A stretch of 64,000 nt of DNA from Candidatus Latescibacterota bacterium. GTDB taxonomy: Bacteria > Latescibacterota > UBA2968 > GCA-2709665. The translations under genes were made by a program, and so were the position numbers. The DNA is taken from positions 3,968,001 through 4,032,000 of the forward strand of contig OZ242358.1 of assembly GCA_965208835.1 (NCBI GenBank). Reading direction: 5' to 3'. Shown here in pieces: positions 1 to 64,000 of the stretch. The notes beneath the pieces were generated by a model. The model did not search any database and had not been told where the DNA came from. It saw only the letters and a list, made by a program, of their open reading frames with translations. Numbering within the stretch: the stretch's first letter is position 1; every line of letters begins with the position of its first letter.

Positions 1-1817
<1,817 letters not shown>

Positions 1818-1838
1818 ACGACTGCAAGACTCCAGGAG

Positions 1839-3287
1839 TCAAGCCACGAGTCCCGCAAGCTCCTTTTCGAATTCGGTGATCTGCCGCAGGTTCTCGAGGA
1901 ACCACGGGTCGATGCCCGTCAGGTCGTAAAGTTCGGATAGGGGCCATCCCGCTTCAAGCGCGGCCTTGAGATAGAACAGTCTCTGAGAATTGGGTACTCT
2001 CAGCCGGTGTTCGATCACGGCGCGGTCGAGATCGGCCACTGCCAGGTCCTTCCCGTCGGCTCCGAATCCGGCGCGGCCGATTTCGAGGGAACGCAGGCCC
2101 TTCTGAAAGGCCTCCTTGAACGTCCGGCCGATGGCCATGGTTTCGCCCACCGACTTCATCTGGGTGCCAAGGAGGTCTTCCGTCTGGGGGAACTTCTCGA
2201 AGGTCCATCGCGGAATCTTGACCACGCAGTAGTCGATGGTCGGCTCGAATGAAGCGGGCGTTTCACGCGTGATGTCATTCCGGATTTCATCCAGGGTATA
2301 TCCCACGGCGAGTTTGGCGGCGATCTTCGCGATGGGGAACCCCGTGGCCTTCGAGGCCAGCGCGGAACTCCGGGACACCCGCGGGTTCATTTCGATGATG
2401 ACGATACGTCCGTCCCGCGGATTCAGCGCGAACTGAATATTGGATCCGCCCGTCTCCACGCCGATTTCCCGGATAACGGCGATAGAAGCGTCCCGCATGG
2501 CCTGATACTCCTTGTCGGTCAGGGTCTGCGCCGGCGCGACTGTAATGGAGTCGCCGGTATGGACGCCCATGGGATCGAAATTCTCGATGGAACAGATGAT
2601 GACCACATTGTCCTTCAAGTCGCGCATAACCTCCAGCTCGAACTCTTTCCACCCGATAATGGACTCTTCGACCAGGATCTCCGTGGTGGGCGAGAGTTCC
2701 AGCCCCCGCATCGCGAGATGTTCATATTCTTCCGCGTTGTATGCCGTGCCCCCGCCGGTGCCTCCAAGCGTATAGGACGGTCGAATAATGGCGGGATAGC
2801 CTATTTCGCCGATAATTTCCCGGGCTTCTTCGGCGCTGCGCGCAAATCTCCCCTTCGGAAACTTGACGCCGATATCGGCCATCGCGGCCTGGAAGCGTTC
2901 TCTGTTTTCGGCCTTCTCGATGGCTTCGGCATTCGCACCGATCATCTCCACGTTGAATTCATCGAGGACCCCGCTGTTGTAGAGCTCCATGGCCACGTTC
3001 AGTCCGGTCTGTCCGCCCAGCGTGGGTAGAAGCGCATCGGGACGCTCCCTTTCGATAATGGCCGCGCACACCTCCGGCGCGACCGGTTCCACGTAGGTCC
3101 GGTCCGCCATTTCGGGATCGGTCATGATCGTGGCCGGATTGCTGTTCAACAGGACAACCGAATATCCCTCTTCCTTGAGGGCCTTGCATGCCTGCGCGCC
3201 GGAGTAGTCGAACTCACACGCCTGGCCGATGATGATCGGCCCGGAACCGATGAGCATGATTTTCCGGATGTCGTTGCGTCTTGGCAT
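1839..3287 (-). CDS. carB: Carbamoyl-phosphate synthase large subunit, N-terminal section (482 aa)
   Basis: [56 protein letters not shown]; ends at TGA 1839-1841. Confidence 0.95.
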
Positions 3288-3471
3288 AAGTGCGGGAAAG
3301 GTCTCCGTCTATGAAATGGATGCGATGATCGTTGGACTTAGAAAAAAACCTGCGGCTGTCCTTGTAAAAGGGGGATGCTCGCAGGCGGTGCGGATCGGTA
3401 TGGCGGTGCAGTGTTCTGTTCCGGAAATAAGTTGCCGAATGGTGAGGTATTTCCGGGACAGGACACAAGAC

Positions 3472-3999
3472 TCAGACATTTTGCAGCAGGACCAGGTAGA
3501 CCAGCAGGAGTATCAGGAGCAGCGTGACCGCAAAGCATGCTTTCAGGAAAAAGTCCTTTGCCCTGTTCCGGGGCGCGTTGACGCCGATGGGCAGCGAAGG
3601 TGCGGACGGTTCCGGAAGCGACCCCGAAAACCGCTCCTGTTCGATGAGCTGCTCCAATTTTGGATCGCACTCACGGATGACCCTGAGGATGAGGCGCTTG
3701 TTTCGGGCCGCCCGCTCAGCGTACCGCCCCTTGAGTGACGGACGTGCGCCTGCATCGGGGATGAGAAGATCCGCGTCTTCCCTCGATCCGGAAGCGTCTT
3801 CAACCAGGCTGAGCGCCCTGGCCCTGGCGAGCTGTTCGGTGAGCCTGCGCGTTTGTTTCCTGTCGTGGACGTTTTCGCGGATTACCCTGCCGCAGATGCT
3901 CACGAAGCGTTCCATGTCCGCCCGGATCTCACCTTCCGTAAGACCGGAGAGATAGGACTCCTCGATCATCTCGTCGATGCTTTCGCGGATATCCGGCAT
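3472..3999 (-). CDS. Hypothetical protein with C-terminal membrane anchor
   Basis: 175 aa ORF co-oriented between nnr and carB; hydrophobic C-terminus FAVTLLLILLLVYLVLL. Confidence 0.6.
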   Translation of the reverse strand: MPDIRESIDEMIEESYLSGLTEGEIRADMERFVSICGRVIRENVHDRKQTRRLTEQLARARALSLVEDASGSREDADLLIPDAGARPSLKGRYAERAARNKRLILRVIRECDPKLEQLIEQERFSGSLPEPSAPSLPIGVNAPRNRAKDFFLKACFAVTLLLILLLVYLVLLQNV

Positions 4000-4015
4000 G
4001 GTCTGGTTCTCAGTT

Positions 4016-4120
4016 AAGCAGTCCGTCCAAAAAGTCCATCCGGGCTGCGTCCGGCTCTCGTGGCCGAAATACTGCGTTGCGCGCCCTCGTCTTCAGAGCG
4101 ACTTTATCAACGAACTGTTA
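4016..4120. mobile_element. MITE-like element, internally deleted copy of the 40988-41153 element
   Basis: Shares AAAAAGTCCATCCGGGCT...GAAATACTGCGTTG...CAGAGCGACTTTATCAACGAACTG with the 41 kb copy; imperfect terminal inverted repeats. Confidence 0.7.
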
Positions 4121-5720
4121 ACGCATGAAATTGAATGTATCGGTCTTTGGCCGCGTCTGTTTCGATAACGCGGCGGGCCGTCGGCAACGCGGCAGCAATG
4201 TCGCCAGCAATCAGTCCGGCCTTGGCCGCGCGTTCCACGCACAGATCTCCGGCCAGGCCGTGCATATAGACTCCCAGGCAAGCCGCAGTTTCCGGGTCCA
4301 GGCCCTGGCCGATCAGCGCCGCGATAATTCCGGTAAGCACGTCTCCGGAGCCGCCCGAGGCCATGCCGGCATTCCCGCTGGGATTGACGTACGTGAGTCC
4401 GCCGGGTACGGCCACAACGGTCGGCGCGCCCTTCAGGACAACGATAACACCGGCCTGGTCAGCGAGTGTCTGGGCCGAGCCGATGGGATCCGAACGAATG
4501 GCCTCTGCGCCGAGACCGGCGAGACGCGCGAATTCGCCCGGGTGCGGCGTGACGACGGTTGGCGCTGACCGCATTTTCAGGCATTCCGGCGCTCCGGCAA
4601 GCGCGTTGATTCCGTCGGCGTCCAGAACGAGCGGGGCCTGGATATCTTGAACGATCCGCCGGACCAGCTCCACGGTTTCCCGATGGGTGCCCAGGCCAGG
4701 TCCCATCGCCACACAGTCGGCCTCCGCGACCAGTCTCCGTATGTCGCCTCGGGCACGAAGGGCGAGGCATCGGGGTTTCCGAACCTCGGGAAGCGGATGG
4801 GTCATCGCCTCCGTGAGCTTGACCTCGAGAATATCGTTCAGGCTCTCGGGAATGCCGACCCGAACCAGGCCGGCGCCGGACCTTAGCGCACCCTGCGCCG
4901 AAAGCACGGCCGCTCCCGTGAAACCCATCGATCCGGCGAGGATGACCACCCGGCCGCAATCACCCTTGTGGGCGTCTGGCGGTCGTTGAGTCAGAAGCGC
5001 CGCGCCTCCGTGAGCCGCGGCGAGTTGAACGTTGACCTCTTCGGCGTTAACCGCCGCTCGGGGCAGTCCGATGTCTACGCAATGAAGTGTTCCGCAAAGG
5101 GCCCGGCCCGGAAAGCGAAACTGCCCGATTTTGGGAAGTCCGAAGGTAACCGTGCGCGTTGCAGCGGCGCAGGGCCCGTCCGCACGGCCCGTGTCGGCAT
5201 CCAGGCCGGACGGGACGTCTACGGCCAGGATGGGACAGGCAGCGTCCCTGAGCGTATCGATCGCGCCCGCGACAATCCCGCGGGGGCCGCCCCGAATCCC
5301 GGTACCAAGTAGGGCGTCTACCGCCGCCGACGCGTCATCAAGTGCGGACCTGATTCGTTCAAGGTCTTTAGTTTCAATGATTTCTTCGACTTCAAGGCCG
5401 TTCTTGCGCACCCGATCCAGGTGGTGGCGCGCATCGCCCGTGACCTGGTCTTCCGGCGCCAGCAAAAAGGCGGAAACCGAAGCGCCGGCAGATGCCGCGA
5501 GATCCGCGATAACGAACCCGTCACCGCCGTTGTTGCCCTTGCCGCAGAGTACGACGATTTTTTTGCCCGGAAAACCACCGACGAGATCGCTGAGTACCCG
5601 GCCGGCGCCGCGCCCGGCATTCTCCATCAGCCGGATGCCGGAAACCCCACGTTCGATGGCTCCGCGGTCGATGCGGGCCATCTGCGCGCCGGTTACGAGC
5701 CTGGCATGGACCTGGGGCAC
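4107..5720 (-). CDS. nnr: Bifunctional NAD(P)H-hydrate epimerase/dehydratase (NnrE-NnrD)
   Basis: LMENAG, CGKGNNGGDG, VDALLGTG, DVPSG, HKGDCG, DADG, TPHPGE, LKGA, GGSGDVLTG; GTG start after GGAGG. Confidence 0.93.
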   Translation of the reverse strand: MPQVHARLVTGAQMARIDRGAIERGVSGIRLMENAGRGAGRVLSDLVGGFPGKKIVVLCGKGNNGGDGFVIADLAASAGASVSAFLLAPEDQVTGDARHHLDRVRKNGLEVEEIIETKDLERIRSALDDASAAVDALLGTGIRGGPRGIVAGAIDTLRDAACPILAVDVPSGLDADTGRADGPCAAATRTVTFGLPKIGQFRFPGRALCGTLHCVDIGLPRAAVNAEEVNVQLAAAHGGAALLTQRPPDAHKGDCGRVVILAGSMGFTGAAVLSAQGALRSGAGLVRVGIPESLNDILEVKLTEAMTHPLPEVRKPRCLALRARGDIRRLVAEADCVAMGPGLGTHRETVELVRRIVQDIQAPLVLDADGINALAGAPECLKMRSAPTVVTPHPGEFARLAGLGAEAIRSDPIGSAQTLADQAGVIVVLKGAPTVVAVPGGLTYVNPSGNAGMASGGSGDVLTGIIAALIGQGLDPETAACLGVYMHGLAGDLCVERAAKAGLIAGDIAAALPTARRVIETDAAKDRYIQFHALTVR

Positions 5721-5821
5721 CGGGCCTCCGTGGGGTGCTGTCTGAAAACCCGCAACGGTCATCGTGCGGCAGCAGGCGCCGGCAGAATCCGGACCACCCG
5801 AGGACGCCTGAAACTTGCCCA

Positions 5822-5986
5822 AGAAGCCGTTTTAAAATTACCGGTGAGTTCCCGAGCACGAGCGAAAAAGTGGCGGTCAAGGCGGGAAAACTCACCCCTA
5901 TTTTTCTTATACGGGTGGGTTTGACCAACGCCGACCGGCGCTTTTGCAGCCGTGCGAAGACCGCTGGGAATTTTAAGACGGCTTCT
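5822..5986. mobile_element. MITE-like element (~165 bp) with 18-bp terminal inverted repeats
   Basis: AGAAGCCGTTTTAAAATT ... AATTTTAAGACGGCTTCT, non-coding interior. Confidence 0.65.
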
Positions 5987-6120
5987 AATGATACAGGAAT
6001 CACCGGGGCGGCGCAACCTCAATTTTGCACTGCTGAAACCGGCCGGAAGAGAGGGTCCGAACAGCCGTAAACGTGAATGACCGGTCTGCCGCGCGACAGA
6101 TGTTTCGAGAGACAAATGCC

Positions 6121-6148
6121 TTGACAGAAAGCACCCGTTTTCTATAGT
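6121..6148 (+). promoter_or_regulatory. Sigma70-type promoter for the tRNA-Ser genes
   Basis: TTGACA-16 nt-TATAGT, ~47 nt upstream of the tRNA. Confidence 0.6.
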
Positions 6149-6194
6149 TTTTCCGCAGGACCGCCGCAGATATCAGGCCTGTAATCAACGCGAC

Positions 6195-6283
6195 GGTGGG
6201 GTGACGGAGTGGTCGAACGTGGCGGTCTTGAAAACCGTTGATCCTTACCGGATCCGTGGGTTCGAATCCCACCCCCACCGCCA
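6195..6283 (+). tRNA. tRNA-Ser(TGA)
   Basis: GGTGGGG/CCCCACC acceptor stem, anticodon loop CTTGAAA, long variable arm, GGTTCGAATCC, encoded CCA. Confidence 0.95.
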
Positions 6284-6440
6284 AAACAGCGACACGGCTC
6301 GTGGTTCATCATTTCAGCCATGCCTCCCGAAAGAAGGGAGACTGTTTTTCGCGGATTCAGCGTCGGGTCCGAATTCGCAGGTTTTCCTTGATTTTACAGG
6401 CCCGTTTTGGTAGTATTAGATTCCTTTGAATCCATTTTTC

Positions 6441-6533
<93 letters not shown>

Positions 6534-6543
6534 ACAAAAAGCG

Positions 6544-6765
6544 GTGAGAGGCAAGAGGTAAGACGGTAGAGGGCCACACCCCCGCCCCAATGGTTTTGCG
6601 ACTTTTCCTACGTCCTGTTTCTCTCGTCTGGTTGCCAACCGCCGATTGCATGTAGCTACCACTTCAACGCCGGCACGTGGACGATTCGCAAGACACTCAC
6701 TACCAACACAACATCGGCGTGGACATCTGTGTTCTCGTCTCACGTCTTACCTCTCACGTCTCACC
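6544..6765. repeat. Inverted heptamer-like short repeats (GTGAGAG/GTAAGAC ... GTCTTAC/CTCTCAC)
   Basis: gtgagaggcaagaggtaagacg at 6544 and tctcacgtcttacctctcacgtctcacc near 6738-6765. Confidence 0.45.
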
Positions 6766-6772
6766 GATTTTA

Positions 6773-8212
6773 ATGACCGAACCCGTTCTTCGATTTGCGC
6801 CCTCGCCCACAGGCGGATTTCACGTGGGCAACGCCCGTACGGCGCTGTTCAACTTTCTCTATACCCGGCATTACGGCGGACGGCTGCATCTGCGCATTGA
6901 AGATACAGATCGCGACCGGTCCACTGACGCCGCCCTCAAGACCATCCTGGACGGACTGGACTGGCTGGGGATTGCTTTTCACGGCCAGCCGATATTTCAG
7001 TCCCGAAACGCGGCGGCGCACCGCAATACGGTTGACCGGCTGCTGGAAACCGGACACGCGTATTACGCCTATGAGACCCCGGAAGAAGTGCGAGCCCTGC
7101 AGCAGCAGGCGCAGCGGGAGGGGCGGCGGGTTCAGTACAACAGGGATCTGACATCGGAACAACGCCAGGCATTCGAGGCCGAGGGTCGGCCGAAGACGGT
7201 ACGCTTCAGGGTTCCTGAGGGCGAGACAGTCTGGCAGGACCCCATCAGGGGCACGCAGCGATGGGACAACGTCGAGGTTGAGGACTTCATCATCCTGCGG
7301 GCGGACGGGTCCCCGATTTACCATCTGGCGGTGGTCGTCGACGACCACGACCTGGGCGTGACGCTGGTGATCCGGGGAGCGGAACACCTTTCCAATACGC
7401 CCAAGCAGGTGATGCTGTTTCAGGCGCTTGGATGGACCGCCCCGGCGTACGCGCACACGACGTTGCTGATGGGGACGGACGGGAGAAAGCTGAGCAAGCG
7501 CCTTGGCGCGACGACCGTCACGGAATACCGGCAGCAGGGCATCCTGCCCGAGGCGTTGTTCAACTTTCTGGCGCTTCAGGGCTGGTCTCCCCGGGACGAC
7601 AGGGAGGTCTTCACAAGAGACGAATTGATCGAGGCGTTTTCCGTTGAAGGAATGCTCAGGAAGAACGCGGTATTCGACGAGCGGAAGCTGGCGTGGCTGA
7701 ACGGCGAACACCTAAGGCTGAAGCCGGTTTCCGAACTCTTGCGGGCGGCGCTGGATCTGTGGATTGACACGGGATGGATTGCGGCGGAAGATGCGGAAAC
7801 CCGACGCGGGAGCCTGCTCAGGGCCGTAAAACTGATGCAGCCTCGCATTCAGACCGTGCGGGATTTTCTGAATTTCGAGTACTTTTTCAATGATCCGCGA
7901 TCATACGAGGAAAAGGCCCGAAAGAAACACTGGAAGGTGGACAGTCCCTCCCGGCTGGAGCTGCTTATCGCAAGGCTGGAGGCCCTGTCCGACTTCAGCG
8001 AACGGGAAATCGAAGGCGCCACGCGAACGCTGTCCGGGCAACTGGGTATCTCCACCGGAAAGCTGATCCATCCCACCCGTCTCGTACTCAGCGGCACGAA
8101 CGTCGGACCCGGCCTGTTCGAAATGATGGATGTTCTGGGACAGGAAACCTGTATCCGGCGTATGAAAGCCGGTTTGGAACGGCTGGGTCGAAAGGAGACC
8201 GTCACCCGATAG
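6773..8212 (+). CDS. gltX: Glutamate--tRNA ligase
   Basis: RFAPSPTG, HVGN (HIGH-like), LRIEDTD, IRGAEH, KLSKR; ATG at 6773. Confidence 0.95.
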   Translation: MTEPVLRFAPSPTGGFHVGNARTALFNFLYTRHYGGRLHLRIEDTDRDRSTDAALKTILDGLDWLGIAFHGQPIFQSRNAAAHRNTVDRLLETGHAYYAYETPEEVRALQQQAQREGRRVQYNRDLTSEQRQAFEAEGRPKTVRFRVPEGETVWQDPIRGTQRWDNVEVEDFIILRADGSPIYHLAVVVDDHDLGVTLVIRGAEHLSNTPKQVMLFQALGWTAPAYAHTTLLMGTDGRKLSKRLGATTVTEYRQQGILPEALFNFLALQGWSPRDDREVFTRDELIEAFSVEGMLRKNAVFDERKLAWLNGEHLRLKPVSELLRAALDLWIDTGWIAAEDAETRRGSLLRAVKLMQPRIQTVRDFLNFEYFFNDPRSYEEKARKKHWKVDSPSRLELLIARLEALSDFSEREIEGATRTLSGQLGISTGKLIHPTRLVLSGTNVGPGLFEMMDVLGQETCIRRMKAGLERLGRKETVTR

Positions 8213-8239
8213 ACCGACAATAGGCAAAACCGATATGGC

Positions 8240-8313
8240 TGCCCCCTCGTCTAATGGCAAGACATGCGGCTCTGGACCGTAGTATCGGGGTTCGAATCCC
8301 TGGGGGGCAGCCA
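8240..8313 (+). tRNA. tRNA-Gln(CTG)
   Basis: TGCCCCC/GGGGGCA acceptor stem, anticodon loop CTCTGGA, GGTTCGAATCC, CCA. Confidence 0.95.
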
Positions 8314-8429
8314 AATTTTTGTCTTTAACGGCGACAGGTGCTTTGAATATCATTCCCTCCCGCAAGGAAAAATGAAAAAATCGGGAGTCAAATACGATAG
8401 CTTAGACCTGTATATTTGATGGTCATGGA

Positions 8430-9377
8430 ATGAACATACCCTTCGCGCAGGCCCTCGAGGTTGGCGATTTTTGCGCGATTCAGCGCGCGCCGAAAGCCGA
8501 CTTCCACCGCCACGCCTTCTTCGGAACGCGAATCGAGAATGTGGAGCGCTGGCTCGGTTACCCGCTGGAACGGCCGGCTTTTCCCATGCCCGGCCTTAAG
8601 GCCATGGATGACTACGCCGCCAGAGTCCTGGGGCCCCACATCAGTTCGCGAGAGGCCTTTGAATTTACGGCGGCGGCGGCGATCGGCGACGCGATTGAAG
8701 ACGGCGTCCGATGCCTTGAGATGAGCTTCGACGTGCGGTCTGTCAGCCACTTCGAGGGCGGTTTCGCGGAATTCGCGACCACCATCCAGAACTTGACGGA
8801 GCGATTTCGCGACCGGATCGATCTCAGGCCGGAGCTCGGCATCCCGCGTGAGATTGTCGGTGACAGGGAGATGGTCCGTCGCATCCACGCGGGAATCGAG
8901 TCCGGCGTCTTCCTGTCGATCGACCTCTATGCCGACGAAAACGCGTGTTCGGTCGACGCCGTGATTCCCATCTACAGGAATGCAAGTTCAGCCGGAATGA
9001 AATTGAAGGCGCATGTTGGCGAATTTGGCGGGGCCGAACGCGTACGGGAGACGACGGAAGTCCTGGAGCTGGACGAGATACAACACGGCATCGCGGCAGC
9101 TGAATCGCCCGGAGTGATGCATTGGTTGTCAAAAAACCGGATTCGACTTCACGTCTGCCCGTCCAGCAATGTCATGCTGGGCGCCGTGGACTCGCTCCCG
9201 TCGCACCCGATCCGCGTACTCTTCGATCATGGCGTGGAAGTGACCGTAAATACAGACGACCCGATGATCTTCGGGCAGAGCGTCTCGCAGGAATACCTCA
9301 ATCTCTACCAGGCGAAGGTCTTCAGCGCCGACGAACTGGACGAGATTCGAGCCACGTCTCTCGCCACACGATCCTGA
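8430..9377 (+). CDS. Adenosine/adenine deaminase family protein
   Basis: PKADFHRH, HVGE, HG, CPSSN, VNTDDP motifs. Confidence 0.85.
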   Translation: MNIPFAQALEVGDFCAIQRAPKADFHRHAFFGTRIENVERWLGYPLERPAFPMPGLKAMDDYAARVLGPHISSREAFEFTAAAAIGDAIEDGVRCLEMSFDVRSVSHFEGGFAEFATTIQNLTERFRDRIDLRPELGIPREIVGDREMVRRIHAGIESGVFLSIDLYADENACSVDAVIPIYRNASSAGMKLKAHVGEFGGAERVRETTEVLELDEIQHGIAAAESPGVMHWLSKNRIRLHVCPSSNVMLGAVDSLPSHPIRVLFDHGVEVTVNTDDPMIFGQSVSQEYLNLYQAKVFSADELDEIRATSLATRS

Positions 9378-9489
9378 CGGGCTACCGTCGGGTTTACGCA
9401 AGCGGACACGCATTCATCCCGTCAAAGGCCGGCATTGCCTGCGTAACACGGACTGCGGTGGCAGCGGGGTCAGAGAACGGAGAAAAACA

Positions 9490-10470
9490 ATGCGAGAAAT
9501 CGTGATGTTCGGCGGCACGGCGCATCCGGAGCTGGCGGAGAACATCTGCAGCCACCTCGGTGCAGCCCGCAGCCGCAGCACGCTGAATCAGTTCAGCAAC
9601 GGATGCTTCCAGGTGCAACTCGAGGCCAACTGCCGGGAGGCCGACGTCTTTCTCATACAACCGATGGTGATGCCGGTTCACGACCATCTGATGGAACTGT
9701 TGCAGATGCTTGACGCCGCCAGGGGCGCATCGGCGGCGCGTACGACGGCCGTGATCCCCTATTTCGGCTATGCGCGATCGGACAAGAAGGACGCGCCCCG
9801 GATCTCAATTGCGGCCCGGCTCGTTGCGGACCTGCTTTGCACGGCCGGCGCCAGCCGCGTGCTCACCATGACGCTGCACGCGGCCCAGGTGCACGGCTTC
9901 TTCAGCGTACCTGTGGACCACCTCAACGCGCTCCACATTTTAGCCGGCCACTTTCAGGGTCGCGACCTTGAGAATACCGTGGTGGTGTCGCCTGACCTTG
10001 GACGGGCTAAAGAAGCCGCCCACTTCGCCAGGATGCTGGGGCTGCCCGTGGCCGCGGGCAGCAAGCGCCGGATCAGCGACCGGGAGGTCGTTATCGACGC
10101 GATTGTAGGCGACGTCAACGGCAAACGCGTGATCGTCCTGGACGATGAGATCGCCACCGGCGGTACGATTGTCGAATTGATCCGCCGTCTACGCGAGCGG
10201 AGAGTTAACCAGATCACCATCACCTGCACACACGGACTCTTTTCGAGCAATGACCTCGAGCGATTCTGCGCATTGGACGAAGTCCGGGAGGTCGTGACGA
10301 CGGATACGGTGCCCCGGTCCGCGGCGATTCAGTCGCACGAGAAACTGACGACTTTGTCCGTGGCGCCCCTGCTTGCCGAAGCCATTCGCAGGATTCACAA
10401 CGGCGAGTCGGTCAGCAGCCTGTTCACCGAACCCGAATGGATCGCGGAAGACGAATCCGGGAGCGCGTAA
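9490..10470 (+). CDS. prs: Ribose-phosphate pyrophosphokinase
   Basis: IPYFGYARSDKK, VVSPDLG, LDDEIATGGT, CTHGLFS, AEAIRRIH. Confidence 0.93.
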   Translation: MREIVMFGGTAHPELAENICSHLGAARSRSTLNQFSNGCFQVQLEANCREADVFLIQPMVMPVHDHLMELLQMLDAARGASAARTTAVIPYFGYARSDKKDAPRISIAARLVADLLCTAGASRVLTMTLHAAQVHGFFSVPVDHLNALHILAGHFQGRDLENTVVVSPDLGRAKEAAHFARMLGLPVAAGSKRRISDREVVIDAIVGDVNGKRVIVLDDEIATGGTIVELIRRLRERRVNQITITCTHGLFSSNDLERFCALDEVREVVTTDTVPRSAAIQSHEKLTTLSVAPLLAEAIRRIHNGESVSSLFTEPEWIAEDESGSA

Positions 10471-10555
10471 GGAATTGTTGAAGGCATCCCGTGTGCGGGA
10501 CAGCGGGACGGCAAGTCGTTCTGCGCGAAATCGAAGATTGAATAACGAGGCGAGG

Positions 10556-10640
10556 TCATTGAGCTTGTCGAAATGCCCGCGTTCCACTATCCCCAAGGAG
10601 CCAATCGACATCCCTTCGCCGACCCTTCGACAAGCTCAGG
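10556..10640. repeat. REP-like inverted repeat (TGAGCTTGTCGAA ... TTCGACAAGCTCA)
   Basis: 13-bp perfect inverted repeat in the prs-glnS intergenic region. Confidence 0.55.
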
Positions 10641-10807
10641 GAGCGGCTCAGGGCTGATGCGCTGGTTCCTTTGCGTGTCGAAGGCGTTGTCCTGTGCTTG
10701 TCGACGGAGTACGAGCCGGGCGATTCGACGGCCGAAATCAGGCAACCCATTCGTGGGACAGAAAACTTGGTGTCGTTTAATTCTCTCTCTCATTCGAGGT
10801 ATTACCC

Positions 10808-12538
10808 ATGAACGAAGCCGACGGCAGCCGATCTGACGCCGAAGACGAAGTCGCTTCCGATTTTATCCGTGATGCCATTCGGGAGGACCTCGCCGACGGC
10901 CGGTACAGTGGCGTGATGACTCGTTTTCCCCCCGAGCCGAACGGGCATCTGCACATCGGCCACGCCAAGGCGATCTGTCTCAATTTCTGGGTTGCCGAGG
11001 AATTCGGCGGCGTCTGCAATCTCCGCTTTGATGACACGGACCCCGCCAAGGAAGAGGCCAGATATGTCGACGGAATCCAGCGGGATATCCGATGGCTGGG
11101 GTTTGACTGGGAGGACCGCCTCTATTTTGCCTCCGACTACTTCGAACAGCTCTACGAATTCGCCGTCAAATTGATCGAAAAGCGCAAAGCCTACGTGTGC
11201 GATTTGAACACGGCCGCGACCCGTACGTACCGGGGGTCGGTGACCTCACCGGGAAGAGAAAGCCCGTATCGAAACCGGTCCATCGACGAGAACCTGGACC
11301 TGTTTGCGCGGATGAGAGCCGGTGAATTTCAGGATGGCACGCGAACCCTGAGGGCGAAGATCGATATGGCGTCGCCCAACATGAACATGCGCGATCCAGT
11401 GATGTTTCGCATCCTCCGGGCGTCTCACTACCGCCGGGGAAACGCGTGGTGCATCTATCCGATGTACGATTTCACCCACGGGCAGTCGGACGCGATCGAG
11501 GGGGTTTCGCATTCCCTGTGTTCGCAGGAATTCGAAGACCACCGCCCCCTTTATGACTGGTATATCCGGGAGCTCGGGATTTTCCCTTCGCGTCAGATCG
11601 AATTTCCAAAGCTGTTCGTCACGCATACGGTGGTGGGAAAACGACATCTGCGGCCATTGATCGAAAAAGGGCTGCTGGCCGGATGGGACGATCCCAGGCT
11701 GATCACGCTATCGGGACTTCGGCGCAGGGGCGTGCCTCCTGAGGCGATTCGGAATTTCATCCGCCGCGTGGGAATGTCCAAACGAGATACAACTGCGGAG
11801 ATTGATCTCCTGGAGTTTCACATCAGGGACTATCTGAATCAGCATGCGCCCCGAGCAATGGGCGTAATCGATCCGCTCAAAGTGGTCATCGAGAATTACC
11901 CCGAAGACATGGAAGAAACGTTCGAGGCGCAGATCAATCCGGAAGACCCGTCGGCCGGGACGCGCACGGTGCCGTTTTCACGGGTGGTCTACATCGAGCG
12001 GGAGGATTTCATGGAGGACCCGCCCCGAAGATTCCGCCGCCTTGCGCCGGGGCGGGAGGTCAGGCTCCGCGCGGCCTGTTATATCACCTGCACGGACGTC
12101 GTGAAGGACGTGGATGGAAACGTCGTTGAACTTCGATGCACGTTCGACCCAGAGAGTCGGGGCGGGTCGACACCTGACGGCCGCAGGGTCCGAGGTACCA
12201 TCCACTGGGTGTCCGCCGCACACGCGGTTGAGGCGGAGGTGCGCCTGTACGATCGGCTGTTCAACGCGGAGAATCCGATGGAGGTTGCCGAAAGCGGGGA
12301 CATCAGCGAAACGGTGAACCCGAAATCTCTGGAGGTGCGGCCGAGCTGTTTTGTGGAGTCCACGGTCAAGGACGCGGAACCCGGTGCCCAGTTTCAATTC
12401 GAACGATTGGGATATTTCTGCGTGGACCCGGATTCGACGCCCGATAAGCTCGTTTTCAACCGCACGATGACGCTGCGCGATACCTGGGCCCGGATGCAGA
12501 AGAGAGGGAATCCGCCCAGGGCGACGCGTGGTGGTTGA
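10808..12538 (+). CDS. glnS: Glutamine--tRNA ligase
   Basis: [44 protein letters not shown]. Confidence 0.95.
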
Positions 12539-12608
12539 GGCGCCTTCGGATTGGACCAGCGATTCGCCGGACGGTTGAATCGATGAATATTGTGGACGGA
12601 AGCAATCA

Positions 12609-12643
12609 TGCCCGTACGGAAGACCGCACGGGCATCTTTGTTT
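12609..12643 (+). terminator. Probable intrinsic terminator after glnS
   Basis: TGCCCGT...ACGGGCA stem followed by TCTTTGTTT. Confidence 0.5.
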
Positions 12644-12677
12644 CAGGGATGGTTAGCGACTGACAATGTATAGGGTT

Positions 12678-13058
12678 TTATTTCGGCGGAGGCTCACCGT
12701 TTGTGTTGAAAGGCGGAGGCGTCTGGAATTGTGTCCCCCTTGCCGTTTCCTCAGCAATCCATTTTTCAACCTGTTGTTGCACCTCAAGACGGCCCTTTTC
12801 CACGCCCTTCTTTAAATTTCTCGCCTTTACCCATTCAGTTATTGCGCCCATTGCGTCAATTGCCTCCACAACAAAATACGCTGTCGTTACGGCCAGGACA
12901 CCTACGGCAATAAGGTCCTTTAGAAAGTCAAAGTTCCATTGCCATTCCCTAAATACCCAAATTCGAAATATCAATCCAACTGCACATAGCGCCAGAGAAA
13001 GAATCCGGAACCAGAGCCGTTCATCTTCCTTGACGCTCCAAATTGAAACCCACTCCAT
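12678..13058 (-). CDS. Hypothetical two-TM membrane protein in an AT-richer segment
   Basis: 126 aa, two hydrophobic helices then a charged tail; local GC visibly lower than the flanks. Confidence 0.55.
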   Translation of the reverse strand: MEWVSIWSVKEDERLWFRILSLALCAVGLIFRIWVFREWQWNFDFLKDLIAVGVLAVTTAYFVVEAIDAMGAITEWVKARNLKKGVEKGRLEVQQQVEKWIAEETARGTQFQTPPPFNTNGEPPPK

Positions 13059-13357
13059 CTATGCGTTTTTCACCTTCGATTTCCGCCGTTCAATGTCTGG
13101 CTGGCCGCACACACGAGAAAGTGCCTTCAAAAGATTTACGTACGTACACGGTAAAACGTCCGAGAATCTTGGTTTCGTTTCATCTAACCCGCCTGTTTGT
13201 CTTTTTCATTCTATTGTTCGACGTGACTCAGAAATCCTTCGATGGGTTAATTATATCCAACAAGAGTTCATCTTTCAAGAGATTTTTCTGATCGAACCAT
13301 TGTTTTTCTCAAGTCGGCACCTTGAAGACCGGAGCGGATACAGACGTCAGACACAGG

Positions 13358-14083
13358 CTAGTGGGCGAACCTAAGACCGATGGCAAAAGTCCACGATACG
13401 TAGGCCTGGTTCCATCCATAACTCCTGATAATATCCCGGCCGGGTTCCGCAATATAGTCGAATACGGCTAGATTTAACCGGATTTCCGTGAAAACTCTGG
13501 AAGAACTCTTCCTTATCCGGGCTTCGCCGCCCGCTGCGAGCTGAAAAAACGGACCATTATCCCAATCGAGGCGCTCGTACGGTTCACTTTCCCGCAGCCC
13601 GTATATCCCGATACCGAGCCCAAGAGTGGGCGTTAACGTAGAGTCCGTCACCGCACGTCCCCGGACAAATACAAATACCGCCCGGAAAGACCTGGTAAAA
13701 TCCGTCGCTCTGACTCTCTCCTTGCGGGTGTTCTCAGAGATTGACGGGCCGGATAACCCGTCTTTGGAAAAAATGGCGGTTCCGATTCCCAAGTCGAACT
13801 GATCGATGTGCAAGAACAGGTCCCCGGCAAGAACAAGCCCTGCATGTATTCGATGGAAATCCGTTTGAGCGGTCAGCAGATCCCCCTCGCTATCTCTGCC
13901 GCAGTAGACCCACGCGGTCCGCAGTTCCCGCAGATTCCGATCTCCGGGGCGAACGCTGCCGCAGTAGAGACGACTGACGCCAGGAATGGAATAGCCGCCG
14001 GAGATACTCGCACCCAACTCCTGTGCATTTGACGTACCGGCCGCAAGGAAGAAAACGACCGTGAAACCGATAGCACGCCGCAT
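13358..14083 (-). CDS. Secreted or outer-membrane beta-barrel-like hypothetical protein
   Basis: Signal peptide MRRAIGFTVVFFLAAGTSNA; amphipathic strands; C-terminal AIGLRF. Confidence 0.55.
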   Translation of the reverse strand: MRRAIGFTVVFFLAAGTSNAQELGASISGGYSIPGVSRLYCGSVRPGDRNLRELRTAWVYCGRDSEGDLLTAQTDFHRIHAGLVLAGDLFLHIDQFDLGIGTAIFSKDGLSGPSISENTRKERVRATDFTRSFRAVFVFVRGRAVTDSTLTPTLGLGIGIYGLRESEPYERLDWDNGPFFQLAAGGEARIRKSSSRVFTEIRLNLAVFDYIAEPGRDIIRSYGWNQAYVSWTFAIGLRFAH

Positions 14084-14549
14084 TCGGTCCCTCCGCACGA
14101 TGAAAGTCACGCAGAGGTGTATAGATCAAGAAGCGTGCCAAGATTCCCCGGGGTCAGTCTTGTTATACATCCGCCCTATATGTTCTATGACTTATATTTA
14201 ATAATATTAATCAGTTACTTGTTATTTCGAGAAGTGTCTCGGCGTCGGTCAACCGTGGCTGAGACTCAAGATTCGCCACCCATTTTCGGTGATAAACGTG
14301 GGCGCGATGCACACCTGTGGCGAGCCCTCGACAGTCGCCGCAGTCGAATAATGGATTGGAAATTGAATGCGTGTCGCTTATTGTAATACGGAAGATCCGG
14401 TAAACCCGCGCGAAGGCTGATCCTCCAGGCTTAACGTACGGCCTTCAACCGCTCCCTAAGCCTGTCGAAGAGGCCTCCAGACAGACGAAGCGTCCGCGCA
14501 CCAGGCAGTCTTCAAAGACCATATGCGACACGTACAATCTAGAATACGG

Positions 14550-14856
14550 GAGATTCTTCGCTGCGCTGTGATTGACATGTCTTACGATAACCTTTGGCGA
14601 AACGCTGAGCCCACACCTTCGCAGAGCATGTCATCCTGAGGAGGCCAGCGCGCTCAGAATGACATGTCTTAAGATTGTCGTGCACGTGGCTTACCGCTGT
14701 CATCCAGAGGAGGCCACCAGGCCGACGAAGGATCTACTGCAGCATCGGTTCATCCCCGCGCGGTTTTCACGTGTCGATACCTGAGAGGCAGCACGTCCGC
14801 CTGCAGCGCGAGTCGGAGACGGCGAAAGATCCTTCCACTCAGCTCAGTTATGACAT
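14550..14856. repeat. Degenerate REP-like cluster (TGTCATCCTGAG...GAAGGATCT / AGATTCTTCGCTGCGCT...CAGAATGACA)
   Basis: Several partial, mutually inverted copies near 14550, 14629, 14651, 14698 and 14827. Confidence 0.5.
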
Positions 14857-14985
14857 GCGTTGCAACAAAAACCGACCCATGGCAACCTGGTTTCGTTTAT
14901 CCGAGTCAAACCCGTACAAGATCGCGAATTGAAGCCACTTTTCGAACCTTATCTCTGAGAATCCCAGGGTTCTTGGAAAGGTGTG

Positions 14986-15450
14986 ATGTCAGAGAAACAG
15001 CTGAAACTGAAAGTCATGTGCTCGCGATTGCCGGGCCTCCGTTTCGAAGACCCTTACAAACACGAACCCAGGGTCAAGGAACCCGTGTATCTCGGAATCC
15101 AGCGCGGGACCGAGGTCATCGAACAGGCCCCCGCCGACCGGCATCGGGTGGTATTTCATCCTGAGTTCCGTATCGGGAAGCAACCTGACGGGTCCCCGAA
15201 TTTTCTGGGTCCGTACGCACAAGGCAGACCCCGGGACCGGTTCTTCTATCTTTCCTGGGGGGTGAAACGGTCCGATCGATTCAACATGTTCCGACGGCTC
15301 AAGATCCGCCTCACCCACCTGGAGTGGCCGGAGATCGAACAGGCGCTCGAGACGGACGAACCCATCGTCGTGAGGCTGAAGTTGACCGACGATCACGGCG
15401 GCCCCGCGTGCGGTACGCCGGACGACTCGCGGATCGCGTGGGGACGATGA
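14986..15450 (+). CDS. DUF5990-like protein
   Basis: LGIQRG, GPYAQG..DRFFYLSWG, FRRLKI, LTDDHGGPACG pattern. Confidence 0.7.
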   Translation: MSEKQLKLKVMCSRLPGLRFEDPYKHEPRVKEPVYLGIQRGTEVIEQAPADRHRVVFHPEFRIGKQPDGSPNFLGPYAQGRPRDRFFYLSWGVKRSDRFNMFRRLKIRLTHLEWPEIEQALETDEPIVVRLKLTDDHGGPACGTPDDSRIAWGR

Positions 15451-15471
15451 CCTGCGTGGAGAGGGAAGAAG

Positions 15472-16137
15472 ATGCCCGTTGAAACCGTAGATTTGAAGTT
15501 TCTTGCGCCGGAAGAAAAGGGCGAGGTGTCGGCGTTGATCGCGAGGCCGAGCGGGGCGGATGCGCTGCTCGTGCTAGGCCACGGCGCGGGCACGAATATG
15601 CGCCACCCGTTCGTCCAGGACCTTAGCGACACGTTGAACGACGCAGGCATTGCCACATTTCGCTTCAACTATCCCTACTCAGAAAGGGGCGGCGGCATGG
15701 ATGGAGAGAAGGTGCGCCTGGCCACCGTCCGCGCCGCAATCGCTACCGCAATGAATCACGCGGACGACCTGCCCGTCTACGCGGGCGGACATTCCATGAG
15801 CGGGCGCATGGTCTCTATGGCCTGTTCGCAGGAACCGATGGATGGATTGAAGGGCATTGTGTTTTTTGCATTTCCGCTTCACGCGGGAAAACCGAACGCC
15901 GAACGCGCCGCGCATCTGCAGGATGTCACGGTACCGATGCTGTTTCTGTCTGGGCAGCGGGACAAGATGGCGGACATGAAACTGCTCGGGCCGGTTGTCA
16001 ATGGGCTGGACGGCGCCACGCTCCACGTTGTGGATACGGCCGATCACGGATTCAAGGTGCTGAAGCGGAGGAATACGGACGAACCCGTTCTGGAGGAACT
16101 GGCCAGGGTGGCCGGTGGTTGGATGCGAGGCGACTGA
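15472..16137 (+). CDS. Alpha/beta hydrolase
   Basis: HGAG, RFNYPY, GGHSMSG nucleophile elbow, FPLH, D and DH catalytic residues. Confidence 0.85.
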   Translation: MPVETVDLKFLAPEEKGEVSALIARPSGADALLVLGHGAGTNMRHPFVQDLSDTLNDAGIATFRFNYPYSERGGGMDGEKVRLATVRAAIATAMNHADDLPVYAGGHSMSGRMVSMACSQEPMDGLKGIVFFAFPLHAGKPNAERAAHLQDVTVPMLFLSGQRDKMADMKLLGPVVNGLDGATLHVVDTADHGFKVLKRRNTDEPVLEELARVAGGWMRGD

Positions 16138-16171
16138 AGGATCGTTCGCGGCTTGTTTGGAGGAATACGGT

Positions 16172-16630
16172 ATGATTGAAAAGATCCATGAACCCGATTT
16201 AGACGAAAAGTTGCATCGTTCGCCCCGCGGGAGTTTCTGCGTGTCGCGAAAGGACATTTCTGGCGCCCTGGAAACCGAAGGTCAGCCGTTCGAGGTCGAC
16301 TGGGTGCGCCTTCCCGCCGGCATGACCAACTTCCCGTATCACGCACACCAGGTCCAGTGGGAGTTCTATATTGTCGTCAGCGGCCGCGGAATCGTCAGGC
16401 GGAACGACCGTACGTTCGAGGTGGAGTCCGGCGACGTGTTCGTCCAGCCGCCCGGCACGGCGCACCACATTCGCAATCCCAGCGAGGACGAGGACCTGGT
16501 CTACTACGTGATCGCCGACAATCCCGTTTGCGATCCCTGCTACTATCCGGATTCGGACAAGTGGGCCATCCGTCCGCCAGGCAAACTGGGCCGTATGACC
16601 GACGCGGAGTACTACGACGGAGAAGAGTAG
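16172..16630 (+). CDS. Cupin domain protein
   Basis: PYHAHQVQWEFYIVVSGRG...PPGTAHHIRN; YYPDSDKW. Confidence 0.85.
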   Translation: MIEKIHEPDLDEKLHRSPRGSFCVSRKDISGALETEGQPFEVDWVRLPAGMTNFPYHAHQVQWEFYIVVSGRGIVRRNDRTFEVESGDVFVQPPGTAHHIRNPSEDEDLVYYVIADNPVCDPCYYPDSDKWAIRPPGKLGRMTDAEYYDGEE

Positions 16631-16722
16631 AAATAAACCGTCTGGAACTCAATTCCTGCGGAGTTACATCATCACAAGGAGGGCGTGGCTATACCGGCGC
16701 CCTTTTTTCATAAAACCCGATC

Positions 16723-16772
16723 TTGACATTGCCGTTTGTATGACGTATATTTTTTGAAAATTAATACGTCAT
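16723..16772 (+). promoter_or_regulatory. TA-operon promoter with overlapping inverted-repeat operator
   Basis: TTGACA-17-TATATT; ATGACGTAT (16740-16748) and ATACGTCAT (16764-16772) inverted. Confidence 0.6.
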
Positions 16773-16790
16773 GAAGATTGAGAGATCGAA

Positions 16791-17021
16791 ATGCAGACCA
16801 AACTCACCCTTCGGCTGGAAGAAGAACTCATCGGCGTCGCCAAGGAATTCGCGAGGTCCAGAGGGAAATCCGTCTCCAGGATCGTTGCCGATTATTTCGC
16901 ACTCCTGGGACGTGAACAGGAAGGACTTGATATCAGTCCCAAGGTGCGATCAATGAGAGGCTCGTTGCGAGGCGCCAACGCGGAGGATTACCGGAGGTAT
17001 CTCGAGGACAAATACCTTTGA
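16791..17021 (+). CDS. Antitoxin, DUF6364/RHH-like
   Basis: MQTKLTLRL...AK.FA...G.SVS.IV..YF...YL.DKY; overlaps the start of the PIN gene. Confidence 0.8.
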   Translation: MQTKLTLRLEEELIGVAKEFARSRGKSVSRIVADYFALLGREQEGLDISPKVRSMRGSLRGANAEDYRRYLEDKYL

Positions 17022-17479
17022 AGATTCTCTTCGATACCAACGTGGTGCTGGATCTGCTGTTGGATCGCGAACCGTTTTCAGATACCGCCGCCAGGCTTTT
17101 TTCCAGGGCCGACGAGGGCGACTTTTCCGGGTTTATCAATGCGACGACCGTGACAACGGTTCACTATCTCGCGTGCGGGACGGTGGGAGACCGGCGGGCG
17201 CGCCGCGATATCGGAAACCTGATAGACCTGTTTGACGTCGCGCCAGTAAACCTGGCCGTGCTGGAAGGAGCCCTCCATTCGAAATTCACGGACTTCGAGG
17301 ACGCAGTAATGTATCATGCGGCCCTGAACGTAAATGCGGACGGCATCGTAACCCGAAACGTCGGCGACTTCAAACGCGCGACGATCCCGGTATACACGCC
17401 TGAAGAACTGGATCACTTGATGCAGATTACGGACGAAATAGCGGACGGCGAGGGGCAAGGGGACGATGATGTAGGTTGA
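17018..17479 (+). CDS. PIN-domain (VapC-like) toxin
   Basis: ILFDTNVVLD, DFEDA, IVTRNVGDF. Confidence 0.9.
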   Translation: MKILFDTNVVLDLLLDREPFSDTAARLFSRADEGDFSGFINATTVTTVHYLACGTVGDRRARRDIGNLIDLFDVAPVNLAVLEGALHSKFTDFEDAVMYHAALNVNADGIVTRNVGDFKRATIPVYTPEELDHLMQITDEIADGEGQGDDDVG

Positions 17480-17564
17480 ATCTGCGTTAGGGACAGAACC
17501 CACTTACACGAGCCCCGGAGAGTCGCTTCCCCGGGGCCTTGTCATGCTCACGGACGTCCATGGA

Positions 17565-18551
17565 TCAGGGGACCGACGACAGGAGATATTCAGGCGGGGT
17601 CTCGCCCTGGCGAATGACGGTAAAGTCCCTGCCCGCAGGGATGAGAAAGGTATCCCCTTTCCCCGCGCGGAACGCGTCGCCACCGCCCCGGATCCCGGCG
17701 CTTCCCTGAATAAACGTAACCGCTGACACCGAATTGCGAGGTGGATGGTCGACCCTGTTTCCGGTGGGATTAAAGCGTTCCAATCGGAAGTGTTCGGACT
17801 CAGCCAGGAGGGCCCGGCCGGGACGTTTCGAGAGCAGCGTGGACGAGGCGACGGGTCTCCTTCGCGGAGCTTCGAAGTCGATAACCGCCAGGGCGTCGTC
17901 AATATGCAACTCCCTGGGCTTCCCATCGGCGCCGGGGCGGTTGTAGTCGTAGATGCGGAAGGTTATGTCGCTGGATTGCTGGACCTCGTACACCATGACC
18001 CCGGCGCAGAGAGCGTGGACCGTTCCCGGCGGGATGAAGACGACGTCGCCGGGGCGGGCGTCGTAAAATTCGACGGCATCCGAGACGCGGTTGTTGTCGA
18101 TGGCATCCGCGAACGCGGATCGGTCAACCCCGGGCTTAAGGCCGCACGCGATGCGGCCGCTATCCGACCGGAGCACGTACCAGGCTTCCATTTTTCCGAA
18201 TTCTCCAGGATGTTTCATCCGGGCGTATGCATCGTCCGGGTGAACCTGAATGGAAAGGTCCTGCTGTGCGTCGAGGAGTTTGACAAGCAGAGGGAAATCG
18301 CCGTGGTAACGGTCGAAGACCGCCTCGCCGAGCAATTCGCGGCCGTGCGATTCAACCAGATTGCGAAGGGACCGTCCGGATAACGTGCCGCCCGCAACGG
18401 TGCTCTCCATGCCCGGGTACACGGAGACTTCCCAGGACTCGCCGTAGAGCCGGCCGGGAGGCAGGGCCTTGCCGAACTGCTCCCGCAGCCCGCGGCCGCC
18501 CCAGATCATCTCCCTCAAAAAGGGTTTGAGAGGAAGCACGCTCGGTAGCAT
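17565..18551 (-). CDS. manA: Mannose-6-phosphate isomerase, class I
   Basis: IWGG, GESWE, FPLLVKLLDA, LSIQVHPDD, GTVHA, EVQQSSDITFRIYDY. Confidence 0.9.
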   Translation of the reverse strand: MLPSVLPLKPFLREMIWGGRGLREQFGKALPPGRLYGESWEVSVYPGMESTVAGGTLSGRSLRNLVESHGRELLGEAVFDRYHGDFPLLVKLLDAQQDLSIQVHPDDAYARMKHPGEFGKMEAWYVLRSDSGRIACGLKPGVDRSAFADAIDNNRVSDAVEFYDARPGDVVFIPPGTVHALCAGVMVYEVQQSSDITFRIYDYNRPGADGKPRELHIDDALAVIDFEAPRRRPVASSTLLSKRPGRALLAESEHFRLERFNPTGNRVDHPPRNSVSAVTFIQGSAGIRGGGDAFRAGKGDTFLIPAGRDFTVIRQGETPPEYLLSSVP

Positions 18552-18673
18552 GGCTGGATCCGTGTCGGATGATTCGCGTTACACGGCGATGGACGTTCGT
18601 TTCAAGATATCCGGTACGTCTGGCGATGTCAATGGCGTTCGGTTCAATGCACCCTTCCACCCGCCCCACAACC

Positions 18674-18803
18674 TGGTGAGACGTAAGAAGGGAGCCGGTA
18701 GATGAAGTCCTTGCCCGATAGGTTCTTTCGACTTGCCTACGGCACGATCAGATACCTTGCAAGGCAAGAGATCTCTCCCCTCTCCCGTCTTGCGTCTACC
18801 CAA
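18674..18803. repeat. ~130-bp intergenic repeated element, copy 1
   Basis: CCTTGCCCG...GCCTACGGCA...ACCTT.CAAGGCA...TCTCT...TCTCCC core shared with 34881-35028, flanked by heptamer-like arms. Confidence 0.55.
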
Positions 18804-19021
18804 CTAGCAATTCACACATCTATAGTCGTATTGCCACGAAGTGCTTGCGCCAATTAATGTAACGAGGTACGAGGATATCTATTCCGCTTGCGGCGTTTGG
18901 GCTCAGACATTAGGTTATGTGCCCGTTTTGGGATCTGACGGAACGGCGAGTCGCAGGCCCCTGAAGCGGGCGCATCGGCCCCTGCCGGGATGCACAATCT
19001 GACCACTTCAAGAGGCTGGAT

Positions 19022-19624
19022 ATGTCGGGCGATAGAATCGTAGAACTGGAGCGCCGGATCGGTGAACTGATGGCGGAACTCCACGCCCTGCAGAAGGAAA
19101 ATCCGGCATCGGCGGTCGCCAATTACACGTTTGAAACGATGGCGGGCGAAGCCACGCTGCTCGACCTGTTCGGCGACAGGAACAGGCTGCTGGCCATACA
19201 CAACATGGGCCAGGGCTGCCGCTATTGCACGCTCTGGGCCGACGGCTTCAACGGACTGGTCCCGCATCTGGAGTCCGCTCTGGCGGTAGTCCTCCTGTCG
19301 AAGGACCCGCCGGAAACCCAGCGCCGTTTCGCGAACGCCCGAGGGTGGCGGTTTCAACTGGCCTCCCACGGCGGAGGGAAATACATCCGAGAGCAGTCCG
19401 TCATGGACGGGGACGACAACTACCCCGGGGCCGTGGTTTATGTGCGAGACGGAGACACGATTCTCCGCAAGAACGCGTGTGTCTTCGGACCTGGAGACAT
19501 CTACTGCGCGATGTGGACGCTGCTGGGCCTGGCGGGCCTCGGCGAAGCGGACTGGACGCCCCAATTCTCTTACTGGCGGCGCCCCGAGAGCCTGGATGAC
19601 GGCGGCCGGAACGTCCTGGGCTGA
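19022..19624 (+). CDS. DUF899 family (thioredoxin-like) protein
   Basis: LLDLFG, HNMG..CRYCTLWADG, FANARGW. Confidence 0.75.
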   Translation: MSGDRIVELERRIGELMAELHALQKENPASAVANYTFETMAGEATLLDLFGDRNRLLAIHNMGQGCRYCTLWADGFNGLVPHLESALAVVLLSKDPPETQRRFANARGWRFQLASHGGGKYIREQSVMDGDDNYPGAVVYVRDGDTILRKNACVFGPGDIYCAMWTLLGLAGLGEADWTPQFSYWRRPESLDDGGRNVLG

Positions 19625-19708
19625 GTACGGAACAAGGTGCGAAGCGCGCAGGGAGTCAATCGCCAGGCGGCTTTTCATTTCTCCTGCGCGCGTCGTTTTG
19701 AGGTTTCG

Positions 19709-21139
19709 GTGAATCTGATCGTGTTGTGCAGCGACACCTTTCGCGTGGATCATCTCAGTTGTTACCGGGACGATTCGCCGGTCCGGACGCCCAATATCGA
19801 CCGCCTTGCCGAGGAAGGCGTTCGTTTCGATTCCGCATTCGGCGAAGGCATACCCACGCTGCCCGCCCGCCGGGTGCTCTATACCGGACGGCCGATCTTC
19901 CCGTTCCTGTGGGCGCCTCAGAAATGGGACCGCGTGCAGCTTGCCGGCTGGCATCCCTTGTTTCACGAAGACGTGACGCTGGCGGAGTGGCTGGTCGAAC
20001 GTGGTTACGTCACGGGGCTGATCAGCGATCTGCCGCACCAGTTCAAGCCCGGAAAGAACTTCCACAGGGGATTCGTCCAGTTCAACTGGGAACGCGGACA
20101 GGAAATGGACTACGTTGTGGCCGGGCCCCGGGGTGCCGCTCCGGTTGAGAGGTTCGATCCCACCGGCCGCGGATCGCCCGTGCTGACGCAGTTTCTGATG
20201 AACAGCCGGGACTGGAAAGACGATACCGACTGGTGCAGCGTGCGGGTGATTCGGAAGGGCATCGAATTCCTCAGGGAAAATGCCCGCCAGCAGCCGTTCA
20301 TGCTCTGGCTGGAGTGCTTTTTCCCGCACGAACCGTGGTTTGCCCCGCCCGAACTGGTGGAGCAGTATTACGAGGGGGACGACCACGACGGCGTGGAGTG
20401 GATTTTTCCGCCGGCCAGTACGGACGGGATGAGCGACAACCAGGTTCACCGGGTGCGGGCGCACTACCGGGGCCTGTGCGCGTTGATCGACCGGTGGTTC
20501 GGCCGGCTGATGGAAACCGCGGAAGAATTCGGACTGCTGGAGAATTCCATCGTCGTCTTCCTTTCCGATCACGGCACGATGATGGGAGAACAGGGTCAAC
20601 TCCATAAAGGCCCCAGCCGGCTGCGCTGGCAATGCACGCAGGTGCCTCTGATCATCCGGCATCCGGACGTGGACGCCATTGGCGGACGGATCGTGGATGC
20701 CTTTGTGCAACACCAGGACCTGATGCCCACCCTTCTGGGACTGATGGGGATCGATACCCCGGATCGATGTCTGGGCGAGGATCTCCGGAGGTACGACTCG
20801 GGAGACACTGTAGGCGGGAGGGAGCACGTGGTTACCGCATTCGGCAACTACGCCAGCGTTCGCAGCAGGAAATGGAACTACCAGACACCCTGGGTGAAGA
20901 ACAATCCCACGTCGGAGGGTGGAAACGCGCAACCGCTGGCGCCGCCCGAGCTCTACGATCTGGTGTCCGATCCCGATGAACTGCATAACGTGGCGGCAGA
21001 TCATCCCGACGTCGCAGAGGAATATCACGACCTGCTCATGAATTACATCAGGAAAAACAAACCGGTGACGGGAGGCTCACTGGAAGTTGGCGAAGCGGCC
21101 CTGTCGCACGTGCCGCTCTTCGATCAGTCACGGTTGTAG
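19709..21139 (+). CDS. Sulfatase-like / alkaline phosphatase superfamily hydrolase
   Basis: NLIVLCSDTFRVD, TPNIDRLA, PTLPARR, PHEPW, SDHG, ELYDLVSDPDE. Confidence 0.85.
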   Translation: MNLIVLCSDTFRVDHLSCYRDDSPVRTPNIDRLAEEGVRFDSAFGEGIPTLPARRVLYTGRPIFPFLWAPQKWDRVQLAGWHPLFHEDVTLAEWLVERGYVTGLISDLPHQFKPGKNFHRGFVQFNWERGQEMDYVVAGPRGAAPVERFDPTGRGSPVLTQFLMNSRDWKDDTDWCSVRVIRKGIEFLRENARQQPFMLWLECFFPHEPWFAPPELVEQYYEGDDHDGVEWIFPPASTDGMSDNQVHRVRAHYRGLCALIDRWFGRLMETAEEFGLLENSIVVFLSDHGTMMGEQGQLHKGPSRLRWQCTQVPLIIRHPDVDAIGGRIVDAFVQHQDLMPTLLGLMGIDTPDRCLGEDLRRYDSGDTVGGREHVVTAFGNYASVRSRKWNYQTPWVKNNPTSEGGNAQPLAPPELYDLVSDPDELHNVAADHPDVAEEYHDLLMNYIRKNKPVTGGSLEVGEAALSHVPLFDQSRL

Positions 21140-21217
21140 TTGCACTACCGGGTCGGGGGCGCATCCAAGCAGACGCGCGGCCGCCCGCCGCCCGAAAACA
21201 CGCCAAGGAGGTTTGAG

Positions 21218-22312
21218 ATGGCCGAAAAACTGGGGGTTTTGGTACACGGCGCGGGCTGGGTTTCCACCCAGCACATCATGGCCTTCACCAACAACCCGCA
21301 TACCGAAGTCGTGGCTGTATCCAGCCGGAAACTGTCGAGCGCCCGGACGCGTGCCGAAGAGGCCGGACTGGAGGGCATCGGGCTGTACGACAACTATGAG
21401 CAAGCCCTTTCACACGACGGTGTTGACATCGTGTGCGTCTGCACGCCGCAGCGCTTTCACGCCGAGAATACCATCGCCGCGGCGGAGGGCGGGAAACACG
21501 TCGTCATCGAGAAGCCCATCGCCAACACCCTGGACGAGATCAGGTCCATGCGCACGGCGGTGAACGAGGCGGGCGTTCGTACGGTGGTGAGCTTCGTGCT
21601 GCGATGGAATCCGCTGTTCGAAACCATCAAAGCCATGGTCGCCGACGACGCCCTCGGAGACGTCTTCTACGTGGAAGCCGACTATCAGCACGATATCGCA
21701 AGCTGGTGGACGGGCTGGGACGAGGCCAGGAAGACGAGCACGGGCGTGAGCGCGTTTCTCACGGGCGGCTGTCACGCCATCGACTCCCTTCGCTGGTTCG
21801 CCGCACAGGGCGAGTTCGAAGCGGCGAAACCCGTGGAGGTGTTCGCCTATTCGGGCGGTTACCGGAAGGGTCTCAAGAAAGAGTTCGACTACCTGGCCAA
21901 CAAGTGGGTGGACGGCCTTCCCCTGGAGTACGACGACCTGGAAGTCGCCCTGGTGAAGTTTTCCAATGGAGCCGTCGGAAAGGTCTCCGTGAACTACGGG
22001 TGCATCATGCCGTACACGTTCCCCGTGGAGATCTTCGGAAACAAGGGAACCGTTAAGGACAACAAGGTCTGGTCGCACAAGTATCCCGGACAGAACAGCT
22101 GGGTGGAAATCCCGGCCATCCTGCCCGATAGCGCGGACGTGACCCACCACCCGTTCCAGGGACAGATGGATCACTTCGTGGAATGCATTCAGACCGGCAC
22201 GGAATCGCACTGCAACCTGGACGATGCAATTGTCACGCACGAGATCGCGTTTGCGGCCTTGCAGTGTTACGAAACCGGACAGCCTGTGCAACTCCCGCTG
22301 ATGCAGGACTGA
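21218..22312 (+). CDS. Gfo/Idh/MocA family oxidoreductase
   Basis: HGAGWV, CTP..FH, GKHVVIEKP, GGCHAID. Confidence 0.88.
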   Translation: MAEKLGVLVHGAGWVSTQHIMAFTNNPHTEVVAVSSRKLSSARTRAEEAGLEGIGLYDNYEQALSHDGVDIVCVCTPQRFHAENTIAAAEGGKHVVIEKPIANTLDEIRSMRTAVNEAGVRTVVSFVLRWNPLFETIKAMVADDALGDVFYVEADYQHDIASWWTGWDEARKTSTGVSAFLTGGCHAIDSLRWFAAQGEFEAAKPVEVFAYSGGYRKGLKKEFDYLANKWVDGLPLEYDDLEVALVKFSNGAVGKVSVNYGCIMPYTFPVEIFGNKGTVKDNKVWSHKYPGQNSWVEIPAILPDSADVTHHPFQGQMDHFVECIQTGTESHCNLDDAIVTHEIAFAALQCYETGQPVQLPLMQD

Positions 22313-22392
22313 TTCCGAAACCGGTGACGGGGTCCGGTGATTTCCCTGTCGGTACCGCCGCCTGTTCGCCGGACGAGAAGGGTCCATCAACC

Positions 22393-23808
22393 ATGCCAAA
22401 ACGGAACCTGTTGTTTTTCGGTGTGGACAGCCTCTGGGCCGCCCACATGAGCTGTTACGGATACGGACGGTTGACGACCCCCTACGCGGACCGGCTGGCC
22501 ACGCAGGGGGTGTTATTCGAGAAAAACTACAGCCCGCATATCCCGACCACCTCCGCCTATGCGTCGATGCTGACCGGCATGGATTGTTTTTCCACGCAGG
22601 TCGTGGCGCTGCGCCACCAGGGCGGACTAAGGCCCGAAGTGAGGAGTCTCCCCGAGATTCTGCGCGGTGCCGGATACGATACGACTTGCGTCGGCTTCAC
22701 GGGCAATCCCAGCTCACGGGGGTTCGACCGGTATCTCGACTACGAGGCCTGGGGCTCATGGGAGCAACGGCCCCTTCGCAAGGCCGAGTGGCTGAACGAC
22801 GTTACCATTCCGGAACTGGAGCGGCTCGCCGCCGCCGACCGGCCCTTCTTCCTGTTTCTGCGTCATATGGACCCTCATGCGCCTTACCTGCCGCCCTCGC
22901 CGTACGATACGATGTTTTACAGCGGCGACCCGTGCGATCAAGCCAAAACGTCGATGGAACCGGTGCGGAATTTCAAGCCGTTTCGGGACTTTCATCTCAG
23001 CTGGATGCCGCCCGGCATCACCGATGCGGACTACGTGATCGCACAGTACGACGGCGAGGTCGCCTATATGGACGCCTGCATCCAGCGCATCCTCACCCGA
23101 TTGGAAGAACTGGGTCTGGCCGAAGATACCCTGGTCGTATTCAACGGCGATCACGGAGAGACGCTGGCCGATCACGATTGTTATTTCGATCATCACGGGA
23201 TGTACGACTGCACCCTGCACGTTCCGCTGATCCTTCGTCTCCCTGGCGTGCTACCCGAAGGACTGCGCGTGAACGGCTATACGAGCCATGCGGATCTCGC
23301 GCCGACCCTGTTGGAACTTCTGGATGTGCGCTCAGAGATCGAATTCGACGGGGATAGCCTCCTGCCGCTGATTCGTGGACAGCGGGCTTCGAACCGGGCG
23401 GAGTTTTATATCACGGAGGCCACGTGGATGCGCAAGCACGGATGGCGCACGCCCGAGTGGAAGCTGATTGTGGCGCTGGAGCCCGATTTCCACGGAAAGC
23501 CCGAGGTGGAGCTCTACAACCTGGTAGCGGATCCCGACGAGAACGACAACCTTGCTGACACGGAACCCGGCGTCGCACGGATGCTGCGAGACCGCATGGA
23601 CGCCTGGATCGAAAAACGGGAACAGGAAACGGGCCTGACCAATCCGATGTTCACGAACCTGCAGTGGCACGGCACCGGGCACGAGGGCCCTTTCACGAGT
23701 TCGGAGGCGGCATACAACGCCCTCTACATCGGGTCGCCGAAGACGGCCAGGAAATTGCAGGCGCGCGACGCCGAGGAAAGCGATGAAACGCCAGGCGGTG
23801 AGTCGTAA
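22393..23808 (+). CDS. Sulfatase-like / alkaline phosphatase superfamily hydrolase
   Basis: GVDSL, TPYADRLA, PTTSAYASMLTG, DPHAPY, GDHGE, ELYNL.ADPDE. Confidence 0.85.
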   Translation: MPKRNLLFFGVDSLWAAHMSCYGYGRLTTPYADRLATQGVLFEKNYSPHIPTTSAYASMLTGMDCFSTQVVALRHQGGLRPEVRSLPEILRGAGYDTTCVGFTGNPSSRGFDRYLDYEAWGSWEQRPLRKAEWLNDVTIPELERLAAADRPFFLFLRHMDPHAPYLPPSPYDTMFYSGDPCDQAKTSMEPVRNFKPFRDFHLSWMPPGITDADYVIAQYDGEVAYMDACIQRILTRLEELGLAEDTLVVFNGDHGETLADHDCYFDHHGMYDCTLHVPLILRLPGVLPEGLRVNGYTSHADLAPTLLELLDVRSEIEFDGDSLLPLIRGQRASNRAEFYITEATWMRKHGWRTPEWKLIVALEPDFHGKPEVELYNLVADPDENDNLADTEPGVARMLRDRMDAWIEKREQETGLTNPMFTNLQWHGTGHEGPFTSSEAAYNALYIGSPKTARKLQARDAEESDETPGGES

Positions 23809-23858
23809 CCCCGCTCCGGGTGGGCTTGCCGCCGTACCCACGATGAAGGAGAGTGAAA

Positions 23859-24956
23859 ATGAGCGACGGATTTCCGCTCCTTGAGGTTTCGGGATCGCCC
23901 CTGAATCGCGGCAGGGCGCACGGAGAGGCGTTCCGTGAAGAAATTCGCGCGTTGATTCCGGTCTATTTTGACTACCTGGAGCGTACGAGCCGGAATCATG
24001 GCGTACCTGTATTGAGCAGGACGCGGGTACTTGAAATCGCCGGGACCTACGCGAAGCCCGCGGAAGCCTATGCTCCGGACCTGGTGGAAGAGGCCGGAGG
24101 AATTGCCGATGGCGCGGGTGTGCCTATTGAGGAGATCATGGCGCTCAACGGCTTCCTGGACATTTTCGACTATCTCTCCCCGAACTTTATCGGGGCGGGA
24201 TGTACGACGTTCATGGTCCCTGATATGGAAGGCGGCGCACGTGCCGCCATCGGCCAGAATTACGACCTGGTGGAGATCTTCCAGCCTGCGGCAGTATTGC
24301 TGCAAATCACCGGTGCAGGACCGGACGCGCTCATGTACACGACGGCGGGAATGCTCGGGAGCGCGGGTCTGAACAGCGAGGGCATCGGCGTTGTCATCAA
24401 CAACCTCGTCCCCGGCGACGCCGGACCTGGCGTTCCCTACCCGTTCGTGATCAGGCGCATTCTCGCCACGGCTCAAATCGGAGACGCAATAGACGCCGCG
24501 GTCTCCTCTCGCCGGGCGTCCGGCATGAACTATGTTCTGTGCGACCGGCACGGGGAGATCTACAACCTGGAAACCACGGCCGCCGACTACGAGGCCACCA
24601 GCCCGTTCGACGGACCGATGGCGCACTCGAACCATTATCTGGCGGACCGCCTTATTCCGCTGGAGCGCCGCGCGAACGATCAGCGGGGCCAGAGCCTCGC
24701 GCGCTGGGGCCGGGCAACGCGGCTTCTGAACAGGTCTGCCGATCCGGATGCCGAGACGATCAAGTCGGCGCTCGGCGATCACGTGAACAGCCCCGTTTCG
24801 ATCTGCAGGCACAGCGTGGACGGTTGCGGGCAGACGATTTGCGGCATTGTTCTGGAGCCGTCAAATGGCAGAGCCTGGTTCGCCAGGGGGCCCTGCTGCG
24901 AACACGATTGGGTGGAGTACCGTCTGTTTGAGGTCGCGGGCCGTCGTGTCGCCTGA
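23859..24956 (+). CDS. Peptidase C45 / acyl-CoA:isopenicillin-N acyltransferase-like Ntn hydrolase
   Basis: RGRAHG, GCT autoproteolysis site, GQNYD, GLNSEG, HSNHY, ICRH. Confidence 0.85.
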   Translation: MSDGFPLLEVSGSPLNRGRAHGEAFREEIRALIPVYFDYLERTSRNHGVPVLSRTRVLEIAGTYAKPAEAYAPDLVEEAGGIADGAGVPIEEIMALNGFLDIFDYLSPNFIGAGCTTFMVPDMEGGARAAIGQNYDLVEIFQPAAVLLQITGAGPDALMYTTAGMLGSAGLNSEGIGVVINNLVPGDAGPGVPYPFVIRRILATAQIGDAIDAAVSSRRASGMNYVLCDRHGEIYNLETTAADYEATSPFDGPMAHSNHYLADRLIPLERRANDQRGQSLARWGRATRLLNRSADPDAETIKSALGDHVNSPVSICRHSVDGCGQTICGIVLEPSNGRAWFARGPCCEHDWVEYRLFEVAGRRVA

Positions 24957-25034
24957 CGGAAGTCGCCACCAGCCGCAGTTCCTGAACCTCCGATTGAACG
25001 ACGACTCACGACCCACCACCTGAAAGCTTCTGAC

Positions 25035-25736
25035 ATGGATGCGAAAATCGAACGCTGGTTCAGGGCGCCGTACGGGATGCCCAATGGAGTGCAGGCAACC
25101 GGCGACGGCATATGGGTGGTCGATCAGGTAACGGACCGGGCCGCGCTGCTGGACGTCTCGGATGCGGACGAGTACGGAATGCTGCGGCTGCGGACGGAAG
25201 TGCAGACCGAGTCGTCCAACACCAGCGGGATGGCCTGGGGTGAAGGAGCGCTTTGGCTGGCGGCCAACGGTTCGGCGGAGAAGTGGAGAACACCCCGTGA
25301 CACGGACGCGGATTCGGGCGAAATCCTGCGTGTGGATCCAGCGTCCGGAATCACAAAGGGGCGATGGCCGCTGCCGGGCGGCGGCGGCACGCACGGGCTG
25401 GAATACGATCCGTACGAGACCGGAACGTTGTGGCTGACCACGTTGAAAGACCAGACGCTGACTCAGGTGCGAATATCGGACTGGACGATTCAACGCGTGT
25501 TTCCCCTTCCGTACGGACGCGCACACGGCGTTGTTCGCGTTGAGAACGGGGTGTGGATAGTACACACTTCCGATCGGTTGATCGTAAAACTCGATCCGCT
25601 CACGGGCGATCAACTGGATTGCATCCATGTCCCGCCGTCAGATCCGGAGCCCCATGGGCTCTCCGGTTACGATGGCGGTTTCCTCTATTGCGACGCTTCG
25701 TCGGGATGGGTTGCAAGAATCCTGGCGGATGGGTAA
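25035..25736 (+). CDS. Beta-propeller protein (Vgb/glutaminyl-cyclase-like repeats)
   Basis: Repeated PNG/SGMAW/HGL-type blade motifs. Confidence 0.6.
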   Translation: MDAKIERWFRAPYGMPNGVQATGDGIWVVDQVTDRAALLDVSDADEYGMLRLRTEVQTESSNTSGMAWGEGALWLAANGSAEKWRTPRDTDADSGEILRVDPASGITKGRWPLPGGGGTHGLEYDPYETGTLWLTTLKDQTLTQVRISDWTIQRVFPLPYGRAHGVVRVENGVWIVHTSDRLIVKLDPLTGDQLDCIHVPPSDPEPHGLSGYDGGFLYCDASSGWVARILADG

Positions 25737-25776
25737 CACGGGTTGTTGCAGCCCGCGCGAGATACGGAAGAGAGTG

Positions 25777-28593
25777 ATGAAACACAAGGTGCTTTCTGTT
25801 AAGGGATCGACGCGGGGAACCGCGTATACGATGAGCAACAAGATCCTGACCCACGCGGGTAAGACACACGTGGCGTGGCTGGACCAGATCTGCAAGATCT
25901 ACGTGCGGACCTACCATCACAAGACCAGGCGCTGGGGAGTGCCGGTCTACGTGGGTACCGGGGACGACAACCACGCCGGAGCGGCGTTTACAATGGATTC
26001 GCGTGGCTATTTGCACCTGGCATTCGGACCCCATCACAATCCAATCCGTCACGTGGTGAGCAAGCTCCCCAATACCGCGACGTCGTGGATGGAGCAACCC
26101 TCGTTCGGAGGGACCACGGCGACCTATCCGAGCATGGTCTGCGACGCGGACGATACGTTGCACGCGTGTTACCGCGGATCGTACGCCGCGGAGCGGCCAT
26201 GGTCGCTGGTGTATCAGAAGAGGAAGAAGGGCGGCGCTTGGACGGACCCCGTCAAGCTCGTGGACCCCGAAGGACCGCCCGCATATACGCAATTCGAAAA
26301 CGCGCTTCACATCGACCGGCGCGGAACCCTGTATCTGGCGTATCATATCGTACGGGCCACCGATGCCGATTACGGCGACACGCGCGGCAGGGGGTTCGGG
26401 CTGATGCTTTCCCCCGACAGAGGCGAGAGCTGGCAGACTGTCGACGGACGCGCGCTCGACCTCCCCACAACCCCGGCTTCAACCTGCGTTATCGAATTCA
26501 ATGAAGGTCTCGACGTCCGCATGGGTAACGTCGTAACCGGCGGCACGGGAACGCCCTGCTTTACGCTGAATCGCAGGGAGAACGGCGCGGCGGAGACGTT
26601 CGTTTACACCAGAAGAAAGGACGACTGGCAGGTGGTCTCTCTGATGCCCCACTCGGAGCGGCTGTTCGGCGAATGCGAGATGTCGGACGTGTGCGCGCTC
26701 AGCATCGCGGACGACGGCGTCATCTACGCGGCGGGCCCGGTCTGTCGGCGGGGAGGCGGCTGGGCGGATTCCAGCAACGAGATCGCGCTGTTTACGTCGC
26801 GGGACGGCGGGGAGACGTTTTCGGGCTATAGGATATCGGCGGACGAACCGGACGCATCCAACTGGCTGCCGGCCCTCGAAAGGCAGACGGGACACAACCG
26901 TGTGGACGTACCGCGTCTGGTCTATACACACGGGCATATCGGCGAGGGATGCAGCCCGGATATCGATACGGAGATCCGGTATGTATCGCTGAACGGCATC
27001 GCGGAGGCGGAGGCAGCTGTCGCAGACGCCCGGGTCGCGGGCGCGGAGCAGTTGAGCGGAATCCGCTTTACAGAAGTACAGCGCGGGGAAATGAGGCGGG
27101 ACGTGGAGCAATACCGCCTCCGTTACAGGGAACTTCGCGAGGTGGACGTGGGCTACGACGTGAGCCCGTCGTCTGTCTTCCTGCCCGGCGTTGAGGCGCC
27201 GCCGTCCGGAAAACAACGGGCGTTCCGTTTGACCGCTTCCGCGGTCGAGCGACCGGCATCCGATGATGACCTGGCGTTTCTGCCGGTGGGCGCGCTGGCC
27301 CGTCTGGTGGAATCCCGCGAGGTTTCTCCCGTTGAACTTACCAGGCTTTATCTGAATCGACTCGACGCGTTCGGCGAAGCGTTGCACTGCGTGGTTTCGT
27401 TGACCGAAGACGTGGCACTGGCGCAGGCGAAGACGGCCGAGGCGGAGATCATGGCCGGTGATTACCGGGGGCCGCTGCACGGGGTCCCCTGGGGCGCCAA
27501 GGACCTGCTGGCCACAAAGGGAATCAGGACCACGTGGGGCGCCACTCCGTTCAAAAGACAAACCGGCGAAACCGACGCGGCCGTTGTGGAACGGCTTCGG
27601 GATGCCGGCGCGGTTCTCGCAGCCAAGCTCTCGACCGGGGCTCTTGCGATGGGGCCGCACTGGTTTGGAGGTATGACCCGGAACCCATGGGATATCCAAA
27701 CAGACTCAAGCGGGTCGTCGGCCGGACCGGGCGCCGCGACCGCCGCGGGCCTTGTCGGCTTCAGCATCGGTTCGGAGACACAGGGTTCGATCGTCTCGCC
27801 GAGCCACACCTGCGGGGTGACGGGGCTGCGGCCCACATACGGCCGCGTGAGCCGATACGGCGCGATGGCCCTTGCCTGGACCATGGACAAACTCGGCCCC
27901 ATGTGCCGCGGCGTTGAAGATTGCGCGGCCGTGTTCAGCGCGATTCACGGACCGGACGGGAGAGACCGATCCGTGGTGGACGCGCCGTTCAACTGGCCCG
28001 CAGCCCCGGATGTAACCGCACTGCGAATCGGATTGATCCAGCCTGAATTCGATGCCATCGATGATGCCGCAGACCGTGTTGTCTACGAGGCCGCGATTCG
28101 GACGTTCGAGGGTCTGGGATCGCGGGTCGAACCGGTGACGCTGCCGGAATGTCCGCACGGCGCGGTCTCGATGATGCTTTGCGTGGAAGCGGCGGCCGCG
28201 TTCGACAGTGCGACGCGGGCGGGCGAGCTGGATTCCATGATCGATGCGGACAAGAGTTCCTGGCCCACGGTACTTCGCAGCTATCGCATGGTGCCCGCCG
28301 TTGAATATCTGCGCGCGCAGCAGGTGCGTTCCCTGATGATTCGCGACATGGAGGAACTGATGGCGAATTGGGACGTGCTTCTGGCGCCCGGAAGAGGCGG
28401 GGCGAGCCTGACCGTTACCAATCTCACGGGCCATCCGGCCCTGACGCTGAAGTGCGGTTTCGTGGAAGGGATGCCACGGGGATTGACGCTGATCGGGAAC
28501 CTCTACGACGAAGCGACCGTTCTGGCCGCTGGCATGGCATACGAGCAGGCGACGGATTGGCATCGTCAGCATCCGAATGTCGGAAGAGGCTAG
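25777..28593 (+). CDS. Fusion of a BNR-4/Asp-box beta-propeller and an amidase-signature amidase
   Basis: N-half DDNH...GYLHLAFGPHH, ATYP, SPDRGESW, SRDGGETF; C-half GPLHGVPWGAKDL, SGSSAG, IGSETQGSIVSP, TNLTGHP. Confidence 0.8.
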   Translation: MKHKVLSVKGSTRGTAYTMSNKILTHAGKTHVAWLDQICKIYVRTYHHKTRRWGVPVYVGTGDDNHAGAAFTMDSRGYLHLAFGPHHNPIRHVVSKLPNTATSWMEQPSFGGTTATYPSMVCDADDTLHACYRGSYAAERPWSLVYQKRKKGGAWTDPVKLVDPEGPPAYTQFENALHIDRRGTLYLAYHIVRATDADYGDTRGRGFGLMLSPDRGESWQTVDGRALDLPTTPASTCVIEFNEGLDVRMGNVVTGGTGTPCFTLNRRENGAAETFVYTRRKDDWQVVSLMPHSERLFGECEMSDVCALSIADDGVIYAAGPVCRRGGGWADSSNEIALFTSRDGGETFSGYRISADEPDASNWLPALERQTGHNRVDVPRLVYTHGHIGEGCSPDIDTEIRYVSLNGIAEAEAAVADARVAGAEQLSGIRFTEVQRGEMRRDVEQYRLRYRELREVDVGYDVSPSSVFLPGVEAPPSGKQRAFRLTASAVERPASDDDLAFLPVGALARLVESREVSPVELTRLYLNRLDAFGEALHCVVSLTEDVALAQAKTAEAEIMAGDYRGPLHGVPWGAKDLLATKGIRTTWGATPFKRQTGETDAAVVERLRDAGAVLAAKLSTGALAMGPHWFGGMTRNPWDIQTDSSGSSAGPGAATAAGLVGFSIGSETQGSIVSPSHTCGVTGLRPTYGRVSRYGAMALAWTMDKLGPMCRGVEDCAAVFSAIHGPDGRDRSVVDAPFNWPAAPDVTALRIGLIQPEFDAIDDAADRVVYEAAIRTFEGLGSRVEPVTLPECPHGAVSMMLCVEAAAAFDSATRAGELDSMIDADKSSWPTVLRSYRMVPAVEYLRAQQVRSLMIRDMEELMANWDVLLAPGRGGASLTVTNLTGHPALTLKCGFVEGMPRGLTLIGNLYDEATVLAAGMAYEQATDWHRQHPNVGRG

Positions 28594-28749
28594 TGAGACA
28601 GGATCCACCCCTCCGAAATCGGTCCCTCGGACACTGAAATCGGGGCCCCGGTATTCACGTCCGCGGACCCCTGATCCCCATAGTTCCGGTTTTGCAGGTG
28701 TGTTTTGGTGTAAAATTCGCAACATCATCAATCATTGGAGGTCTGAAAG

Positions 28750-29832
28750 ATGGCAGAAGAATTCAGAGGCATGCCGTGCCGGCGGGTTGGGAACTCCGGT
28801 CTGTTCGTATCGGTCGTAGGGCTTGGCATGTGGAAATGGGGCGACCCCGTGTACGATGGATCCCGCATCGGTGACCACGAGGGGTTCAAGGTCCTGGACC
28901 GCGCCCTGGAACTGGGGGTCTTTCACTGGGATACGGCATGTTCCTACAACCTGGCATCGGGAAATTCCGAACGCCTGCTGGGGCGCTACTTCGCCTCGCG
29001 TCCACGGGCGGTCAGGGAGCAGGTGGTCATGGCAACCAAGATTCACAACCCGGTGCGCGCAGAGCACGCCATGGAGGCCGATTTTACGCCAAACCAGCTC
29101 GGCGCCTCCCGGACGTACATCCACTTCGGCGTGGACAAGTGTCTGGAGCGGATGCGGACCGACTATATCGACCTGCTCTACCTGCACCAGAACGGCACCG
29201 ACGAAGAAGGAAACTACCGGGTGCCCATCGAGGAAACCTGGGGTGCGTTCGACGATCTGGTCACGCAGGGAAAGGTGCGTTACCTGGCGGTTTCCAATCA
29301 TTCGGCGAAACAGATGGCCAACGTGGTAGCGGCGCTGGAAAGGGTGGGCAAGGACGTCTCCCGCCGGATCGTGGCCGTGCAGAACCGGTACAATCTCGTA
29401 CAGCAGGATGCGGTCGCGGCCGAGGACGGCGGCCGCGCGGCTGATTTGCTGAAGGCGGCTGCCAGGGCCGAAGTGGGCGTGATTCCCTATTATCCGCTCG
29501 CGAGCGGCCTGCTCACCGGCCGGTACCGCAAGGGAAGTCTGGAAGACGCCAGCGGTCGGATCATAGACGACGGCGACGAGGCCGAATTCTTGACGGAACC
29601 CTACCTGGAGGCCGTCGAAGGGCTGCTCGCGGTTGCTGAAGCGAAGGGGATTTCTCTGGCCCAGCTCGCCATCGCCTGGCTGCTGGCCAGAGAGCAGGTG
29701 CCGTCCGTCATCGCCGGCGTAACGGCGATGCGGCACCTGGAGGACAACGTGAACGCGGCAGGCGTGGTGTTGACGGACGACGAGATTGCGCGAATCGACG
29801 ACGTCGTGCAAGCCGCGCTCGGAACCGGCTAG
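28750..29832 (+). CDS. Aldo/keto reductase
   Basis: WDTACSY, ATK, DYIDLLYLH, GKVRYLAVSN, YYPLASGLLTGRY. Confidence 0.9.
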   Translation: MAEEFRGMPCRRVGNSGLFVSVVGLGMWKWGDPVYDGSRIGDHEGFKVLDRALELGVFHWDTACSYNLASGNSERLLGRYFASRPRAVREQVVMATKIHNPVRAEHAMEADFTPNQLGASRTYIHFGVDKCLERMRTDYIDLLYLHQNGTDEEGNYRVPIEETWGAFDDLVTQGKVRYLAVSNHSAKQMANVVAALERVGKDVSRRIVAVQNRYNLVQQDAVAAEDGGRAADLLKAAARAEVGVIPYYPLASGLLTGRYRKGSLEDASGRIIDDGDEAEFLTEPYLEAVEGLLAVAEAKGISLAQLAIAWLLAREQVPSVIAGVTAMRHLEDNVNAAGVVLTDDEIARIDDVVQAALGTG

Positions 29833-29904
29833 AAATTCTGTCTGAAGCGGCCGTGAGGCCGTGCCAAAAGAGCTGCTTTATCAACGGACCGCCGGGATCC
29901 AACC

Positions 29905-30765
29905 ATGCTCGTTGAACGGATTGTAACCTACGGGCGGATGATCAAGTTTTCGCACAGCGTCTTCGCCCTTCCGTTTGCGTTCAGCGGCGCCGCGCTGGCG
30001 GCGCTGCAAGCGGAAGTCCGCCCGGTCCAGGTGTTCTGGATCGCCGTGGCGATGGTGGGGGCCAGGAGCGCCGCGATGGGGTTCAACCGGCTGGTGGACC
30101 GGGAGATGGACGCGGCGAATCCCAGAACCGCGGCGCGCGAACTGCCTCTGCGCCGGATCTCTCCAGGCGCCGTGCGCGTGCTGGTCGCGATTTCCTCCGC
30201 GGCGCTTATACTGGCGGCCTGGAGGCTGAATCCCCTGTGTTTCGCGCTATCGCCCGTGGCCCTGGGCATTGTCTTCTTCTATTCCTATACCAAACGGTTC
30301 ACGTGGGCCACGCAGTTCTTTCTCGGCCTCGCATTGTCGGTTGCGCCGATCGGCGCCTGGATCGCGATTGCCGGAAGCCTGGACGCGGAGATCCTGCTTC
30401 TGGGAGGCGCCGTATTGGCATGGGTGTCGGGATTCGATATCATCTACGCCTGCCAGGACGTCGAGTTTGACCGCGGCCATGGGGTTCGTTCGATTCCGCA
30501 ACGTTTCGGCGTGCTCCGGGGGCTCGCCATCGCCCGGGCCCTGCACGCGATTTCATTTCTTCTGATGGTCGCGGTGGGGGTGCGTTTCGGGCTGGGAGTC
30601 ATCTACGCGGCAGGACTCGTCGTCGTGGCGGGGTTGATGGTGTACGAGCACCGGCTCGTGAAGCCGGACGACTTTTCAAGACTGAGCGTGGCGTTCATGA
30701 ACGTGAATGCCGCGATCAGCGCCGTCTTTTTCGTCTTTACTCTGGGAGACGTGTTGTGGCGGTGA
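29905..30765 (+). CDS. UbiA-family polyprenyltransferase (MqnP-like)
   Basis: MIKFSHSVFALPF, ARSAAMGFNRLVDREMDAANPRT, GFDIIYACQD. Confidence 0.88.
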   Translation: MLVERIVTYGRMIKFSHSVFALPFAFSGAALAALQAEVRPVQVFWIAVAMVGARSAAMGFNRLVDREMDAANPRTAARELPLRRISPGAVRVLVAISSAALILAAWRLNPLCFALSPVALGIVFFYSYTKRFTWATQFFLGLALSVAPIGAWIAIAGSLDAEILLLGGAVLAWVSGFDIIYACQDVEFDRGHGVRSIPQRFGVLRGLAIARALHAISFLLMVAVGVRFGLGVIYAAGLVVVAGLMVYEHRLVKPDDFSRLSVAFMNVNAAISAVFFVFTLGDVLWR

Positions 30766-31364
30766 ACCGGACAACGGTTGCGATAACCGGCGCCAGCGGG
30801 GCGATCTATGCGCTGCGCACCCTGCGCGCGCTGCTGATGAACGGAGATGAGGTTCATCTCATCGTCTCCGGATTCGGCTGGATGCTGCTTAGAGAGGAAG
30901 CGGGCTTCGAGGGAAAGCAGACTGAGCTTGAGAATTTCCTTGCGGACAGGTACGGCGCCGGAATTGCGAACGGACGCGTGATCGTCCACCAGATCGGCAA
31001 TATGGCGGCCCCGGTTGCCAGCGGATCCGTAGACCTGCGCGGCATGGTCGTCGTACCGTGTTCCATGAAGTACCTGTCGAACATCGCTCACGGCGCGTCG
31101 GGAAACCTGATCGAGCGGGCGGCGGACGTCACGCTCAAGGAACGGCGTCCACTGATACTGGTCCCCCGGGAAACGCCGATGAGCCTGATTCACCTTCGTA
31201 ACATGACCGCCGCCGCCGAGGCCGGCGCCGCCATCCTGCCGGCCATGCCGGCGTTTTACCAGAAGCCCGAGACCTTTGAGGACCTGGCGGATTTTATCGC
31301 GGGGCGGATCCTGAATCTTCTGGGCATGGAACACGACCTCTTCCCACCCTGGACAGGGCGGTAG
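30762..31364 (+). CDS. ubiX: Flavin prenyltransferase
   Basis: AITGASG, ASGS, VPCSM, RAADVTLKERRPLILVPRETP, PAFY. Confidence 0.93.
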   Translation: MNRTTVAITGASGAIYALRTLRALLMNGDEVHLIVSGFGWMLLREEAGFEGKQTELENFLADRYGAGIANGRVIVHQIGNMAAPVASGSVDLRGMVVVPCSMKYLSNIAHGASGNLIERAADVTLKERRPLILVPRETPMSLIHLRNMTAAAEAGAAILPAMPAFYQKPETFEDLADFIAGRILNLLGMEHDLFPPWTGR

Positions 31365-31387
31365 CGTCCATACGCGGGGACGGACGA

Positions 31388-32686
31388 ATGACCACGGACC
31401 TGAAACGACATATCGAGGAAACCGCGCTGGTCGACTCCCACGAGCATCTGCGGAAGGAATCGGAGTGGCTGAACAACGGCCCGGACATCCTGCAGGACCT
31501 GTTCGGAAACTACGTCCCGGCCGATTTGCACACGGCCGGCGCACCTCCAGCCGCCATGAAGCGGTTGATGGACGCATCGGACGCCGACGTCGCCGGGCGA
31601 TTCAATGGGATCCGCGAAGCCTGGGAAGCGACGCAGTTTACCGGATACGGTGAGGCGGTTCGGCTGATTGCCAGGCATGTGTACGACATCGACGTCCTGA
31701 CCTCGGATGCGCTCACGGACGCCCAGGAAAGGATCGGCGCACTGCGGCAGCCCGGCGAACGCCTTCGCATGCTGCGCGATAAGGCAGGACTGGATCACGT
31801 CCAGACGGACGATTTCCAGTGGGCCTGCCTCCCCGACGCTTCCGGCCTCGATTTTTTCCTCTACGACCTCTCCTGGGCAGGGTTCTGCAACGGACAGATC
31901 GATCCGGAGCAGATTTGCGCTGAGACGAACGTCGAGGTGACTGGGCTCGACTCCCTCCGGCAGGCGATGGCGGGCATCTTTTCCAAGTACGCCGGATGCG
32001 CGATCGCGGTGAAGGCTCAGCACGCGTACAACCGCACATTGAACTGGACGGAACGGGACGACTCGGAGGCGGCAACTGCGCTCGATAAGTTACTGAAGGG
32101 ACCGGACGAAGAAGCCCCGGTCCAGACGCGTCTCTGCCTCGGGGACTGGTGCTGGGCGAGAGGCGTGGAACTCTCTATTGAACACAACCTGCCGTTCAAA
32201 ATCCACACCGGATACTACGCGGGGAACGACCGCATGCCGGTGAGCCGGATCGCCGCGGGGAATATGTGCGCGCTGTTCGCACGATATCCGGACGCGCGTT
32301 TTGTCCTGATGCACATCGCCTATCCGTATAACCATGAACTCGTTGCGCTGGCGAAGCACTACCGCAATATCTGGGTCGATCTCTGCTGGGCGTGGAGCAT
32401 CGATCCATACAGTTCCAGGGACTTCCTGCGACGTTTTCTGCATGCCGTCCCCGCCAATAAACTGTTCGCGTTCGGGGGCGACACCGGATGGCCGACCGGT
32501 GCGCTCGCGTATTCCATTCAGGCGCGAAATGAAATCTGCCGCACGCTTGAGGCGGAGATCGAGGACGGATATATGACGGAGAAACAGGCGATCGACGTTG
32601 CGACCCGCATCATGCTGGAGAATCAGTACGCCTGTTTCGATATCGCCGGTACCCGCGCGAATATACGTGAGGCCGCCAATTCGTAG
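31388..32686 (+). CDS. Amidohydrolase superfamily protein
   Basis: VDSHEH, KIHTG, FVLMH.AYPY, FGGD. Confidence 0.8.
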   Translation: MTTDLKRHIEETALVDSHEHLRKESEWLNNGPDILQDLFGNYVPADLHTAGAPPAAMKRLMDASDADVAGRFNGIREAWEATQFTGYGEAVRLIARHVYDIDVLTSDALTDAQERIGALRQPGERLRMLRDKAGLDHVQTDDFQWACLPDASGLDFFLYDLSWAGFCNGQIDPEQICAETNVEVTGLDSLRQAMAGIFSKYAGCAIAVKAQHAYNRTLNWTERDDSEAATALDKLLKGPDEEAPVQTRLCLGDWCWARGVELSIEHNLPFKIHTGYYAGNDRMPVSRIAAGNMCALFARYPDARFVLMHIAYPYNHELVALAKHYRNIWVDLCWAWSIDPYSSRDFLRRFLHAVPANKLFAFGGDTGWPTGALAYSIQARNEICRTLEAEIEDGYMTEKQAIDVATRIMLENQYACFDIAGTRANIREAANS

Positions 32687-32728
32687 CTCCGAGTTGGCAA
32701 CGCAGTTACGTTTCTTTCGTTGAACAGT

Positions 32729-32763
32729 AAAAGCCGCCGGCTCCCTGCTACCGGCGGCTTTTG
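32729..32763. terminator. Bidirectional intrinsic terminator
   Basis: AAAAGCCGCCGG-loop-CCGGCGGCTTTT between convergent genes. Confidence 0.75.
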
Positions 32764-32796
32764 TTGTAACTTATCCGGATGTCTCGGGCGTCCGCG

Positions 32797-34080
32797 CTAC
32801 CAATCGGCCTCCGCGTCGAAATTCACGCGCATGGAAACCAGCGCGCGTATGGTACGTACCCTGTCTTCGCGATTGCCTTCCGTCTGTTTATACCCGCCAA
32901 CCACGGCGGCCAAGTCCAGCGCGAAATACCGGTCCAGCTCAGCGCCGATCCCGAGCGTCCACGCGTCGCGGTCCGTCTCGATCCGCACCTCCGGTACGGG
33001 GCCGCCGCCCACGTATCGAACGGGATCGCGATAGTATCCGGCCCTTAGTGCAACACCCCTGCCGGGAATGGCGTATTCACCGCCCAGATGGACCCGCACC
33101 GCACTTCGGTACTGCTGTCGAAAGTCGTCGACGTACGGCGTGTTGTTCCGGGCCAGTACGTTGTAGGTCGCTTCCTGTAAATCCCCGTAGTGCACGTCGC
33201 CGCTCAACGTCAATCCCTTCGAGGACCATCCCAGACCGAATCCCAGCGAAACCGGCTGCCGTATCTCATATCTGTCAGCGTAGTTGTCGCGAGGATAAGT
33301 ATCCTTCCGGTCGTCGAACGTATCTTCGAATTCATCGACCAGTTCGGCCGACACCCGTATGGGTGTAGCCGCTGAGACCGTAAAGCCAAGGCGGAAATTG
33401 GACGGATGCCAGTAATGGATGCCGCCCTGAACGCCCAACGAGGAAAAGCTGTCGTCGGATTCGAAACGCTGGTAGATACTTACCGTATCCACGTGGACCT
33501 GTCGAACGTCTTCAAGCGTGAGTTCCTGCATGAATCGGTTGGTTCCACGCCATTTGTAAAGCGAAATACCCGCTGACAGGCGCGGCGCCAGATCGATAGC
33601 GGCGCCCATTGTCCAGGCGCCGAAGGTGCCTCTGTCTTCCGAGAATCCCGACTTGTCGAATTCGTCGACTTCATCGTACGCGTCGATCCGCAATCCGCCG
33701 TCGAAGTGCCGGACGCGACCGAATCCCCCCGCAACTACAAGGCTTCCCCGGTAGACCGGTATGGGGTAGACGATCCCTCCAGTAGCAAAGCGTGTGCTGT
33801 TCAGCTTAAACGCCGAAGCCTGGCTGAAGAAATGCGACTCATTCCGATAGCGGTCATGGGACATCCCCCACGAGATGGACCCGCGCCGGGCCCGTGCCAA
33901 GCCTGCCGGGTTCCAGAAGAGACCGGAGAAGTCATCCGATACCGTGACGTAAGCGCCCCCCATCCCCATCGCGCGCGCGCCGATTCCGGAAAACCCGTCC
34001 AGCGCAACCTCCTGCGCGTTGAGCGCTGCTGTCCAGGCGCATATCGCCACAATCGGAACCATATGAAGCACTCGCCTCAT
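32797..34080 (-). CDS. FadL/TodX-like outer-membrane beta-barrel protein
   Basis: Signal peptide; GARAMGMGGAY...DDFSGLFWNPAGL; GGEY, LRAGY. Confidence 0.75.
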   Translation of the reverse strand: MRRVLHMVPIVAICAWTAALNAQEVALDGFSGIGARAMGMGGAYVTVSDDFSGLFWNPAGLARARRGSISWGMSHDRYRNESHFFSQASAFKLNSTRFATGGIVYPIPVYRGSLVVAGGFGRVRHFDGGLRIDAYDEVDEFDKSGFSEDRGTFGAWTMGAAIDLAPRLSAGISLYKWRGTNRFMQELTLEDVRQVHVDTVSIYQRFESDDSFSSLGVQGGIHYWHPSNFRLGFTVSAATPIRVSAELVDEFEDTFDDRKDTYPRDNYADRYEIRQPVSLGFGLGWSSKGLTLSGDVHYGDLQEATYNVLARNNTPYVDDFRQQYRSAVRVHLGGEYAIPGRGVALRAGYYRDPVRYVGGGPVPEVRIETDRDAWTLGIGAELDRYFALDLAAVVGGYKQTEGNREDRVRTIRALVSMRVNFDAEADW

Positions 34081-34748
34081 CGCATTCCCCCTCTGCGACG
34101 CTGACCCTCGCGTTTCTCCTCGCGCTTTTCCTCCTGTTTCTTCTCTTCTTTGGGTTTAGACGACTGACCGCCGTCCGAATCACGTGGTTTCGAGGCGGTC
34201 CTCGATGTGCTGCCCGATCGTTCAGTCTTCGAATCGGTTCGGATGGCGCTTGCCGCGGGCGCTTGTCGCCTCCGCGTCGTCTTTTTTATCCTGCCCTTCC
34301 GGACGGTACCGGCGGGCGCGTGCTCCCCACCCCGTAATCCGGTGTATCTGATGCGCAGGCGTGGTTCGTGAAGGTCGATCGGATCTGCGTCGACCGGACG
34401 ATATCTGTACGTGGGAGCGGGCAATCGTCCGCGCGCAAGAACCCGCCGCATCCACCCCCTCCACCAGGGTCCGTATGCTGCCGTCCAGTAGGCATGTCTC
34501 CATCGGAAACCGCGTCTCGCCCACGACGGATATGCCGGGAAATAGGGTTCGTAATACCGCGCCACACCCCATCCGTACGAATCGAAACTGTTATACACAT
34601 ACTGTCTGTATACGACAACAGTGTCGATATCCGCGGGCGAAGCGTAACCGACCGGTCCTTCCGTTTCGTATTCTGGCGGCCGAATCTGCGTATAACATCC
34701 GGCAAGTGAGAACACACACGTCAGCGCACGGCAGATACGATACACCAT
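34077..34748 (-). CDS. Putative lipoprotein with basic low-complexity tail
   Basis: Lipobox LAGC followed by YTQ; Tyr/Trp-rich middle; R/S/K/E-rich tail. Confidence 0.6.
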   Translation of the reverse strand: MVYRICRALTCVFSLAGCYTQIRPPEYETEGPVGYASPADIDTVVVYRQYVYNSFDSYGWGVARYYEPYFPAYPSWARRGFRWRHAYWTAAYGPWWRGWMRRVLARGRLPAPTYRYRPVDADPIDLHEPRLRIRYTGLRGGEHAPAGTVRKGRIKKTTRRRQAPAASAIRTDSKTERSGSTSRTASKPRDSDGGQSSKPKEEKKQEEKREEKREGQRRRGGMR

Positions 34749-34880
34749 GGCAGCCTCCCTTGATCTGAAATCCGCACATCTCTTCTGTGCCGCCGCCACA
34801 ACGCCTCCCATACACCAAATAATAGCCAATTTCCAAACTGGACACAATACCACGAGCATTGAAGTTACTTGTGGGAAAAA

Positions 34881-35028
34881 GGGAGAGGTGAGAAAATCGG
34901 GTAGACGCGAGACGTGAGACGGCAGAAGAAAACCTTGCCCGTTATTCTATTTCTCATCGCCTACGGCAGGAGGAGAAACCTTACAAGGCATATAATCTCT
35001 ACCGTCTCCCGGCTTACGTCTTCCCGCC
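34881..35028. repeat. ~140-bp intergenic repeated element, copy 2
   Basis: Homologous to 18674-18803. Confidence 0.55.
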
Positions 35029-35029
35029 T

Positions 35030-35401
35030 TTAGCAGACTGCTGATCGCTGATTGCGTTTTTTGCTGTTCTTCCGGAACAGCGTCGCGATGAGGGAACGGA
35101 ACCCCATGATCTTGCCTCTGCCAGGTTCTTCTTCCACACAGCAGGATTCCGAACCGGAACCGCTGCTTCCTGTTATTTCGGCGAGTCGGGACTCAATTTC
35201 GTCGTTTTCAGGAAACCGACCCTCCTTCAGCTTTGAGAAGACCGTCTCCCCATCAGCAGCGATCTCAAATCTTCCCCTTCCCGAGGGAACCAGCGTGAAA
35301 CGCGAGATATCCGTCTTGTATTTTTCCAGCACGTGGCGCGTCAAACTGACGGCCTGGTCCTCGTAGCCTCACCTGGCGCAGTAGACGAGTTCGATGTCCA
35401 A
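35030..35401 (-). CDS. SelW/SelT/SelH (Rdx family) selenoprotein, CxxU
   Basis: AGGAGG RBS, TTG start, MDIELVYCAR-TGA-GYEDQAVSL...LVPSGRGRFEI...VFSKLKEGRFP; candidate SECIS hairpin CGTCA-GTT-TGACG after the TGA. Confidence 0.88.
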
Positions 35402-35504
35402 AGTGGACCTCCTTCCGGTGAGAACAATTGTCTGGTAAGAGAGCGGACTGGTTTGACATCGCCGCAGCCCCAGCTCGATCGCGAATTTCGACCAGACGCG
35501 GGTT

Positions 35505-36137
35505 TCAGCCCGAATCGCCGGTATAGAAGGCGGTCGTGCGCCTTGCCGCCGCGCGTGCGGCGATGGGGTCTGTGCCGGCCGCAACGGCAGCCTTTTCCCA
35601 TCCCCTGCTGCTGCCTGCAATATACGCCCTGCCTTCAGGAGAAACGGTGAACCCGGCTTCGTCCAGCAATGGCTCTTCCGGTTGGCTGACATGGATGGAT
35701 AGTCCCATGAGACCCATTTCCCACCCTACACCGGCCGCGCCGGGTCCATATTCGTCCCAGTGTTGCGAATGGTAGGCCGTGTGGGTGAGAGTAAGCCGCG
35801 CATGTCCGGCATGATCCTCTGAGATACCCGCCTCCACCCAGCTGACGTCCCCGCCGAATTCCCAGGTGACCTCGAAATAAGATGGTCGCCGGCACGCATT
35901 AATCACCCCGCCCGCGTTGCCCTCCAGTTGAAAACGGCCGTTCAGTTCCAGTTCGCCGCAGATCGGGAGAAACCAGCGCGAAATCCGCCGACCGTTTGTC
36001 ACAGCTTCCCACAAGTCCGCGACCGTCGTGGGGTAGCTGCGGACAACCGCGACCGAGTGAGCTGATCTTCCATCGCGCTCCAGCGACGACACGCAGCGTG
36101 CTGCCGCGTTCAATTGCGCTTCGACATCGAAGCGCAT
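35505..36137 (-). CDS. SRPBCC (AHSA1-like) family protein
   Basis: DLWEAVT..RISRWFLP, FQLEGNAGG, TWEFGG, GPGAAGVGWE. Confidence 0.8.
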   Translation of the reverse strand: MRFDVEAQLNAAARCVSSLERDGRSAHSVAVVRSYPTTVADLWEAVTNGRRISRWFLPICGELELNGRFQLEGNAGGVINACRRPSYFEVTWEFGGDVSWVEAGISEDHAGHARLTLTHTAYHSQHWDEYGPGAAGVGWEMGLMGLSIHVSQPEEPLLDEAGFTVSPEGRAYIAGSSRGWEKAAVAAGTDPIAARAAARRTTAFYTGDSG

Positions 36138-36153
36138 GGCGTCCTCCTGTTGA

Positions 36154-37614
36154 TTAAGGCACAGTCCCGACAGCTCGTCGTGCGATGCTTCGAAGAAGCC
36201 CACCGAACAACAGAACATGAATTGGATACAGGGCGTGCCAGTAGAAGCGCCCCCATAAGCCCGTCGGGTCGAAAACGGCGGTCTGGCGCACCCTGGATCC
36301 CCCTCCGTTCCGCGAAGTGACGTCGAATTCGAGCCAGCCTCGCCCTGGCAGCTTCATCTCTGCTGCAAGCCTGAGACGAACATTCGGCTCGCAGACATCC
36401 ACCCGCCAACAGTCCAGGACGTCCCCCGCGGCCAGGTTCTCCGGGTCTCGCCGACCGCGGTTCATGCCAACCCCGCCCAGGAGAAGATCGACCAGACCGC
36501 GCAGGCGCCACATCCAGTCACCGAAGTACCAGCCCCGGACCCCTCCAATGCGCCGTATGGGGGCGAAAGCTGCCTCGGGTTTGACCGGGAGATCGACAGC
36601 GGCCGAGTGGATCATCCGGCCACGGATACGTACGCCGCCCCAGCGCAGGGCCATTCCGGCCGTCAGCAGGGTCTCCGACCACGGCGTGACGGCGAACGTC
36701 GCGTCCTCTTCCTCTACGGCCCGTGAGATGGCCGCCCGCAATCCGAGCGGCGTAATTGGAAAAGCGGTCCGCGCAGCAGCGTCGTTTACGACGGTGGCAG
36801 TGCGAAGACCGTCGACCAGTTCGCGGCCGACCCGCGCGTAAACCGGAGTTGTCAGCCCCAGCCAGAGGCTCGAAAGGCGGGGTGTCAGCAGCGGCACGGG
36901 AATCAACAGGCGCCGAAGACCGCGCTGCCGGGCGTACTCCCGCATGATCTCGCGGTAGGAGACCACGTCTGCTCCGCCCACTTCGAACTGCCGGCTTTCT
37001 CCATGAGGAAGGCCAAGTGCCGCAACAAGATACGCGATCAGGTCGGCAAGTGCGATCGGTTGGGTGGGCGTACGCACCCACGAGGGGCAGACCATCACAG
37101 GCAGGCGCTCCACGAGGGCCCGGATCAGTTCGAACGAGAGGCTGCCGGCGCCAAGCACGATCCCGCTGCGGAACTCGATCACGGGCACGCCGGACTCCCG
37201 CAACACCTCGCCTGTCTCGTGACGACTGCGCAGGTGTTTGGAGAGCCCCTCGGCGGCGCCGAGCCCACCCACGTATACGATGCGCCGCACGCCGGCGGCG
37301 CGAGCCGCGTCACCGAAGTTGCGAGCCGCGTCACGGTCCCGGGATTCGAAATCGGCGCTTCCGCCCATCGAGTGAACCAGGTAATACGCGGTTTCGACGC
37401 CCGAAAATGCGGCCGCAAGCGACGCCGGATCGAAGCAGTCACCGCGAGCAATGCTGCTCTGCGGTCCGACCTTCCCGTTGAGCGCCGCAGGACGGCGGGT
37501 CATGCAACGGACCGGTCGACCCTTCGCCTCGAGTGCCTCGAGCAGCCGTCCGCCGATGCAACCCGTGGCGCCGGTCAGCAGAATCTCGGGCTGTGGTTGC
37601 GTCTCATTCGTCAT
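36154..37614 (-). CDS. SDR/NAD-binding oxidoreductase with DUF2867 C-terminus (YbjT-like)
   Basis: TGATGCIG, YYLVHSM, GSLSFE, IGG.RGWY, LRLAAEMKLPGRGWLEF. Confidence 0.88.
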   Translation of the reverse strand: MTNETQPQPEILLTGATGCIGGRLLEALEAKGRPVRCMTRRPAALNGKVGPQSSIARGDCFDPASLAAAFSGVETAYYLVHSMGGSADFESRDRDAARNFGDAARAAGVRRIVYVGGLGAAEGLSKHLRSRHETGEVLRESGVPVIEFRSGIVLGAGSLSFELIRALVERLPVMVCPSWVRTPTQPIALADLIAYLVAALGLPHGESRQFEVGGADVVSYREIMREYARQRGLRRLLIPVPLLTPRLSSLWLGLTTPVYARVGRELVDGLRTATVVNDAAARTAFPITPLGLRAAISRAVEEEDATFAVTPWSETLLTAGMALRWGGVRIRGRMIHSAAVDLPVKPEAAFAPIRRIGGVRGWYFGDWMWRLRGLVDLLLGGVGMNRGRRDPENLAAGDVLDCWRVDVCEPNVRLRLAAEMKLPGRGWLEFDVTSRNGGGSRVRQTAVFDPTGLWGRFYWHALYPIHVLLFGGLLRSIARRAVGTVP

Positions 37615-37665
37615 GCGGTCATTTCAGTTACGTCTCTGTCAGGTTGTGCCGAGGTCCAATCTGGC

Positions 37666-37847
37666 GTAGAGGCGACCCGCAGGTCGCCCCTACAGAGAGG
37701 AGGATCTCGGCGATCCGATCTGGTACGAATATACAAAAGGGGGAGGCGGGACTCAACCCGTTCCCCTTTGAATTCGAAAGGCAATCGTGAGATCATCCGG
37801 GTCATTAGGTCAAATCAGACGCAGGGCGACCGGCCGGTCGCCCCTAC
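37666..37847. repeat. REP pair (GTAGGGGCGACCGGCCGGTCGCCCCTAC-type) downstream of the RAYT gene
   Basis: Palindromic copies at 37666-37693 and 37821-37847. Confidence 0.8.
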
Positions 37848-37860
37848 AAAACGATGGGTT

Positions 37861-38424
37861 TCAACATTCCGCTACGACAGGATTCTCCGGGTCTTCCGGC
37901 CATCTGACCGGGTTTTCCCCGATGTATTGCCGAATCCTATTTAAGCTAGACTGATTCCTGATTACGTGGTCGTAGTAACTGCGCTGCCAGACCGCCGCAC
38001 CCGGCGTGCCGCGGAACGAGTTGATGCGTTTGGTTACGGAAGACTTGAACCCTGCCATAAGTGCGCCAAGTGACCTGGCGTGTGGCCCTCCAGGAGCGAC
38101 CGGCCGCTCTGTCCCCTTTCGTTCGTCATTGAGCATGACGATTCCGTGAATATGGTTGGGCATCACAATCCAGGCGTCCAATTGGACTTCACTGCGGACT
38201 TGTGCAGACTTCAACCATTCCTCGGCGGCGATCCGCCCCAAGTCGTTTAGCTGCGTCTCAGCGTCGACCACTTCGCCAAAAAGCAGCTCCCGTCCGAACG
38301 TGCAAGCCGTAATAAAGTAAGCTCCTTTACGAGAATAGTCATATTTCCGCAATCGGAGCGACTGACGACGACGTTTTCCAGGATAGAAAGAAGCGTTCGC
38401 TATCATCTCGGTGTTTTGAAACAC
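37861..38424 (-). mobile_element. REP-associated tyrosine transposase (RAYT, Y1 HUH family)
   Basis: RRQSLRL..YDYS..GAYFIT.CT, VMPNHIHGI (HUH), FKS, WQRSYYDHVIRN, YI.ENP.RW. Confidence 0.9.
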
Positions 38425-38464
38425 GTAATCTCGTCACGATAGTATGCAAGCGATCAATTTCGGC

Positions 38465-38492
38465 GTAGGGGCGACCGGCCGGTCGCCCGTAC
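38465..38492. repeat. REP copy upstream of RAYT
   Basis: GTAGGGGCGACCGGCCGGTCGCCCGTAC; further copies at 39764-39790 and 40684-40707. Confidence 0.8.
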
Positions 38493-38706
38493 AACAGCAA
38501 TTCCCGCGCCACGAACCAGGCGTCACACCTGTTCGGATCGGTCGCGACGCGGGATTTTCAGTCGTCGCCAGGGAGAACTGGAGCTCCCATCAATTCCCCA
38601 GATCCAACACCTTGGCGCCCAGATATGGAATTGAGAAGGAAAGAGTTGACATCGTGCACTATATCAGGTAGTTATATTGCAGGCTGAAAAAAAACGGAGG
38701 CCTCTG

Positions 38707-38958
38707 ATGAAGACCGCTCTCGTACAAATCGGAGATTCACGCGGCATCCTTATACCCGGGTCGTTCCTGGAACAATGCCAATTTCCGGACGAAGTGGAGC
38801 TCGAAAACCACGGAGATCATTTGATTGTTCGTCCCACTTCGAAGCCCCGAAGCGGATGGGAGGACGCCTTTCGTCGTATGCGCGAAAACGGGGACGATAA
38901 CTTACTGGATGATGCGTCTCAGTCATTCGACGAATGGGACATCACGGAGATTCCTTAG
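38707..38958 (+). CDS. AbrB/MazE/SpoVT-type antitoxin with no adjacent toxin
   Basis: MKTALVQIGDSRGILIP..FLEQC...PRSGWEDAF. Confidence 0.8.
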   Translation: MKTALVQIGDSRGILIPGSFLEQCQFPDEVELENHGDHLIVRPTSKPRSGWEDAFRRMRENGDDNLLDDASQSFDEWDITEIP

Positions 38959-39101
38959 GTCCAAACTTCGGCGATAGAAGCGGCAATCGGCAAGTCGAAA
39001 TAGACGGGTTCTTAGGTAGGTCGCTCAAGAGGACGACACTAGCGGGACTCAGGTGCAGCCTGTCGCTAGCCGGATGTTAACCAAGCAGATTGGAGGAAGT
39101 G

Positions 39102-39767
39102 ATGCGTACACTCTTGGTATTCCTCTCGATGACGTTTGCCTCGATTCAATTCGCACAGGCGCAGCCGGCAGATGTCGCGAGTCATGTTGCGGCGCTTAAA
39201 GGCAAGACGTTCTGGCTGAAGATCGCTTTTGTAGAGGTGAACGACGGGATTCGGGGCATCGATGCCGCAAATGTCCTGGAGAACGGCGAAGTTTCGTATC
39301 GCGCAACAATAGGTGGTTTTCGCCAGTCGCAATCCCAGTCGGCCGAGGATTTCGCCGAAGAAGTCCGGAATATAGTTATTCGGGATGAACTTTCCGGTTG
39401 GAGCGTGCGGGTTATTGAAAGGGGCGCGAAAGCTGTCATCCGAAAAGCCGAGGCAAGGGAGAAAGAGGTCTATATAGAACTCGACAAGCTGTCAGGCGCC
39501 CGGCATGCCGTTCGCCTTAAAGTCAATAGAGACAATTATACAATTGCCGAAGTCGATCGCCTCTTCAAGATTGCCTTTGCCGCAAGCGAAGCGAAACTGG
39601 CAGGTTCGGAAGCAACCGTGCTACTTGAGATGAATATGTCCATCGAGGAAGTAATCGACCGCAAAGGCAAGCCCGGAACGCGCATTGAACTCGGCACCAA
39701 AACCATTCTCGCCTATGATGGCCTGAAGCTGATATTCACGGATGGGAAGCTGGTGGATGCGCAGTAG
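39102..39767 (+). CDS. Secreted hypothetical protein
   Basis: Signal peptide ending AQA; GGAGG RBS; SmpA/BamE-like C-terminal pattern (MSIEEV...GKP...F.DGKL). Confidence 0.6.
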   Translation: MRTLLVFLSMTFASIQFAQAQPADVASHVAALKGKTFWLKIAFVEVNDGIRGIDAANVLENGEVSYRATIGGFRQSQSQSAEDFAEEVRNIVIRDELSGWSVRVIERGAKAVIRKAEAREKEVYIELDKLSGARHAVRLKVNRDNYTIAEVDRLFKIAFAASEAKLAGSEATVLLEMNMSIEEVIDRKGKPGTRIELGTKTILAYDGLKLIFTDGKLVDAQ

Positions 39768-39964
39768 TGCGACCGGCCGGTCGCCCCTTCAGGCATCATT
39801 GTGGGTCCGAGACGGACCACGCTTCGCAGACCCTTTACACCGGATTGCTCTCGCCGGTTCCCTCGCTATAGTACGCCGTCCCCACATTGTAAATCGCGTC
39901 GCGCCTCTGGCAATACCCGTTTCTGCTCAAGGCGCGCTGCGCGTTTAAGGCGATGTCTCCATCC

Positions 39965-40186
39965 TCATTCTGATCCAGGATCCTCACCAGGTTCGTTTCG
40001 GCGCGGGGCGCAGACACGTTCCGCATCCGCCGCTTCCCACGCGGCCAGTTGTTCCGCGGTGGGCACATACAAGCCTGCTCTCCTGTAGTCGTCATCACTA
40101 AACGGCGTGCCGCCGGCATGCCAGGCGCGGCCGACGATCGGGTCAGTGAATCTTGAACCTCCCGGAGCGGGGTTTCGTTCGTCCAT
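39965..40186 (-). CDS. Repeat-flanked mini-protein (WHxDGTP family), 73 aa
   Basis: DPIVGRAWHAGGTPFSDDDYRRAGLYVPTAEQLAAWEAAD; ATG 4 nt after the repeat. Confidence 0.75.
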   Translation of the reverse strand: MDERNPAPGGSRFTDPIVGRAWHAGGTPFSDDDYRRAGLYVPTAEQLAAWEAADAERVCAPRRNEPGEDPGSE

Positions 40187-40193
40187 GATAGTT

Positions 40194-40418
40194 TCAATCC
40201 TTGTTCTGAAGGTGGACTTCGTCCGGTCCGACCCGCGGGCCTTCGTCAGTGTCGTGCTTGGCTTTCATATCGTCAATCAGTCGCTCGGTCTCGGCCCAAT
40301 GGGCAAGCTGTTCCGGGGTCGGAACGGGCAGGTTCGCCCGGCGATAGTCGGCATCGGAGAAGGGCGTGCCGTCCGGGTGCCAGCACTGAAAGCCGGCGGA
40401 GTCTTGTCTGTTTCGCAT
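40194..40418 (-). CDS. Repeat-flanked mini-protein (WHxDGTP family), 74 aa
   Basis: CWHPDGTPFSDADYRRANLPVPTPEQLAHWAETE; ATG 4 nt after the repeat; stop is the TGA of the next repeat's ATTGAAAC. Confidence 0.78.
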   Translation of the reverse strand: MRNRQDSAGFQCWHPDGTPFSDADYRRANLPVPTPEQLAHWAETERLIDDMKAKHDTDEGPRVGPDEVHLQNKD

Positions 40419-40477
40419 AGCTGTTTCAATCCCTATTCTGTTTGAAGGTCTCCGCCGTGCGAGCCGGCGACGAACGC

Positions 40478-40604
40478 TCAGCCCTCCACCCGGTTGTACC
40501 TCCGCAACTCCTCCCGCAGCCGGTCATGCGGAAGCGCGCACAATATCACTTCGTTGAATTCCTTCATCTACTCGCCCGCCGCGATCATTTCGACCGCGAC
40601 AAGA
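40478..40604 (-). pseudogene. Possible 3' remnant of a DmpA/P1-type aminopeptidase gene
   Basis: Reads ...ALPHDRLREELRRYNRVEG*, resembling that family's C-terminus; in-frame stop upstream. Confidence 0.3.
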
Positions 40605-40803
40605 TAAATCCGATATGTCGCAGGAATTGCGACAATCAGGTTAAAAAACCTACCATCGGCGGTGCGCTGTCAGCTGAAGGTTCGGGCCAACGGCCGGTCG
40701 CCCCTACCTAACGGTTATTGTTAAACCAGCTTCCAGGCTGGCGGGTGCCGACACTGACGAGCATACAAAAGCGATCTCTTTCGCTGAATTCTCAATCGTG
40801 CGC

Positions 40804-40850
40804 TTGACAACGTATTCCGTTCGTTTATATTGTTATGTTATAACATAACA
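40804..40850 (+). promoter_or_regulatory. Sigma70 promoter with Zur box
   Basis: TTGACA (40804) and TATATT (40826) followed by the perfect 20-bp palindrome TGTTATGTTATAACATAACA (40831-40850), upstream of zinc-uptake genes and zur. Confidence 0.85.
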
Positions 40851-40987
40851 TCATTCAATCGTAGAGGACGACCCGCCTGTCATGAAACCAGCCGCAACCT
40901 GGCCTGTATCGACAGCCTCTACATCACGCCAGGCCGCGGGCGATCAGCCCGTTGAACTGCACCAGAACCTCGACTCCGGCGTAAACC

Positions 40988-41153
40988 TAACAGCCCGTTG
41001 AAAAAGTCCATCCGGGCTACGGCCGGCCCTTGCGGTCGAAATACTGCGTTGTGCTCCCTCGCCGAATCGCAGGATGGGACTCGGTCGCGCGCCTTGTCTT
41101 CGACCACAATGGTTCGGCCTCGCCTGCAGAGCGACTTTATCAACGAACTGCTA
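40988..41153. mobile_element. MITE-like element (~165 bp), TA-flanked
   Basis: TAACAGCCCGTTGAAAAAGTC ... GACTTTATCAACGAACTGCTA inverted ends; second copy at 4016-4120. Confidence 0.75.
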
Positions 41154-41253
41154 AGCCCGTGGCAAAAGCCAGCCCAAATGCCGCCTCAACCGGCATCAAT
41201 GAAAGCGGCGGCGATGGCCTCGGCATTCGGTTTTCTGAAACGGTGACGATTTG

Positions 41254-42279
41254 ATGCGATTGAGTTACGACAAGGTGGTCTTTCTCGCATGGCTGTGTGC
41301 CGCCGCATTCTCGGCGGATCTCCACGCGGCAACGATGCTGCCCGGCGAGCCGATCGCGGCCGAGTACTCCAGCGGTGAAAGTCACGCTGACACCGGGCAG
41401 GCATCTTCGCTCTGGGATCAGGCTGCGACGTGGGTCCTGGATAAGCAACGCGATTTTCTCGTACAGCTGACAACCGAATTGCGAACGCTGCGCGGCAAGG
41501 ATGACGTCGGCTGGGCTTTGGTGCTGATGAGCTTTCTCTACGGTGTCTTGCATGCCGCGGGGCCCGGGCACGGGAAGGTCGTGTTGACGACCTATCTGCT
41601 GACCCACCGAAGCCGGCTGAATCGCGGGGTCGCCATGGGCGCCGCAGCCGGACTCCTTCAGGGGGTGACGGCGCTGGTGCTGGTCTACGTCCCGATCGGT
41701 CTGGCAGGTTGGCTGCCGTTGGAGACGGAGACGGCATCATTGTGGGCTACGCGAGTCAGTTTCACGCTGCTTGCGATCGTCGGACTCTACCTGTTGGTAC
41801 GCGCGGCAGGCGCCCTGTCAGAAAGCATTCGCCAATTGCGCCGAGAAACCGGCGAAGTCCACCACGACCATGCCGATCATGTACACGGGGCGGATGGCGG
41901 CTGCCGGCATCTGCCCAGCGCTGCAGAGATTGACACTGCCGGCAGCCGGCATGCGGCGGCTGGCGTGGTTTTGGCCATTGGGCTGCGCCCTTGCAGCGGA
42001 GCAGTGTTGGTGCTCGTCCTCGCCGCCGTGATGGATTTACACTGGCATGGGGCGCTTTCCGTGTTTGCCATGTCCATAGGTACCGCGATCACCGTTGTTG
42101 TCCTGGCCGTTATTGCGACGCGTGCGCGAGACTGGGCGAGTGAGGTCGTCGCTCACAGGTCGCCGTTGTGGACGCTGGCGGCCGGTGGCGTGGGCGCGTT
42201 TGGCGGCGCCCTTCTGGTTGTTTTCGCGCTGTGGCTGCTTAACACGTCGTTTGCACTTAAACCAGCAATGGGTATGTAA
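41254..42279 (+). CDS. RcnA/HoxN-like nickel/cobalt transporter family protein
   Basis: FLYGVLHAAGPGHGK, His-rich loop, GLRPCSGA, MSIGTAIT. Confidence 0.85.
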   Translation: MRLSYDKVVFLAWLCAAAFSADLHAATMLPGEPIAAEYSSGESHADTGQASSLWDQAATWVLDKQRDFLVQLTTELRTLRGKDDVGWALVLMSFLYGVLHAAGPGHGKVVLTTYLLTHRSRLNRGVAMGAAAGLLQGVTALVLVYVPIGLAGWLPLETETASLWATRVSFTLLAIVGLYLLVRAAGALSESIRQLRRETGEVHHDHADHVHGADGGCRHLPSAAEIDTAGSRHAAAGVVLAIGLRPCSGAVLVLVLAAVMDLHWHGALSVFAMSIGTAITVVVLAVIATRARDWASEVVAHRSPLWTLAAGGVGAFGGALLVVFALWLLNTSFALKPAMGM

Positions 42280-42331
42280 GCGGTGGGCCCTGGCCTCGTT
42301 GTCCGCGCGAATTGTTATTAGGACTATCCGA

Positions 42332-42439
42332 ATGAATCCACAATTCTCTCCCCTTCGGGCCGGTATCGGAGCGCGCCTCGCGCTTGCCGGCGTCGCCGCC
42401 GGTCTGTTGTGGTTCGCGGTCGCATGGGCCCTGCTATGA
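42332..42439 (+). CDS. Small membrane protein (35 aa) preceding the ABC ATPase
   Basis: MNPQFSPLRAGIGARLALAGVAAGLLWFAVAWALL; stop overlaps the next ATG (ATGA). Confidence 0.5.
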   Translation: MNPQFSPLRAGIGARLALAGVAAGLLWFAVAWALL

Positions 42440-43185
42440 GTGCGCCAACGGACGGTACGATCCTGCATTTTGATAACCTGACCCTCGGATACGACCGCCA
42501 CCCCGCAGTCCATCATCTCGATTACGCCATCCGCGCTGGCGCCCTGGTCGCCGTGGTGGGACCGAACGGCGCCGGAAAGTCGACTCTACTTAAAGGGACC
42601 GCGGGCAGCCTCGCGCCCCTTGAAGGCGAAATCAGGTTGACGGGGATCAAAGCCTCGGACATCGCGTACCTCCCTCAACAGTCCGATATCGATCGGAGCT
42701 TTCCGATCTCGGTCTTCGACATGGTGGCCATGGGATTGTGGCGAAAGACGGGGGCTTTCCGTCGATTCGGACGTGAGGGCAACCGGAAGGTCGGCGAAGT
42801 CCTGGATATCGTGGGTCTGGGTGGTTTCGAGAAACGCTCCATCGGCACCCTCTCCGGCGGGCAGATGCAACGTTCCCTGTTCGCCCGCCTGCTCCTCCAG
42901 GACGCGCGGCTGATTCTTCTCGACGAGCCGTTCACGGCGATCGATTCGGCGACAGTACGTGACCTAAAGGGACTCATTCGTCGCTGGCACGGGGAGGCGC
43001 GGACGGTCGTCGCCGTCTTGCACGACCTGGATCAGGTTCGGACGGATTTCCCCGAGACCCTGCTGCTGGCCCGCGAGCGGATCGCCGCCGGTCCAACGGA
43101 GGACGTCCTTTCTCAGGGGAATCTCGATCGAGCGCGCCGGCTTACAGAGGCCTTTAACGAAGAGGCGGCCGTATGTGGGAGATAA
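42436..43185 (+). CDS. Zinc ABC transporter ATP-binding protein (AztA/ZnuC-like)
   Basis: GPNGAGKST, YLPQ, LSGGQMQR, LLDEPF, VLHD. Confidence 0.9.
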   Translation: MSAPTDGTILHFDNLTLGYDRHPAVHHLDYAIRAGALVAVVGPNGAGKSTLLKGTAGSLAPLEGEIRLTGIKASDIAYLPQQSDIDRSFPISVFDMVAMGLWRKTGAFRRFGREGNRKVGEVLDIVGLGGFEKRSIGTLSGGQMQRSLFARLLLQDARLILLDEPFTAIDSATVRDLKGLIRRWHGEARTVVAVLHDLDQVRTDFPETLLLARERIAAGPTEDVLSQGNLDRARRLTEAFNEEAAVCGR

Positions 43186-43291
43186 ACGCCAGGGCCACCT
43201 ACTGTCCTGTCCCAAAAACACCTCACCATTCGGCCGAATTCAGGCAACTTATTTCCGGGACTGAACACTACCCTCCTGTAAGGGGCGCGTG

Positions 43292-44158
43292 ATGTACGAT
43301 GCCGTCATCGCCCCGTTCGTTGAATTCGGCTTCATGCGTCGGGCCCTGGTCGGGTGCCTCGCCCTTTCGCTGGGAGCGACGCCCATCGGGGTGTTTCTGA
43401 CCTTGCGGCGGATGAGTCTTGCCGGGGATGCCATGGCCCATGCAATCCTTCCCGGTGCGGCGCTCGGGTACCTCGTTGCAGGGCTGTCGCTCGGCGCCAT
43501 GACACTCGGCGGGGTCATTGCGGGAGTGGCTGTGGCTTTGCTCTCCGGAATGGCGGCCCGAACCACCGTGGCCCGTGAGGATTCCAGCCTGGCCGCCTTC
43601 TATCTGATTTCCCTCGCCGTCGGGGTCGTGATCGTCTCGACGCGCGGAAGCAATGTCGACCTGTTGCACATCCTGTTCGGCACGGTACTCGCCTTGAACG
43701 ATGCGGCCATATTCCTGGTCTCGGGAATCGCCACGGTCACCCTTTTCGGGCTTGCCATCATCTACAGACCATTGGTGATGGAGTGTTTCGACCCGGGCTT
43801 TCTCCGCTCGGTCAGTCCCTTGAGTCCGGTTGCCCACTACAGCTTTCTCGTCCTGACTGTCCTCAATCTGGTGGGCGGGTTTCATGCACTGGGGACCCTG
43901 ATGGCAGTGGGCATCATGATACTTCCCGCCGCTGCCGCCCGGTTCTGGACGCGCGACGTCACGCCCCTGGTGGTCATCAGTGTGATTGCGGCCTTCCTGG
44001 GCGGGTTCGTGGGCTTATTGTTGTCCTATTACGCCAGTCTGCCTTCCGGCCCCGCCATCATCCTGACGGCGGGCGCGTTCTATCTGTTTTCGCTGTCTTT
44101 CGGACCTGACGGCGTAATCATGACGCGCCTCAGGCCACGCCGTCATCTGGAAGCATGA
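43292..44158 (+). CDS. Zinc ABC transporter permease (AztB/ZnuB-like)
   Basis: FMRRAL, RRMSLAGDAMAHAILPG, DLLHILFG, LPSGPAI. Confidence 0.9.
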   Translation: MYDAVIAPFVEFGFMRRALVGCLALSLGATPIGVFLTLRRMSLAGDAMAHAILPGAALGYLVAGLSLGAMTLGGVIAGVAVALLSGMAARTTVAREDSSLAAFYLISLAVGVVIVSTRGSNVDLLHILFGTVLALNDAAIFLVSGIATVTLFGLAIIYRPLVMECFDPGFLRSVSPLSPVAHYSFLVLTVLNLVGGFHALGTLMAVGIMILPAAAARFWTRDVTPLVVISVIAAFLGGFVGLLLSYYASLPSGPAIILTAGAFYLFSLSFGPDGVIMTRLRPRRHLEA

Positions 44159-44185
44159 TTTTAATACCGAGCTACGAGTAAGCTT

Positions 44186-45199
44186 ATGACATCGAAGCGA
44201 TCTATCCTGTTTTCCGTCTTCGCCGCTTGTTTGATCGCCGTGTCAGGTTCGGGGACCGTCGGCGCCGATGCCCCCATTGACGTTGTCGCATCGTTCAGCA
44301 TCCTGGGTGATATGGTCCGGCAGGTAGGCGGTGAACGGGTGCGCGTCACTACCCTCGTCGGCCCCGACAGTGACGCGCACGTCTATCGGCCGACTCCGGC
44401 CGACGCGCGGGCCATCGCCGGGGCCAGGCTGTTGGTCGTCAATGGATTGGGCTTTGAGGGCTGGATAGACCGTCTCACGGAGGCATCCGACTACAGGGGG
44501 CCAGTGGTGACGGCGACAGCAGGCGTCGAACCCCGCAGGGTGGCGGATCCCGATCGCGGCGAAATCGATCCCCATGCCTGGCAGAGTCTGGCCAATGCCC
44601 GGATCTACGTCCGCAATATCGCCGACGGATTGGCTGCGATCGACCTGGCGGGGGCCGAAATCTATCGCGGCAACGTGGCGCGTTACATGAAGGAGATCGA
44701 CGAGGTCGAGGCACAGGTTCGCGAGGCGATCGGTTCGCTGCCGGTCGATCGGCGCAAGGTGGTCACATCCCATGACGCTTTCGGCTATCTGTCTGCAGCC
44801 TACGGCATCGAGTTCCATGCACCGGTCGGGTTCAGCACCGAAGCGGAGGCCTCCGCGGGTGACGTGGCCAGGCTGATTCGTCAGATCAACAGCGAGAAGA
44901 TTCCGGCGGTCTTCGTCGAGAACATCTCCGACCGCCGCCTGCTCGACCAGATCGTCCGGGAAACCGGAGCGAAGATCGGCGGCACGCTCTACTCAGACGC
45001 TCTGTCGAAGGCGGACGGGCCGGCCGGCACGCACCTTGACATGATGCTGCACAACATCCTGACGTTGTTCGCCGCCCTGTGCGACTCATCGGGTTCAGAG
45101 ACCAGGGGTGTACGTCTTGTCCGTGGAGCTGACGCAAGCCCTCGAACGCCGTGCGCAACCAGCTGCCACGAGAGTTGCGCGGCGAGGAGAAGCCCATGA
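44186..45199 (+). CDS. Zinc ABC transporter substrate-binding protein (AztC/ZnuA-like)
   Basis: VVASFSILGD, DAHVY.PTP, NGLGFEGW, DPHAWQ, SHDAFGY, LYSDALS. Confidence 0.9.
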   Translation: MTSKRSILFSVFAACLIAVSGSGTVGADAPIDVVASFSILGDMVRQVGGERVRVTTLVGPDSDAHVYRPTPADARAIAGARLLVVNGLGFEGWIDRLTEASDYRGPVVTATAGVEPRRVADPDRGEIDPHAWQSLANARIYVRNIADGLAAIDLAGAEIYRGNVARYMKEIDEVEAQVREAIGSLPVDRRKVVTSHDAFGYLSAAYGIEFHAPVGFSTEAEASAGDVARLIRQINSEKIPAVFVENISDRRLLDQIVRETGAKIGGTLYSDALSKADGPAGTHLDMMLHNILTLFAALCDSSGSETRGVRLVRGADASPRTPCATSCHESCAARRSP

Positions 45200-45657
45200 A
45201 TAGCAAAGCGCTTTCCCGGATCCTGGAACGAGCCGAGGCGTTGTGCCATGAGCGCGGCGCGCGGCTGACCGAACAACGCAAGGCCGTGCTTCAACTGCTG
45301 TGCGTATCGGACAAACCACTCAGTGCTTACGAGCTGTTGGAACGCATGCGCGGCGTTGTCAGAAATCCCGCGCCGCCCACGGTCTACAGGGCATTGGATT
45401 TCCTGCTTGGGCAGGGCCTGGCGCACAGGCTCGAGAGCCTGAACGCATACGTGGGCTGCGCACATCCGGATCATCCGCACGCCAGCCAGTTCCTGATCTG
45501 TGATGACTGTGGCGACGTGGCCGAGGTTGAAGACCCCATTGTGGTCAGGAGCCTGAAAGCGGCAGGCAAGGAGATAGGATTTCGTACCAGGCGGCCGGTC
45601 GTCGAACTGCTGGGAACCTGTGCGCAGTGCATTTCGGATAGAGACGGTCTTGCTTGA
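45196..45657 (+). CDS. zur: Fur-family zinc uptake regulator
   Basis: RLTEQR, SAYELL, PPTVYRALDFL, HRLESLNAYVGC, FLICDDCG, GTCAQC. Confidence 0.88.
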   Translation: MNSKALSRILERAEALCHERGARLTEQRKAVLQLLCVSDKPLSAYELLERMRGVVRNPAPPTVYRALDFLLGQGLAHRLESLNAYVGCAHPDHPHASQFLICDDCGDVAEVEDPIVVRSLKAAGKEIGFRTRRPVVELLGTCAQCISDRDGLA

Positions 45658-45805
45658 GACGAATCCTCATCAAACCCACGGACGCCGTTGACGCCGGGCT
45701 ACGTAAATAGCGAAGCGCTACAGCATCGATCGCGACCGGCGAGGCGCACTGCTGGAGCCGAGCCCGCCCGACTACATCATCACCCTTTTTGAGTGAGGGA
45801 ACTGA

Positions 45806-47026
45806 ATGCCCCTGTCAGAGAGACTTCCCGTTACTGTCCTTTCCGGCTTTCTCGGCGCAGGCAAGACCTCGCTTCTCAACAACGTGCTCCACAACCGCAA
45901 GGGCATGCGCGTCGCGGTCATCGTCAATGATATGAGCGAGGTCAACATCGACGCGACGCTCGTTGAGCGCGGCGGTGCGGAACTCTCGCGGACCGAGGAG
46001 ACGCTGGTCGAGATGTCGAACGGCTGCATCTGCTGCACGTTGCGAGACGACCTGCTTGCCGAAGTCTCACGGCTCGCACAGGAGAGACGCTTCGACTACC
46101 TGCTCATCGAGTCCACCGGGATTTCGGAGCCCATTCCGGTCGCGCAGACCTTCACCTTCGAGGACGAAAAAGGTGTGAGCCTGAGCCAGGTTTCGCGCCT
46201 CGATACCATGGTCACGGTCGTGGACGCGGCGAGCTTTCTGCGGGATTACAACGCCGCCGAAGCGCTCCAGGACCGCGGTGAGTCGCTGGGCGAAGAAGAT
46301 CAACGGACGGTGACCGACCTGCTTATCGACCAGATCGAGTTCGCCGACGTCATCGTGCTGAACAAGCTCGATCTCGTAGGCAACAATCAGGCTCTCGAGG
46401 TCGAGGCCATCGTGAAAGCGCTCAACCCCGGCGCGAAGATCCTCAAGGCGACGCGCGGACGGGTCCCGCTCGAATGCGTGCTCGACACGGGCCTGTTCGA
46501 CTACGATAAGGCGGAAAGCTCCGCCGGCTGGATTCGAGAGCTTCGGGGTGAGCACACGCCGGAGACCGAGGAGTACGGGATCTCGAGTTTCACCTATCGG
46601 ACGCCACAGCCCTTCGACGCCGAGAAGCTCTGGGCGTTCCTGCACGACGCCGAGAACTGGACCGGCGTGCTCCGTTCGAAGGGTTTCTTCTGGGTCGCCG
46701 CCGACCATCGGGTCGCCTACGAGTGGGCTCAAGCCGGCGGGGTCAGCGACGTGAACCCCTCGGGGATGTGGTGGGCAGCCGTGCCCTGCGAACACTGGGA
46801 ACACCCCGAAGATCAGCGACCCGACAAGCAGCCGGGCTGGCATTCCCGCTTCGGCGATCGCGCGCAGGAGCTCGTTTTCATCGGCCAGGAGATGAACGAG
46901 GCGGCGATACGCGCTCGCCTCGACGCGTGCCTGCTCGACGAACGCCTCGCCTCCGCCGACAGCAATGCCTGGGCAGAGCTCCGGAACCCGTTTCCGGAGC
47001 TTATCCTGGAAGAGGCTTCAGCCTGA
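45806..47026 (+). CDS. COG0523 zinc metallochaperone GTPase (ZigA/YciC-like)
   Basis: [52 protein letters not shown]. Confidence 0.92.
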
Positions 47027-47195
47027 CCGAGTATGCCTCACCCGTTTTTGCGAAAGGGTCACTCTACATCGATACCGGAGACGGGTTCATGCCGCGGGAT
47101 TGATTTCCGAATCTCCTCCGAGCAAGCATACCGGGGCGTGTGCCGCTATCCGGTCCCATCTTCGGTCTCGCCGTGTCACAGGGAGAAGAGGGTAT

Positions 47196-47498
47196 ATGTT
47201 GATCAACACCTCACGCCCGAACCGCGCACGGGTTCGCCGTATCAAAAACGCATTGCGCGAAGCGTTGAGCCTACCTGATGACACGGCGATTTCGGTCACC
47301 GAACTGGCGTGCCTCGAAGAAGGCTGCCCGCCTGTTGAGACCATGTTTGCTCTGCTTCAGCGCGATGCCCCACCGAATCAACACAAGCTTCACAAAGCCA
47401 CGGACGCCGTTGACGCCGAAGACCTGTTGCAGGTCTGCACGTCGTGGGGATTCGACGTCCAACTTCCATTGCTCAAACGTCTGCTCCAGGGGGACTAG
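47196..47498 (+). CDS. Small hypothetical protein with CxxxxCPPxET motif
   Basis: ELACLEEGCPPVET; RBS present; abuts the second COG0523 gene. Confidence 0.65.
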   Translation: MLINTSRPNRARVRRIKNALREALSLPDDTAISVTELACLEEGCPPVETMFALLQRDAPPNQHKLHKATDAVDAEDLLQVCTSWGFDVQLPLLKRLLQGD

Positions 47499-48938
47499 AT
47501 GAACAAGCCGAATTTGAAAATTCCACCTCGAAAAGTACCCGTTACGATCCTTACCGGCTTCCTCGGCTCCGGCAAGACAACCCTGCTCAACCGGATTTTG
47601 AGCGAGGAGCACGGCAAGCGCATTGCCGTAATCGAGAACGAGTACGGGGAGGTCGGCATCGATCAGGGGCTCGTCATCAACGCTGACGAGGAGATCTTCG
47701 AGATGTCGAACGGTTGCATCTGCTGCACGGTGCGCGGAGACCTGATTCGCGTACTCGGCAATCTCATGAAGCGCCGTGACAAGTTCGACTATGTGTTGGT
47801 GGAAACCACAGGGCTCGCAGACCCCGGTCCGGTCGCTCAGACCTTCTTCATGGACGAGGAGATTCACGGGGAGTTTTCGCTCGACGGGATCGTCACGCTC
47901 GTCGATGCGGCCCACGTCGAGCAGCAAATCGGCCGGAGCGACGAAAGCACGGAGCAAATCGCGTTCGCAGACGTCCTGGTTCTCAACAAGACGGACCTCG
48001 TGAACGGCGAGGCGCTCGACAGGCTCGAAGCCCGGCTGCGGGACATGAATCAAATGGCGCGAGTCGTGCGCAGCGAGCGGGCGAACGTGTCCCTCGATAC
48101 TGTACTCAACCTCGGCGCCTTCGACCTGGACCAGGCGCTCGAGCGTCGTCCCACCTTTCTCGAGCCGGAGTATCCGTTCGAATGGACTGGCGTCTATTCG
48201 CTCGATATCGGGCGCTACGAACTCAGCCTCGCCGATGGACCCGATCCGGCGATGTCCCTCGTCGTCGCGCCCGACCAGGGCACGAATGACGCCGCCCTCC
48301 GCGAGGGTGCGGAGTGGTGTGTACGGCGATTCGGCGAACCCGCGGAGCTCATTTGCCCGGGGGACGAGATTCCAGTCGGAAGGCACGTGAACCTCCGGCT
48401 CGACTCTCCAGGGCATAAGTCGTTCTTCTTGACAGTCAATACGCGGGCGAGGGTAGGCCTCTACGCTCAACACATCGCGGAGGAGTTCGATCTCAAACTG
48501 AAAAACGCGGATGGGGCGACAGTCAGCCTGGAGGACAGTCCACGCTCCGGGATCACCTCCAAAGAGAACGGCGCCCCGCGTGTTAAAGGAGCGGTGGTTC
48601 CAGTTGAGGTCGAGCGGACATGGGTCGCACAGCACGAGCACGACGACGAGGTCGGCTCGTTCGCGATCGAGAGGAGCGGCGACGTCGATCCTGAAAGTCT
48701 CAACGCCTGGCTAGGCAAACTGCTCCGTGAGCGCGGGGTGGACATCTTCCGAATGAAGGGCTTCATCAGCGTGGCAGGTGAGTCGCATCGCTTCGTCTTC
48801 CAGGGGGTTCACATGCTCTTTGACGGCCAGCGGGATCGCGAATGGGGGGACGCGCCCCGCCGCAATCAGCTCGTGTTCATCGGCCGCAACCTCGATGAGC
48901 AGAGCATTCGGAAGGAATTCGAAGCATGTCTAGTTTAA
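47499..48938 (+). CDS. Second COG0523/CobW-family GTPase with an inserted domain
   Basis: LTGFLGSGKTT, ENEYGE, NGCICCTVRGDL, ETTGLADP, FRMKG, FQGVH, LVFIGRNL. Confidence 0.92.
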   Translation: MNKPNLKIPPRKVPVTILTGFLGSGKTTLLNRILSEEHGKRIAVIENEYGEVGIDQGLVINADEEIFEMSNGCICCTVRGDLIRVLGNLMKRRDKFDYVLVETTGLADPGPVAQTFFMDEEIHGEFSLDGIVTLVDAAHVEQQIGRSDESTEQIAFADVLVLNKTDLVNGEALDRLEARLRDMNQMARVVRSERANVSLDTVLNLGAFDLDQALERRPTFLEPEYPFEWTGVYSLDIGRYELSLADGPDPAMSLVVAPDQGTNDAALREGAEWCVRRFGEPAELICPGDEIPVGRHVNLRLDSPGHKSFFLTVNTRARVGLYAQHIAEEFDLKLKNADGATVSLEDSPRSGITSKENGAPRVKGAVVPVEVERTWVAQHEHDDEVGSFAIERSGDVDPESLNAWLGKLLRERGVDIFRMKGFISVAGESHRFVFQGVHMLFDGQRDREWGDAPRRNQLVFIGRNLDEQSIRKEFEACLV

Positions 48939-48960
48939 ATGGACGGCAGGAGGCGTCTGC

Positions 48961-50091
48961 ATGATCGGTACCGAGAGCAGCGAAGTCGTCTATGATGTCG
49001 TGGTCGTCGGCGCCGGTGCCGCAGGCGTGGGCGCCGCGGTGGCTCTCAGGCATGCCGGCATCGAGAACTTCATCGTATCCGAGCGTCACTCCGTTGGCGC
49101 ATCGTTCGACTCATGGCCGGCCGAGACTCGCTTCATCACGCCCTCGTACCCAACCAATTCGATCGGCATGCTCGACTTGAACTCGATCGCGATCGGGACT
49201 TCACCCGCGTTCAGTCTGGGGATCGAGCATCCAACGGGTGAAGACTACGCGGCCTATCTGCGTGCAGTTGCACACTTTTTTGAGGTACCTGTCCGCGAGA
49301 ATACGGACGTGCTGCAGGTAGCAAAGGTTGGCGACGGCTTTCGCATCGATACGGCCGACGAGACCCTGCAAGCCAGGCACGTGATTTGGGCGGCCGGCGA
49401 ATTCCAATACCCACGCGTAAGTGGGTTTGATGGTAGCCAGTTGTGTTGCCACACCGCGACCATCGCCAGCTATGAAGAGCTGGACGGTGACGACTTCATC
49501 GTTGTGGGCGGCTACGAAAGTGGTGTCGACGTGGCCTACCACCTGGCGTGTCGCGACAAACGGGTGCGGTTGTTCGACAAGGATTGCCCGTGGGAGGACG
49601 AGAGTTCCGATCCCAGCGTCGCGCTTTCCCCGTTTACGCTCGAACGGATGCGTGAAGACTGCTTTGTTGAGCAGGTGGAACTGTTTCCGCACACACCTGT
49701 CGAGTCGGTCACTCGCGTGGACGCCATGTTTGAAGTTAAGGCTCGGGACGGGCAACGGTTTCAAACCGGCGTGCCGCCTCTGTTGGCAGGCGGATTTGAG
49801 GGGAGTCACAAGTTGGTCGCCGATTTGTTTGAGCGACGCGACGATGGCTCCCTGCTGCTGAGCGAACACGATGAATCGACCATCGTACCGGGAGTATTTC
49901 TCTGCGGCCCCGCAGTTCGCCATGACAATTTCGTCTTCTGCTTCATCTTCAAGTATCGACAACGATTCGCCGTTGTCGCCAAAGCAATTGCAACCTCGCT
50001 AGGGCTGCCGGCCGAAGCGTTGGAAGAGTACCGCAACTGGGGCATGTATCTCGATGACCTCTCCTGCTGTGGGGAGGAGTGCGTATGTTGA
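48961..50091 (+). CDS. FAD/NAD(P)-dependent oxidoreductase with Cys-rich C-terminus
   Basis: VVGAGAAG, WAAGEFQYP, GGYESG, FCFIFKYRQRF, DLSCCGEECVC. Confidence 0.8.
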   Translation: MIGTESSEVVYDVVVVGAGAAGVGAAVALRHAGIENFIVSERHSVGASFDSWPAETRFITPSYPTNSIGMLDLNSIAIGTSPAFSLGIEHPTGEDYAAYLRAVAHFFEVPVRENTDVLQVAKVGDGFRIDTADETLQARHVIWAAGEFQYPRVSGFDGSQLCCHTATIASYEELDGDDFIVVGGYESGVDVAYHLACRDKRVRLFDKDCPWEDESSDPSVALSPFTLERMREDCFVEQVELFPHTPVESVTRVDAMFEVKARDGQRFQTGVPPLLAGGFEGSHKLVADLFERRDDGSLLLSEHDESTIVPGVFLCGPAVRHDNFVFCFIFKYRQRFAVVAKAIATSLGLPAEALEEYRNWGMYLDDLSCCGEECVC

Positions 50092-50312
50092 CGGGAAACG
50101 ACGAAGGGACCGTCGCACCCGGCGTAGGGCGACGCCGGCGAAACAGGGTGCGGAGCATCGCATGGCTCGGACAAACGGCTGCCAGCGTTTGCTGGATTGG
50201 CAGCATGCTGACTTACGGAATCAGATCCAGTGGGGATTGGTTGCAGTTGTTTGCCGCATCCGCATGGCTGTTGGCCAACATCGCAGTGATTGCGAATTCG
50301 GAGGCTGATTGA
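50085..50312 (+). CDS. Small membrane protein
   Basis: Two hydrophobic helices (GQTAASVCWI, GDWLQLFAASAW); GGAGG RBS. Confidence 0.55.
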   Translation: MLTGNDEGTVAPGVGRRRRNRVRSIAWLGQTAASVCWIGSMLTYGIRSSGDWLQLFAASAWLLANIAVIANSEAD

Positions 50313-50313
50313 G

Positions 50314-51366
50314 ATGTCGGCAGCACTTCACGGAGTCGGCAGCCCGAGGGGCGCGCTTCGCCGGGGCTGGTCTGCGGAGGTTGACGATTACGCCATCGCC
50401 GGGGGCTGGAGCCTGCGCGGCGAGGCGCTGATGGTCGGCGACGCCGCGGGCGGCGTTTACGCATTCGACGGCAGGTCTGGGGCGACCGCCTGGGAGCGGC
50501 GCGGTGTTCATGAAGGCGGTTTACTCGCAATGGCGATCCACCCGGGCGAAACCGCGTTCGCTACGGCCGGCCAGGACAGCCGGGTCTTGATCTGGAGCGC
50601 CGCTGAGGGTCGGGTAAGCCGGACCATCGACGTTGGCGGCGGTTGGGCAGAAAACGTGGCGTGGTCGCCGGACGGCCGATGGCTGGCGGCCTCCTGCTCC
50701 CGGCAGGTTCACGTGTATGGTTTGGATGGCGCGGAGATTTGGCGATCTGATGATCATCCCAGCACCGTCAGCGCGCTCGCCTGGTCGAGCGCAGGCGAGC
50801 TGGCGACGGCCTGTTACGGTCGCGTGACGTTCTTCGACGCGCCCACCGGCCAGATTCGCCAGAAGCTGGAGTGGCAGGGATCCCTGGTGTCGATGGTACT
50901 GAGCCCGGACGGCGACATCGTGGTCTGCGGCAGCCAGGACAATTCGGTACACTTCTGGCGTCGTGCCACGGAGGAGGACTCCATGATGTCAGGATATCCC
51001 GCCAAGCCGTCGGCCCTGGCTTTCGATGACACCGGCACACTCCTGGCCACCGGCGGAGCGGAGGCGGTGACCGTCTGGAACTTCTCGGGAAGTGGCCCCG
51101 AAAACACGCGGCCCGGCGTCCTGGAGTTTCATATTCAACCCGTCACGACACTTTCCTTCGCTCGCCGCACGATGCGCCTGGTATCGGGGGGCCGCGATGG
51201 CGCCGTGGTTGTGTGGTCGATTCAGAGAGATGGGAAAGGCGATCCGATCGGGACCGCGTCCGTGGAGGATACAGTGGCCGAATTGTACTGGCGGCCGGAC
51301 GGTCGCGCCCTCGCCGCGCTCGACGCGCGGGGTGGCGTGACGGCCTGGCGAGTGAGCGACGCGTAA
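50314..51366 (+). CDS. WD40-repeat protein
   Basis: ATAGQD..V.IW, VAWSPDG, GSQDNSVHFW, VSGGRDG.V.VW. Confidence 0.85.
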   Translation: MSAALHGVGSPRGALRRGWSAEVDDYAIAGGWSLRGEALMVGDAAGGVYAFDGRSGATAWERRGVHEGGLLAMAIHPGETAFATAGQDSRVLIWSAAEGRVSRTIDVGGGWAENVAWSPDGRWLAASCSRQVHVYGLDGAEIWRSDDHPSTVSALAWSSAGELATACYGRVTFFDAPTGQIRQKLEWQGSLVSMVLSPDGDIVVCGSQDNSVHFWRRATEEDSMMSGYPAKPSALAFDDTGTLLATGGAEAVTVWNFSGSGPENTRPGVLEFHIQPVTTLSFARRTMRLVSGGRDGAVVVWSIQRDGKGDPIGTASVEDTVAELYWRPDGRALAALDARGGVTAWRVSDA

Positions 51367-51845
51367 TGAATGCACAGACTGAACGCATCCGAGAAACGCT
51401 CGCCAGGGACGGAACATTGGCTCCGGCCCGAGACTGCGTTCTTGGGCAGGTCGTGTTCTGCGAAGGCTGTTGCTGCGGACGGACGGAAAACGGCTTCCCA
51501 CCGGTGCCCCGCGACTGGCTCAAGTATCGGTGGAAGGTTGAAAAACTCAGCAAGTCGGTGCAACTGACGTTCTCCGGTTGCCTTGGCCCGTGCGATCTTG
51601 CCAATGTCGTCTGTGTCATCTCGCCCCTGGGAATGCAGTGGTTTGGGGGCCTCCAGGAGCAGTGGCAATACAACTTGCTCCTGGATTGGGCCATTGCCTC
51701 GCGTGACGCGGGTGCCCTGGTCGAATTTCCTGCAGAACTGAACCGCCACCGGTTTGAACGGTTCGCTGTTTCCGACTCCCGTGAGAATCCCGATTGCAGA
51801 CGGTCACACACCCAGGACCGCAGCTTTCAGGATGCATCCCCGTAA
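51366..51845 (+). CDS. Thioredoxin-like (2Fe-2S) ferredoxin-domain protein
   Basis: FCEGCCCG...SGCLGPCDLANV; TAATG overlap with the WD40 gene. Confidence 0.7.
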   Translation: MNAQTERIRETLARDGTLAPARDCVLGQVVFCEGCCCGRTENGFPPVPRDWLKYRWKVEKLSKSVQLTFSGCLGPCDLANVVCVISPLGMQWFGGLQEQWQYNLLLDWAIASRDAGALVEFPAELNRHRFERFAVSDSRENPDCRRSHTQDRSFQDASP

Positions 51846-51957
51846 ACGACTCACCCACCAGCCGGGGCAAGGCCGGCGCGAGACGTTTTCGCGACACTCT
51901 GCCGTACGGTGTATCGATACGCGGCACATTCCTTTAATCCGTCCCGGGAATGGACGG

Positions 51958-52386
51958 TTACACGCGTAACTTCCGCGATCCGAACCAGACGCCAGCCACC
52001 CCGATCAGCGGGTTGAGCCAAGTGAACCATGCCGGCTGGCGGGCGCCTGCGGTTGCCTCCATCATTGACACGTCGTCGGGACGAGGTCCGGCCGCCATCT
52101 CTGCCGGCATCAGGGCCGTCACCACCCCGAGTACGAGCACGACGGCCATCAGAATCGTGGCGGCCCTGGCATCGTGCGCCACCCTGGCACAGACGACTCC
52201 GCCTATGTACGCGCCTACGAGCCCGAGCACGACCGAGCCGAGTGCCCATCCTCCGGATACCTCCCACGAACCCGGCTGGAAGGCGCGCGAGGGCCCCAAC
52301 GACAGCCACAGAATCGAGAAGAGTGCGAAGAGTACGACGGCCATGGCAATGTAGCCGACGACGGCGGCGAGAATGTTCCTGAGCAT
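51958..52386 (-). CDS. Hypothetical four-TM membrane protein
   Basis: 142 aa hydrophobic ORF with AAGGAGG RBS. Confidence 0.65.
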   Translation of the reverse strand: MLRNILAAVVGYIAMAVVLFALFSILWLSLGPSRAFQPGSWEVSGGWALGSVVLGLVGAYIGGVVCARVAHDARAATILMAVVLVLGVVTALMPAEMAAGPRPDDVSMMEATAGARQPAWFTWLNPLIGVAGVWFGSRKLRV

Positions 52387-52625
52387 CTTGTTCCTCCTTG
52401 AAAACGAGTAGCGTTGTCCAGCGAAGTGTGGACCTGAAGCGGGCTCGGATTTACAACGAGGCGTAAGCCTGACGACTGTGGCCGCAACGACCCTGGAGGC
52501 ATATCTGAGAACGTCGCCCTAAACAGGATCAGGACCGTCGACGACGGGCACCTGATTTCGGAGCGGTCGATCCGGCATGCTGCCTGCTCTCATTATTCAG
52601 AGATACACTTGATTTGCCGGCGTCG

Positions 52626-53149
52626 TCAGCAGTCTGGCGTACCTGACCCGCGCCACGGCGTCAAACGTGGCCACCAGCGGCGCACGTTCAGGCAGTAGGT
52701 CTCGTTCGACCCCCGAATCTTTCTCGGAGTTTCGGCTCTTCATAAAGCAGCACGGTCAGGTGGAACGCGGCGAGCATCACCCCGGCGTACGCCGCAAGCC
52801 GGGCCCGGCCAAACAGTAGCGCCTGCCCTGAAATGATGATCAGCACGGAGATGTACATCGGGTTTCGCACGAACCGATAGAGGCCGGAAGCGACCAGCAT
52901 TTCGGTTTACGCCACCGGCGCCGGTGTGCCGCGCCCCTCGAGGACGAAACGGGCGAAGCAGTCCAGCAGGCAGGCCAGACCCGTCGCAACCGCCGCAACC
53001 CCCATTAATCGCTCGCCGGGCAACCCGAGCAGCAGTGGCTGTATCGTCCAGCCGACCAGTGCGAACGGGACGACACCGGCAACGACAGCCGGAGCGACCC
53101 AGAAGAAGACGAACGACCCGACGATCGCACGCGTACGTGTGCGCTTCAC
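52626..53149 (-). pseudogene. Isoprenylcysteine carboxylmethyltransferase/PEMT family gene, frameshifted
   Basis: GRGTPAP | LVASGLYRFVRNPMY...YEEPKLRERFG | YCLNVRRWWPR split over three segments with an in-frame stop. Confidence 0.75.
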
Positions 53150-53187
53150 GTTTCAATCCTTGTACTGATGGGAGTGACCAGAGATCG
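53150..53187 (-). repeat. Solitary CRISPR-like repeat unit
   Basis: GTTTCAATCCTTGTACTGATGGGAGTGACC on +, same family as the 40191, 60109 and 60337 repeats. Confidence 0.7.
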
Positions 53188-53292
53188 ATCAGTGTACTGG
53201 TCTTGACGATCGGTGTACATGTTTCAACTGGAATGTATAACATCCCCGGGAAATCCCCAGGTTCCAGACCCCCGCGGCTACTTGTGAGAGTT

Positions 53293-56200
53293 TCAATATT
53301 CCGGTGGTGAGAGATCGATCGCCCATTCTTTGAACTTCGAGACGTTGACGTCGGATCGGTCGAGGAGTGTAAGGAGTTCCTCCTGGCGGGGTTGCCCAAA
53401 GACAACCCGGTAGGCTGCGAGTTGACGTTTGAGGCGTACGAACGCTTCGACCTCCGTCGTGTATGGCAATAGTGGTACATGGCGCTGCACGAAGCAGTCT
53501 CCGGGGGCGATCCAGTGAGGTACCAGGTCGCTTTTCCCGGCGGCTCGCGCAGCCTGGTCGGCCAGCGCGAACATCTGTCTCCAGATATCTTCACCCGCCC
53601 TCCATGACGTCAAGGCGTCGTGCGCGTGGCGAGCAGCGACGTTTCGCCGGACCGCATGGCCCTTATAACGGTGAATCCGGCCTTCGCGTTGCTCAAGATC
53701 GACCGGATTGCCCGGAAGGTTCCAGTGGACCAGGGAGTGACACCACGGATGGAAGTCGAGCCCCTCCTGTCCAATCGACGTACTGGCAAGCACAAACGGC
53801 CGAAACGGGCTATTGAAAGCGTCCCTCACGACGTCCTGGCTGATGTGATCACCTTCGTCCGTTCGGATGTGGCCGAAGCGTAGCGCGAACGCCGTGCGAA
53901 GGCGGGTTACTTCGAGTTCAGGCTTTGTTCCACTTCCTCCCGCACCTTCTGTCTCAAAGAACCTCGCATGGACGCGAGAACGCATTGGACGTACAACCTG
54001 GATGAGTTTGCGGGCGCATCTGCCGGCGATCTCGTCACCGCTGGCGTCGCCGGACCACGACTCCTGGTCCCACAGCAGGTGCCACTGCTCGTCAAGTACT
54101 GCCTGCAGGTTCCCGTGGCGGCAGTAGCGAAGTACCAGTCGCCAGTAGGCCGAACCATCGCGCTCTTCCGCTCCTCTGTCGGCAAGCTGGCGCAGCAGCG
54201 CCGTCACGGCAGGCTGATTGAAGAGACGCCAGAACGCGACTGCAATCATGGCCGCGAACCGGCGACGTGAATCATCGCCAATTCCCGTCCCGTTTCTCAG
54301 GCTGCGTGCCGCGAGAATCGCCGGCGAACCAATGGCGACCTCGGTGAGCAATCTCGCAAGATTTGCCGGACGCCGGCCGAGTTTTCGCGGATCGACCCTG
54401 AGCAGATCGTCGATGTACGCACCGAAGCCTTCCGGATTTGGACGACCCGTGTCATCCGATAATCCAGGAAGTTCGCCATCCGCCCACGTGCCAAGAAAAC
54501 TGCGCAGATCCGGATCCATCAACAGCGGCGCCATCCACTCCCACCTGTCATCAATATCTCCTTCTTGCGGGTTAGGAAGCTTCGGATCGGCAAGAAGTTC
54601 GTCGACCCGGTCTCGCACCCACGCCCGGCGATCCTGTCCAGACCGAAAGTCCAACGGATGCGCCCGGTCCGCCAGCGGAAGGCACGGTATGAGCAGCAGC
54701 AGGAGACGATGGCGGGAAAGGCCGCCCAATTTCGACTTTGCGAGCCTTAAAAGTGGTCTCTGCTGCTCGGCAAGTTTCTCATATGACCCATTCCGGCCAC
54801 GCGTCATCAGTCGTTCAGCTTCGTAGCTTAGTACGGCGCTGACAACGTCGGGCACCACGTTCCAAGCCGAAAACAACAGGCGCTTCGTTGCTTTTTCCTT
54901 GCCCTTGAAGGGTCCTTCAAGCGGCCAGTACGGAAGCGTCGGCGGCATCCAAAGAAGGCGCCATATCCCCTTGTCGATCAACTCCCCGACCAATTCACGC
55001 AGCTTGGCACTTCCGGGGTCGATGCTTTCCCACCTACGTATCGTCGCTGGCGTCAAGAACGCCGACTTATGTTGCTGAAGAACCTCGACGATCTTTCCCG
55101 GCGTGTTAATTGCCTCGTCGAGTAGTTCGTTGAACCTGTAACCTCGCATGAAGTGAGCCAAATACGGAGCTGATTTCCAAAACGGCATCGGATCGCGGTC
55201 ACCGACGGCCCGAAACAACGCGTCGGCGGCCAGGTACTGGCGCACGTCGGTTGAGGTCACGGTCGCGTTACTCGGGACCTCTGCCACCATCGCGTCATTG
55301 TCTTCACTGGCTGCGACGCGCTCGGATCGCGCCATCACGTTCCTGAGCGTTCCTTCGACCTCGCGTTTCGCTTGTTCGACTCGCCCCGGCCCATCCGGTT
55401 CTCCCGCTGCCGCGCGCTTTAATGCTGACCCGAAACGCGAGAACTGGCTCTTAATCTCTTCGACAACCGCGTCATCGTCGCCATACAAGAACCTTGTTGT
55501 GGCCAGGAAGTCCTCGTAGTGGTCCTCGTGTTCGATCTCCGCATCTGCGGTGTAGAGTTTGTACGGCGTCGCGGAGAGCAAGAGCGTCCGCACACGCTTA
55601 CCGTCGTGCGCTTTGGCCTGGAACAACTCATGAGCCAGGTGCGCCGCGGGGTCTCGCTCGCCGTCACTTGTGTCGAGCAGCGACTTAAAGCGCTGGAACT
55701 CGTCCAGGATTACGAGGTCGGGCTCCAGGGCCTTGACGCACACTTTGGCGAGTACCCGGCGCAAATCCGATATAAGCCGGTCTCGCCGGTACCGCAGATC
55801 GTCCGGCCAGTAATTCCGGTAGTAGCCGAACGCACTCAGGATTTCTCTAAATCTGTACTCCAGACCGTGGCACTCATGAAACGCATTCTCAAACCTTCGC
55901 CGTATTGAGTCTTCGATAGGTCGGGGGCGGTTGTTGAGGAACCATCGCCAGTCATCCCGGTTCGTAATCCATCCCTGCAGGAAATTCATAAGCGCCGTGC
56001 GCCGTTCGGTCAGGGGATCGAGCAGTTGAAACAGCACCTCCCGTTCCGGGCGCTGGCCGGCGGATTGCCCCATGTTGAAGGATGTTCCCGGCGTGAAACT
56101 GACGAAGTTCAGCTTGCTGTCGACGAGACCTGGTTCGCCTTCCTTACGCGCCAGTTGCGTGGCCAACATCGTGAGACGTGTCGCCAATGCGAACGACCGT

Positions 56201-56487
56201 TCTTCGGCGCCTCCGATCCTCAGCTTTGGGAGATTGGCTCGTGCGATGCCGGCATTGCTGCAAATGTAGATGATGTCGATCCGTTTGACGTCGTCCCAGA
56301 GGTGATCGATGGCGCGCGCAATGATACCGCGGGCGACCAGCGTCTTCCCAAGGCCCACCTCGTCGGCCACCAGGAAGCGTCCTGTACTGTCTTCCGCAGT
56401 GAACAAGCGGTGGAAGGCATGTTCTACTGTCCGCCGTTGGAAGGATTTGAGTGGTTTAAGACCCGCGTCTACCGATGGACGCTTCAT
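53293..56487 (-). CDS. SF2 helicase of a putative Azaca-like defence operon
   Basis: RFLVADEVGLGKT, ILDEFQRF, LLSATPYK, AFNSPFRPFVLASTSIGQEGLDFH, DLEQREGRIHRY. Confidence 0.85.
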   Translation of the reverse strand: MKRPSVDAGLKPLKSFQRRTVEHAFHRLFTAEDSTGRFLVADEVGLGKTLVARGIIARAIDHLWDDVKRIDIIYICSNAGIARANLPKLRIGGAEERSFALATRLTMLATQLARKEGEPGLVDSKLNFVSFTPGTSFNMGQSAGQRPEREVLFQLLDPLTERRTALMNFLQGWITNRDDWRWFLNNRPRPIEDSIRRRFENAFHECHGLEYRFREILSAFGYYRNYWPDDLRYRRDRLISDLRRVLAKVCVKALEPDLVILDEFQRFKSLLDTSDGERDPAAHLAHELFQAKAHDGKRVRTLLLSATPYKLYTADAEIEHEDHYEDFLATTRFLYGDDDAVVEEIKSQFSRFGSALKRAAAGEPDGPGRVEQAKREVEGTLRNVMARSERVAASEDNDAMVAEVPSNATVTSTDVRQYLAADALFRAVGDRDPMPFWKSAPYLAHFMRGYRFNELLDEAINTPGKIVEVLQQHKSAFLTPATIRRWESIDPGSAKLRELVGELIDKGIWRLLWMPPTLPYWPLEGPFKGKEKATKRLLFSAWNVVPDVVSAVLSYEAERLMTRGRNGSYEKLAEQQRPLLRLAKSKLGGLSRHRLLLLLIPCLPLADRAHPLDFRSGQDRRAWVRDRVDELLADPKLPNPQEGDIDDRWEWMAPLLMDPDLRSFLGTWADGELPGLSDDTGRPNPEGFGAYIDDLLRVDPRKLGRRPANLARLLTEVAIGSPAILAARSLRNGTGIGDDSRRRFAAMIAVAFWRLFNQPAVTALLRQLADRGAEERDGSAYWRLVLRYCRHGNLQAVLDEQWHLLWDQESWSGDASGDEIAGRCARKLIQVVRPMRSRVHARFFETEGAGGSGTKPELEVTRLRTAFALRFGHIRTDEGDHISQDVVRDAFNSPFRPFVLASTSIGQEGLDFHPWCHSLVHWNLPGNPVDLEQREGRIHRYKGHAVRRNVAARHAHDALTSWRAGEDIWRQMFALADQAARAAGKSDLVPHWIAPGDCFVQRHVPLLPYTTEVEAFVRLKRQLAAYRVVFGQPRQEELLTLLDRSDVNVSKFKEWAIDLSPPEY

Positions 56488-58319
56488 GATCGTGGCTCCG
56501 GTGCGATTGCCTCCTCGACTGCCGTCCAAATACTGAATAGTTCGTCTGGCACGATCAGGCGCCCTTCTTCAGTCTTCCGAAGTTCGTCGATCAGGCGACG
56601 TACCGGCTTCAGGCGATCGGGGTCTCGGGACGCGGTACGGACGAGATCATCCAGCAAGGTCTCACCGCTCTGCCCTATTCCCCAGTTAGAGGAAGGTTCT
56701 CCTTCTCCGCTATCTTGCGCCCAGCCGAGTACAGTGTCGAGTCCGCCCAGCAACGCCCTCAGGAAACGAAGGAACTTCTCAGGGGTGTCCAGCAATCCCT
56801 TGAGTACGTGATGCATGCGATCTTCAGGCATACCGTGAGCCGGAAGTCGCAGGGTCATGCGGACGTCGTCCACGCCCTGGACGTTGACACTCAGCCGAAA
56901 GGCGATGAATGCCGTCAGACGCACAATGGGCAGATTCCAACTGATCGTTTTCTCCAGGCGCAGTGCTTGATCTTCGGCTACGGAGACGGGCCAGGCTTCG
57001 ACCTGGACATCGTCGGCCATTTGAAATTCGGGCCCGGTGATAGCCAGCGTCCATGAGTCGCCTGAGGAACCGCATCTCACTTGCAGGTTAGAATTCAAGA
57101 GGTCGTCCCCCAAGGCTTCAAGGCGTTTTCGGGCAGCGGCGATGGCTGGGTCTTCTATCTCCGGATCGACTCTCTTATACTTCATGCACAGCTTCCGAAA
57201 TCCGGCGTCAAGGAACCTATCGATGCCCTGACCGCTGTGGCCCCCTTTGCGTCCCTTCTTTCCCGTGATGGATGCAACCATTTCGACGTTTCTGCCATTG
57301 AACGCCGACGCTGTCAGGTTGGCGGAACCGACGTACCACGTAACGTCCCAACGGTGCTCCACGGCGATCATCTTGGCGTGCAGCCCCGACGGGCGATCAA
57401 TCCCGCCAGTCATCGGTTCGTTCTGCTCAGCCAGACTTTCCTCGGGCTCCCCATGCGCGGTATCCCTAAGGACGAATACATCGTTCCATTCCGCCAGTGC
57501 ATCTTCAGCGAGTCTGTCGAGTTCCTCCTGCCTGCTCACGAGCATTCGGTCGTTACCGCTCAACTCCCTGACGACCCCCAGTCCGGTCCGACTGATGAAC
57601 GGCGCCACCGCAAGTGTTCGATATCCATTCGACGGCGGTCGCCAGTGACGGCGACGCCTGGACAATCCGATTGAATGGAATTCGACAGGAGATGCGAAGC
57701 CGTCCGGGGCGGGAAACCTGATTCGTGAAACCTGATCGGCAAGTGCATCAATGCGATCGGCGACATCCGTGAGAACCGGGTTTACGGCCAGACGAGGTAG
57801 CGCTTCGAGGAATTCACGGAGTGGTCGGCTGACGGCCGCACGCCTCCTGCCCCGAAGCCGCGCCTCGCTCGCGAGCGCAACGTCCCACGAACGGTCAAAT
57901 GTCAGATTGCGCGACAGGATTGCAACGCGCAAAACGTCTTCGGCATCCTCCCCCGAGGCAACAAACCGAGCCGCCCACACCTTCGGGTGGAATGCGCCAC
58001 CGTTTGGGGCGCGTACGGCATGCACACTCGGCTCGAGCATTGAGTACAGAGGTCTCACGTTGCGTGGAATTGCAATGCCCGTTTCATCAACAAACACGTG
58101 GATACGGTCGCCAGCGTCACGGATCGCCTGGTGCAGCCTCAGTGGATCTTGAAGCAACTCATTCAACCCTTCGTCCGTATGCGCGAGCACCGATAACGGA
58201 AGCAGCAGCATCGTTTCCAGATCCAGGGTATAGGTCGTCAGTACAGCAAAGTCGAGGTCGTATCCGCTCGGCGGGCGGAGCAACTCGAAGGCTGTGGTAC
58301 GCGATTCGGGCGATAACAT
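56484..58319 (-). CDS. Phospholipase D-superfamily (HKD-like) nuclease of the putative defence operon
   Basis: LRPPSGY.LD.AV.TTYTLDL, FHPKVW...SRNLTFDRSWD, LHAKM...GSANLT; overlapping start/stop codons on both sides. Confidence 0.8.
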   Translation of the reverse strand: MLSPESRTTAFELLRPPSGYDLDFAVLTTYTLDLETMLLLPLSVLAHTDEGLNELLQDPLRLHQAIRDAGDRIHVFVDETGIAIPRNVRPLYSMLEPSVHAVRAPNGGAFHPKVWAARFVASGEDAEDVLRVAILSRNLTFDRSWDVALASEARLRGRRRAAVSRPLREFLEALPRLAVNPVLTDVADRIDALADQVSRIRFPAPDGFASPVEFHSIGLSRRRRHWRPPSNGYRTLAVAPFISRTGLGVVRELSGNDRMLVSRQEELDRLAEDALAEWNDVFVLRDTAHGEPEESLAEQNEPMTGGIDRPSGLHAKMIAVEHRWDVTWYVGSANLTASAFNGRNVEMVASITGKKGRKGGHSGQGIDRFLDAGFRKLCMKYKRVDPEIEDPAIAAARKRLEALGDDLLNSNLQVRCGSSGDSWTLAITGPEFQMADDVQVEAWPVSVAEDQALRLEKTISWNLPIVRLTAFIAFRLSVNVQGVDDVRMTLRLPAHGMPEDRMHHVLKGLLDTPEKFLRFLRALLGGLDTVLGWAQDSGEGEPSSNWGIGQSGETLLDDLVRTASRDPDRLKPVRRLIDELRKTEEGRLIVPDELFSIWTAVEEAIAPEPRS

Positions 58320-59530
58320 CAGGCGGCCAACCCCCTGTGAAGGTCGGTGAGAAACTGCCGGACGCGAACCCAGCGAAAGTCCATCCGACCAACGCCGACC
58401 CATGGTTTCCACTCCATCAGGCGACTCCGGTTTCCAAGTCGTGCGCGTGCTCCCTTCAGGTGTGACTCGCGTTCGGTAACCAACTCTCTTAACTGTTGGT
58501 CGTTGGCGATCCTGCCGGCATTCAACTTGGTAATGTGTCGAGACCAATCTTGAATGAAGAGTCGTTGGTGATGTGGAGCAAGCCCGCCGCGTCGAGCTAC
58601 CAATTCCCAGAGCGGATCCGGATCGAATGGTTGAGCTTCTTCCGCCTCACGCCCCGCCCATTCAGTGAGCTCTGCACGGAACGAACTGATTAATTCGCCA
58701 TCATCGTCAGTGTCAAGCATCTCGCGACGGTGTTCGGCCACAACCAGATTGTAGAGCAGTGGCATGCCCTCGACGTGTAGAGAGAACCGCCGGGCTAGTT
58801 CCACGGTATCACGAATACTCTGAGGTGCGCGGAGGGCGTCCGGATCGTCCCAGAAGTCGTCCCCGGGCGAATCGGATCCATTGCGGGCCAGCCACGCCAG
58901 CAGGGCACCGGCGCAACGTTCCTCCAGGCGGCCGAGAAGGAAGTCGGCCTCGTCACGGTTCAACGCGAAGGATGCCTCCCACGGAAAGCCAGCCGGCGGC
59001 GACGGCATACGCGGATGCCAGTGCGCATCACGGCTCCAGATAACGCCTGGATCGTCCGCCCGCCCCACACTGCCGCGGCCATCCGCAAGCGCGTCAAAGT
59101 GCGAGTGGTACCAACTCAGGCTCTGCTGCGGCCTAAAGATGCCCCATCGAGTCAGCGCGCTCCAGTATATCGAACTTGGTAACCGGACGAGTGAGTGGCG
59201 GGCGTATACGCCGATGATGCCCTTCTTGTCTTCGCCCTGTTCCAATCGTCCGATAAGATCGACTTCCGCCTGACGCGCGGCTCGCTCCACGTCTACACTC
59301 CTTACCCGACGCGTCTCCAACCTCCGGTAGATCCATGGAATGAGGAGTACATAACGCAGCCGCGTCTGGATATAAGACGTGCCGGGAAAAAGTGCGTCAG
59401 AGATCGCGTCCCGTAGGTTTCCGAGCCCCATCTCGTCGAGCGTGCCCTGCTCGTTGAACAGGTCCAGCACCCGCCGCATCTTGTCGCGGTCGCCCGCCGT
59501 CAGGTCGAGCCAGGTCAACGTCGCCTGCAT
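58319..59530 (-). CDS. DUF6361-like protein, first gene of the putative defence operon
   Basis: LTWLD...GTLDEMGLG.LRDAISD.LFPGTS.IQTRLRY.L.IPW, PSSIYWSAL..WGI, E..LKG.RARL, FRW. Confidence 0.75.
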   Translation of the reverse strand: MQATLTWLDLTAGDRDKMRRVLDLFNEQGTLDEMGLGNLRDAISDALFPGTSYIQTRLRYVLLIPWIYRRLETRRVRSVDVERAARQAEVDLIGRLEQGEDKKGIIGVYARHSLVRLPSSIYWSALTRWGIFRPQQSLSWYHSHFDALADGRGSVGRADDPGVIWSRDAHWHPRMPSPPAGFPWEASFALNRDEADFLLGRLEERCAGALLAWLARNGSDSPGDDFWDDPDALRAPQSIRDTVELARRFSLHVEGMPLLYNLVVAEHRREMLDTDDDGELISSFRAELTEWAGREAEEAQPFDPDPLWELVARRGGLAPHHQRLFIQDWSRHITKLNAGRIANDQQLRELVTERESHLKGARARLGNRSRLMEWKPWVGVGRMDFRWVRVRQFLTDLHRGLAA

Positions 59531-59557
59531 TGCGTGAGTCCTTGTACTGATGGATTC

Positions 59558-59749
59558 CTACCGGGAACCGCCGGACTGACGACGTCGACGCGCACATTCA
59601 GCATCGGCCTTTGCCCACAGAGTGAGCTGGGAGAGCGTAGGCACAGGCAGGCCGGCGTTGCGGTAGTCCTGGTCACGGTAAGGTGTCCCGTCCGCATGCC
59701 AGCACCGGCCTGGGCCACCTGTCTGTTTGTCGACGACTCGCTTGGTCAT
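59558..59749 (-). CDS. Repeat-flanked mini-protein (WHxDGTP family), 63 aa
   Basis: GGPGRCWHADGTPYRDQDYRNAGLPVPTLSQLTLWAKADA; ATG 4 nt after the repeat. Confidence 0.78.
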   Translation of the reverse strand: MTKRVVDKQTGGPGRCWHADGTPYRDQDYRNAGLPVPTLSQLTLWAKADAECARRRRQSGGSR

Positions 59750-59756
59750 ATTGGTT

Positions 59757-59960
59757 TCAATCCCCGTTCTGATGAAAGATCCCCAACGGGTTTTGTCTTT
59801 CCGCTTCAGCCCAGGCTAATAGCTGTTCATCCGTTGGGGGAGTCAATCCCGCCTTGATGTAGTCGGCTTTGTTGAAGGGCGTTCCGTCTTCATGCCAAGC
59901 CTGACCAACAATCGGATCGGCCATTTTTCTGCCTTTGGTGATGTTGGGATCTCTTGGCAT
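59757..59960 (-). CDS. Repeat-flanked mini-protein (WHxDGTP family), 67 aa
   Basis: DPIVGQAWHEDGTPFNKADYIKAGLTPPTDEQLLAWAEAE; own AAGGAAGG RBS; stop inside the repeat. Confidence 0.78.
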   Translation of the reverse strand: MPRDPNITKGRKMADPIVGQAWHEDGTPFNKADYIKAGLTPPTDEQLLAWAEAERQNPLGIFHQNGD

Positions 59961-60111
59961 GTCAAACCTTCCTTGATTCGGCGTTTATGATTATGGGAGC
60001 GTCTAATTTTGATTCTTTGGCGTCTTGCCAACCGTCAAGGCAGGCTTTCATGGATGCACGGGAAAAGGTTGGGCCGTTTCTGTAATTTGTGCGCTTGTCG
60101 CTGTAGGGATT

Positions 60112-60332
60112 TCAATCCTTGTTCTGATGGAAGATCCCCAACGAGTCGACCTGCTGGCGCTGGTCGTCTTGGGCCCACTCGAGCAGCTGCTTGGCCGTGG
60201 GACAACCTGTCCGGCACGGCGATACTCTTCCAGTGTGCAGGGTGTACCGTCCTCACGCCACATACGAGAGATGCCGCCTGACTGTCTGTTTGGGCCTTTG
60301 ATGAGGCGGAATCTTCTTGGTCGCTTGGGCAT
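60112..60332 (-). pseudogene. Repeat-flanked mini-protein (WHxDGTP family) with a 1-nt frameshift
   Basis: MPKRP...MWREDGTPCTLEEYRRAGQVVP / TAKQLLEWAQDDQRQQVDSLGIFHQNKD*; shift near 60198-60202. Confidence 0.7.
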
Positions 60333-60394
60333 GCTGGTTTCAATCCTTGTTGTGACGGAAGATACTCGCAGGGCACCGGCCACTGTTTTTGTTT

Positions 60395-60610
60395 TCAATC
60401 CGCTCCCCTGCGCGGGGAGCGACTGGAGTTGCCCGAGGACTGACGCCGCCGCGCTCGCCGAGCATCGGCGCGAGCCCAGAGCATGAGCTGGAAGAGCGTA
60501 GGTACAGGCAGGCCGGCCTTGCGGTAGTCCTGGTCACTGTAAGGTGTTCCGTCGGCATGCCAGCAGCGGCCTGGGCCGCCTGTGTGTCTGTCAAGGATTC
60601 GCTTGGGCAT
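60395..60610 (-). CDS. Repeat-flanked mini-protein (WHxDGTP family), 71 aa
   Basis: MPKRILDRHTGGPGRCWHADGTPYSDQDYRKAGLPVPTLFQLMLWARADA; ATG 5 nt after the terminal I-C repeat; stop inside the I-C-like repeat. Confidence 0.78.
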   Translation of the reverse strand: MPKRILDRHTGGPGRCWHADGTPYSDQDYRKAGLPVPTLFQLMLWARADARRARRRQSSGNSSRSPRRGAD

Positions 60611-60615
60611 GCGGT

Positions 60616-62360
60616 GTATCACTCCGCGCCCCCGCGTGGGGGGCGACCCAAGACCCGAGACGTGGGCGGTATGGCTTTCGTGTTTCAATCCACGCCCCCG
60701 CGTGGGGGGCGACGTCCGGCTGCTGCCGGCGTCAGGATAACGCGGTCGTTTCAATCCACGCCCCCGCGTGGGGGGCGACGTATATGTTGGAAAACCTTTG
60801 GTTCTTTGTCTGTTTCAATCCACGCCCCCGCGTGGGGGGCGACAGACCGGCCCGACTTCGATGTGCGGGATAGGGTTGTTTCAATCCACGCCCCCGCGTG
60901 GGGGGCGACTGTGACTACTGCCATACGCTATCCGAATCGACCGGTTTCAATCCACGCCCCCGCGTGGGGGGCGACAGATTCACTCTCAAGCGGGGGAGTC
61001 CAATCAAATTGTTTCAATCCACGCCCCCGCGTGGGGGGCGACCGCCATCAGAGGCGGCACACGCACCTCCATCTTGTTTCAATCCACGCCCCCGCGTGGG
61101 GGGCGACGTGTCAATCGTTCCGCCGAAAAACAAATCCGGGTGTGTTTCAATCCACGCCCCCGCGTGGGGGGCGACCTGGGCCGTATCCGTGACGACCCGC
61201 AGCCGGTTCTGTTTCAATCCACGCCCCCGCGTGGGGGGCGACTGACCATACGGCAGTTTTTCGCCGCCGTTGCCATGTTTCAATCCACGCCCCCGCGTGG
61301 GGGGCGACCCCGCCTGGGTTCCGCCAAACAGACGCCTGACAAGTTTCAATCCACGCCCCCGCGTGGGGGGCGACCCTGATACGATCAAACCACATTCACC
61401 TATTAAGGTTTCAATCCACGCCCCCGCGTGGGGGGCGACTCAGGATCTCGGCGTCATCATCCAGAGATCGGAGTTTCAATCCACGCCCCCGCGTGGGGGG
61501 CGACCAGCATATCGAAGACGCCATCAACCAGGCACTGGAGGTTTCAATCCACGCCCCCGCGTGGGGGGCGACAGCCGGAGAAGTTTGTGCGCCGCATCTT
61601 CGGATGTTTCAATCCACGCCCCCGCGTGGGGGGCGACACACGAAATATCCGGGCCATCCCTACGAGTTTATGTTTCAATCCACGCCCCCGCGTGGGGGGC
61701 GACGAGGTATCGGAGGCCAAAGTCCTTGATGCCAAGGTTTCAATCCACGCCCCCGCGTGGGGGGCGACCGGAGGCTACCGCGGCGGCGGAGGACATCCTA
61801 TTTGTTTCAATCCACGCCCCCGCGTGGGGGGCGACTCACGGGCAAGAGAACGGGCGGCGGGCCGGGCAAGAGTTTCAATCCACGCCCCCGCGTGGGGGGC
61901 GACCTTGTACGTCGCCTCGAGCAGCTGGCGGGCCGTGTTTCAATCCACGCCCCCGCGTGGGGGGCGACTGGCCTCCCGGCTCTCTTTCGCTATGCTGATT
62001 AGTTTCAATCCACGCCCCCGCGTGGGGGGCGACCCAGCCGGCGGGCCAGGGTCTGGACGTGGGTCTGTTTCAATCCACGCCCCCGCGTGGGGGGCGACAC
62101 CCTCGTCAGACAGTACCCGGGCAGAGTATGAGTTTCAATCCACGCCCCCGCGTGGGGGGCGACCAAACACATGGATCAAACTCTGTAGTAAATATAGTTT
62201 CAATCCACGCCCCCGCGTGGGGGGCGACATCGGAATGAAATCCGAATGCCGGATGCTGGAGGTGTTTCAATCCACGCCCCCGCGTGGGGGGCGACGATTG
62301 TGGGCAAAGACAACCAGATGGACGGTTTGTTTCAATCCACGCCCCCGCGTGGGGGGCGAC
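60616..62360 (-). CRISPR. Type I-C CRISPR array, 27 repeats and 26 spacers (about 32-36 nt)
   Basis: 32-nt repeat GTCGCCCCCCACGCGGGGGCGTGGATTGAAAC (minus strand) at ~66-nt period; degenerate terminal copy at 60616-60647. Confidence 0.97.
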
Positions 62361-62546
62361 TGTTGCAAGCTAATACGTTGTGTCGCAATACGAAAATGAC
62401 GAGCTGGCGCGAACCGTATCCAGCTCTCTTAGTTTAGAATAGCTACTTGCACCATCGTGACTCGAATCTCTTTAAGTATCAATGGGTTGTACAATGCGCG
62501 GACCTCCCCGTGTTTACCTGACCGCTTGTGGTTCGCACCTGCCCAC
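62361..62546 (-). promoter_or_regulatory. CRISPR leader
   Basis: AT-richer non-coding stretch between cas2 and the first intact repeat. Confidence 0.7.
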
Positions 62547-62837
62547 TCACACAATCAATGTTCCGTTCAAGTCGGTCGCCGGCTTGGCACCAATGTGCTC
62601 TACACGTCGCTTCCAATTAGCACCAAGGAAATAATATCTGAGACTGTCGGTTTCTAAATTGATGATCGCCTCAAGCTGGGCACTTAAAGCGGCCCATTGC
62701 GCGGGCTCCACCTCAATCTCGAACACAGAAAACTGCACTCTTTGTCCAAAATCGCGACATATCTTAGCGACACGACGTAAACGACGTGCGCCGCCATCGG
62801 ATGTCGTCGAGACGTCGTACGTAACGAGAACCATCAT
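62547..62837 (-). CDS. cas2: CRISPR-associated endonuclease Cas2
   Basis: MMVLVTYDVST...GARRLRRVAKIC..FGQRVQFSVFE...DSLRYY.LG. Confidence 0.96.
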   Translation of the reverse strand: MMVLVTYDVSTTSDGGARRLRRVAKICRDFGQRVQFSVFEIEVEPAQWAALSAQLEAIINLETDSLRYYFLGANWKRRVEHIGAKPATDLNGTLIV

Positions 62838-62899
62838 GGTTGTTGGCTTTTCTTTCCTCGCGGATGCGGCCGTCGTTCAAGAGAGTAGGTTGAGTAGCC

Positions 62900-63934
62900 T
62901 CATTTCCATAACCACGGCGGGTGGGCATCTAAGTCGCCTCGAAGATGCCGAGCCAGCAATTGTGCTTGGAGATATGGAACTAAACCGAGCGGTGCCTGCT
63001 CCCCAAGAAAGGGATGGCGACGCTCTACACGCTTTCGCTCCTGCCATGCACTGAGAACCGTTTTGCGAGCGGCATCGCTCATTGAGACGCTGCCGCCTTC
63101 TCGAACTTGGAAGTCCTTAGCGCGTATTTGCCGACGATTGACTAGCGATAGCACAAGCCGATCAGCCAAGACGGGTCGCAGCTCTTCCATAAGGTCTAGC
63201 GCAAGACTCGGACGGCCGGGACGATCTCTATGAAAGAAGCCCACTGCCGGATCCAAGCCAACGCTCTCGGCGGCAGAGTTGCAGTCGTGAACGAGAAGCG
63301 TATATAGAAATGAAAGCAGGGCATTCACAGGGTCACGTGGTGGCCGACGGTTGCGACCTGCAAATGCCATCTCTGGTTCGGGTACGCGGATCAGGAGACC
63401 AAAGAACGAAAAATAGAGCCGTGCGGCCTCGCCTTCAAAACCTCGTAGTCTATCAACACTGTCGTGGCCGTCGCTAATGCGTTGCACAATCTGCCGCAGG
63501 CGATTTGTGGCGACGGACATAGCTTCTCGGCTAGAAAGCTCAAGTTGGTCTCCATAGTCGCGCTGCGCTCTTTGCAAGACGGCTCTCTGATTAGCGATCT
63601 TGCCGACGAGAATGCTGCGGACGATTTCTTCCGGTGTGTCGCTGACTCTATATTGTGCGCGACGCAGCAGTACATTGCCAGAAACTGGACCCTCGACTCG
63701 GGCTTGGAATCGGCCGAATCGACTTAGGAGTACTAAGACGATGCCACCGGCAGCGCAGGCTTGGATCAGAGGTGGAGATATATAGATGCTGCCGAACACC
63801 ACCACCGACCCCAGCATGTGGAACGGAACCCTCACACGTTCCTCGCCCTCTACTTCCGCGACCAGATTCTCGCCGTCCTTGGTCAGACGTGCTTCAGGCG
63901 TAGTAACGTATAGCGTATTGAGCAACCGCCTCAT
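62900..63934 (-). CDS. cas1: CRISPR-associated endonuclease Cas1 (type I-C)
   Basis: MRRLLNTLYVTT, GPVSGNVLLRRAQY, LRGFEGEAA, RNRRPPRDPVNALLSF.Y, GRPSLALDLMEE.R, LARHLRGDLD. Confidence 0.96.
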   Translation of the reverse strand: MRRLLNTLYVTTPEARLTKDGENLVAEVEGEERVRVPFHMLGSVVVFGSIYISPPLIQACAAGGIVLVLLSRFGRFQARVEGPVSGNVLLRRAQYRVSDTPEEIVRSILVGKIANQRAVLQRAQRDYGDQLELSSREAMSVATNRLRQIVQRISDGHDSVDRLRGFEGEAARLYFSFFGLLIRVPEPEMAFAGRNRRPPRDPVNALLSFLYTLLVHDCNSAAESVGLDPAVGFFHRDRPGRPSLALDLMEELRPVLADRLVLSLVNRRQIRAKDFQVREGGSVSMSDAARKTVLSAWQERKRVERRHPFLGEQAPLGLVPYLQAQLLARHLRGDLDAHPPWLWK

Positions 63935-64000
63935 GGGTGTTCTCCAGACTCGGCAAGGTGCGACGATAGAGTGCGGGTTCGCCAAGCGAGAACCGAATGT
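63931..64000 (-). CDS. 3' end of the upstream gene, probably cas4 (partial)
   Basis: Open frame ending in an ATGA overlap with cas1; identity inferred only from the usual I-C gene order. Confidence 0.4.
   Translation of the reverse strand, partial: HSVLAWRTRTLSSHLAESGEHP

Follow-up and report, generated by a model that had tools for sequence, protein, structure and literature searches.

Two short genes and three CRISPR-like repeat units lie together on the minus strand at positions 39955-40459 of the window, that is, the whole 64-kb stretch of Candidatus Latescibacterota DNA analyzed here, taken from a genome of 5.18 Mb (Table 1). Read from the sequence, the order is repeat (psiR1), 74-aa ORF (mini-gene E), repeat (psiR2), 73-aa ORF (mini-gene F) and a degenerate third repeat (psiR3), the arrangement and common strand being those described in an earlier note on this DNA. 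The ATG lies 4 nt past GATTGAAAC in both units: psiR1 ends at 40423 as ..AGAATAGGGATTGAAAC, followed by AGCT and the start codon of E, and psiR2 ends at 40191 as ..CAGAACAAGGATTGAAAC, followed by TATC and the start codon of F, bearing out the claim of a spacing of exactly 4 nt. The final codons and the TGA stop of E fall within psiR2, this TGA being located 7 nt ahead of the ATG of F, and the tail of F runs into psiR3, which ends at 39955.

The three direct repeats belong to one family and match the type I-B consensus to the extent given in Table 1. They are set apart by intervals of about 232 nt that contain the homologous ORFs, with no unique spacers of 25-50 nt at a regular period; the true arrays used for comparison have periods of 64-68 nt and 72-77 nt. 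The nearest cas gene is cas2, about 22 kb off. The cluster is as free of canonical spacers and of nearby cas genes as had been noted, and it does lie between two REP copies, with a further REP (37823-37844) at the other end of the segment 37848-40746. The gene represented by a C-terminal remnant at 40478-40567 is present in full length in locus L027, where it follows a repeat and ends in ..YNREEG.

Table 1. Features of the repeat and mini-gene clusters and of the CRISPR-linked island in the window
Feature	Position	Strand	Description
REP-type palindrome core	39774-39787	-	Downstream boundary of the cluster; sequence scan
psiR3, repeat-like unit 3, degenerate	39955-39985	-	23/31 consensus positions, by-eye count; nothing coding 3' of it
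Mini-gene F, 73 aa	39965-40186	-	Paralog of E (48% identity); tail ..EDPGSE from psiR3 in another reading frame
psiR2, repeat-like unit 2	40191-40227	-	24/29 consensus positions; contains the TGA stop of E
Mini-gene E, 74 aa	40194-40418	-	Family core WHxDGTPF..DY..A..PVPT..QL..W; last residues HLQNKD and stop encoded by psiR2
psiR1, repeat-like unit 1	40423-40459	-	Degenerate 37-nt type I-B repeat; 3' end GGGATTGAAAC; 22/29 consensus positions
Remnant of another cassette gene	40478-40567	-	29-aa C-terminal part; full gene in L027
REP-type palindrome core	40691-40704	-	Upstream of the cluster, near the 40746 end of segment 37848-40746
I-B-type repeat unit	53150-53178	-	Downstream of ZacC; abuts (0 nt) the GTG of a PEMT/ICMT-like membrane gene
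Azaca genes ZacA, ZacB, ZacC	53293-59530	-	Between the first mini-gene cluster and the PEMT/ICMT-like gene
Degenerate repeat unit ..CATCAGTACAAGGACTCACGC	59532-59556	-	1 nt ahead of the ZacA ATG
First mini-gene cluster, A-D	59558-60610	-	At the trailer end of the I-C array; I-B-type units end at 60337, 60109 and 59754
Mini-gene D	59558-59749	-	From sequence
Mini-gene C	59757-59960	-	From sequence
Mini-gene B, frameshifted	about 60115-60331	-	From sequence
Mini-gene A	60395-60610	-	Flanked by two I-C-type degenerate repeats
Resident type I-C array	60616-62360	-	26 canonical 32-nt hairpin repeats and a degenerate terminal repeat; leader upstream
cas2, subtype I-C	62547-62837	-	PADLOC
cas1, subtype I-C	62900-63985	-	PADLOC

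The frequency of the repeat in the genome was determined by motif searches. With at most one mismatch, GTTTCAATCC was matched 39 times in the 64-kb window against 4.1 matches expected, and none of 100 shuffles reached 39. The 18-nt core of the repeat occurs six times in the 5.18-Mb genome, every time within the window, while the reversed control does not occur. E and F aligned with the peptides of the 60-kb copies in 16 invariant columns, and a profile of the five peptides recovered them from the whole genome with E-values of 5e-33 and 3e-30, confirming that both clusters share the same peptide motif. There are six real profile matches (six to seven loci) in the genome and none outside the window, so the proposed genome scan for repeat plus peptide motif placed every copy within it. 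Chance and array decay were ruled out by the repeat excess, this genome-wide exclusivity and the conservation of the repeat described below.

A possible misassembly was also considered. A contig of 8639 nt from run X1, which may be the source sample, covers 39800-41015 with 0 differences. The E-F tandem is also carried by a shorter contig (608 nt) of a different study (X5), which spans 40035-40432 and shows 16 differences over these 398 nt. These contigs bridge the cluster and showed no sign of misassembly.

Repeat type, cas context and the surrounding island

The repeats of the E/F cluster are not those of the neighbouring array. They are degenerate 37-nt repeats of type I-B, whereas the array is of type I-C with a 32-nt hairpin repeat, and the short repeat has only the 3' end GGATTGAAAC in common with the resident I-C repeat. 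A true array of 65 repeats with this 37-nt sequence is present in congener G015 (counted from the G001 rows), 46 of which are in L020 with a period of 72-77 nt, downstream of cas6b-cas8b-cas7b-cas5b-cas3b-cas1b-cas2b-cas4b. Since this array lies beside I-B cas genes, the short units of the window are degenerate type I-B repeats. The genome to which the window belongs carries a complete I-C operon, and Cas6b was not found in it with either the G015 protein or PF01881, indicating that the I-B-type repeats of this genome have no detectable cognate nuclease. Most of the genomes carrying the units are without cognate cas genes. A third kind of repeat, of hairpin I-C type, makes up an array in G019, and solitary copies of it are present in the islands of several congeners. 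Folding z-scores of the I-B-type repeats ranged from -0.3 to 1.5, indicating that they are unstructured, and no Rfam family reached the gathering score between 38 and 64 kb.

In L020 the mini-gene run ends in the array's own trailer sequence, and the same was seen at L019 9608 and L021 14088. This match is consistent with the mini-genes having originally stood in the last spacer positions, an arrangement directly seen in the window. No duplicate of the G015 array leader adjoining the mini-gene clusters was found.

The E/F cluster lies 19 kb beyond the first mini-gene cluster and about 20 kb from the array. In eight of the ten Cas1-bearing genomes the mini-genes are on the contig and strand of cas1, at distances of about 4-26 kb, and in the islands of the genus they stand among co-oriented Nmad3, GmrSD, Azaca, ParA-like, toxin-antitoxin and WYL genes, the cassettes being co-directional for about 10 kb downstream of the arrays. 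From the array to ZacA, the minus strand showed no terminator-like site. A sigma-70 scan of this strand revealed no promoter upstream of E, but it also failed to find one in the known array leader and is thus uninformative in this phylum.

A Zn/Ni/CobW cluster of 12 kb lies between the E/F edge and the rest of the island in the window. In G015 a repeat and a truncated mini-gene are found beside the ortholog of the 225-aa gene located at 39090-39767 in the window, about 3.7 kb from the main cluster and with no metal-transport genes between. In G014 position 37847 is joined to 40746, the whole REP-bounded segment 37848-40746 being absent. G016 and G011 retain the flanks and lack E and F, and in G016 the place between that left flank and that REP is taken by an unrelated gene of about 170 aa. 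The loss in G014 and the absence of E and F from G016 and G011 indicate that E and F form a cassette that can be replaced, located on the island's distal edge. Gain, loss and replacement of cassettes thus occur at this slot. The suggestion that the units were duplicated or mobilised, or that one array was split, agrees with this synteny, namely the location of the truncated mini-gene in G015, the loss in G014 and the replacement in G016. On the other hand, the direct junction of 40.46 kb to 53.15 or 59.54 kb that the earlier note had envisaged was seen in no relative examined.

Conservation of the mini-genes and of the repeat-gene junction

The five peptides matched no Pfam, PADLOC or PHROG profile. 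A word-indexed search yielded 42 unannotated clusters of 56-121 aa, among which P0002, P0005, P0007 and P0021 are the close relatives of F. In examples such as P0033, P0038 and P0017 the annotated N-terminal extensions are merely translated repeats, and several C-termini of the family (..FHQNKD) are encoded by the repeat. An HMM search of 1.84 billion representatives gave 80 hits, about 45 of them small proteins; about 30 hits in long proteins match only DGTP-like stretches of some 10 residues and were regarded as spurious. Two other hits are fusions of 451 and 464 aa, in which the motif stands between an N-domain without assignment and an HTH-like C-terminus; this architecture says too little to point to a function.

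The AlphaFold model, comprising a short hairpin and two helices, one short and one long, had a mean pLDDT of 73, with core residues 10-55 near 90. With this model (pLDDT 73) as the query, Foldseek gave no match in the PDB at E<=0.001; the best Z in a wide VIA search was 2.7, and the ESM Atlas returned no usable match. As judged from substitution rates, the mini-proteins are under purifying selection and the genes are real: dN/dS was 0.05-0.53 in the 34 computable of the 37 pairs examined, and E compared with its L015 ortholog gave a dN of 0.10, a dS of 1.9 and a dN/dS of 0.05.

The family is present in 12 of the 14 other genomes of the genus, which consists of sponge-associated Latescibacterota, in one of seven genomes from the rest of the family and in none of 39 from the rest of the class. 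MAGs of the genus are labelled Latescibacterota, two being labelled Gemmatimonadota, and the runs that contain the region carry sponge or marine metagenome labels, none of those listed being recorded as RNA. Distant relatives occur in MAGs of Binatia, Chloroflexota and Caldilineaceae, where a repeat precedes the gene in none of nine copies, and a metagenome scan added only five further loci, one of them with the repeat+ATG junction. Among 50,697 phage records, IMG/VR contigs and PHROGs no relatives were found; a phage origin was rejected, no relatives being present in phage records or IMG/VR.

In the loci of the genus, 23 of 29 copies, a count that includes the six copies of the window, begin 2-5 nt past a repeat end, a gap of 4 or 5 nt being the commonest; four copies do not and two are ambiguous. 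Copy C is without a repeat at its start, and about 15 solitary repeats in these loci have no gene after them. The junction is not confined to the mini-genes. ZacA is separated from its repeat by 1 nt in the window, L015 and L018, the PEMT gene by 0 nt in the window, L015, L017 and L018, and cas5c of G019 also by 0 nt. The repeat preceding the PEMT gene is of I-B type in the window and L017 and of hairpin I-C type in L015 and L018, the rest of the ZacC-PEMT spacer being homologous; similarly, copy A stands between I-C-type repeats and its paralog D after an I-B-type repeat. The junction between gene and repeat is therefore kept while the repeat type changes.

The repeat itself is conserved far above neutral sites. 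In 135 paralog pairs with less than 75% amino acid identity, drawn from 18 units picked for having a repeat, four-fold sites were 31-37% identical (saturated) and the 29-nt repeat 78-82%. This conservation extends along the whole 29 nt, beyond AAGGA, and could result from gene conversion instead of selection. Together with the presence of the family in most genomes of the genus and the recurrent 2-5 nt junction, it supports the earlier view that the repeat plus ORF is the conserved unit, not an accident of array decay; the anatomy of the cluster and its recurrence across genomes are matters of observation.

Congeners G007, G012 and G014, which have no Cas1, retain mini-genes, and the repeats are well preserved in the two of these genomes that were examined (L017 in G007 and L015 in G014), with 1-2 mismatches per 29 nt in G014. 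Since mini-genes and good repeats are kept without Cas1, a Cas-dependent role cannot be general, and the role of the repeat must be partly Cas-independent. Full-text literature searches returned no account of repeats joined to start codons across a conserved protein family, nor of genes regularly filling spacer slots.

Possible function and origin of the repeat-headed genes

On the comparisons above, the repeat probably helps to express the mini-gene that follows it. The explanation we favour has, taken as a whole, about an even chance of being correct. According to it the 39955-40459 cluster would be a detached, worn-down CRISPR mini-array with I-B-like repeats, its two spacer positions filled by paralogous genes for a small protein of about 60-75 aa, and would close off, at the far end, the CRISPR-linked island of co-directional cassettes that is typical of the genus. 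The repeat would act both as a selected 5' element (ribosome site plus coupling distance, processing or occlusion site) and as homology for exchange. Cassettes beginning 0-5 nt past the repeat 3' end GGATTGAAAC, that is, the mini-genes, ZacA, the PEMT-like gene and the cas5c of one congener, could draw on it in several ways. The repeat may supply the ribosome-binding purine run AAGGA, 11 nt ahead of the ATG, a spacing that exceeds the usual optimum, and with its TGA inside GGATTGAAAC the upstream stop would fall 7 nt short of the following ATG, so that translation could be coupled. In the presence of a cognate Cas6b or Cas5c, the repeat could be a processing or binding site at which read-through transcripts of the array are cut into single-gene mRNAs; a Cas cut that removes or occludes the start region would tie expression of the cassette to the state of CRISPR-Cas. 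The 10-nt core common to the I-B and I-C repeats probably also provides homology for the swapping of cassettes and repeat bodies.

It seems unlikely, but is conceivable, that the genes in spacer slots are a selected design. Pre-crRNA would then be a polycistronic mRNA, and cutting by Cas6b or Cas5c 8-11 nt before the repeat end would release or silence the mini-genes, either because the cut removes the AAGGA site or because the AUG, 4 nt inside the 'spacer', is covered by Cascade. Cells would then make the small proteins only with Cas missing or inhibited, a translational counterpart of CreTA/CRISIS safeguarding that would extend to Azaca and the other repeat-headed cassettes.

The repeats might also be functionless scars, which we regard as doubtful though possible. 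A mini-gene would have entered an ancestral array once, at its end, the units would have spread by tandem duplication and by recombination between repeats, and the conservation would come only from gene conversion with array repeats and recent cassette transfer. A single ancestral junction would account for the constant spacing of 4-5 nt, and decay is common: B is frameshifted, one L018 copy has an in-frame stop, psiR3 is degenerate and many repeats are solitary. In addition, the dS of 0.02 between D and its L018 counterpart points to recent exchange, and repeat bodies are visibly swapped in short patches. However, the repeats keep their 78-82% identity despite saturated synonymous sites, even in genomes with neither such an array nor Cas1, for example G014, and the 0-nt junction of the PEMT gene is retained under two repeat families. 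The exchange of cassettes could instead reflect an integron-like platform in which the repeat serves above all for DNA recombination, GGATTGAAAC being its core, and promoterless cassettes are shuffled downstream of the array promoter. As in integrons, the cassettes are small, promoterless and co-oriented, with a short conserved site between them; they are co-directional downstream of the arrays, their genes start 0-5 nt from the core, their content varies among congeners and is replaced at the E/F slot, and the repeat type ahead of an identical gene can switch. Nevertheless, no integrase or recombinase was present among the 92 + 17 neighbouring proteins scanned, the site is a CRISPR repeat that, in its I-B form, is unstructured, unlike the folded attC, and replacement at 40 kb had its boundaries at REP elements and some 14 nt ahead of the repeat instead of at the core. 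We regard this platform as quite unlikely.

Known standalone repeat units bear on two further explanations. Such units yield crRNA-like regulatory RNAs, as described for CreA of CreTA, CreR and the CRISIS crlRNAs (PMC10120712; bioRxiv 10.1101/2024.12.27.630466). The present units resemble them as degenerate repeat copies outside an array, near cas and defence or toxin cargo and conserved in relatives, solitary units beside cas and defence genes being a hallmark of CreA, CreR and CRISIS, and both type I-B and type I-C examples are known. If the solitary repeat likewise gave a crRNA-like RNA pairing with a promoter, Cascade would repress a toxin or defence gene and the mini-proteins would be toxins. 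The island does contain Azaca, Nmad3, GmrSD and toxin-antitoxin genes, and in G019 a repeat lies just before cas5c and after a foreign 429-aa gene behind cas3, which is the described CRISIS position. We nonetheless consider this very unlikely. The window differs in that the repeat abuts the start codon (0-5 nt) and what would be the spacer is the beginning of the following coding sequence, in having a single repeat per unit, the next being about 230 nt on, in runs of repeat-gene-repeat, and in the absence of cognate cas genes from most unit-bearing genomes. A search for promoter targets was also negative: ten spacer-like segments found only chance-level second sites in the 64-kb window (<=16/20 positions), scans of 34 kb of G015 and of L055 gave nothing, and promoter targeting by these segments was rejected, no target above chance being present in those three regions. 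The least probable explanation, to which we attach only a slight chance, is an anti-CRISPR locus of mobile origin, in which the repeats would be Racr-like RNAs, the proteins Acr or anti-defence factors, and repeat recombination would have placed them by the arrays. Racrs are solitary repeat units of viruses and plasmids that mimic repeats, and, like the units here, adjoin small protein genes (PMC10651486). The proteins of the present family are small, quickly diversifying and in tandem, and among the distant homologs L023 is beside Mu-F-like and portal-like genes and L024 among AbiEii and RES toxin genes. Yet the context here, unlike that of Racrs, is chromosomal and syntenic across the genus, with the units co-oriented with the array; matches in the phage and virus collections are lacking, the units persist in Cas1-less genomes, and inhibitors of their own system in most species are hard to square with intact arrays of 26 spacers and 65 repeats.

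Our favoured explanation, a selected 5' element that is also a site of exchange, bears on how repeats outside arrays are seen. Standalone repeats have so far been understood as sources of guide-like RNAs that repress promoters, whereas in this genus they directly adjoin the start codons of whole defence systems and of a small-protein family under selection, an arrangement that persists with either of two repeat families. A functional junction would be a direct post-transcriptional link from crRNA biogenesis to protein expression, and further CRISPR-linked cargo could then be sought by the simple rule that the ORF begins within 5 nt after a repeat. The family so defined is a CRISPR-linked small-protein family and a candidate toxin, regulator or anti-defence factor. 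Should the repeats be only scars, the locus would still document array ends seeding hypervariable defence islands.

The cluster also invites comparison with the degenerate repeats at the trailer end of a canonical array. Its direct repeats are of a real family, on the strand of the array, with the same trailer and with decay rising towards the end; on the other hand, its 'spacers' are about 195-235 nt long, mutually homologous and encode a selected protein, and it lies 20 kb from the array. In Campylobacter, a foreign gene, erm(N), is reportedly located inside a CRISPR array, and so, as here, a protein gene stands between CRISPR repeats. That case is an isolated insertion, whereas in the present genus a conserved family is welded to repeat ends across genomes.

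Repeats at the starts of neighbouring genes

The array and its mini-genes directly precede the Azaca genes in the window, where the ATG of ZacA lies 1 nt after a degenerate repeat. This arrangement recurs in loci L015 (congener G014) and L018. The repeat heading the PEMT/ICMT-like gene is of the I-B type in two genomes and of the hairpin I-C type in two others. This gene is broken in the window, its ORF being 80 aa long compared to 174 aa in relatives.

Features of the window and of other loci (L numbers)
Feature	Coordinates	Strand	Remarks
Azaca system (ZacA, ZacB, ZacC)	window 53293-59530	(-)	complete; PADLOC
PEMT/ICMT-like membrane gene	window 52740-53150; L015 14582; L018 15602; L017 (G007) 4174	(-) in window	start 0 nt after repeat
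429-aa gene	L055 (G019) 8603-10194 (with the repeat unit)		no known family; inserted between cas3 and cas5c of type I-C operon
Short sequence ending ATTGAAAC	L058 about 5088-5119		between cas3 and cas5c, resident I-C operon of the window's own genome
Mini-gene B	window 60115-60331	(-)	frameshift after about 45 codons
Degenerate I-B-type mini-arrays	L025 692-796; L028 294-470; L059 3147-3323		2 (seen), 3 and 3 repeats
Conserved trailer, beginning GCAGTGGTCGGTGA	L020 3456-3555 and 8215-8312; L019 9608; L021 14088		
REP-type palindromes	window 37823-38489, 39774, 40691		
170-bp repeated element	window 40986-41154		

The cas3-cas5c interval

In G019 the repeat unit that follows the 429-aa gene abuts the cas5c ATG. 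The position of this gene and repeat unit is the one reported for CRISPR-supervised immune systems (bioRxiv 10.1101/2024.12.27.630466). The L058 sequence could form a small hairpin and is a candidate regulatory repeat unit.

Mini-gene family and trailer

The C-terminal part typical of the family and the repeat-encoded tail of mini-gene B were recovered in a second frame. The core motif also occurs inside two larger metagenomic proteins, P0062 (451 aa) and P0063 (464 aa), flanked by a 290-aa N-terminal domain of no known identity and an HTH_73- or AbiEi-like C-terminus. The mini-arrays, with a period of about 73 nt, are each separated from an upstream mini-gene by a few hundred bases. The trailer was found after the true I-B array (L020, congener G015) and after mini-gene clusters alike, and its second half was seen again ahead of Nmad3 genes.

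REP palindromes and a dispersed element

The REP-type palindromes are grouped around a remnant (37861-38424) that has a weak IS200/Y1-transposase match and is possibly a RAYT. The segment absent from G014 is bounded by REPs at 37.83 and 40.70 kb. The 170-bp element has well over 100 copies, at 92-97% identity, among the matches listed across genus genomes.

Follow-up and report, generated by a model that had tools for sequence, protein, structure and literature searches.

Small conserved protein genes in the place of spacers at the old end of a type I-C CRISPR array

At the old end of a CRISPR array in the genome of a Candidatus Latescibacterota bacterium, small conserved protein genes occupy the places of spacers. 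The stretch analysed, hereafter the window, comprises 64,000 nucleotides of contig OZ242358.1 (positions 3,968,001 to 4,032,000). No earlier description of genes in spacer slots was found in the literature searched. Judging from the sequence, these are very probably real translated genes lying in spacer-like slots. The explanation favoured here, with modest confidence when taken as a whole, is that of array-resident cassettes which, through transcription running on from the array leader, would form the 3' portion of the pre-crRNA, would be duplicated and shuffled via recombination or integration at repeat boundaries, and would encode a small nucleic-acid-binding protein acting on the array or its repeats, as DNA or as pre-crRNA.

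The host locus is assigned to type I-C CRISPR-Cas on the basis of Cas1c and Cas2 encoded beside stem-loop repeats of ~32 nt ending in ATTGAAAC. Its effector genes are located outside the window, within which it comprises the following features:

62900..63985, minus strand: cas1 of type I-C (NCBIfam TIGR03640 cas1_DVULG, E 5e-150, 499 bits against a cut-off of 385)
62631..62658, minus strand: sigma-70-like promoter match (consensus match only) in the leader upstream of the first repeat
62547..62837, minus strand: cas2 (NCBIfam TIGR01573, E 1.5e-19)
60616..62360, minus strand: type I-C CRISPR array, 27 repeats of 32 nt with a spacing of 64-68 (repeat finding, family D1)
60616..60647, minus strand: 27th and last I-C repeat, degenerate (repeat finding and sequence)

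The promoter-like match is the sole one in 59300-62700, with one found against a mean of 1.0 in shuffled sequences. From the leader to zacA, the first gene of a larger cassette described below, no promoter-like or minus-strand terminator-like site was found, and the expression of the intervening genes probably depends on transcription of the array.

Four co-oriented mini-ORFs (A, B, C and D) follow the degenerate 27th repeat, and the sequence and the repeat and ORF listing place them, as a first, sequence-only reading had indicated, on the same minus strand as cas1, cas2 and the array. Two further copies, E (40418..40194) and F (40186..39965), lie 20 kb away among metal-transport genes and an IS200-like fragment, and complete the six peptides which that reading had mentioned; the source genome contains these six copies, every one inside the window.

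60395..60610, minus strand: mini-gene A, 71 aa, ATG 5 nt past the degenerate I-C repeat, HMM E 1e-25
60112..60332, minus strand: mini-gene B, frameshifted near 60200, start 4 nt past a repeat (ORF list and sequence)
59757..59960, minus strand: mini-gene C, 67 aa, reading into the next repeat and stopping at the TGA of that repeat
59558..59749, minus strand: mini-gene D, 63 aa, differing from its orthologue in genome G011 by one amino acid
40194..40418, minus strand: mini-gene E, 74 aa, its stop being the TGA inside the next repeat
39965..40186, minus strand: mini-gene F, 73 aa, followed at about 39955-39990 by a degenerate relic (25/36) of the R2 repeat family introduced below

The product of this commonest type of cassette is a basic protein of about 58-75 aa, with a core of 30 residues common to A-F, W-H-x-D-G-T-P-[FY]-x3-D-Y-x2-A-G-x2-[VP]-P-T-x2-Q-L-x2-W-A. 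The shared motif given in the sequence-only reading occurs in full in A, C and D, while B shows it as far as the frameshift. Of the four paralogous ORFs of 63-73 codons initially proposed, A, C and D are intact paralogues (A and D are 83% identical in DNA sequence over 169 nt), whereas B is a pseudogene. In its current frame B has 94 aa and ends at 60048, and an alternative frame restores P-T-x2-Q-L-x2-W-A with a stop within the next repeat at ~60112; an intact orthologue occurs in G011 (L045 11014..10811). Termination at a TGA inside GATTGAAAC within the following repeat holds for A, C, E and, in the other frame, B, but is not general, most copies of the relatives having their own stop 4-10 nt ahead of the repeat. 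About 9 occurrences of GATTGAAAC are expected per strand in this 5.18-Mb genome; the non-array minus-strand matches cluster at the cassettes, and a chance origin of these cassette-linked sites is excluded.

The repeats that bound the ORFs are mostly not those of the adjacent array. Except for the one after A, the only I-C-like repeat between the ORFs, they belong to a second family of roughly 36 nt ending in CATCAGAACAAGGATTGAAAC, named R2. The idea of ORFs separated by CRISPR repeats thus stands as far as the bounding is concerned, but the repeats are mostly R2 and not I-C, and C, preceded by a gap of 150 nt, has no repeat directly before its ATG.

60391..60423, minus strand: 33-nt I-C-like variant repeat with a compensated stem (family D3), its 3' half matching the R3 repeat family of relatives
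60337..60372, minus strand: R2 relic, agreeing with the consensus at 29/36 positions, its end 4 nt upstream of the B start codon
60109..60144, minus strand: R2 relic, 33/36, ending in GATTGAAAT
59754..59789, minus strand: R2 relic, 32/36, its end 4 nt upstream of the D start codon
59532..59567, minus strand: R2 relic, degenerate, 21/36, ending 1 nt before the ATG of zacA
53150..53185, minus strand: R2 relic, 26/36, immediately followed by the GTG start of a methyltransferase-like gene
40423..40458, minus strand: R2 relic, 26/36, its end 4 nt upstream of the E start codon
40191..40226, minus strand: R2 relic, 28/36, its end 4 nt upstream of the F start codon

A pattern for R2 finds six sites in the source genome, against 0 for the reversed control pattern. 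True R2 arrays of 60-80 units occur in relatives, in which R2 is the repeat of a type I-B (Cas6b) system; the source genome contains no I-B effector genes, and the R2 repeats of the window are relics of a type I-B array system absent from this genome. The only short repeat-spacer-repeat junction present, at 60337-60423, has no other match longer than 14 nt in the genome.

A search of 168 genomes, the source genome included, yields 34 copies in 14 genomes, restricted to one Latescibacterota genus (12/14 of its other genomes) and its sister genus (1/2), with 0/146 among further genomes of the phylum. As the sequence-only reading had led one to look for, the homologues are repeat-flanked, both in the 13 other genomes and inside an unrelated array on a metagenome contig. 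For 27 of the 34 copies the distance from the upstream repeat to the ATG is 2-6 nt (one more shows a gap of 13 nt), and a same-strand repeat occurs at or just past the stop in 31 of the 34, when its start is allowed to fall from -18 to +105 nt relative to where the HMM match ends. Depending on the relative, the copies follow immediately on the final repeat of arrays with 64 and about 75 units, lie between two arrays, or have no true array within the 20 kb examined. In G010, the real array has a 128-nt trailer that is found again, 85% identical, beyond the final repeat of the mini-gene cluster. Within the genus, the gene and the R2 repeats coincide exactly, both being found in the same 12 genomes. 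Cas6b is present in only 3 of the 14 gene-carrying genomes (G003, G006 and G010) and no I-B effector occurs here, so that R2-framed cassettes persist without the enzyme that would process their repeat.

The layout recurs across the genus with three repeat families and in one unrelated array. The latter, on contig L100, consists of about 46 copies of a different 37-nt repeat, with two long inter-repeat gaps that contain two distant homologues, in the orientation of the repeats and detected by the HMM of the window copies alone (E 9e-7 and 6.5e-5, scaled to 1e6 sequences); their ATGs stand about 150 nt from the repeat, and tight framing is therefore not universal. A further copy, L098, shows no repeats on its 2-kb contig. 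The family is rare, with 44 representatives among 1.84 billion proteins and roughly 90 database homologues.

Selection on the peptide, suspected early from the pattern of divergence, is borne out by substitution rates. For the 27 of 34 copies sampled, dN/dS of the core has a median of 0.22 (pooled 0.33), against 0.79 in the flanks, and four pairs at saturated dS (1.6-2.1) retain a dN of about 0.10, i.e., dN/dS of 0.05-0.08. The core is under purifying selection at the protein level. The view that these are chance ORFs in the GC-rich sequence of a decayed array draws on the many overlapping ORFs of this region of 60% G+C; it is refuted by the dN/dS analysis, including the conservation at saturated dS, sits badly with homologues at 35-75% identity in other genomes and metagenomes, and has a practically negligible probability.

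Larger genes are framed by repeats in the same manner as the mini-genes:

53293..59530, minus strand: zacA (58319-59530), zacB (56484-58322) and zacC (53293-56529), PADLOC ZacA E 2.6e-121, ZacB 5.1e-162, ZacC E 0
52688..53149, minus strand: isoprenylcysteine-methyltransferase-like gene, NF040696 E 4.5e-7 and 1.6e-9, both under the curated cut-off

The neighbouring cassette of 6.2 kb is identified as a ZacABC defence operon from its matches to all three PADLOC models in order, with the Pfam domains DUF6361, PLDc_2 and Helicase_C, and the R2/zacA junction on the side of D (59532..59567) also occurs in G011, G009 and G006. The methyltransferase-like gene is split here into ORFs of 80 and 70 aa and remains an intact 174-aa gene in relatives. 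Since both are repeat-framed, the relevant unit is a repeat-delimited cassette zone and not only a peptide system. A CRISPR-embedded small-protein system, as first proposed, is correct in that the peptide genes are repeat-bounded, but E and F lie 20 kb off and larger genes are framed too. A bolder generalization, considered rather unlikely, would make of arrays gene-cassette platforms, a CRISPR counterpart of integrons, in which genes ranging from the ~60-aa family to a 6-kb defence operon would be inserted or exchanged exactly at repeat-spacer boundaries by Cas1-Cas2 or repeat recombination and expressed from the array transcript with the repeat as leader. The mini-protein would then be a specialist of this niche, binding repeats for its own insertion or for array upkeep, or made only upon failure of crRNA processing.

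The variable order of the cassettes between genomes, with break points at repeats, fits the main rival, which is unlikely on balance: a selfish or hitchhiking gene without a role in immunity, for which arrays are transcribed, rarely deleted places with repeats suited to duplication and transfer, so that the framing would record spread and not function. Insertion might be aided by its own DNA-binding product or by host Cas1-Cas2. The copy ahead of zacA is of E type in G009 and G006 and of D type in G000 and G011, a contig of sequencing run X7 joins 59531 to 60112 with C and D skipped (depth 2), and the repeat adjoining the 174-aa gene is of R3 type in three genomes and of R2 type in two. The rarity of the family, the 1-6 copies per genome with 7 of 34 broken by decay, and the purifying selection on copies in genomes devoid of the cognate I-B system point the same way. 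However, no transposase or integrase accompanies the copies, none occurs on phage, plasmid or viral contigs (IMG/VR, INPHARED, PLSDB), and the specific association with arrays in two unrelated lineages remains to be explained. The strong, long-lasting purifying selection also speaks against it, the ratios at saturated dS meaning that the protein matters to whatever carries it.

The position of the start codon brings in another reading, an improbable one, i.e., a guard or addiction module with the logic of CreTA but with a protein, produced solely upon failed crRNA processing or loading (cas loss, anti-CRISPR) and halting growth. In other species, the cleavage site lies 8 nt (Cas6b) or 11 nt (Cas5c) from the 3' end of the repeat. 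Such a cut would remove AAGGA from the leader of the mini-gene, and Cascade would coat the first codons. The AAGGA of the repeat indeed spans the expected cut, and a start codon 2-6 nt past the repeat, as in 27/34 copies, would fall within the crRNA part held by Cas5 and the first Cas7, as placed from Cascade architecture. Toxin-antitoxin cargo under mini-array control is documented in CRISPR loci in the accessible text of 10.1101/2023.03.03.530964. Against this reading, intact copies persist in the 11 of 14 genomes that have no Cas6b, although a toxin gene left unprocessed there should kill the cell or disappear, and the cut sites are those of other species. In addition, the AGGA of the repeat is badly spaced, 11-12 nt before the ATG, for a genome whose Shine-Dalgarno peak lies at 6-9 nt (154 ORFs at 7, 34-36 at 11-12), and the hydrophilic basic protein resembles no toxin known to Pfam, PADLOC or PHROG.

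These three collections contain no match at all for the mini-protein, in agreement with the initial failure to recognise the family. No fold match was obtained (Foldseek best E 2.4, VIA best Z 3.2), and the sole sequence match in the PDB, residues 19-37 of 2f4q_A in the N-terminal region of a bacterial type IB topoisomerase, is marginal (E 0.02, domain E 0.14, one of several databases tried). In fused forms, represented by 5 proteins only, the motif stands between a glycosylase-like N-domain and a sub-threshold HTH. The topoisomerase match and these fusions are the leads that point towards DNA. Nucleic-acid binding receives no support from any fold or family match, and whether the function concerns CRISPR arrays or is incidental is nearly balanced, leaning slightly towards the latter. 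Read by eye, the sequences are charged, basic and hydrophilic, with no long hydrophobic run.

The absence of a known family would also suit remnants of mobile elements or of anti-CRISPR genes integrated into CRISPR repeats, with one repeat left on each side, and so would the 6.2-kb defence operon framed likewise; this origin is nevertheless very improbable. Prophage integration into CRISPR repeats, according to the available text of 10.1101/2020.10.09.333658, similarly leaves foreign DNA flanked by repeats, but that process is integrase-driven, of kilobase scale and array-disrupting, whereas here no integrase is found and 190-bp units keep a fixed orientation and offset (co-oriented with the repeats, 2-6 nt in 27/34 copies). 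The copies lie at the old end of arrays that are not interrupted, and none of 231 spacers matches a mini-gene copy beyond 14 nt. Anti-CRISPR genes inhibit a Cas effector and travel on phages, plasmids or prophages, often beside an aca regulator. No relative of the mini-protein occurs in IMG/VR, the INPHARED phages or the PLSDB plasmids, and for these collections such carriage is lacking.

Canonical spacers are unique, non-coding, invader-derived segments of about 30-40 nt, a description that does not apply to inter-repeat units of about 185-225 nt that are paralogous and protein-coding under purifying selection. CreTA was reportedly described by Li et al. 2021, as cited in Shmakov et al. 2023. 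CreTA, standalone-repeat and mini-array elements are presented, in the accessible text of 10.1101/2023.03.03.530964, as degenerate repeats located away from the main array, which selection maintains and which are associated with cargo genes. The mini-genes share with them such repeats with cargo, and possibly a link between cas function and cargo expression; however, CreTA-like elements act as RNA, a pseudo-spacer guiding Cascade to a promoter, whereas here an ORF of 180-220 nt is under protein-level selection. This signal, and the lack of a genomic partner site longer than 14 nt for the sole short pseudo-spacer, do not agree with a CreTA-type RNA guard, in which an RNA toxin is combined with a cr-like antitoxin whose pseudo-spacer pairs with the promoter of the toxin. 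The array-linked toxins of Clostridioides difficile are small hydrophobic membrane peptides with antisense RNA antitoxins; the charged, basic mini-proteins, without a long hydrophobic stretch, do not resemble such toxin peptides. The C. difficile type I toxin-antitoxin modules, located beside CRISPR arrays in the available text of PMC5961336, similarly link very small protein genes to arrays, but are not framed by repeats as the mini-genes are.

A candidate functional analogue is Cbp1, the CRISPR repeat-binding protein of Sulfolobales (accessible text of PMC3315313 and PMC10883916), a small DNA-binding protein serving long arrays; by analogy, the mini-protein might aid the transcription or stability of long arrays. 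The two are unrelated in sequence (no Pfam match), cbp1 is not encoded inside arrays, and repeat binding by the mini-protein is inferred only. Integron cassettes are co-oriented promoter-less ORFs with short recombination repeats and a single upstream promoter, shuffled between genomes; an IntI integrase and an attI site belong to the upstream part of an integron. The rows of co-oriented, repeat-bounded ORFs shuffled between genomes are alike, but integron boundaries are attC sites, whereas those found here are CRISPR repeats of 32-37 nt of the same families as the true arrays of relatives, and in this respect the cassettes differ from those of an integron. Programs for array detection break up or drop such loci, gene prediction passes over in-array ORFs, and similar cases may therefore be hidden in public data. 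To our knowledge, all accessory elements built from CRISPR repeats work as RNA; a protein family kept in spacer positions, together with a framed defence operon, would mean that arrays also store and express genes, and offers a system for asking whether the adaptation machinery or repeat recombination can move gene-sized DNA, whether crRNA processing can gate translation, and whether long bacterial arrays have dedicated protein helpers.

A conserved family of small proteins fills spacer-like slots, in association with three families of CRISPR repeats, in two unrelated lineages, and the zone that holds its genes contains other genes with the same kind of framing. In the window, the members of this family (ORFs A to F) and the elements surrounding them are distributed as follows.

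Features of the I-C locus and of the repeat-framed cassettes
62900-63985, minus strand: cas1, type I-C Cas1 (TIGR03640, 499 bits against a cut-off of 385)
62547-62837, minus strand: cas2, following cas1
62360 down to 60616, minus strand: I-C array after the leader, 27 repeats of 32 nt
60610..60395, minus strand: ORF A, 71 aa, ATG 5 nt past the terminal I-C repeat
60423..60391, minus strand: I-C-like variant repeat, 33 nt, with a compensated stem
from 60332, minus strand: ORF B, ATG 4 nt after a repeat of the second family (R2); frameshifted
59960..59757, minus strand: ORF C, 67 aa, preceded by a 150-nt repeat-free gap
59749..59558, minus strand: ORF D, 63 aa, start 4 nt after the preceding repeat
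53293-59530, minus strand: complete ZacABC defence operon, framed by CRISPR-repeat relics
52688-53149, minus strand: isoprenylcysteine-methyltransferase-like gene, split into ORFs of 80 and 70 aa
40418..40194, minus strand: ORF E, framed like the A-D cassettes
40186..39965, minus strand: ORF F, framed like the A-D cassettes

The 27th and terminal repeat of the I-C array is degenerate, and ORF A, which opens behind it, overlaps the 33-nt variant repeat, its stop being a TGA within the GATTGAAA of that repeat. A short junction and then an R2 repeat separate the variant repeat from ORF B, in which the second half of the motif is recovered in the other frame. The sequence-only reading had correctly recognized the shared protein motif; its description of four ORFs separated by CRISPR-like repeats applies to A, B and D, with the qualification that B is frameshifted, and fails for C, which has no repeat directly upstream. 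A whole-genome search yielded six copies of the family, all six inside the window, with E and F located among metal-transport genes. An IS200/Y1-transposase-like fragment occurs at 37864-38424 (minus strand), 1.5 kb downstream of the E-F pair, and matches Pfam with its C-terminal part only (E 2.6e-5).

Two readings of these junctions were rejected. A non-stop mRNA, in which the stop would always be a TGA in GATTGAAAC removed by Cas6 cleavage, is not a general rule, since most copies of the relatives have their own stop before the repeat and all three reading frames of the repeat are used among the database members. A regulatory mini-array at 60337-60423 was discarded because nothing else in the genome matches its spacer over more than 14 nt; this junction, made of a repeat, 15-29 nt and another repeat, recurs twice in the related genome G011.

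The organism belongs to a metagenome-assembled group labelled Candidatus Latescibacterota, some entries of which are assigned to the Gemmatimonadota. Within the genus, 12 of the other 14 genomes encode the protein family; it also occurs in one of two sister-genus genomes and in none of the 146 other genomes of the phylum that were searched, which brings the overall count, the genome of the window included, to 14/168. A census of 20-kb stretches from the 13 other genomes that carry the gene, together with the window, comprised 34 copies. That repeats bound the homologues as well was borne out by 27 of these copies, in which an R2 or I-C repeat ends 2-6 nt before the ATG opening the ORF; in one further copy, a repeat of a third family (R3) lies 13 nt before the ATG, and in the remaining six (three F-type copies, L055, one of the copies at locus L056, and C of the window) the upstream repeat is degraded or 120-150 nt distant. 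On the downstream side, a same-strand repeat begins between -18 and +105 nt from the end of the profile match in 31/34 copies, usually 4-10 nt past the stop of the ORF itself, and every repeat counted shares the orientation of the gene. Seven copies out of 34 are no longer intact, owing to a frameshift, an in-frame stop or the loss of the start.

Among the relatives, copies either follow the last repeat of a long array immediately or lie between an R3 and an R2 array. A 128-nt piece of the trailer of a true array in G010 is repeated, with 85% identity, after the last repeat of a three-gene cluster, which argues that the cluster is built like an array with genes as spacers; no duplicate of the array leader was found upstream of this cluster. 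At the loci L050, L051 and L052 (genomes G010, G013 and G001, respectively), lone R2 repeats are followed, with a constant offset of 10-11 nt, by a conserved sequence reading as an ORF that starts V[IAV][SR]VS[DG]QS; this sequence appears to be the common array trailer, not a gene. At locus L054 (G012:C5, 9600-18100), a 75-unit R2 array is flanked by two copies, one on each side, of a block made up of the mini-gene, an R2 repeat and the initial ~800 nt of a 371-aa gene, so that the array looks as if it sat inside a duplication. The same genome possesses 82 R2 repeats, yet no Cas6b_C match.

Selection on the peptide, as proposed from the sequence, is corroborated by the codon alignment of 27 of the 34 copies, analysed by the Nei-Gojobori method after exclusion of seven: B of the window, the split copies at L054 (two) and L056 (one), the copy at L057, the L048 copy that lacks a start and the L052 copy fused to a long ORF. 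The 30-codon core shows a median dN/dS of 0.22 (pooled pN/pS 0.33), against 0.79 (pooled 0.72) for the N- and C-terminal flanks, and four orthologue-like pairs combine a dS of 1.6-2.1 with a dN of about 0.10 (dN/dS 0.05-0.08). The contrast between core and flanks and the low dN of these pairs suggest that the mini-genes are translated.

The repeats lying between the ORFs belong to the R2 family and have the 3' end CATCAGAACAAGGATTGAAAC. Only six R2 sites, and no R2 array, occur in the 5.18-Mb genome of the window. In the relatives, R2 repeats of 37 nt spaced by about 74 form true arrays, of 64 units in G010 and about 75 in G012, with further arrays in G003 and G006, and the array of G010 adjoins Cas4, Cas1, Cas3, Cas5b, Cas7 (Cst2/DevR), a Cas8b-like gene and Cas6b, a gene set that identifies it as a type I-B system. 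Neither homologues of the Cas6b, Cas5b, Cas7b and Cas8b of G010 nor matches to PF01881 or PF17262 were found in the genome of the window. R3, also of 37 nt and provided with a stem-loop, builds arrays in relatives too, and the 3' end GGATTGAAAC is common to I-C, R2 and R3. The 3'-terminal 20 nt of the upstream repeats are identical to the consensus at 15-20 of 20 positions (one I-C case, the rest R2 or R3) while synonymous sites of the same paralogues are near saturation, and hence the repeat relics are either constrained or homogenised. Their preservation is no better in genomes with Cas6b than in those without. In G015, from another genus of the same family, 92 R2-type repeat matches and Cas6b occur and the mini-gene is absent, which indicates that the R2 repeat family can exist without it. 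Outside the window, the segment 47500-48200 of contig C1 of the window's own genome (G000) carries a tandem array whose AGGATTAAGCAGGATT-rich units measure roughly 75-100 nt, with two GGATTGAAAC matches; it is not a CRISPR array.

Cas6b is absent from 11 of the 14 genomes that contain the gene and, together with the position of E and F among metal-transport genes, this argues against a strict tie to crRNA processing. Both observations keep alive the idea that the mini-gene is a selfish or hitchhiking gene, which we nevertheless consider rather unlikely, and both lower the probability of a guard module, which becomes highly improbable. An origin of the mini-genes from mobile elements or as anti-CRISPRs finds no support: three mobile-element collections offered nothing in its favour and the genes are not targeted by any spacer, the comparison with 231 spacers giving nothing beyond 10-14-nt matches. 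The 25 spacers of the organism itself show a single match of 17 nt to the genome.

The second lineage emerged when metagenome contigs were scanned using a sub-alignment of distant family members, an approach that retrieved three loci, L098 (a 2-kb contig with no repeats on it), L099 (from the genus of the window's organism) and L100. The latter, from an 18-kb contig, contains a 37-nt repeat of a different kind, in about 46 copies with a spacing of about 77 and six long gaps. A 102-aa homologue lies within one gap of 612 bp and a 68-aa homologue in another long gap, both on the repeat strand and both significant with a profile built from the five intact copies of the window alone. About 150 nt separate their start codons from the repeat, so array membership is common to both lineages and the tight framing is not. 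The six inter-repeat gaps of this array (1367-7912), of 600-970 bp, hold co-oriented ORFs and, besides the two family members, the further gap ORFs of 86-150 aa have no Pfam match.

Other genes are framed alike. Behind D, the degenerate R2 relic stops 1 nt short of the ATG of zacA, whose operon is identified by the PADLOC models (E 1e-121 or better for ZacA, ZacB and ZacC), and a repeat some 120 nt past zacC ends exactly at the GTG of the methyltransferase-like gene. The latter is intact, with 174 aa, in G011, G009, G006 and G002, and both junctions recur in the first three. Depending on the genome, the repeat preceding the 174-aa gene is of the R3 type (G011, G009, G006) or of the R2 type (G000, G002), with an identical junction in all five genomes, GAAAC being directly abutted by the GTG; similarly, zacA is preceded by a D-type mini-gene in G000 and G011 but by an E-type one in G009 and G006. 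G011 harbours more cassettes between lone repeats, including one for a DUF4126 membrane protein. A low-depth contig of the sequencing run X7 links 59531 to 60112, skipping cassettes C and D, with the reservation that most contig joints at repeats are indistinguishable from array units of other loci. The cassette swaps, the R2/R3 exchange and the X7 joint indicate that rearrangement break points coincide with repeats, and cassettes would spread and be shuffled at repeat boundaries.

With respect to expression, simple scans detected in the leader region the sole promoter-like match, with no promoter-like site or minus-strand terminator-like site between the leader and zacA; the cassettes would be expressed through read-through of the array. 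A look-up of RNA runs found none covering 59400-61000. Shine-Dalgarno sites are used in this genome, the distance from the 3' end of AGGA to the start codon peaking at 6-9 nt (7 nt in 154 of 4198 long ORFs). For the AGGA of the repeat, this distance is 8 nt at zacA, 7 nt at the 174-aa gene and 11-12 nt at the mini-gene ATGs, a spacing at which genome counts amount to 34-36 against a background of 7-24. Judging from this spacing, the repeat could provide the large cassettes with a good ribosome-binding site and the mini-genes with only a weak one. The mini-genes may instead be translated by re-initiation; in both C-D and E-F, 10 nt separate the stop of the upstream ORF from the next ATG.

The family has no match in Pfam, PADLOC or PHROGs and no NCBI-named relative, and just 44 cluster representatives were retrieved from 1.84 billion proteins at E <= 1e-3. 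Neither Rfam on 39500-64000 nor the ESM Atlas queried with copy E gave a match. The AlphaFold model (mean pLDDT 76, reaching 86-90 over residues 21-50, i.e., most of the core) consists of a short beta bridge and two helices; no fold match was found by Foldseek against the PDB (best E 2.4) or by VIA-align against 48,161 chains (best Z 3.2), and the prediction of a homodimer from two copies scored 0.01. The only PDB match of the profile, a weak one (E 0.02), corresponds to residues 19-37 of a bacterial type IB topoisomerase, a gene (PF01028) not found in 31 related genomes. The only longer proteins bearing the motif, five in number (P0024, P0028 and P0081-P0083; 367-464 aa), carry it between an N-domain, likened to AGOG/HhH-GPD glycosylases by a language-model search and Atlas features, and a C-terminal helix-turn-helix (HTH_73 or AbiEi_4, under the Pfam cut-offs). 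The topoisomerase match and these fusions are weak leads, not proof, that may point to DNA. The termini of the mini-protein are rich in Arg and Lys, and the product might bind nucleic acid and act on arrays.

The literature searched contained no account of protein-coding genes that occupy the place of spacers, although the tables of standalone repeats of Shmakov et al. 2023 might list such loci. The nearest known systems are the mini-arrays and CreTA, which act as RNAs, the toxin-antitoxin genes located beside arrays, the insertion of prophages into repeats and, by analogy only, the cassettes of integrons; each of them is set apart from the repeat-framed mini-genes by at least one tested defining feature.

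Follow-up and report, generated by a model that had tools for sequence, protein, structure and literature searches.

Protein-coding genes between CRISPR repeats behind a type I-C array in a Latescibacterota genome

Results

A type I-C locus leads into a trailer of repeat-bounded genes

We analysed a 64,000-nucleotide stretch of contig OZ242358.1 from a Candidatus Latescibacterota bacterium, hereafter the window. Read along the minus strand, on which every feature described here lies, a type I-C CRISPR-Cas locus (cas genes, then array) leads into a trailer of genes bounded by repeats. The window holds cas1 (63985..62900; PADLOC Cas1c, E 1.3e-150) and cas2 (62837..62547, called as an open reading frame (ORF)). 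Just past its end, PADLOC identified the rest of the operon (locus L065), namely a WYL regulator, cas3, cas5c, cas8c, cas7c and cas4, which makes the cas3-cas5c-cas8c-cas7c-cas4-cas1-cas2 set complete. A repeat search revealed a regular array at 60616..62360 with 27 copies of GTCGCCCCCCACGCGGGGGCGTGGATTGAAAC at a period of 64-68 nt, and folding divided this repeat into a GC hairpin and an 11-nt tail. The 3' tail of the last array repeat (60647..60616) is degenerate.

The trailer contains four genes for a family of ~65-aa proteins (core WHxDGTP...DYRxAGLxVPTxxQL), three of them intact and one frameshifted, each with repeats at its edges. ORF1 (60395..60610, 71 aa) has its ATG 5 nt past the degenerate array repeat and ends ...RGAD* on the TGA of a variant I-C-type repeat, GTCGCTCCCCGCGCAGGGGAGCGGATTGAAAAC (60391..60423), which folds into a strong hairpin (-18.6 kcal/mol, z -3.96). 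An alternative frame over ORF1 (60594..60340), ending ...FRHNKD* on a repeat TGA, is not a family member. ORF2 (60112..60332), the frameshifted gene, has its ATG at 60332, 4 nt past the repeat at 60373..60337. Its N-terminal part lies in one frame and its C-terminal part (…PTAKQLLEWAQDDQRQQVDSLGIFHQNKD) in another, giving two partial family matches, and its tail ...GIFHQNKD stops on the TGA (60114..60112) of the repeat at 60145..60109. ORF3 (59757..59960, 67 aa) ends ...GIFHQNGD* on the TGA of the repeat at 59790..59754. ORF4 (59558..59749, 63 aa) begins 4 nt past that same repeat and uses its own TAG, placed inside a degenerate copy (59562..59532); its DNA is 83% identical to that of ORF1 over 169 nt. 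A 29-aa ORF (59962..60051) of doubtful coding status and without relatives starts 58 nt past a repeat, and its end falls in repeat-like sequence (…CAAGGAAGGTTTGAC) that is very degenerate, touches the ORF3 ATG and was missed by nhmmer.

Further along are zacA (59530..58319; PADLOC ZacA, 2.6e-121), zacB (58547..56484; PADLOC ZacB, 7.7e-162) and zacC (56529..53293; PADLOC ZacC, E 0), adjacent, in order and with full-length matches. They form an anti-phage defence system of the Azaca type; the region also matches DUF6361. The whole operon (53293..59530) is bracketed by repeat copies, at 59532..59562 and 53150..53175. A broken membrane-protein gene, likewise bounded by repeats, follows (52688..53149; ORFs in frames of 80 aa and 70 aa), a candidate isoprenylcysteine/phospholipid-methyltransferase-like gene judging by eye from motifs rather than from a family search. 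Across the trailer, repeat-bounded intervals range from 17 to about 6,300 nt. The sequencing runs listed as containing this stretch included none of RNA, and contigs from four runs comprised only assembly pieces and repeat-driven joints; one of them joins the zacA start directly to a better-preserved repeat, at a depth (2) too low to use.

A second locus 20 kb away (39965..40457) carries two further family genes with repeat tails. Its order is repeat tail (40457..40423), 74-aa gene (40418..40194), repeat tail (40219..40191) and 73-aa gene (40186..39965), and the stop of the 74-aa gene is the repeat's TGA. An earlier note on this DNA had assigned four TGA-ended units to the trailer. Three are there (ORF1, ORF2 and ORF3), and the fourth, ending LQNKD*, lies outside it and is this 74-aa gene. 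The same note had placed five of six ATGs 4-5 nt past a repeat; strictly, three of the six are so placed, the ATGs of ORF3 and zacA falling 0-1 nt past very degenerate copies and that of the 29-aa ORF 58 nt past its repeat.

The junction repeats are of two kinds

The flanking repeats are real, and two kinds are mixed among them: two are I-C-like and the others belong to a 37-nt I-B type (…CATCAGAACAAGGATTGAAAC). The two kinds have a common tail, GGATTGAAAC, and share their last 10 nt. We located the I-B-type copies with nhmmer at 60337..60373 (…CGTCACAACAAGGATTGAAAC; E 1.7e-6), 60109..60145 (E 3.8e-9), 59754..59790 (CCCGTTGGGGATCTTTCATCAGAACGGGGATTGAAAC), 59532..59562 (…CATCAGTACAAGGACTCACGC; degenerate, and at E 0.26 weak alone) and 53150..53175 (…CCATCAGTACAAGGATTGAAAC; E 3.3e-4, with a GTG start directly after it). 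The first gave a weak match to Rfam CRISPR-DR7 (E 0.011, under the gathering score). In the second, 26/26 nt (60135..60110) are identical by blastn to the array repeat of a relative's locus, L036. The degenerate copy touches the zacA ATG (59530), and the same degenerate copy sits 5' of zacA in a relative's locus, L064. Scanning the 5.18-Mb genome with a profile of 109 repeat variants, we found seven sites at E < 1, every one of them within the window on the minus strand. In six, a start codon follows within 0-5 nt; the repeat-gene arrangement is therefore not chance.

In relatives, the 37-nt repeat forms arrays with a period of 72-76 nt (L036 and L040), with up to 69 pattern matches in one 8-kb locus, and one such array stands beside cas6b-cas8b-cas7b-cas5b-cas3-cas1b-cas4 (operon in L066). 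To judge from these arrays and the cas6b operon, the junction repeat is a genuine type I-B CRISPR repeat. The window's own genome has no corresponding array by our searches: copies lie anywhere from 17 nt to ~6.3 kb apart, and the cognate genes were not found.

The small-protein family is confined to close kin

We searched 1.84 billion representative proteins and obtained 25 family matches at E <= 1e-3, of which five were long repetitive proteins and were set aside. A word-based relative search returned only the query protein itself and one other. Among 168 genomes of the phylum, the family occurs in 12 of 14 from the window's genus and one of two from a sister genus; being kin, these carriers are not independent samples. 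Labels of Gemmatimonadota and Tectimicrobiota on three loci (L064, L024 and L060) had hinted at spread across phyla, which we rejected when the kinship search confined the family to the genus and its sister; L060 is near-identical to L035, and the three loci were treated as close kin. In JGI metagenomes the back-translated pattern had no match and a narrower alignment gave three loci, with L098 the one good relative. One independent metagenome contig has the same repeat-gene layout.

The small proteins matched no Pfam or PADLOC family (ORF2 was given to Pfam one base out of frame). The AlphaFold model was mediocre (pLDDT 69), Foldseek gave nothing against the PDB at E <= 0.001, and the ESM Atlas yielded no usable match. 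Searching for a phage origin, we found the back-translated pattern absent from viral contigs and nothing by tblastn against a phage collection. No family, fold or toxin match places the protein in a toxin-antitoxin system. In kin, other repeat-bounded cassettes hold genes for an EEP nuclease, NucS-like, Nmad3, UvrD helicase, UDG-like and ParA-like proteins, the sort of nucleic-acid enzymes that defence islands usually contain. The cassettes themselves showed no transposase or IS features.

Repeat tails are tied to start codons and strongly conserved

Calling a repeat tail at no more than 5 mismatches in 21, we found it ending 2-5 nt 5' of the ATG in 22 of 30 distinct family copies. Two further copies have an I-C repeat upstream, and about five have no upstream repeat. 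At the other end, the gene's own stop touches the next repeat in 7 of 30, and the repeat TGA serves as the stop in only 4 of 30. Between them, homologues use every one of the three frames when reading through the repeat (…FHQNKD*, …LPSEQGLK…, …SSIRTRNET…).

Mean pairwise identity in the repeat's 3' 21 nt is 0.83, computed from 210 pairs among 21 copies. The conserved protein core of the same copies shows a protein-coding substitution pattern, with identities of 0.72 at codon positions 1+2 and 0.46 at the third position. The tail is thus more conserved than even codon positions 1+2, which indicates constraint on the DNA itself. The repeat's 5' 16 nt are also fairly conserved (0.64), and a Shine-Dalgarno (SD) role does not explain that conservation.

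An SD-like GGAG, AAGGA or GGGGA within the repeat, 11 nt before the ATG, had been proposed and is indeed present at ORF1, ORF2 and ORF4; a count by eye found AAGGA retained in 18 of the 21 copies. The spacing had rightly been called long. The genome uses SD sites with a spacing peak of 6-9 nt (104-145 ORFs), and the signal at 11-12 nt comes from 31-33 ORFs against a background of 13.5, so the AAGGA-ATG distance of 11-12 nt is a poor one for this genome, in the weak tail of its SD distribution. Cassette repeats of Cas6b-positive and Cas6b-negative genomes showed no clear difference, at small numbers (about 5 versus 17 copies). A consensus scan of the coding strand from the array's last repeat to zacC found no promoter-like site, and counts of promoters and terminators were at or below those in shuffled sequence. 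We suggest that transcription would enter from the array side.

These figures bear on a reading in which the trailer is a passive relic, an eroded I-B array with inserted genes whose functionless repeats are alike by common descent or gene conversion. Decay of array trailer ends is known, several of the present copies have degenerated (59562..59532 and the stretch before ORF3), and the cognate nuclease was not found in the genome. Long 'spacers' in other species are also mostly transposon insertions, according to the accessible part of Kupczok et al. 2015 (PMC4524480). However, the repeat tails are better conserved than the non-synonymous positions of paralogues whose cores are only about 60% identical, the ATG keeps its fixed distance, stops abut the next repeat, and the cassettes are free of transposase and IS features. 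We consider the passive-relic reading rather unlikely.

Breakpoints between relatives fall at repeats

Homology between the window and the relative's locus L064 comes in two blocks, 59788..58008 (82.7%) and 60408..60110 (79.6%), and both begin and stop at repeats; the repeat at 59754..59790 is the left synteny breakpoint. The ORF3 cassette between the blocks matches nothing in L064 apart from a weak, family-level resemblance (about 69% over 185 nt). ORF1 lies between I-C-type repeats and ORF4 between I-B-type repeats despite their 83% identity. The locus is thus a mosaic of cassettes with breakpoints at repeats. From this mosaic structure in kin we infer recombination.

Gating by Cas cleavage is improbable

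The canonical Cas6b-type cut falls 8 nt from the repeat 3' end (…AAGG|AUUGAAAC), and Cas5d (Cas5c) cuts 11 nt from the end. The earlier note had proposed that such cutting would remove the upstream stop and the downstream SD, so that protein production would be confined to failures of processing, and had suggested an addiction module or a sensor that responds to anti-CRISPR activity or cas loss. Its geometry holds: the canonical Cas6b cut falls between AAGGA and ATG and upstream of the TGA, and the Cas5d cut fits as well. The two I-C-type repeats on either side of ORF1 carry hairpins and might be cut by resident Cas5c, and the last 10 nt are common to both repeat kinds. Furthermore, in a kin genome (G002/G062) 80 or more I-B-type repeats form an array beside an I-C operon, with no cas6 found there, so the I-C machinery may handle such repeats.

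Other evidence stands against this model. By tblastn, cas6b, cas8b, cas7b and cas5b were not found in the genome, and the PADLOC Cas6 profile had no match; the negative with Pfam PF01881 carries little weight, that model having missed the PADLOC-found Cas6b of G001. The hairpin that resident Cas5c is expected to need is present only in the two I-C-like repeats around ORF1, and the I-B-type junctions lack one, folding no better than shuffled sequences (z -0.5 and +1.4). Production of the peptides only when processing fails is not supported, given that I-B cas genes were not found, that TGA stops are rare and that the SD spacing is poor. There is no sign of toxicity in the form of a Pfam or PADLOC family match, and 20 kb separate the second locus from any array. 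Intact family genes and repeat tails also occur in G057, G059 (both single contigs) and G050, where neither Cas1 nor Cas6 was matched, although absence from draft genomes is not proof of absence. This persistence argues against a toxin released by cas loss, which would not be expected to survive there, and leaves the addiction module and sensor without support. Together with the window's own genome, these kin suggest that cassette retention does not depend on Cas genes. We therefore regard the gating model as quite improbable.

Equally doubtful is a broader version, in which array trailers are a platform where genes, ranging from one for a 65-aa protein to a complete Azaca system, fill spacer positions, are cotranscribed with the array and are exchanged via repeats. 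There, a matching nuclease would strip the SD (and the TGA of the few copies that stop on it), and translation of back-up cassettes would be restricted to conditions of blocked or lost crRNA processing.

Least probable of all is a guide-RNA reading, in which each repeat with the first ~35 nt after it would yield a guide that enters Cascade to repress a target, in the manner of CreA/CreR mini-arrays. In its favour, the available part of a preprint (Shmakov et al. 2023) describes standalone repeats and mini-arrays as frequent in I-B loci, above all close to cas6, and a relative has a degenerate repeat-like pair on the upstream side of cas6b. Against it, a conserved protein gene with a clear codon-position pattern follows each repeat here instead of a 30-40-nt pseudo-spacer, the 'spacers' span 17 to about 6,300 nt, and a search of the genome revealed no cognate effector for I-B-type handles.

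Discussion

The stretch behind the I-C array looks like a row of repeat-bounded gene cassettes rather than decayed spacers. The explanation we favour, with about an even chance of being right, is that these cassettes are shuffled by recombination between repeats and that the repeat tail acts as a 5' untranslated and ribosome-binding region. In an ancestor of the genus, a lineage-specific small-protein gene would have taken a spacer position of a type I-B array. Repeat-to-repeat recombination could then have duplicated it into tandem paralogues and swapped cassettes between loci and between array types, and the same process may have put other defence-type genes, here zacABC, between repeats. 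At present, the conserved 3' 21 nt of the repeat would serve as the 5' untranslated region of each cassette, in a genome where no I-B nuclease was found. The tail would provide each gene with AAGGA as a ribosome-binding site, if a weak and distant one, together with an unstructured, A-rich spacer, and in one frame out of three its TGA could act as a back-stop for termination. Tail identity could instead come from gene conversion with arrays rather than from selection for a role in translation.

Several known arrangements resemble the cassettes in part. Integron gene cassettes carry attC sites and are moved by the IntI integrase. Like them, the genes here are compact, mostly promoter-less and in one orientation, with a conserved junction element and content that is mosaic between relatives. 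The junction here, however, is a CRISPR repeat and not an imperfect palindromic attC (the I-B-type junctions are not attC-like in folding), and the mechanism would be homologous recombination, or possibly Cas1-Cas2, instead of IntI. In work attributed to Qi and colleagues in 2012, engineered Cas6/Csy4 sites reportedly cut operon transcripts into separate messages. CRISPR repeats likewise stand between cistrons here, but in that laboratory design SD and stops survive the cut, whereas a canonical cut here would remove both and Cas6 was not found. RNA anti-CRISPRs, or viral solitary repeat units, sit in phages or plasmids. They share with this locus a lone CRISPR repeat adjoining small orphan genes; the family here has no viral or phage match, unlike them, and its locus is chromosomal, directly behind the organism's own array.

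Standalone repeat units of the CreTA type are said to have been described by Li and colleagues in 2021. Standalone repeat units and mini-arrays also occur in CRISPR-cas loci near cargo genes, according to the available part of the preprint by Shmakov et al. 2023. As far as those sources go, CreTA, CreR and 'cargo gene' regulators resemble our case in having repeat-like sequences outside a regular array, by cas loci and cargo or defence genes, with I-B prominent. In CreTA and CreR, though, two pseudo-repeats surround a short pseudo-spacer, through which Cascade is directed to a promoter. Here the repeat touches the start codon, the gene is the 'spacer', the intervals are protein genes of at least 190 nt, and the cassettes persist without cognate cas genes. 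Our full-text literature searches found no description of protein genes in spacer positions of this kind; the supplementary tables of Shmakov et al. 2023 could list cases.

Long 'spacers' and mobile insertions in arrays likewise place non-spacer DNA of at least 100 nt between repeats (accessible parts of Kupczok et al. 2015 and Mob DNA 2025), and the latter describes Tn7-like transposons that target CRISPR repeats. Common to those cases, as given there, and to ours is that repeat-to-repeat recombination would keep boundaries exact. Unlike mobile-element insertions, the cassettes here show no transposase genes or inverted ends; a small non-mobile family recurs, the repeat-ATG distance is fixed, and a whole defence operon is bracketed.

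CRISPR repeats are known as the places where crRNA is processed and, when they lie beyond arrays, as components of small regulatory or decoy RNAs. In this locus they delimit protein-coding cassettes, and their conservation is stricter than that of the flanked proteins. If our reading is true, arrays would seed defence islands through cassette duplication and exchange by repeat homology, including I-B/I-C exchange through the shared tail, and the trailer would be a natural instance in which repeats have been taken over as translation leaders. The locus is also a natural substrate for testing whether crRNA nucleases control neighbouring genes.

Small genes alternate with repeats behind a type I-C array

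All relevant features lie on the minus strand of the window. There, a leader comes after cas1 (63985..62900) and cas2 (62837..62547) and gives way to a CRISPR array of 27 repeats of GTCGCCCCCCACGCGGGGGCGTGGATTGAAAC with a period of 64-68 nt (62360..60616). Because cas4, cas7c, cas8c, cas5c, cas3 and a WYL regulator lie directly past the window end, this locus is a complete type I-C system, whose repeat forms a GC hairpin, leaving 11-12 nt as a single-stranded tail. Behind the degenerate last I-C repeat (60647..60616), the trailer holds ORF1 (71 aa, 60610..60395), a variant I-C repeat (60423..60391), a 17-nt interval (60390..60374) and the first 37-nt repeat, of a kind other than I-C (60373..60337). 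It continues with the frameshifted ORF2 (ATG at 60332), a second 37-nt repeat (60145..60109), a doubtful 29-aa ORF (60051..59962), ORF3 (59960..59757), a third 37-nt repeat (59790..59754), ORF4 (59749..59558) and a degenerate 37-nt copy (59562..59532). Next come zacA, zacB and zacC (59530..53293), full-length PADLOC matches that make up an Azaca system, and a further 37-nt repeat copy (53175..53150). Right after this copy, the GTG at 53149 starts a membrane-protein gene (53149-52688), which is broken up over two frames, of 80 aa and 70 aa, and resembles a broken membrane methyltransferase.

Scanned across the 5.18-Mb genome (E < 1), a 37-nt repeat profile made from 109 of its variants found seven sites, all inside the window and on the minus strand; at six of them a start codon follows within 0-5 nt. 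Among GGATTGAAA sites outside the window is a run of short, imperfectly repeated tandem units (…CAGGATTAAGCAGGATTGAAACCAG…) at about 47600-48100 of genome contig G000:C1, unrelated to the CRISPR repeats. At a second locus 20 kb off (40457..39965), a repeat tail precedes each of two further small genes. This locus adjoins a metal-uptake cluster (41251-48938) with a NicO-like gene, genes of a znuA/B/C-type ABC transporter and a pair encoding CobW-type GTPases. Before the cluster, at 40830-40870, lies an AT-rich palindrome (…TGTTATGTTATAACATAACA…), which resembles a Zur-type operator.

A 37-nt repeat of CRISPR type I-B

Scanning 185,579 species genomes uncovered 48 loci with the tail of the 37-nt repeat, several of them containing long regular arrays with a period of 72-76 nt (52, 54 and 69 pattern matches per single 8-kb locus). 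In one relative the array directly follows cas6b-cas8b-cas7b-cas5b-cas3-cas1b-cas4, and window positions 60135..60110 match a relative's array repeat at 26/26 nucleotides. The 37-nt repeat is thus of type I-B. In the window's own genome, tblastn found no cas6b, cas8b, cas7b or cas5b, and the PADLOC Cas6 profile had no match; Pfam PF01881 was also negative, a result without weight since it overlooks the relative's Cas6b.

In L066, a relative with a cas6b operon, a degenerate repeat (…ATCAAAACAAGAGTTGAAAT) lies upstream of cas6b (9030-8930, minus strand), abutting an ATG and an 8-codon ORF, with a second repeat-like stretch ~50 nt beyond. The pair resembles the mini-arrays that have been described close to cas6 in I-B loci.

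A protein family of two sister genera lies mostly behind the repeat tail

ORF1, ORF3, ORF4 and both second-locus genes share the core WHxDGTP[FY]xxxDYRxAGLxVPTxxQLxxWA. Exhaustive HMMER searching of 1.84 billion representatives returned 25 matches at E <= 1e-3; five long repetitive proteins were set aside and the remainder span 44-157 aa. Pfam, PADLOC and the ESM Atlas held nothing for the small protein, nor did Foldseek with a mediocre model (pLDDT 69). Across 21 copies, pairwise identity in the core is 0.72 at codon positions 1+2 versus 0.46 at position 3, a substitution pattern that marks the family as protein-coding. Across 168 genomes of the phylum, members occur in 12 of the 14 that belong to the window's genus, in one of two from a sister genus and in no others; phage and viral contigs contain none. 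The phylum assignments published for these MAGs seem inconsistent. The Tectimicrobiota-labelled contig of L060 is virtually identical to a stretch of the Latescibacterota-labelled contig of L035, down to the repeat contexts, and L064 and L024, labelled Gemmatimonadota, behave as the window's genus.

In relatives, family genes sit behind the same 37-nt repeat, often at the trailer of a true I-B array (L035, L036) or flanked by an I-C array on one side and an I-B-type one on the other (L049). The repeat tail ends 2-5 nt before the ATG in 22 of 30 distinct copies (scored at <= 5 mismatches in 21); an I-C repeat lies upstream in two more, and about five have no repeat upstream. Repeat pairwise identity is 0.83 over the 3' 21 nt and 0.64 over the 5' 16 nt, so that the tail is more strictly conserved than non-synonymous sites in the protein core. 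A count by eye finds AAGGA in 18 of the 21 copies. Since homologues translate the repeat in all three frames, what is conserved is the DNA or RNA rather than a peptide. That the repeats are passive relics we judge unlikely.

Stops, starts and dependence on Cas genes

Cas6b and Cas5d cleave repeats at characteristic positions, and the earlier note, which had this geometry right, proposed that repeats supply stop codons and ribosome-binding sites that cutting would remove, gating translation or forming an addiction module. Of its four repeat-TGA stops, those of ORF1 (…RGAD*), ORF3 (…HQNGD*) and the shifted tail of ORF2 (…HQNKD*) hold; a fourth such stop (…FRHNKD*) ends an alternative frame across ORF1 rather than a family member, and …LQNKD* comes from the second locus (40418..40194). 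Among the 30 family copies, only four stop at the repeat's TGA, versus seven whose own stop abuts the next 37-nt repeat, so the repeat stop is a minority back-stop rather than a design. The proposed 4-5-nt gap to the ATG applies to ORF1 (5), ORF2 (4) and ORF4 (4); ORF3 and zacA start 0-1 nt after very degenerate copies. GGAG, AAGGA or GGGGA does lie 11 nt before the ATGs of ORF1, ORF2 and ORF4. The genome's 16S 3' end is canonical and SD sites are used: among 3641 ORFs of >= 250 aa, AGGA is commonest at 6-9 nt upstream of the ATG, with 104-145 ORFs and a background of 13.5, and drops to 31-33 ORFs at 11-12 nt. The repeat's AAGGA is therefore spaced where SD function would be weak, though not absent.

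Within the genus, Cas6b-like genes occur in 3 of 14 genomes, Cas5c-like genes in four and Cas1 in nine, the latter two also in the window's own genome. Gating or addiction is disfavoured in this genome, given the missing I-B genes, the poorly folding I-B-type repeats, the few repeat stops, and the family with its repeat tails in G057, G059 (single contigs) and G050 (100 contigs), where neither Cas1 nor Cas6 matched. We hold it quite improbable, and not more so mainly because of two observations: ORF1's I-C-type flanks are possible Cas5c substrates, and in G002/G062 at least 80 identical I-B-type repeats lie directly behind a variant I-C operon and short I-C array (L049/L035, contig C5; L067). 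Two queries found no cas6 in that genome; this array is either orphaned or serviced by the I-C system, whose machinery may handle such repeats. That the units are crRNA-like guides is very hard to credit.

Repeats bound a proposed mosaic of gene cassettes

Homology between the window and L064, its closest locus, falls into two blocks, 59788..58008 (82.7%) and 60408..60110 (79.6%), both starting or stopping at repeats. Between them, nothing in L064 matches the ORF3 cassette beyond weak similarity at the family level (about 69% across 185 nt); other cassettes take its place there. From the ATG onwards, ORF1 and ORF4 share 83% identity across 169 nt despite different flanking repeat kinds. Repeat-bounded intervals in kin encode DUF4432, EEP-family nucleases, a NucS-like protein, Nmad3, a ParA-like ATPase, UDG-like proteins, a methyltransferase, UvrD helicase and ADP-ribosylglycohydrolase, content that reads like a defence island. 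In the window itself, promoter and terminator motifs scored no more often than in shuffled sequence, and sequencing runs searched for the stretch yielded none from RNA.

Csy4 insulators and RNA anti-CRISPRs are further systems for comparison. Full-text literature searches turned up no account of protein-coding genes that occupy spacer positions. The closest published work is a survey of standalone repeats and mini-arrays (Shmakov et al. 2023 preprint), a report that long 'spacers' are mostly transposon-like (Kupczok et al. 2015, PMC4524480) and a study of Tn7-like elements targeting CRISPR repeats (Mob DNA 2025).

The best-supported reading, to which these sequence comparisons lend about an even chance, is that the trailer consists of repeat-bounded gene cassettes. 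A small gene would have been captured in a spacer position, and recombination at repeats would have multiplied and moved it. Other genes, zacABC included, would have been bracketed by repeats in the same manner, and the repeat tail may now be retained as the leader of each gene.
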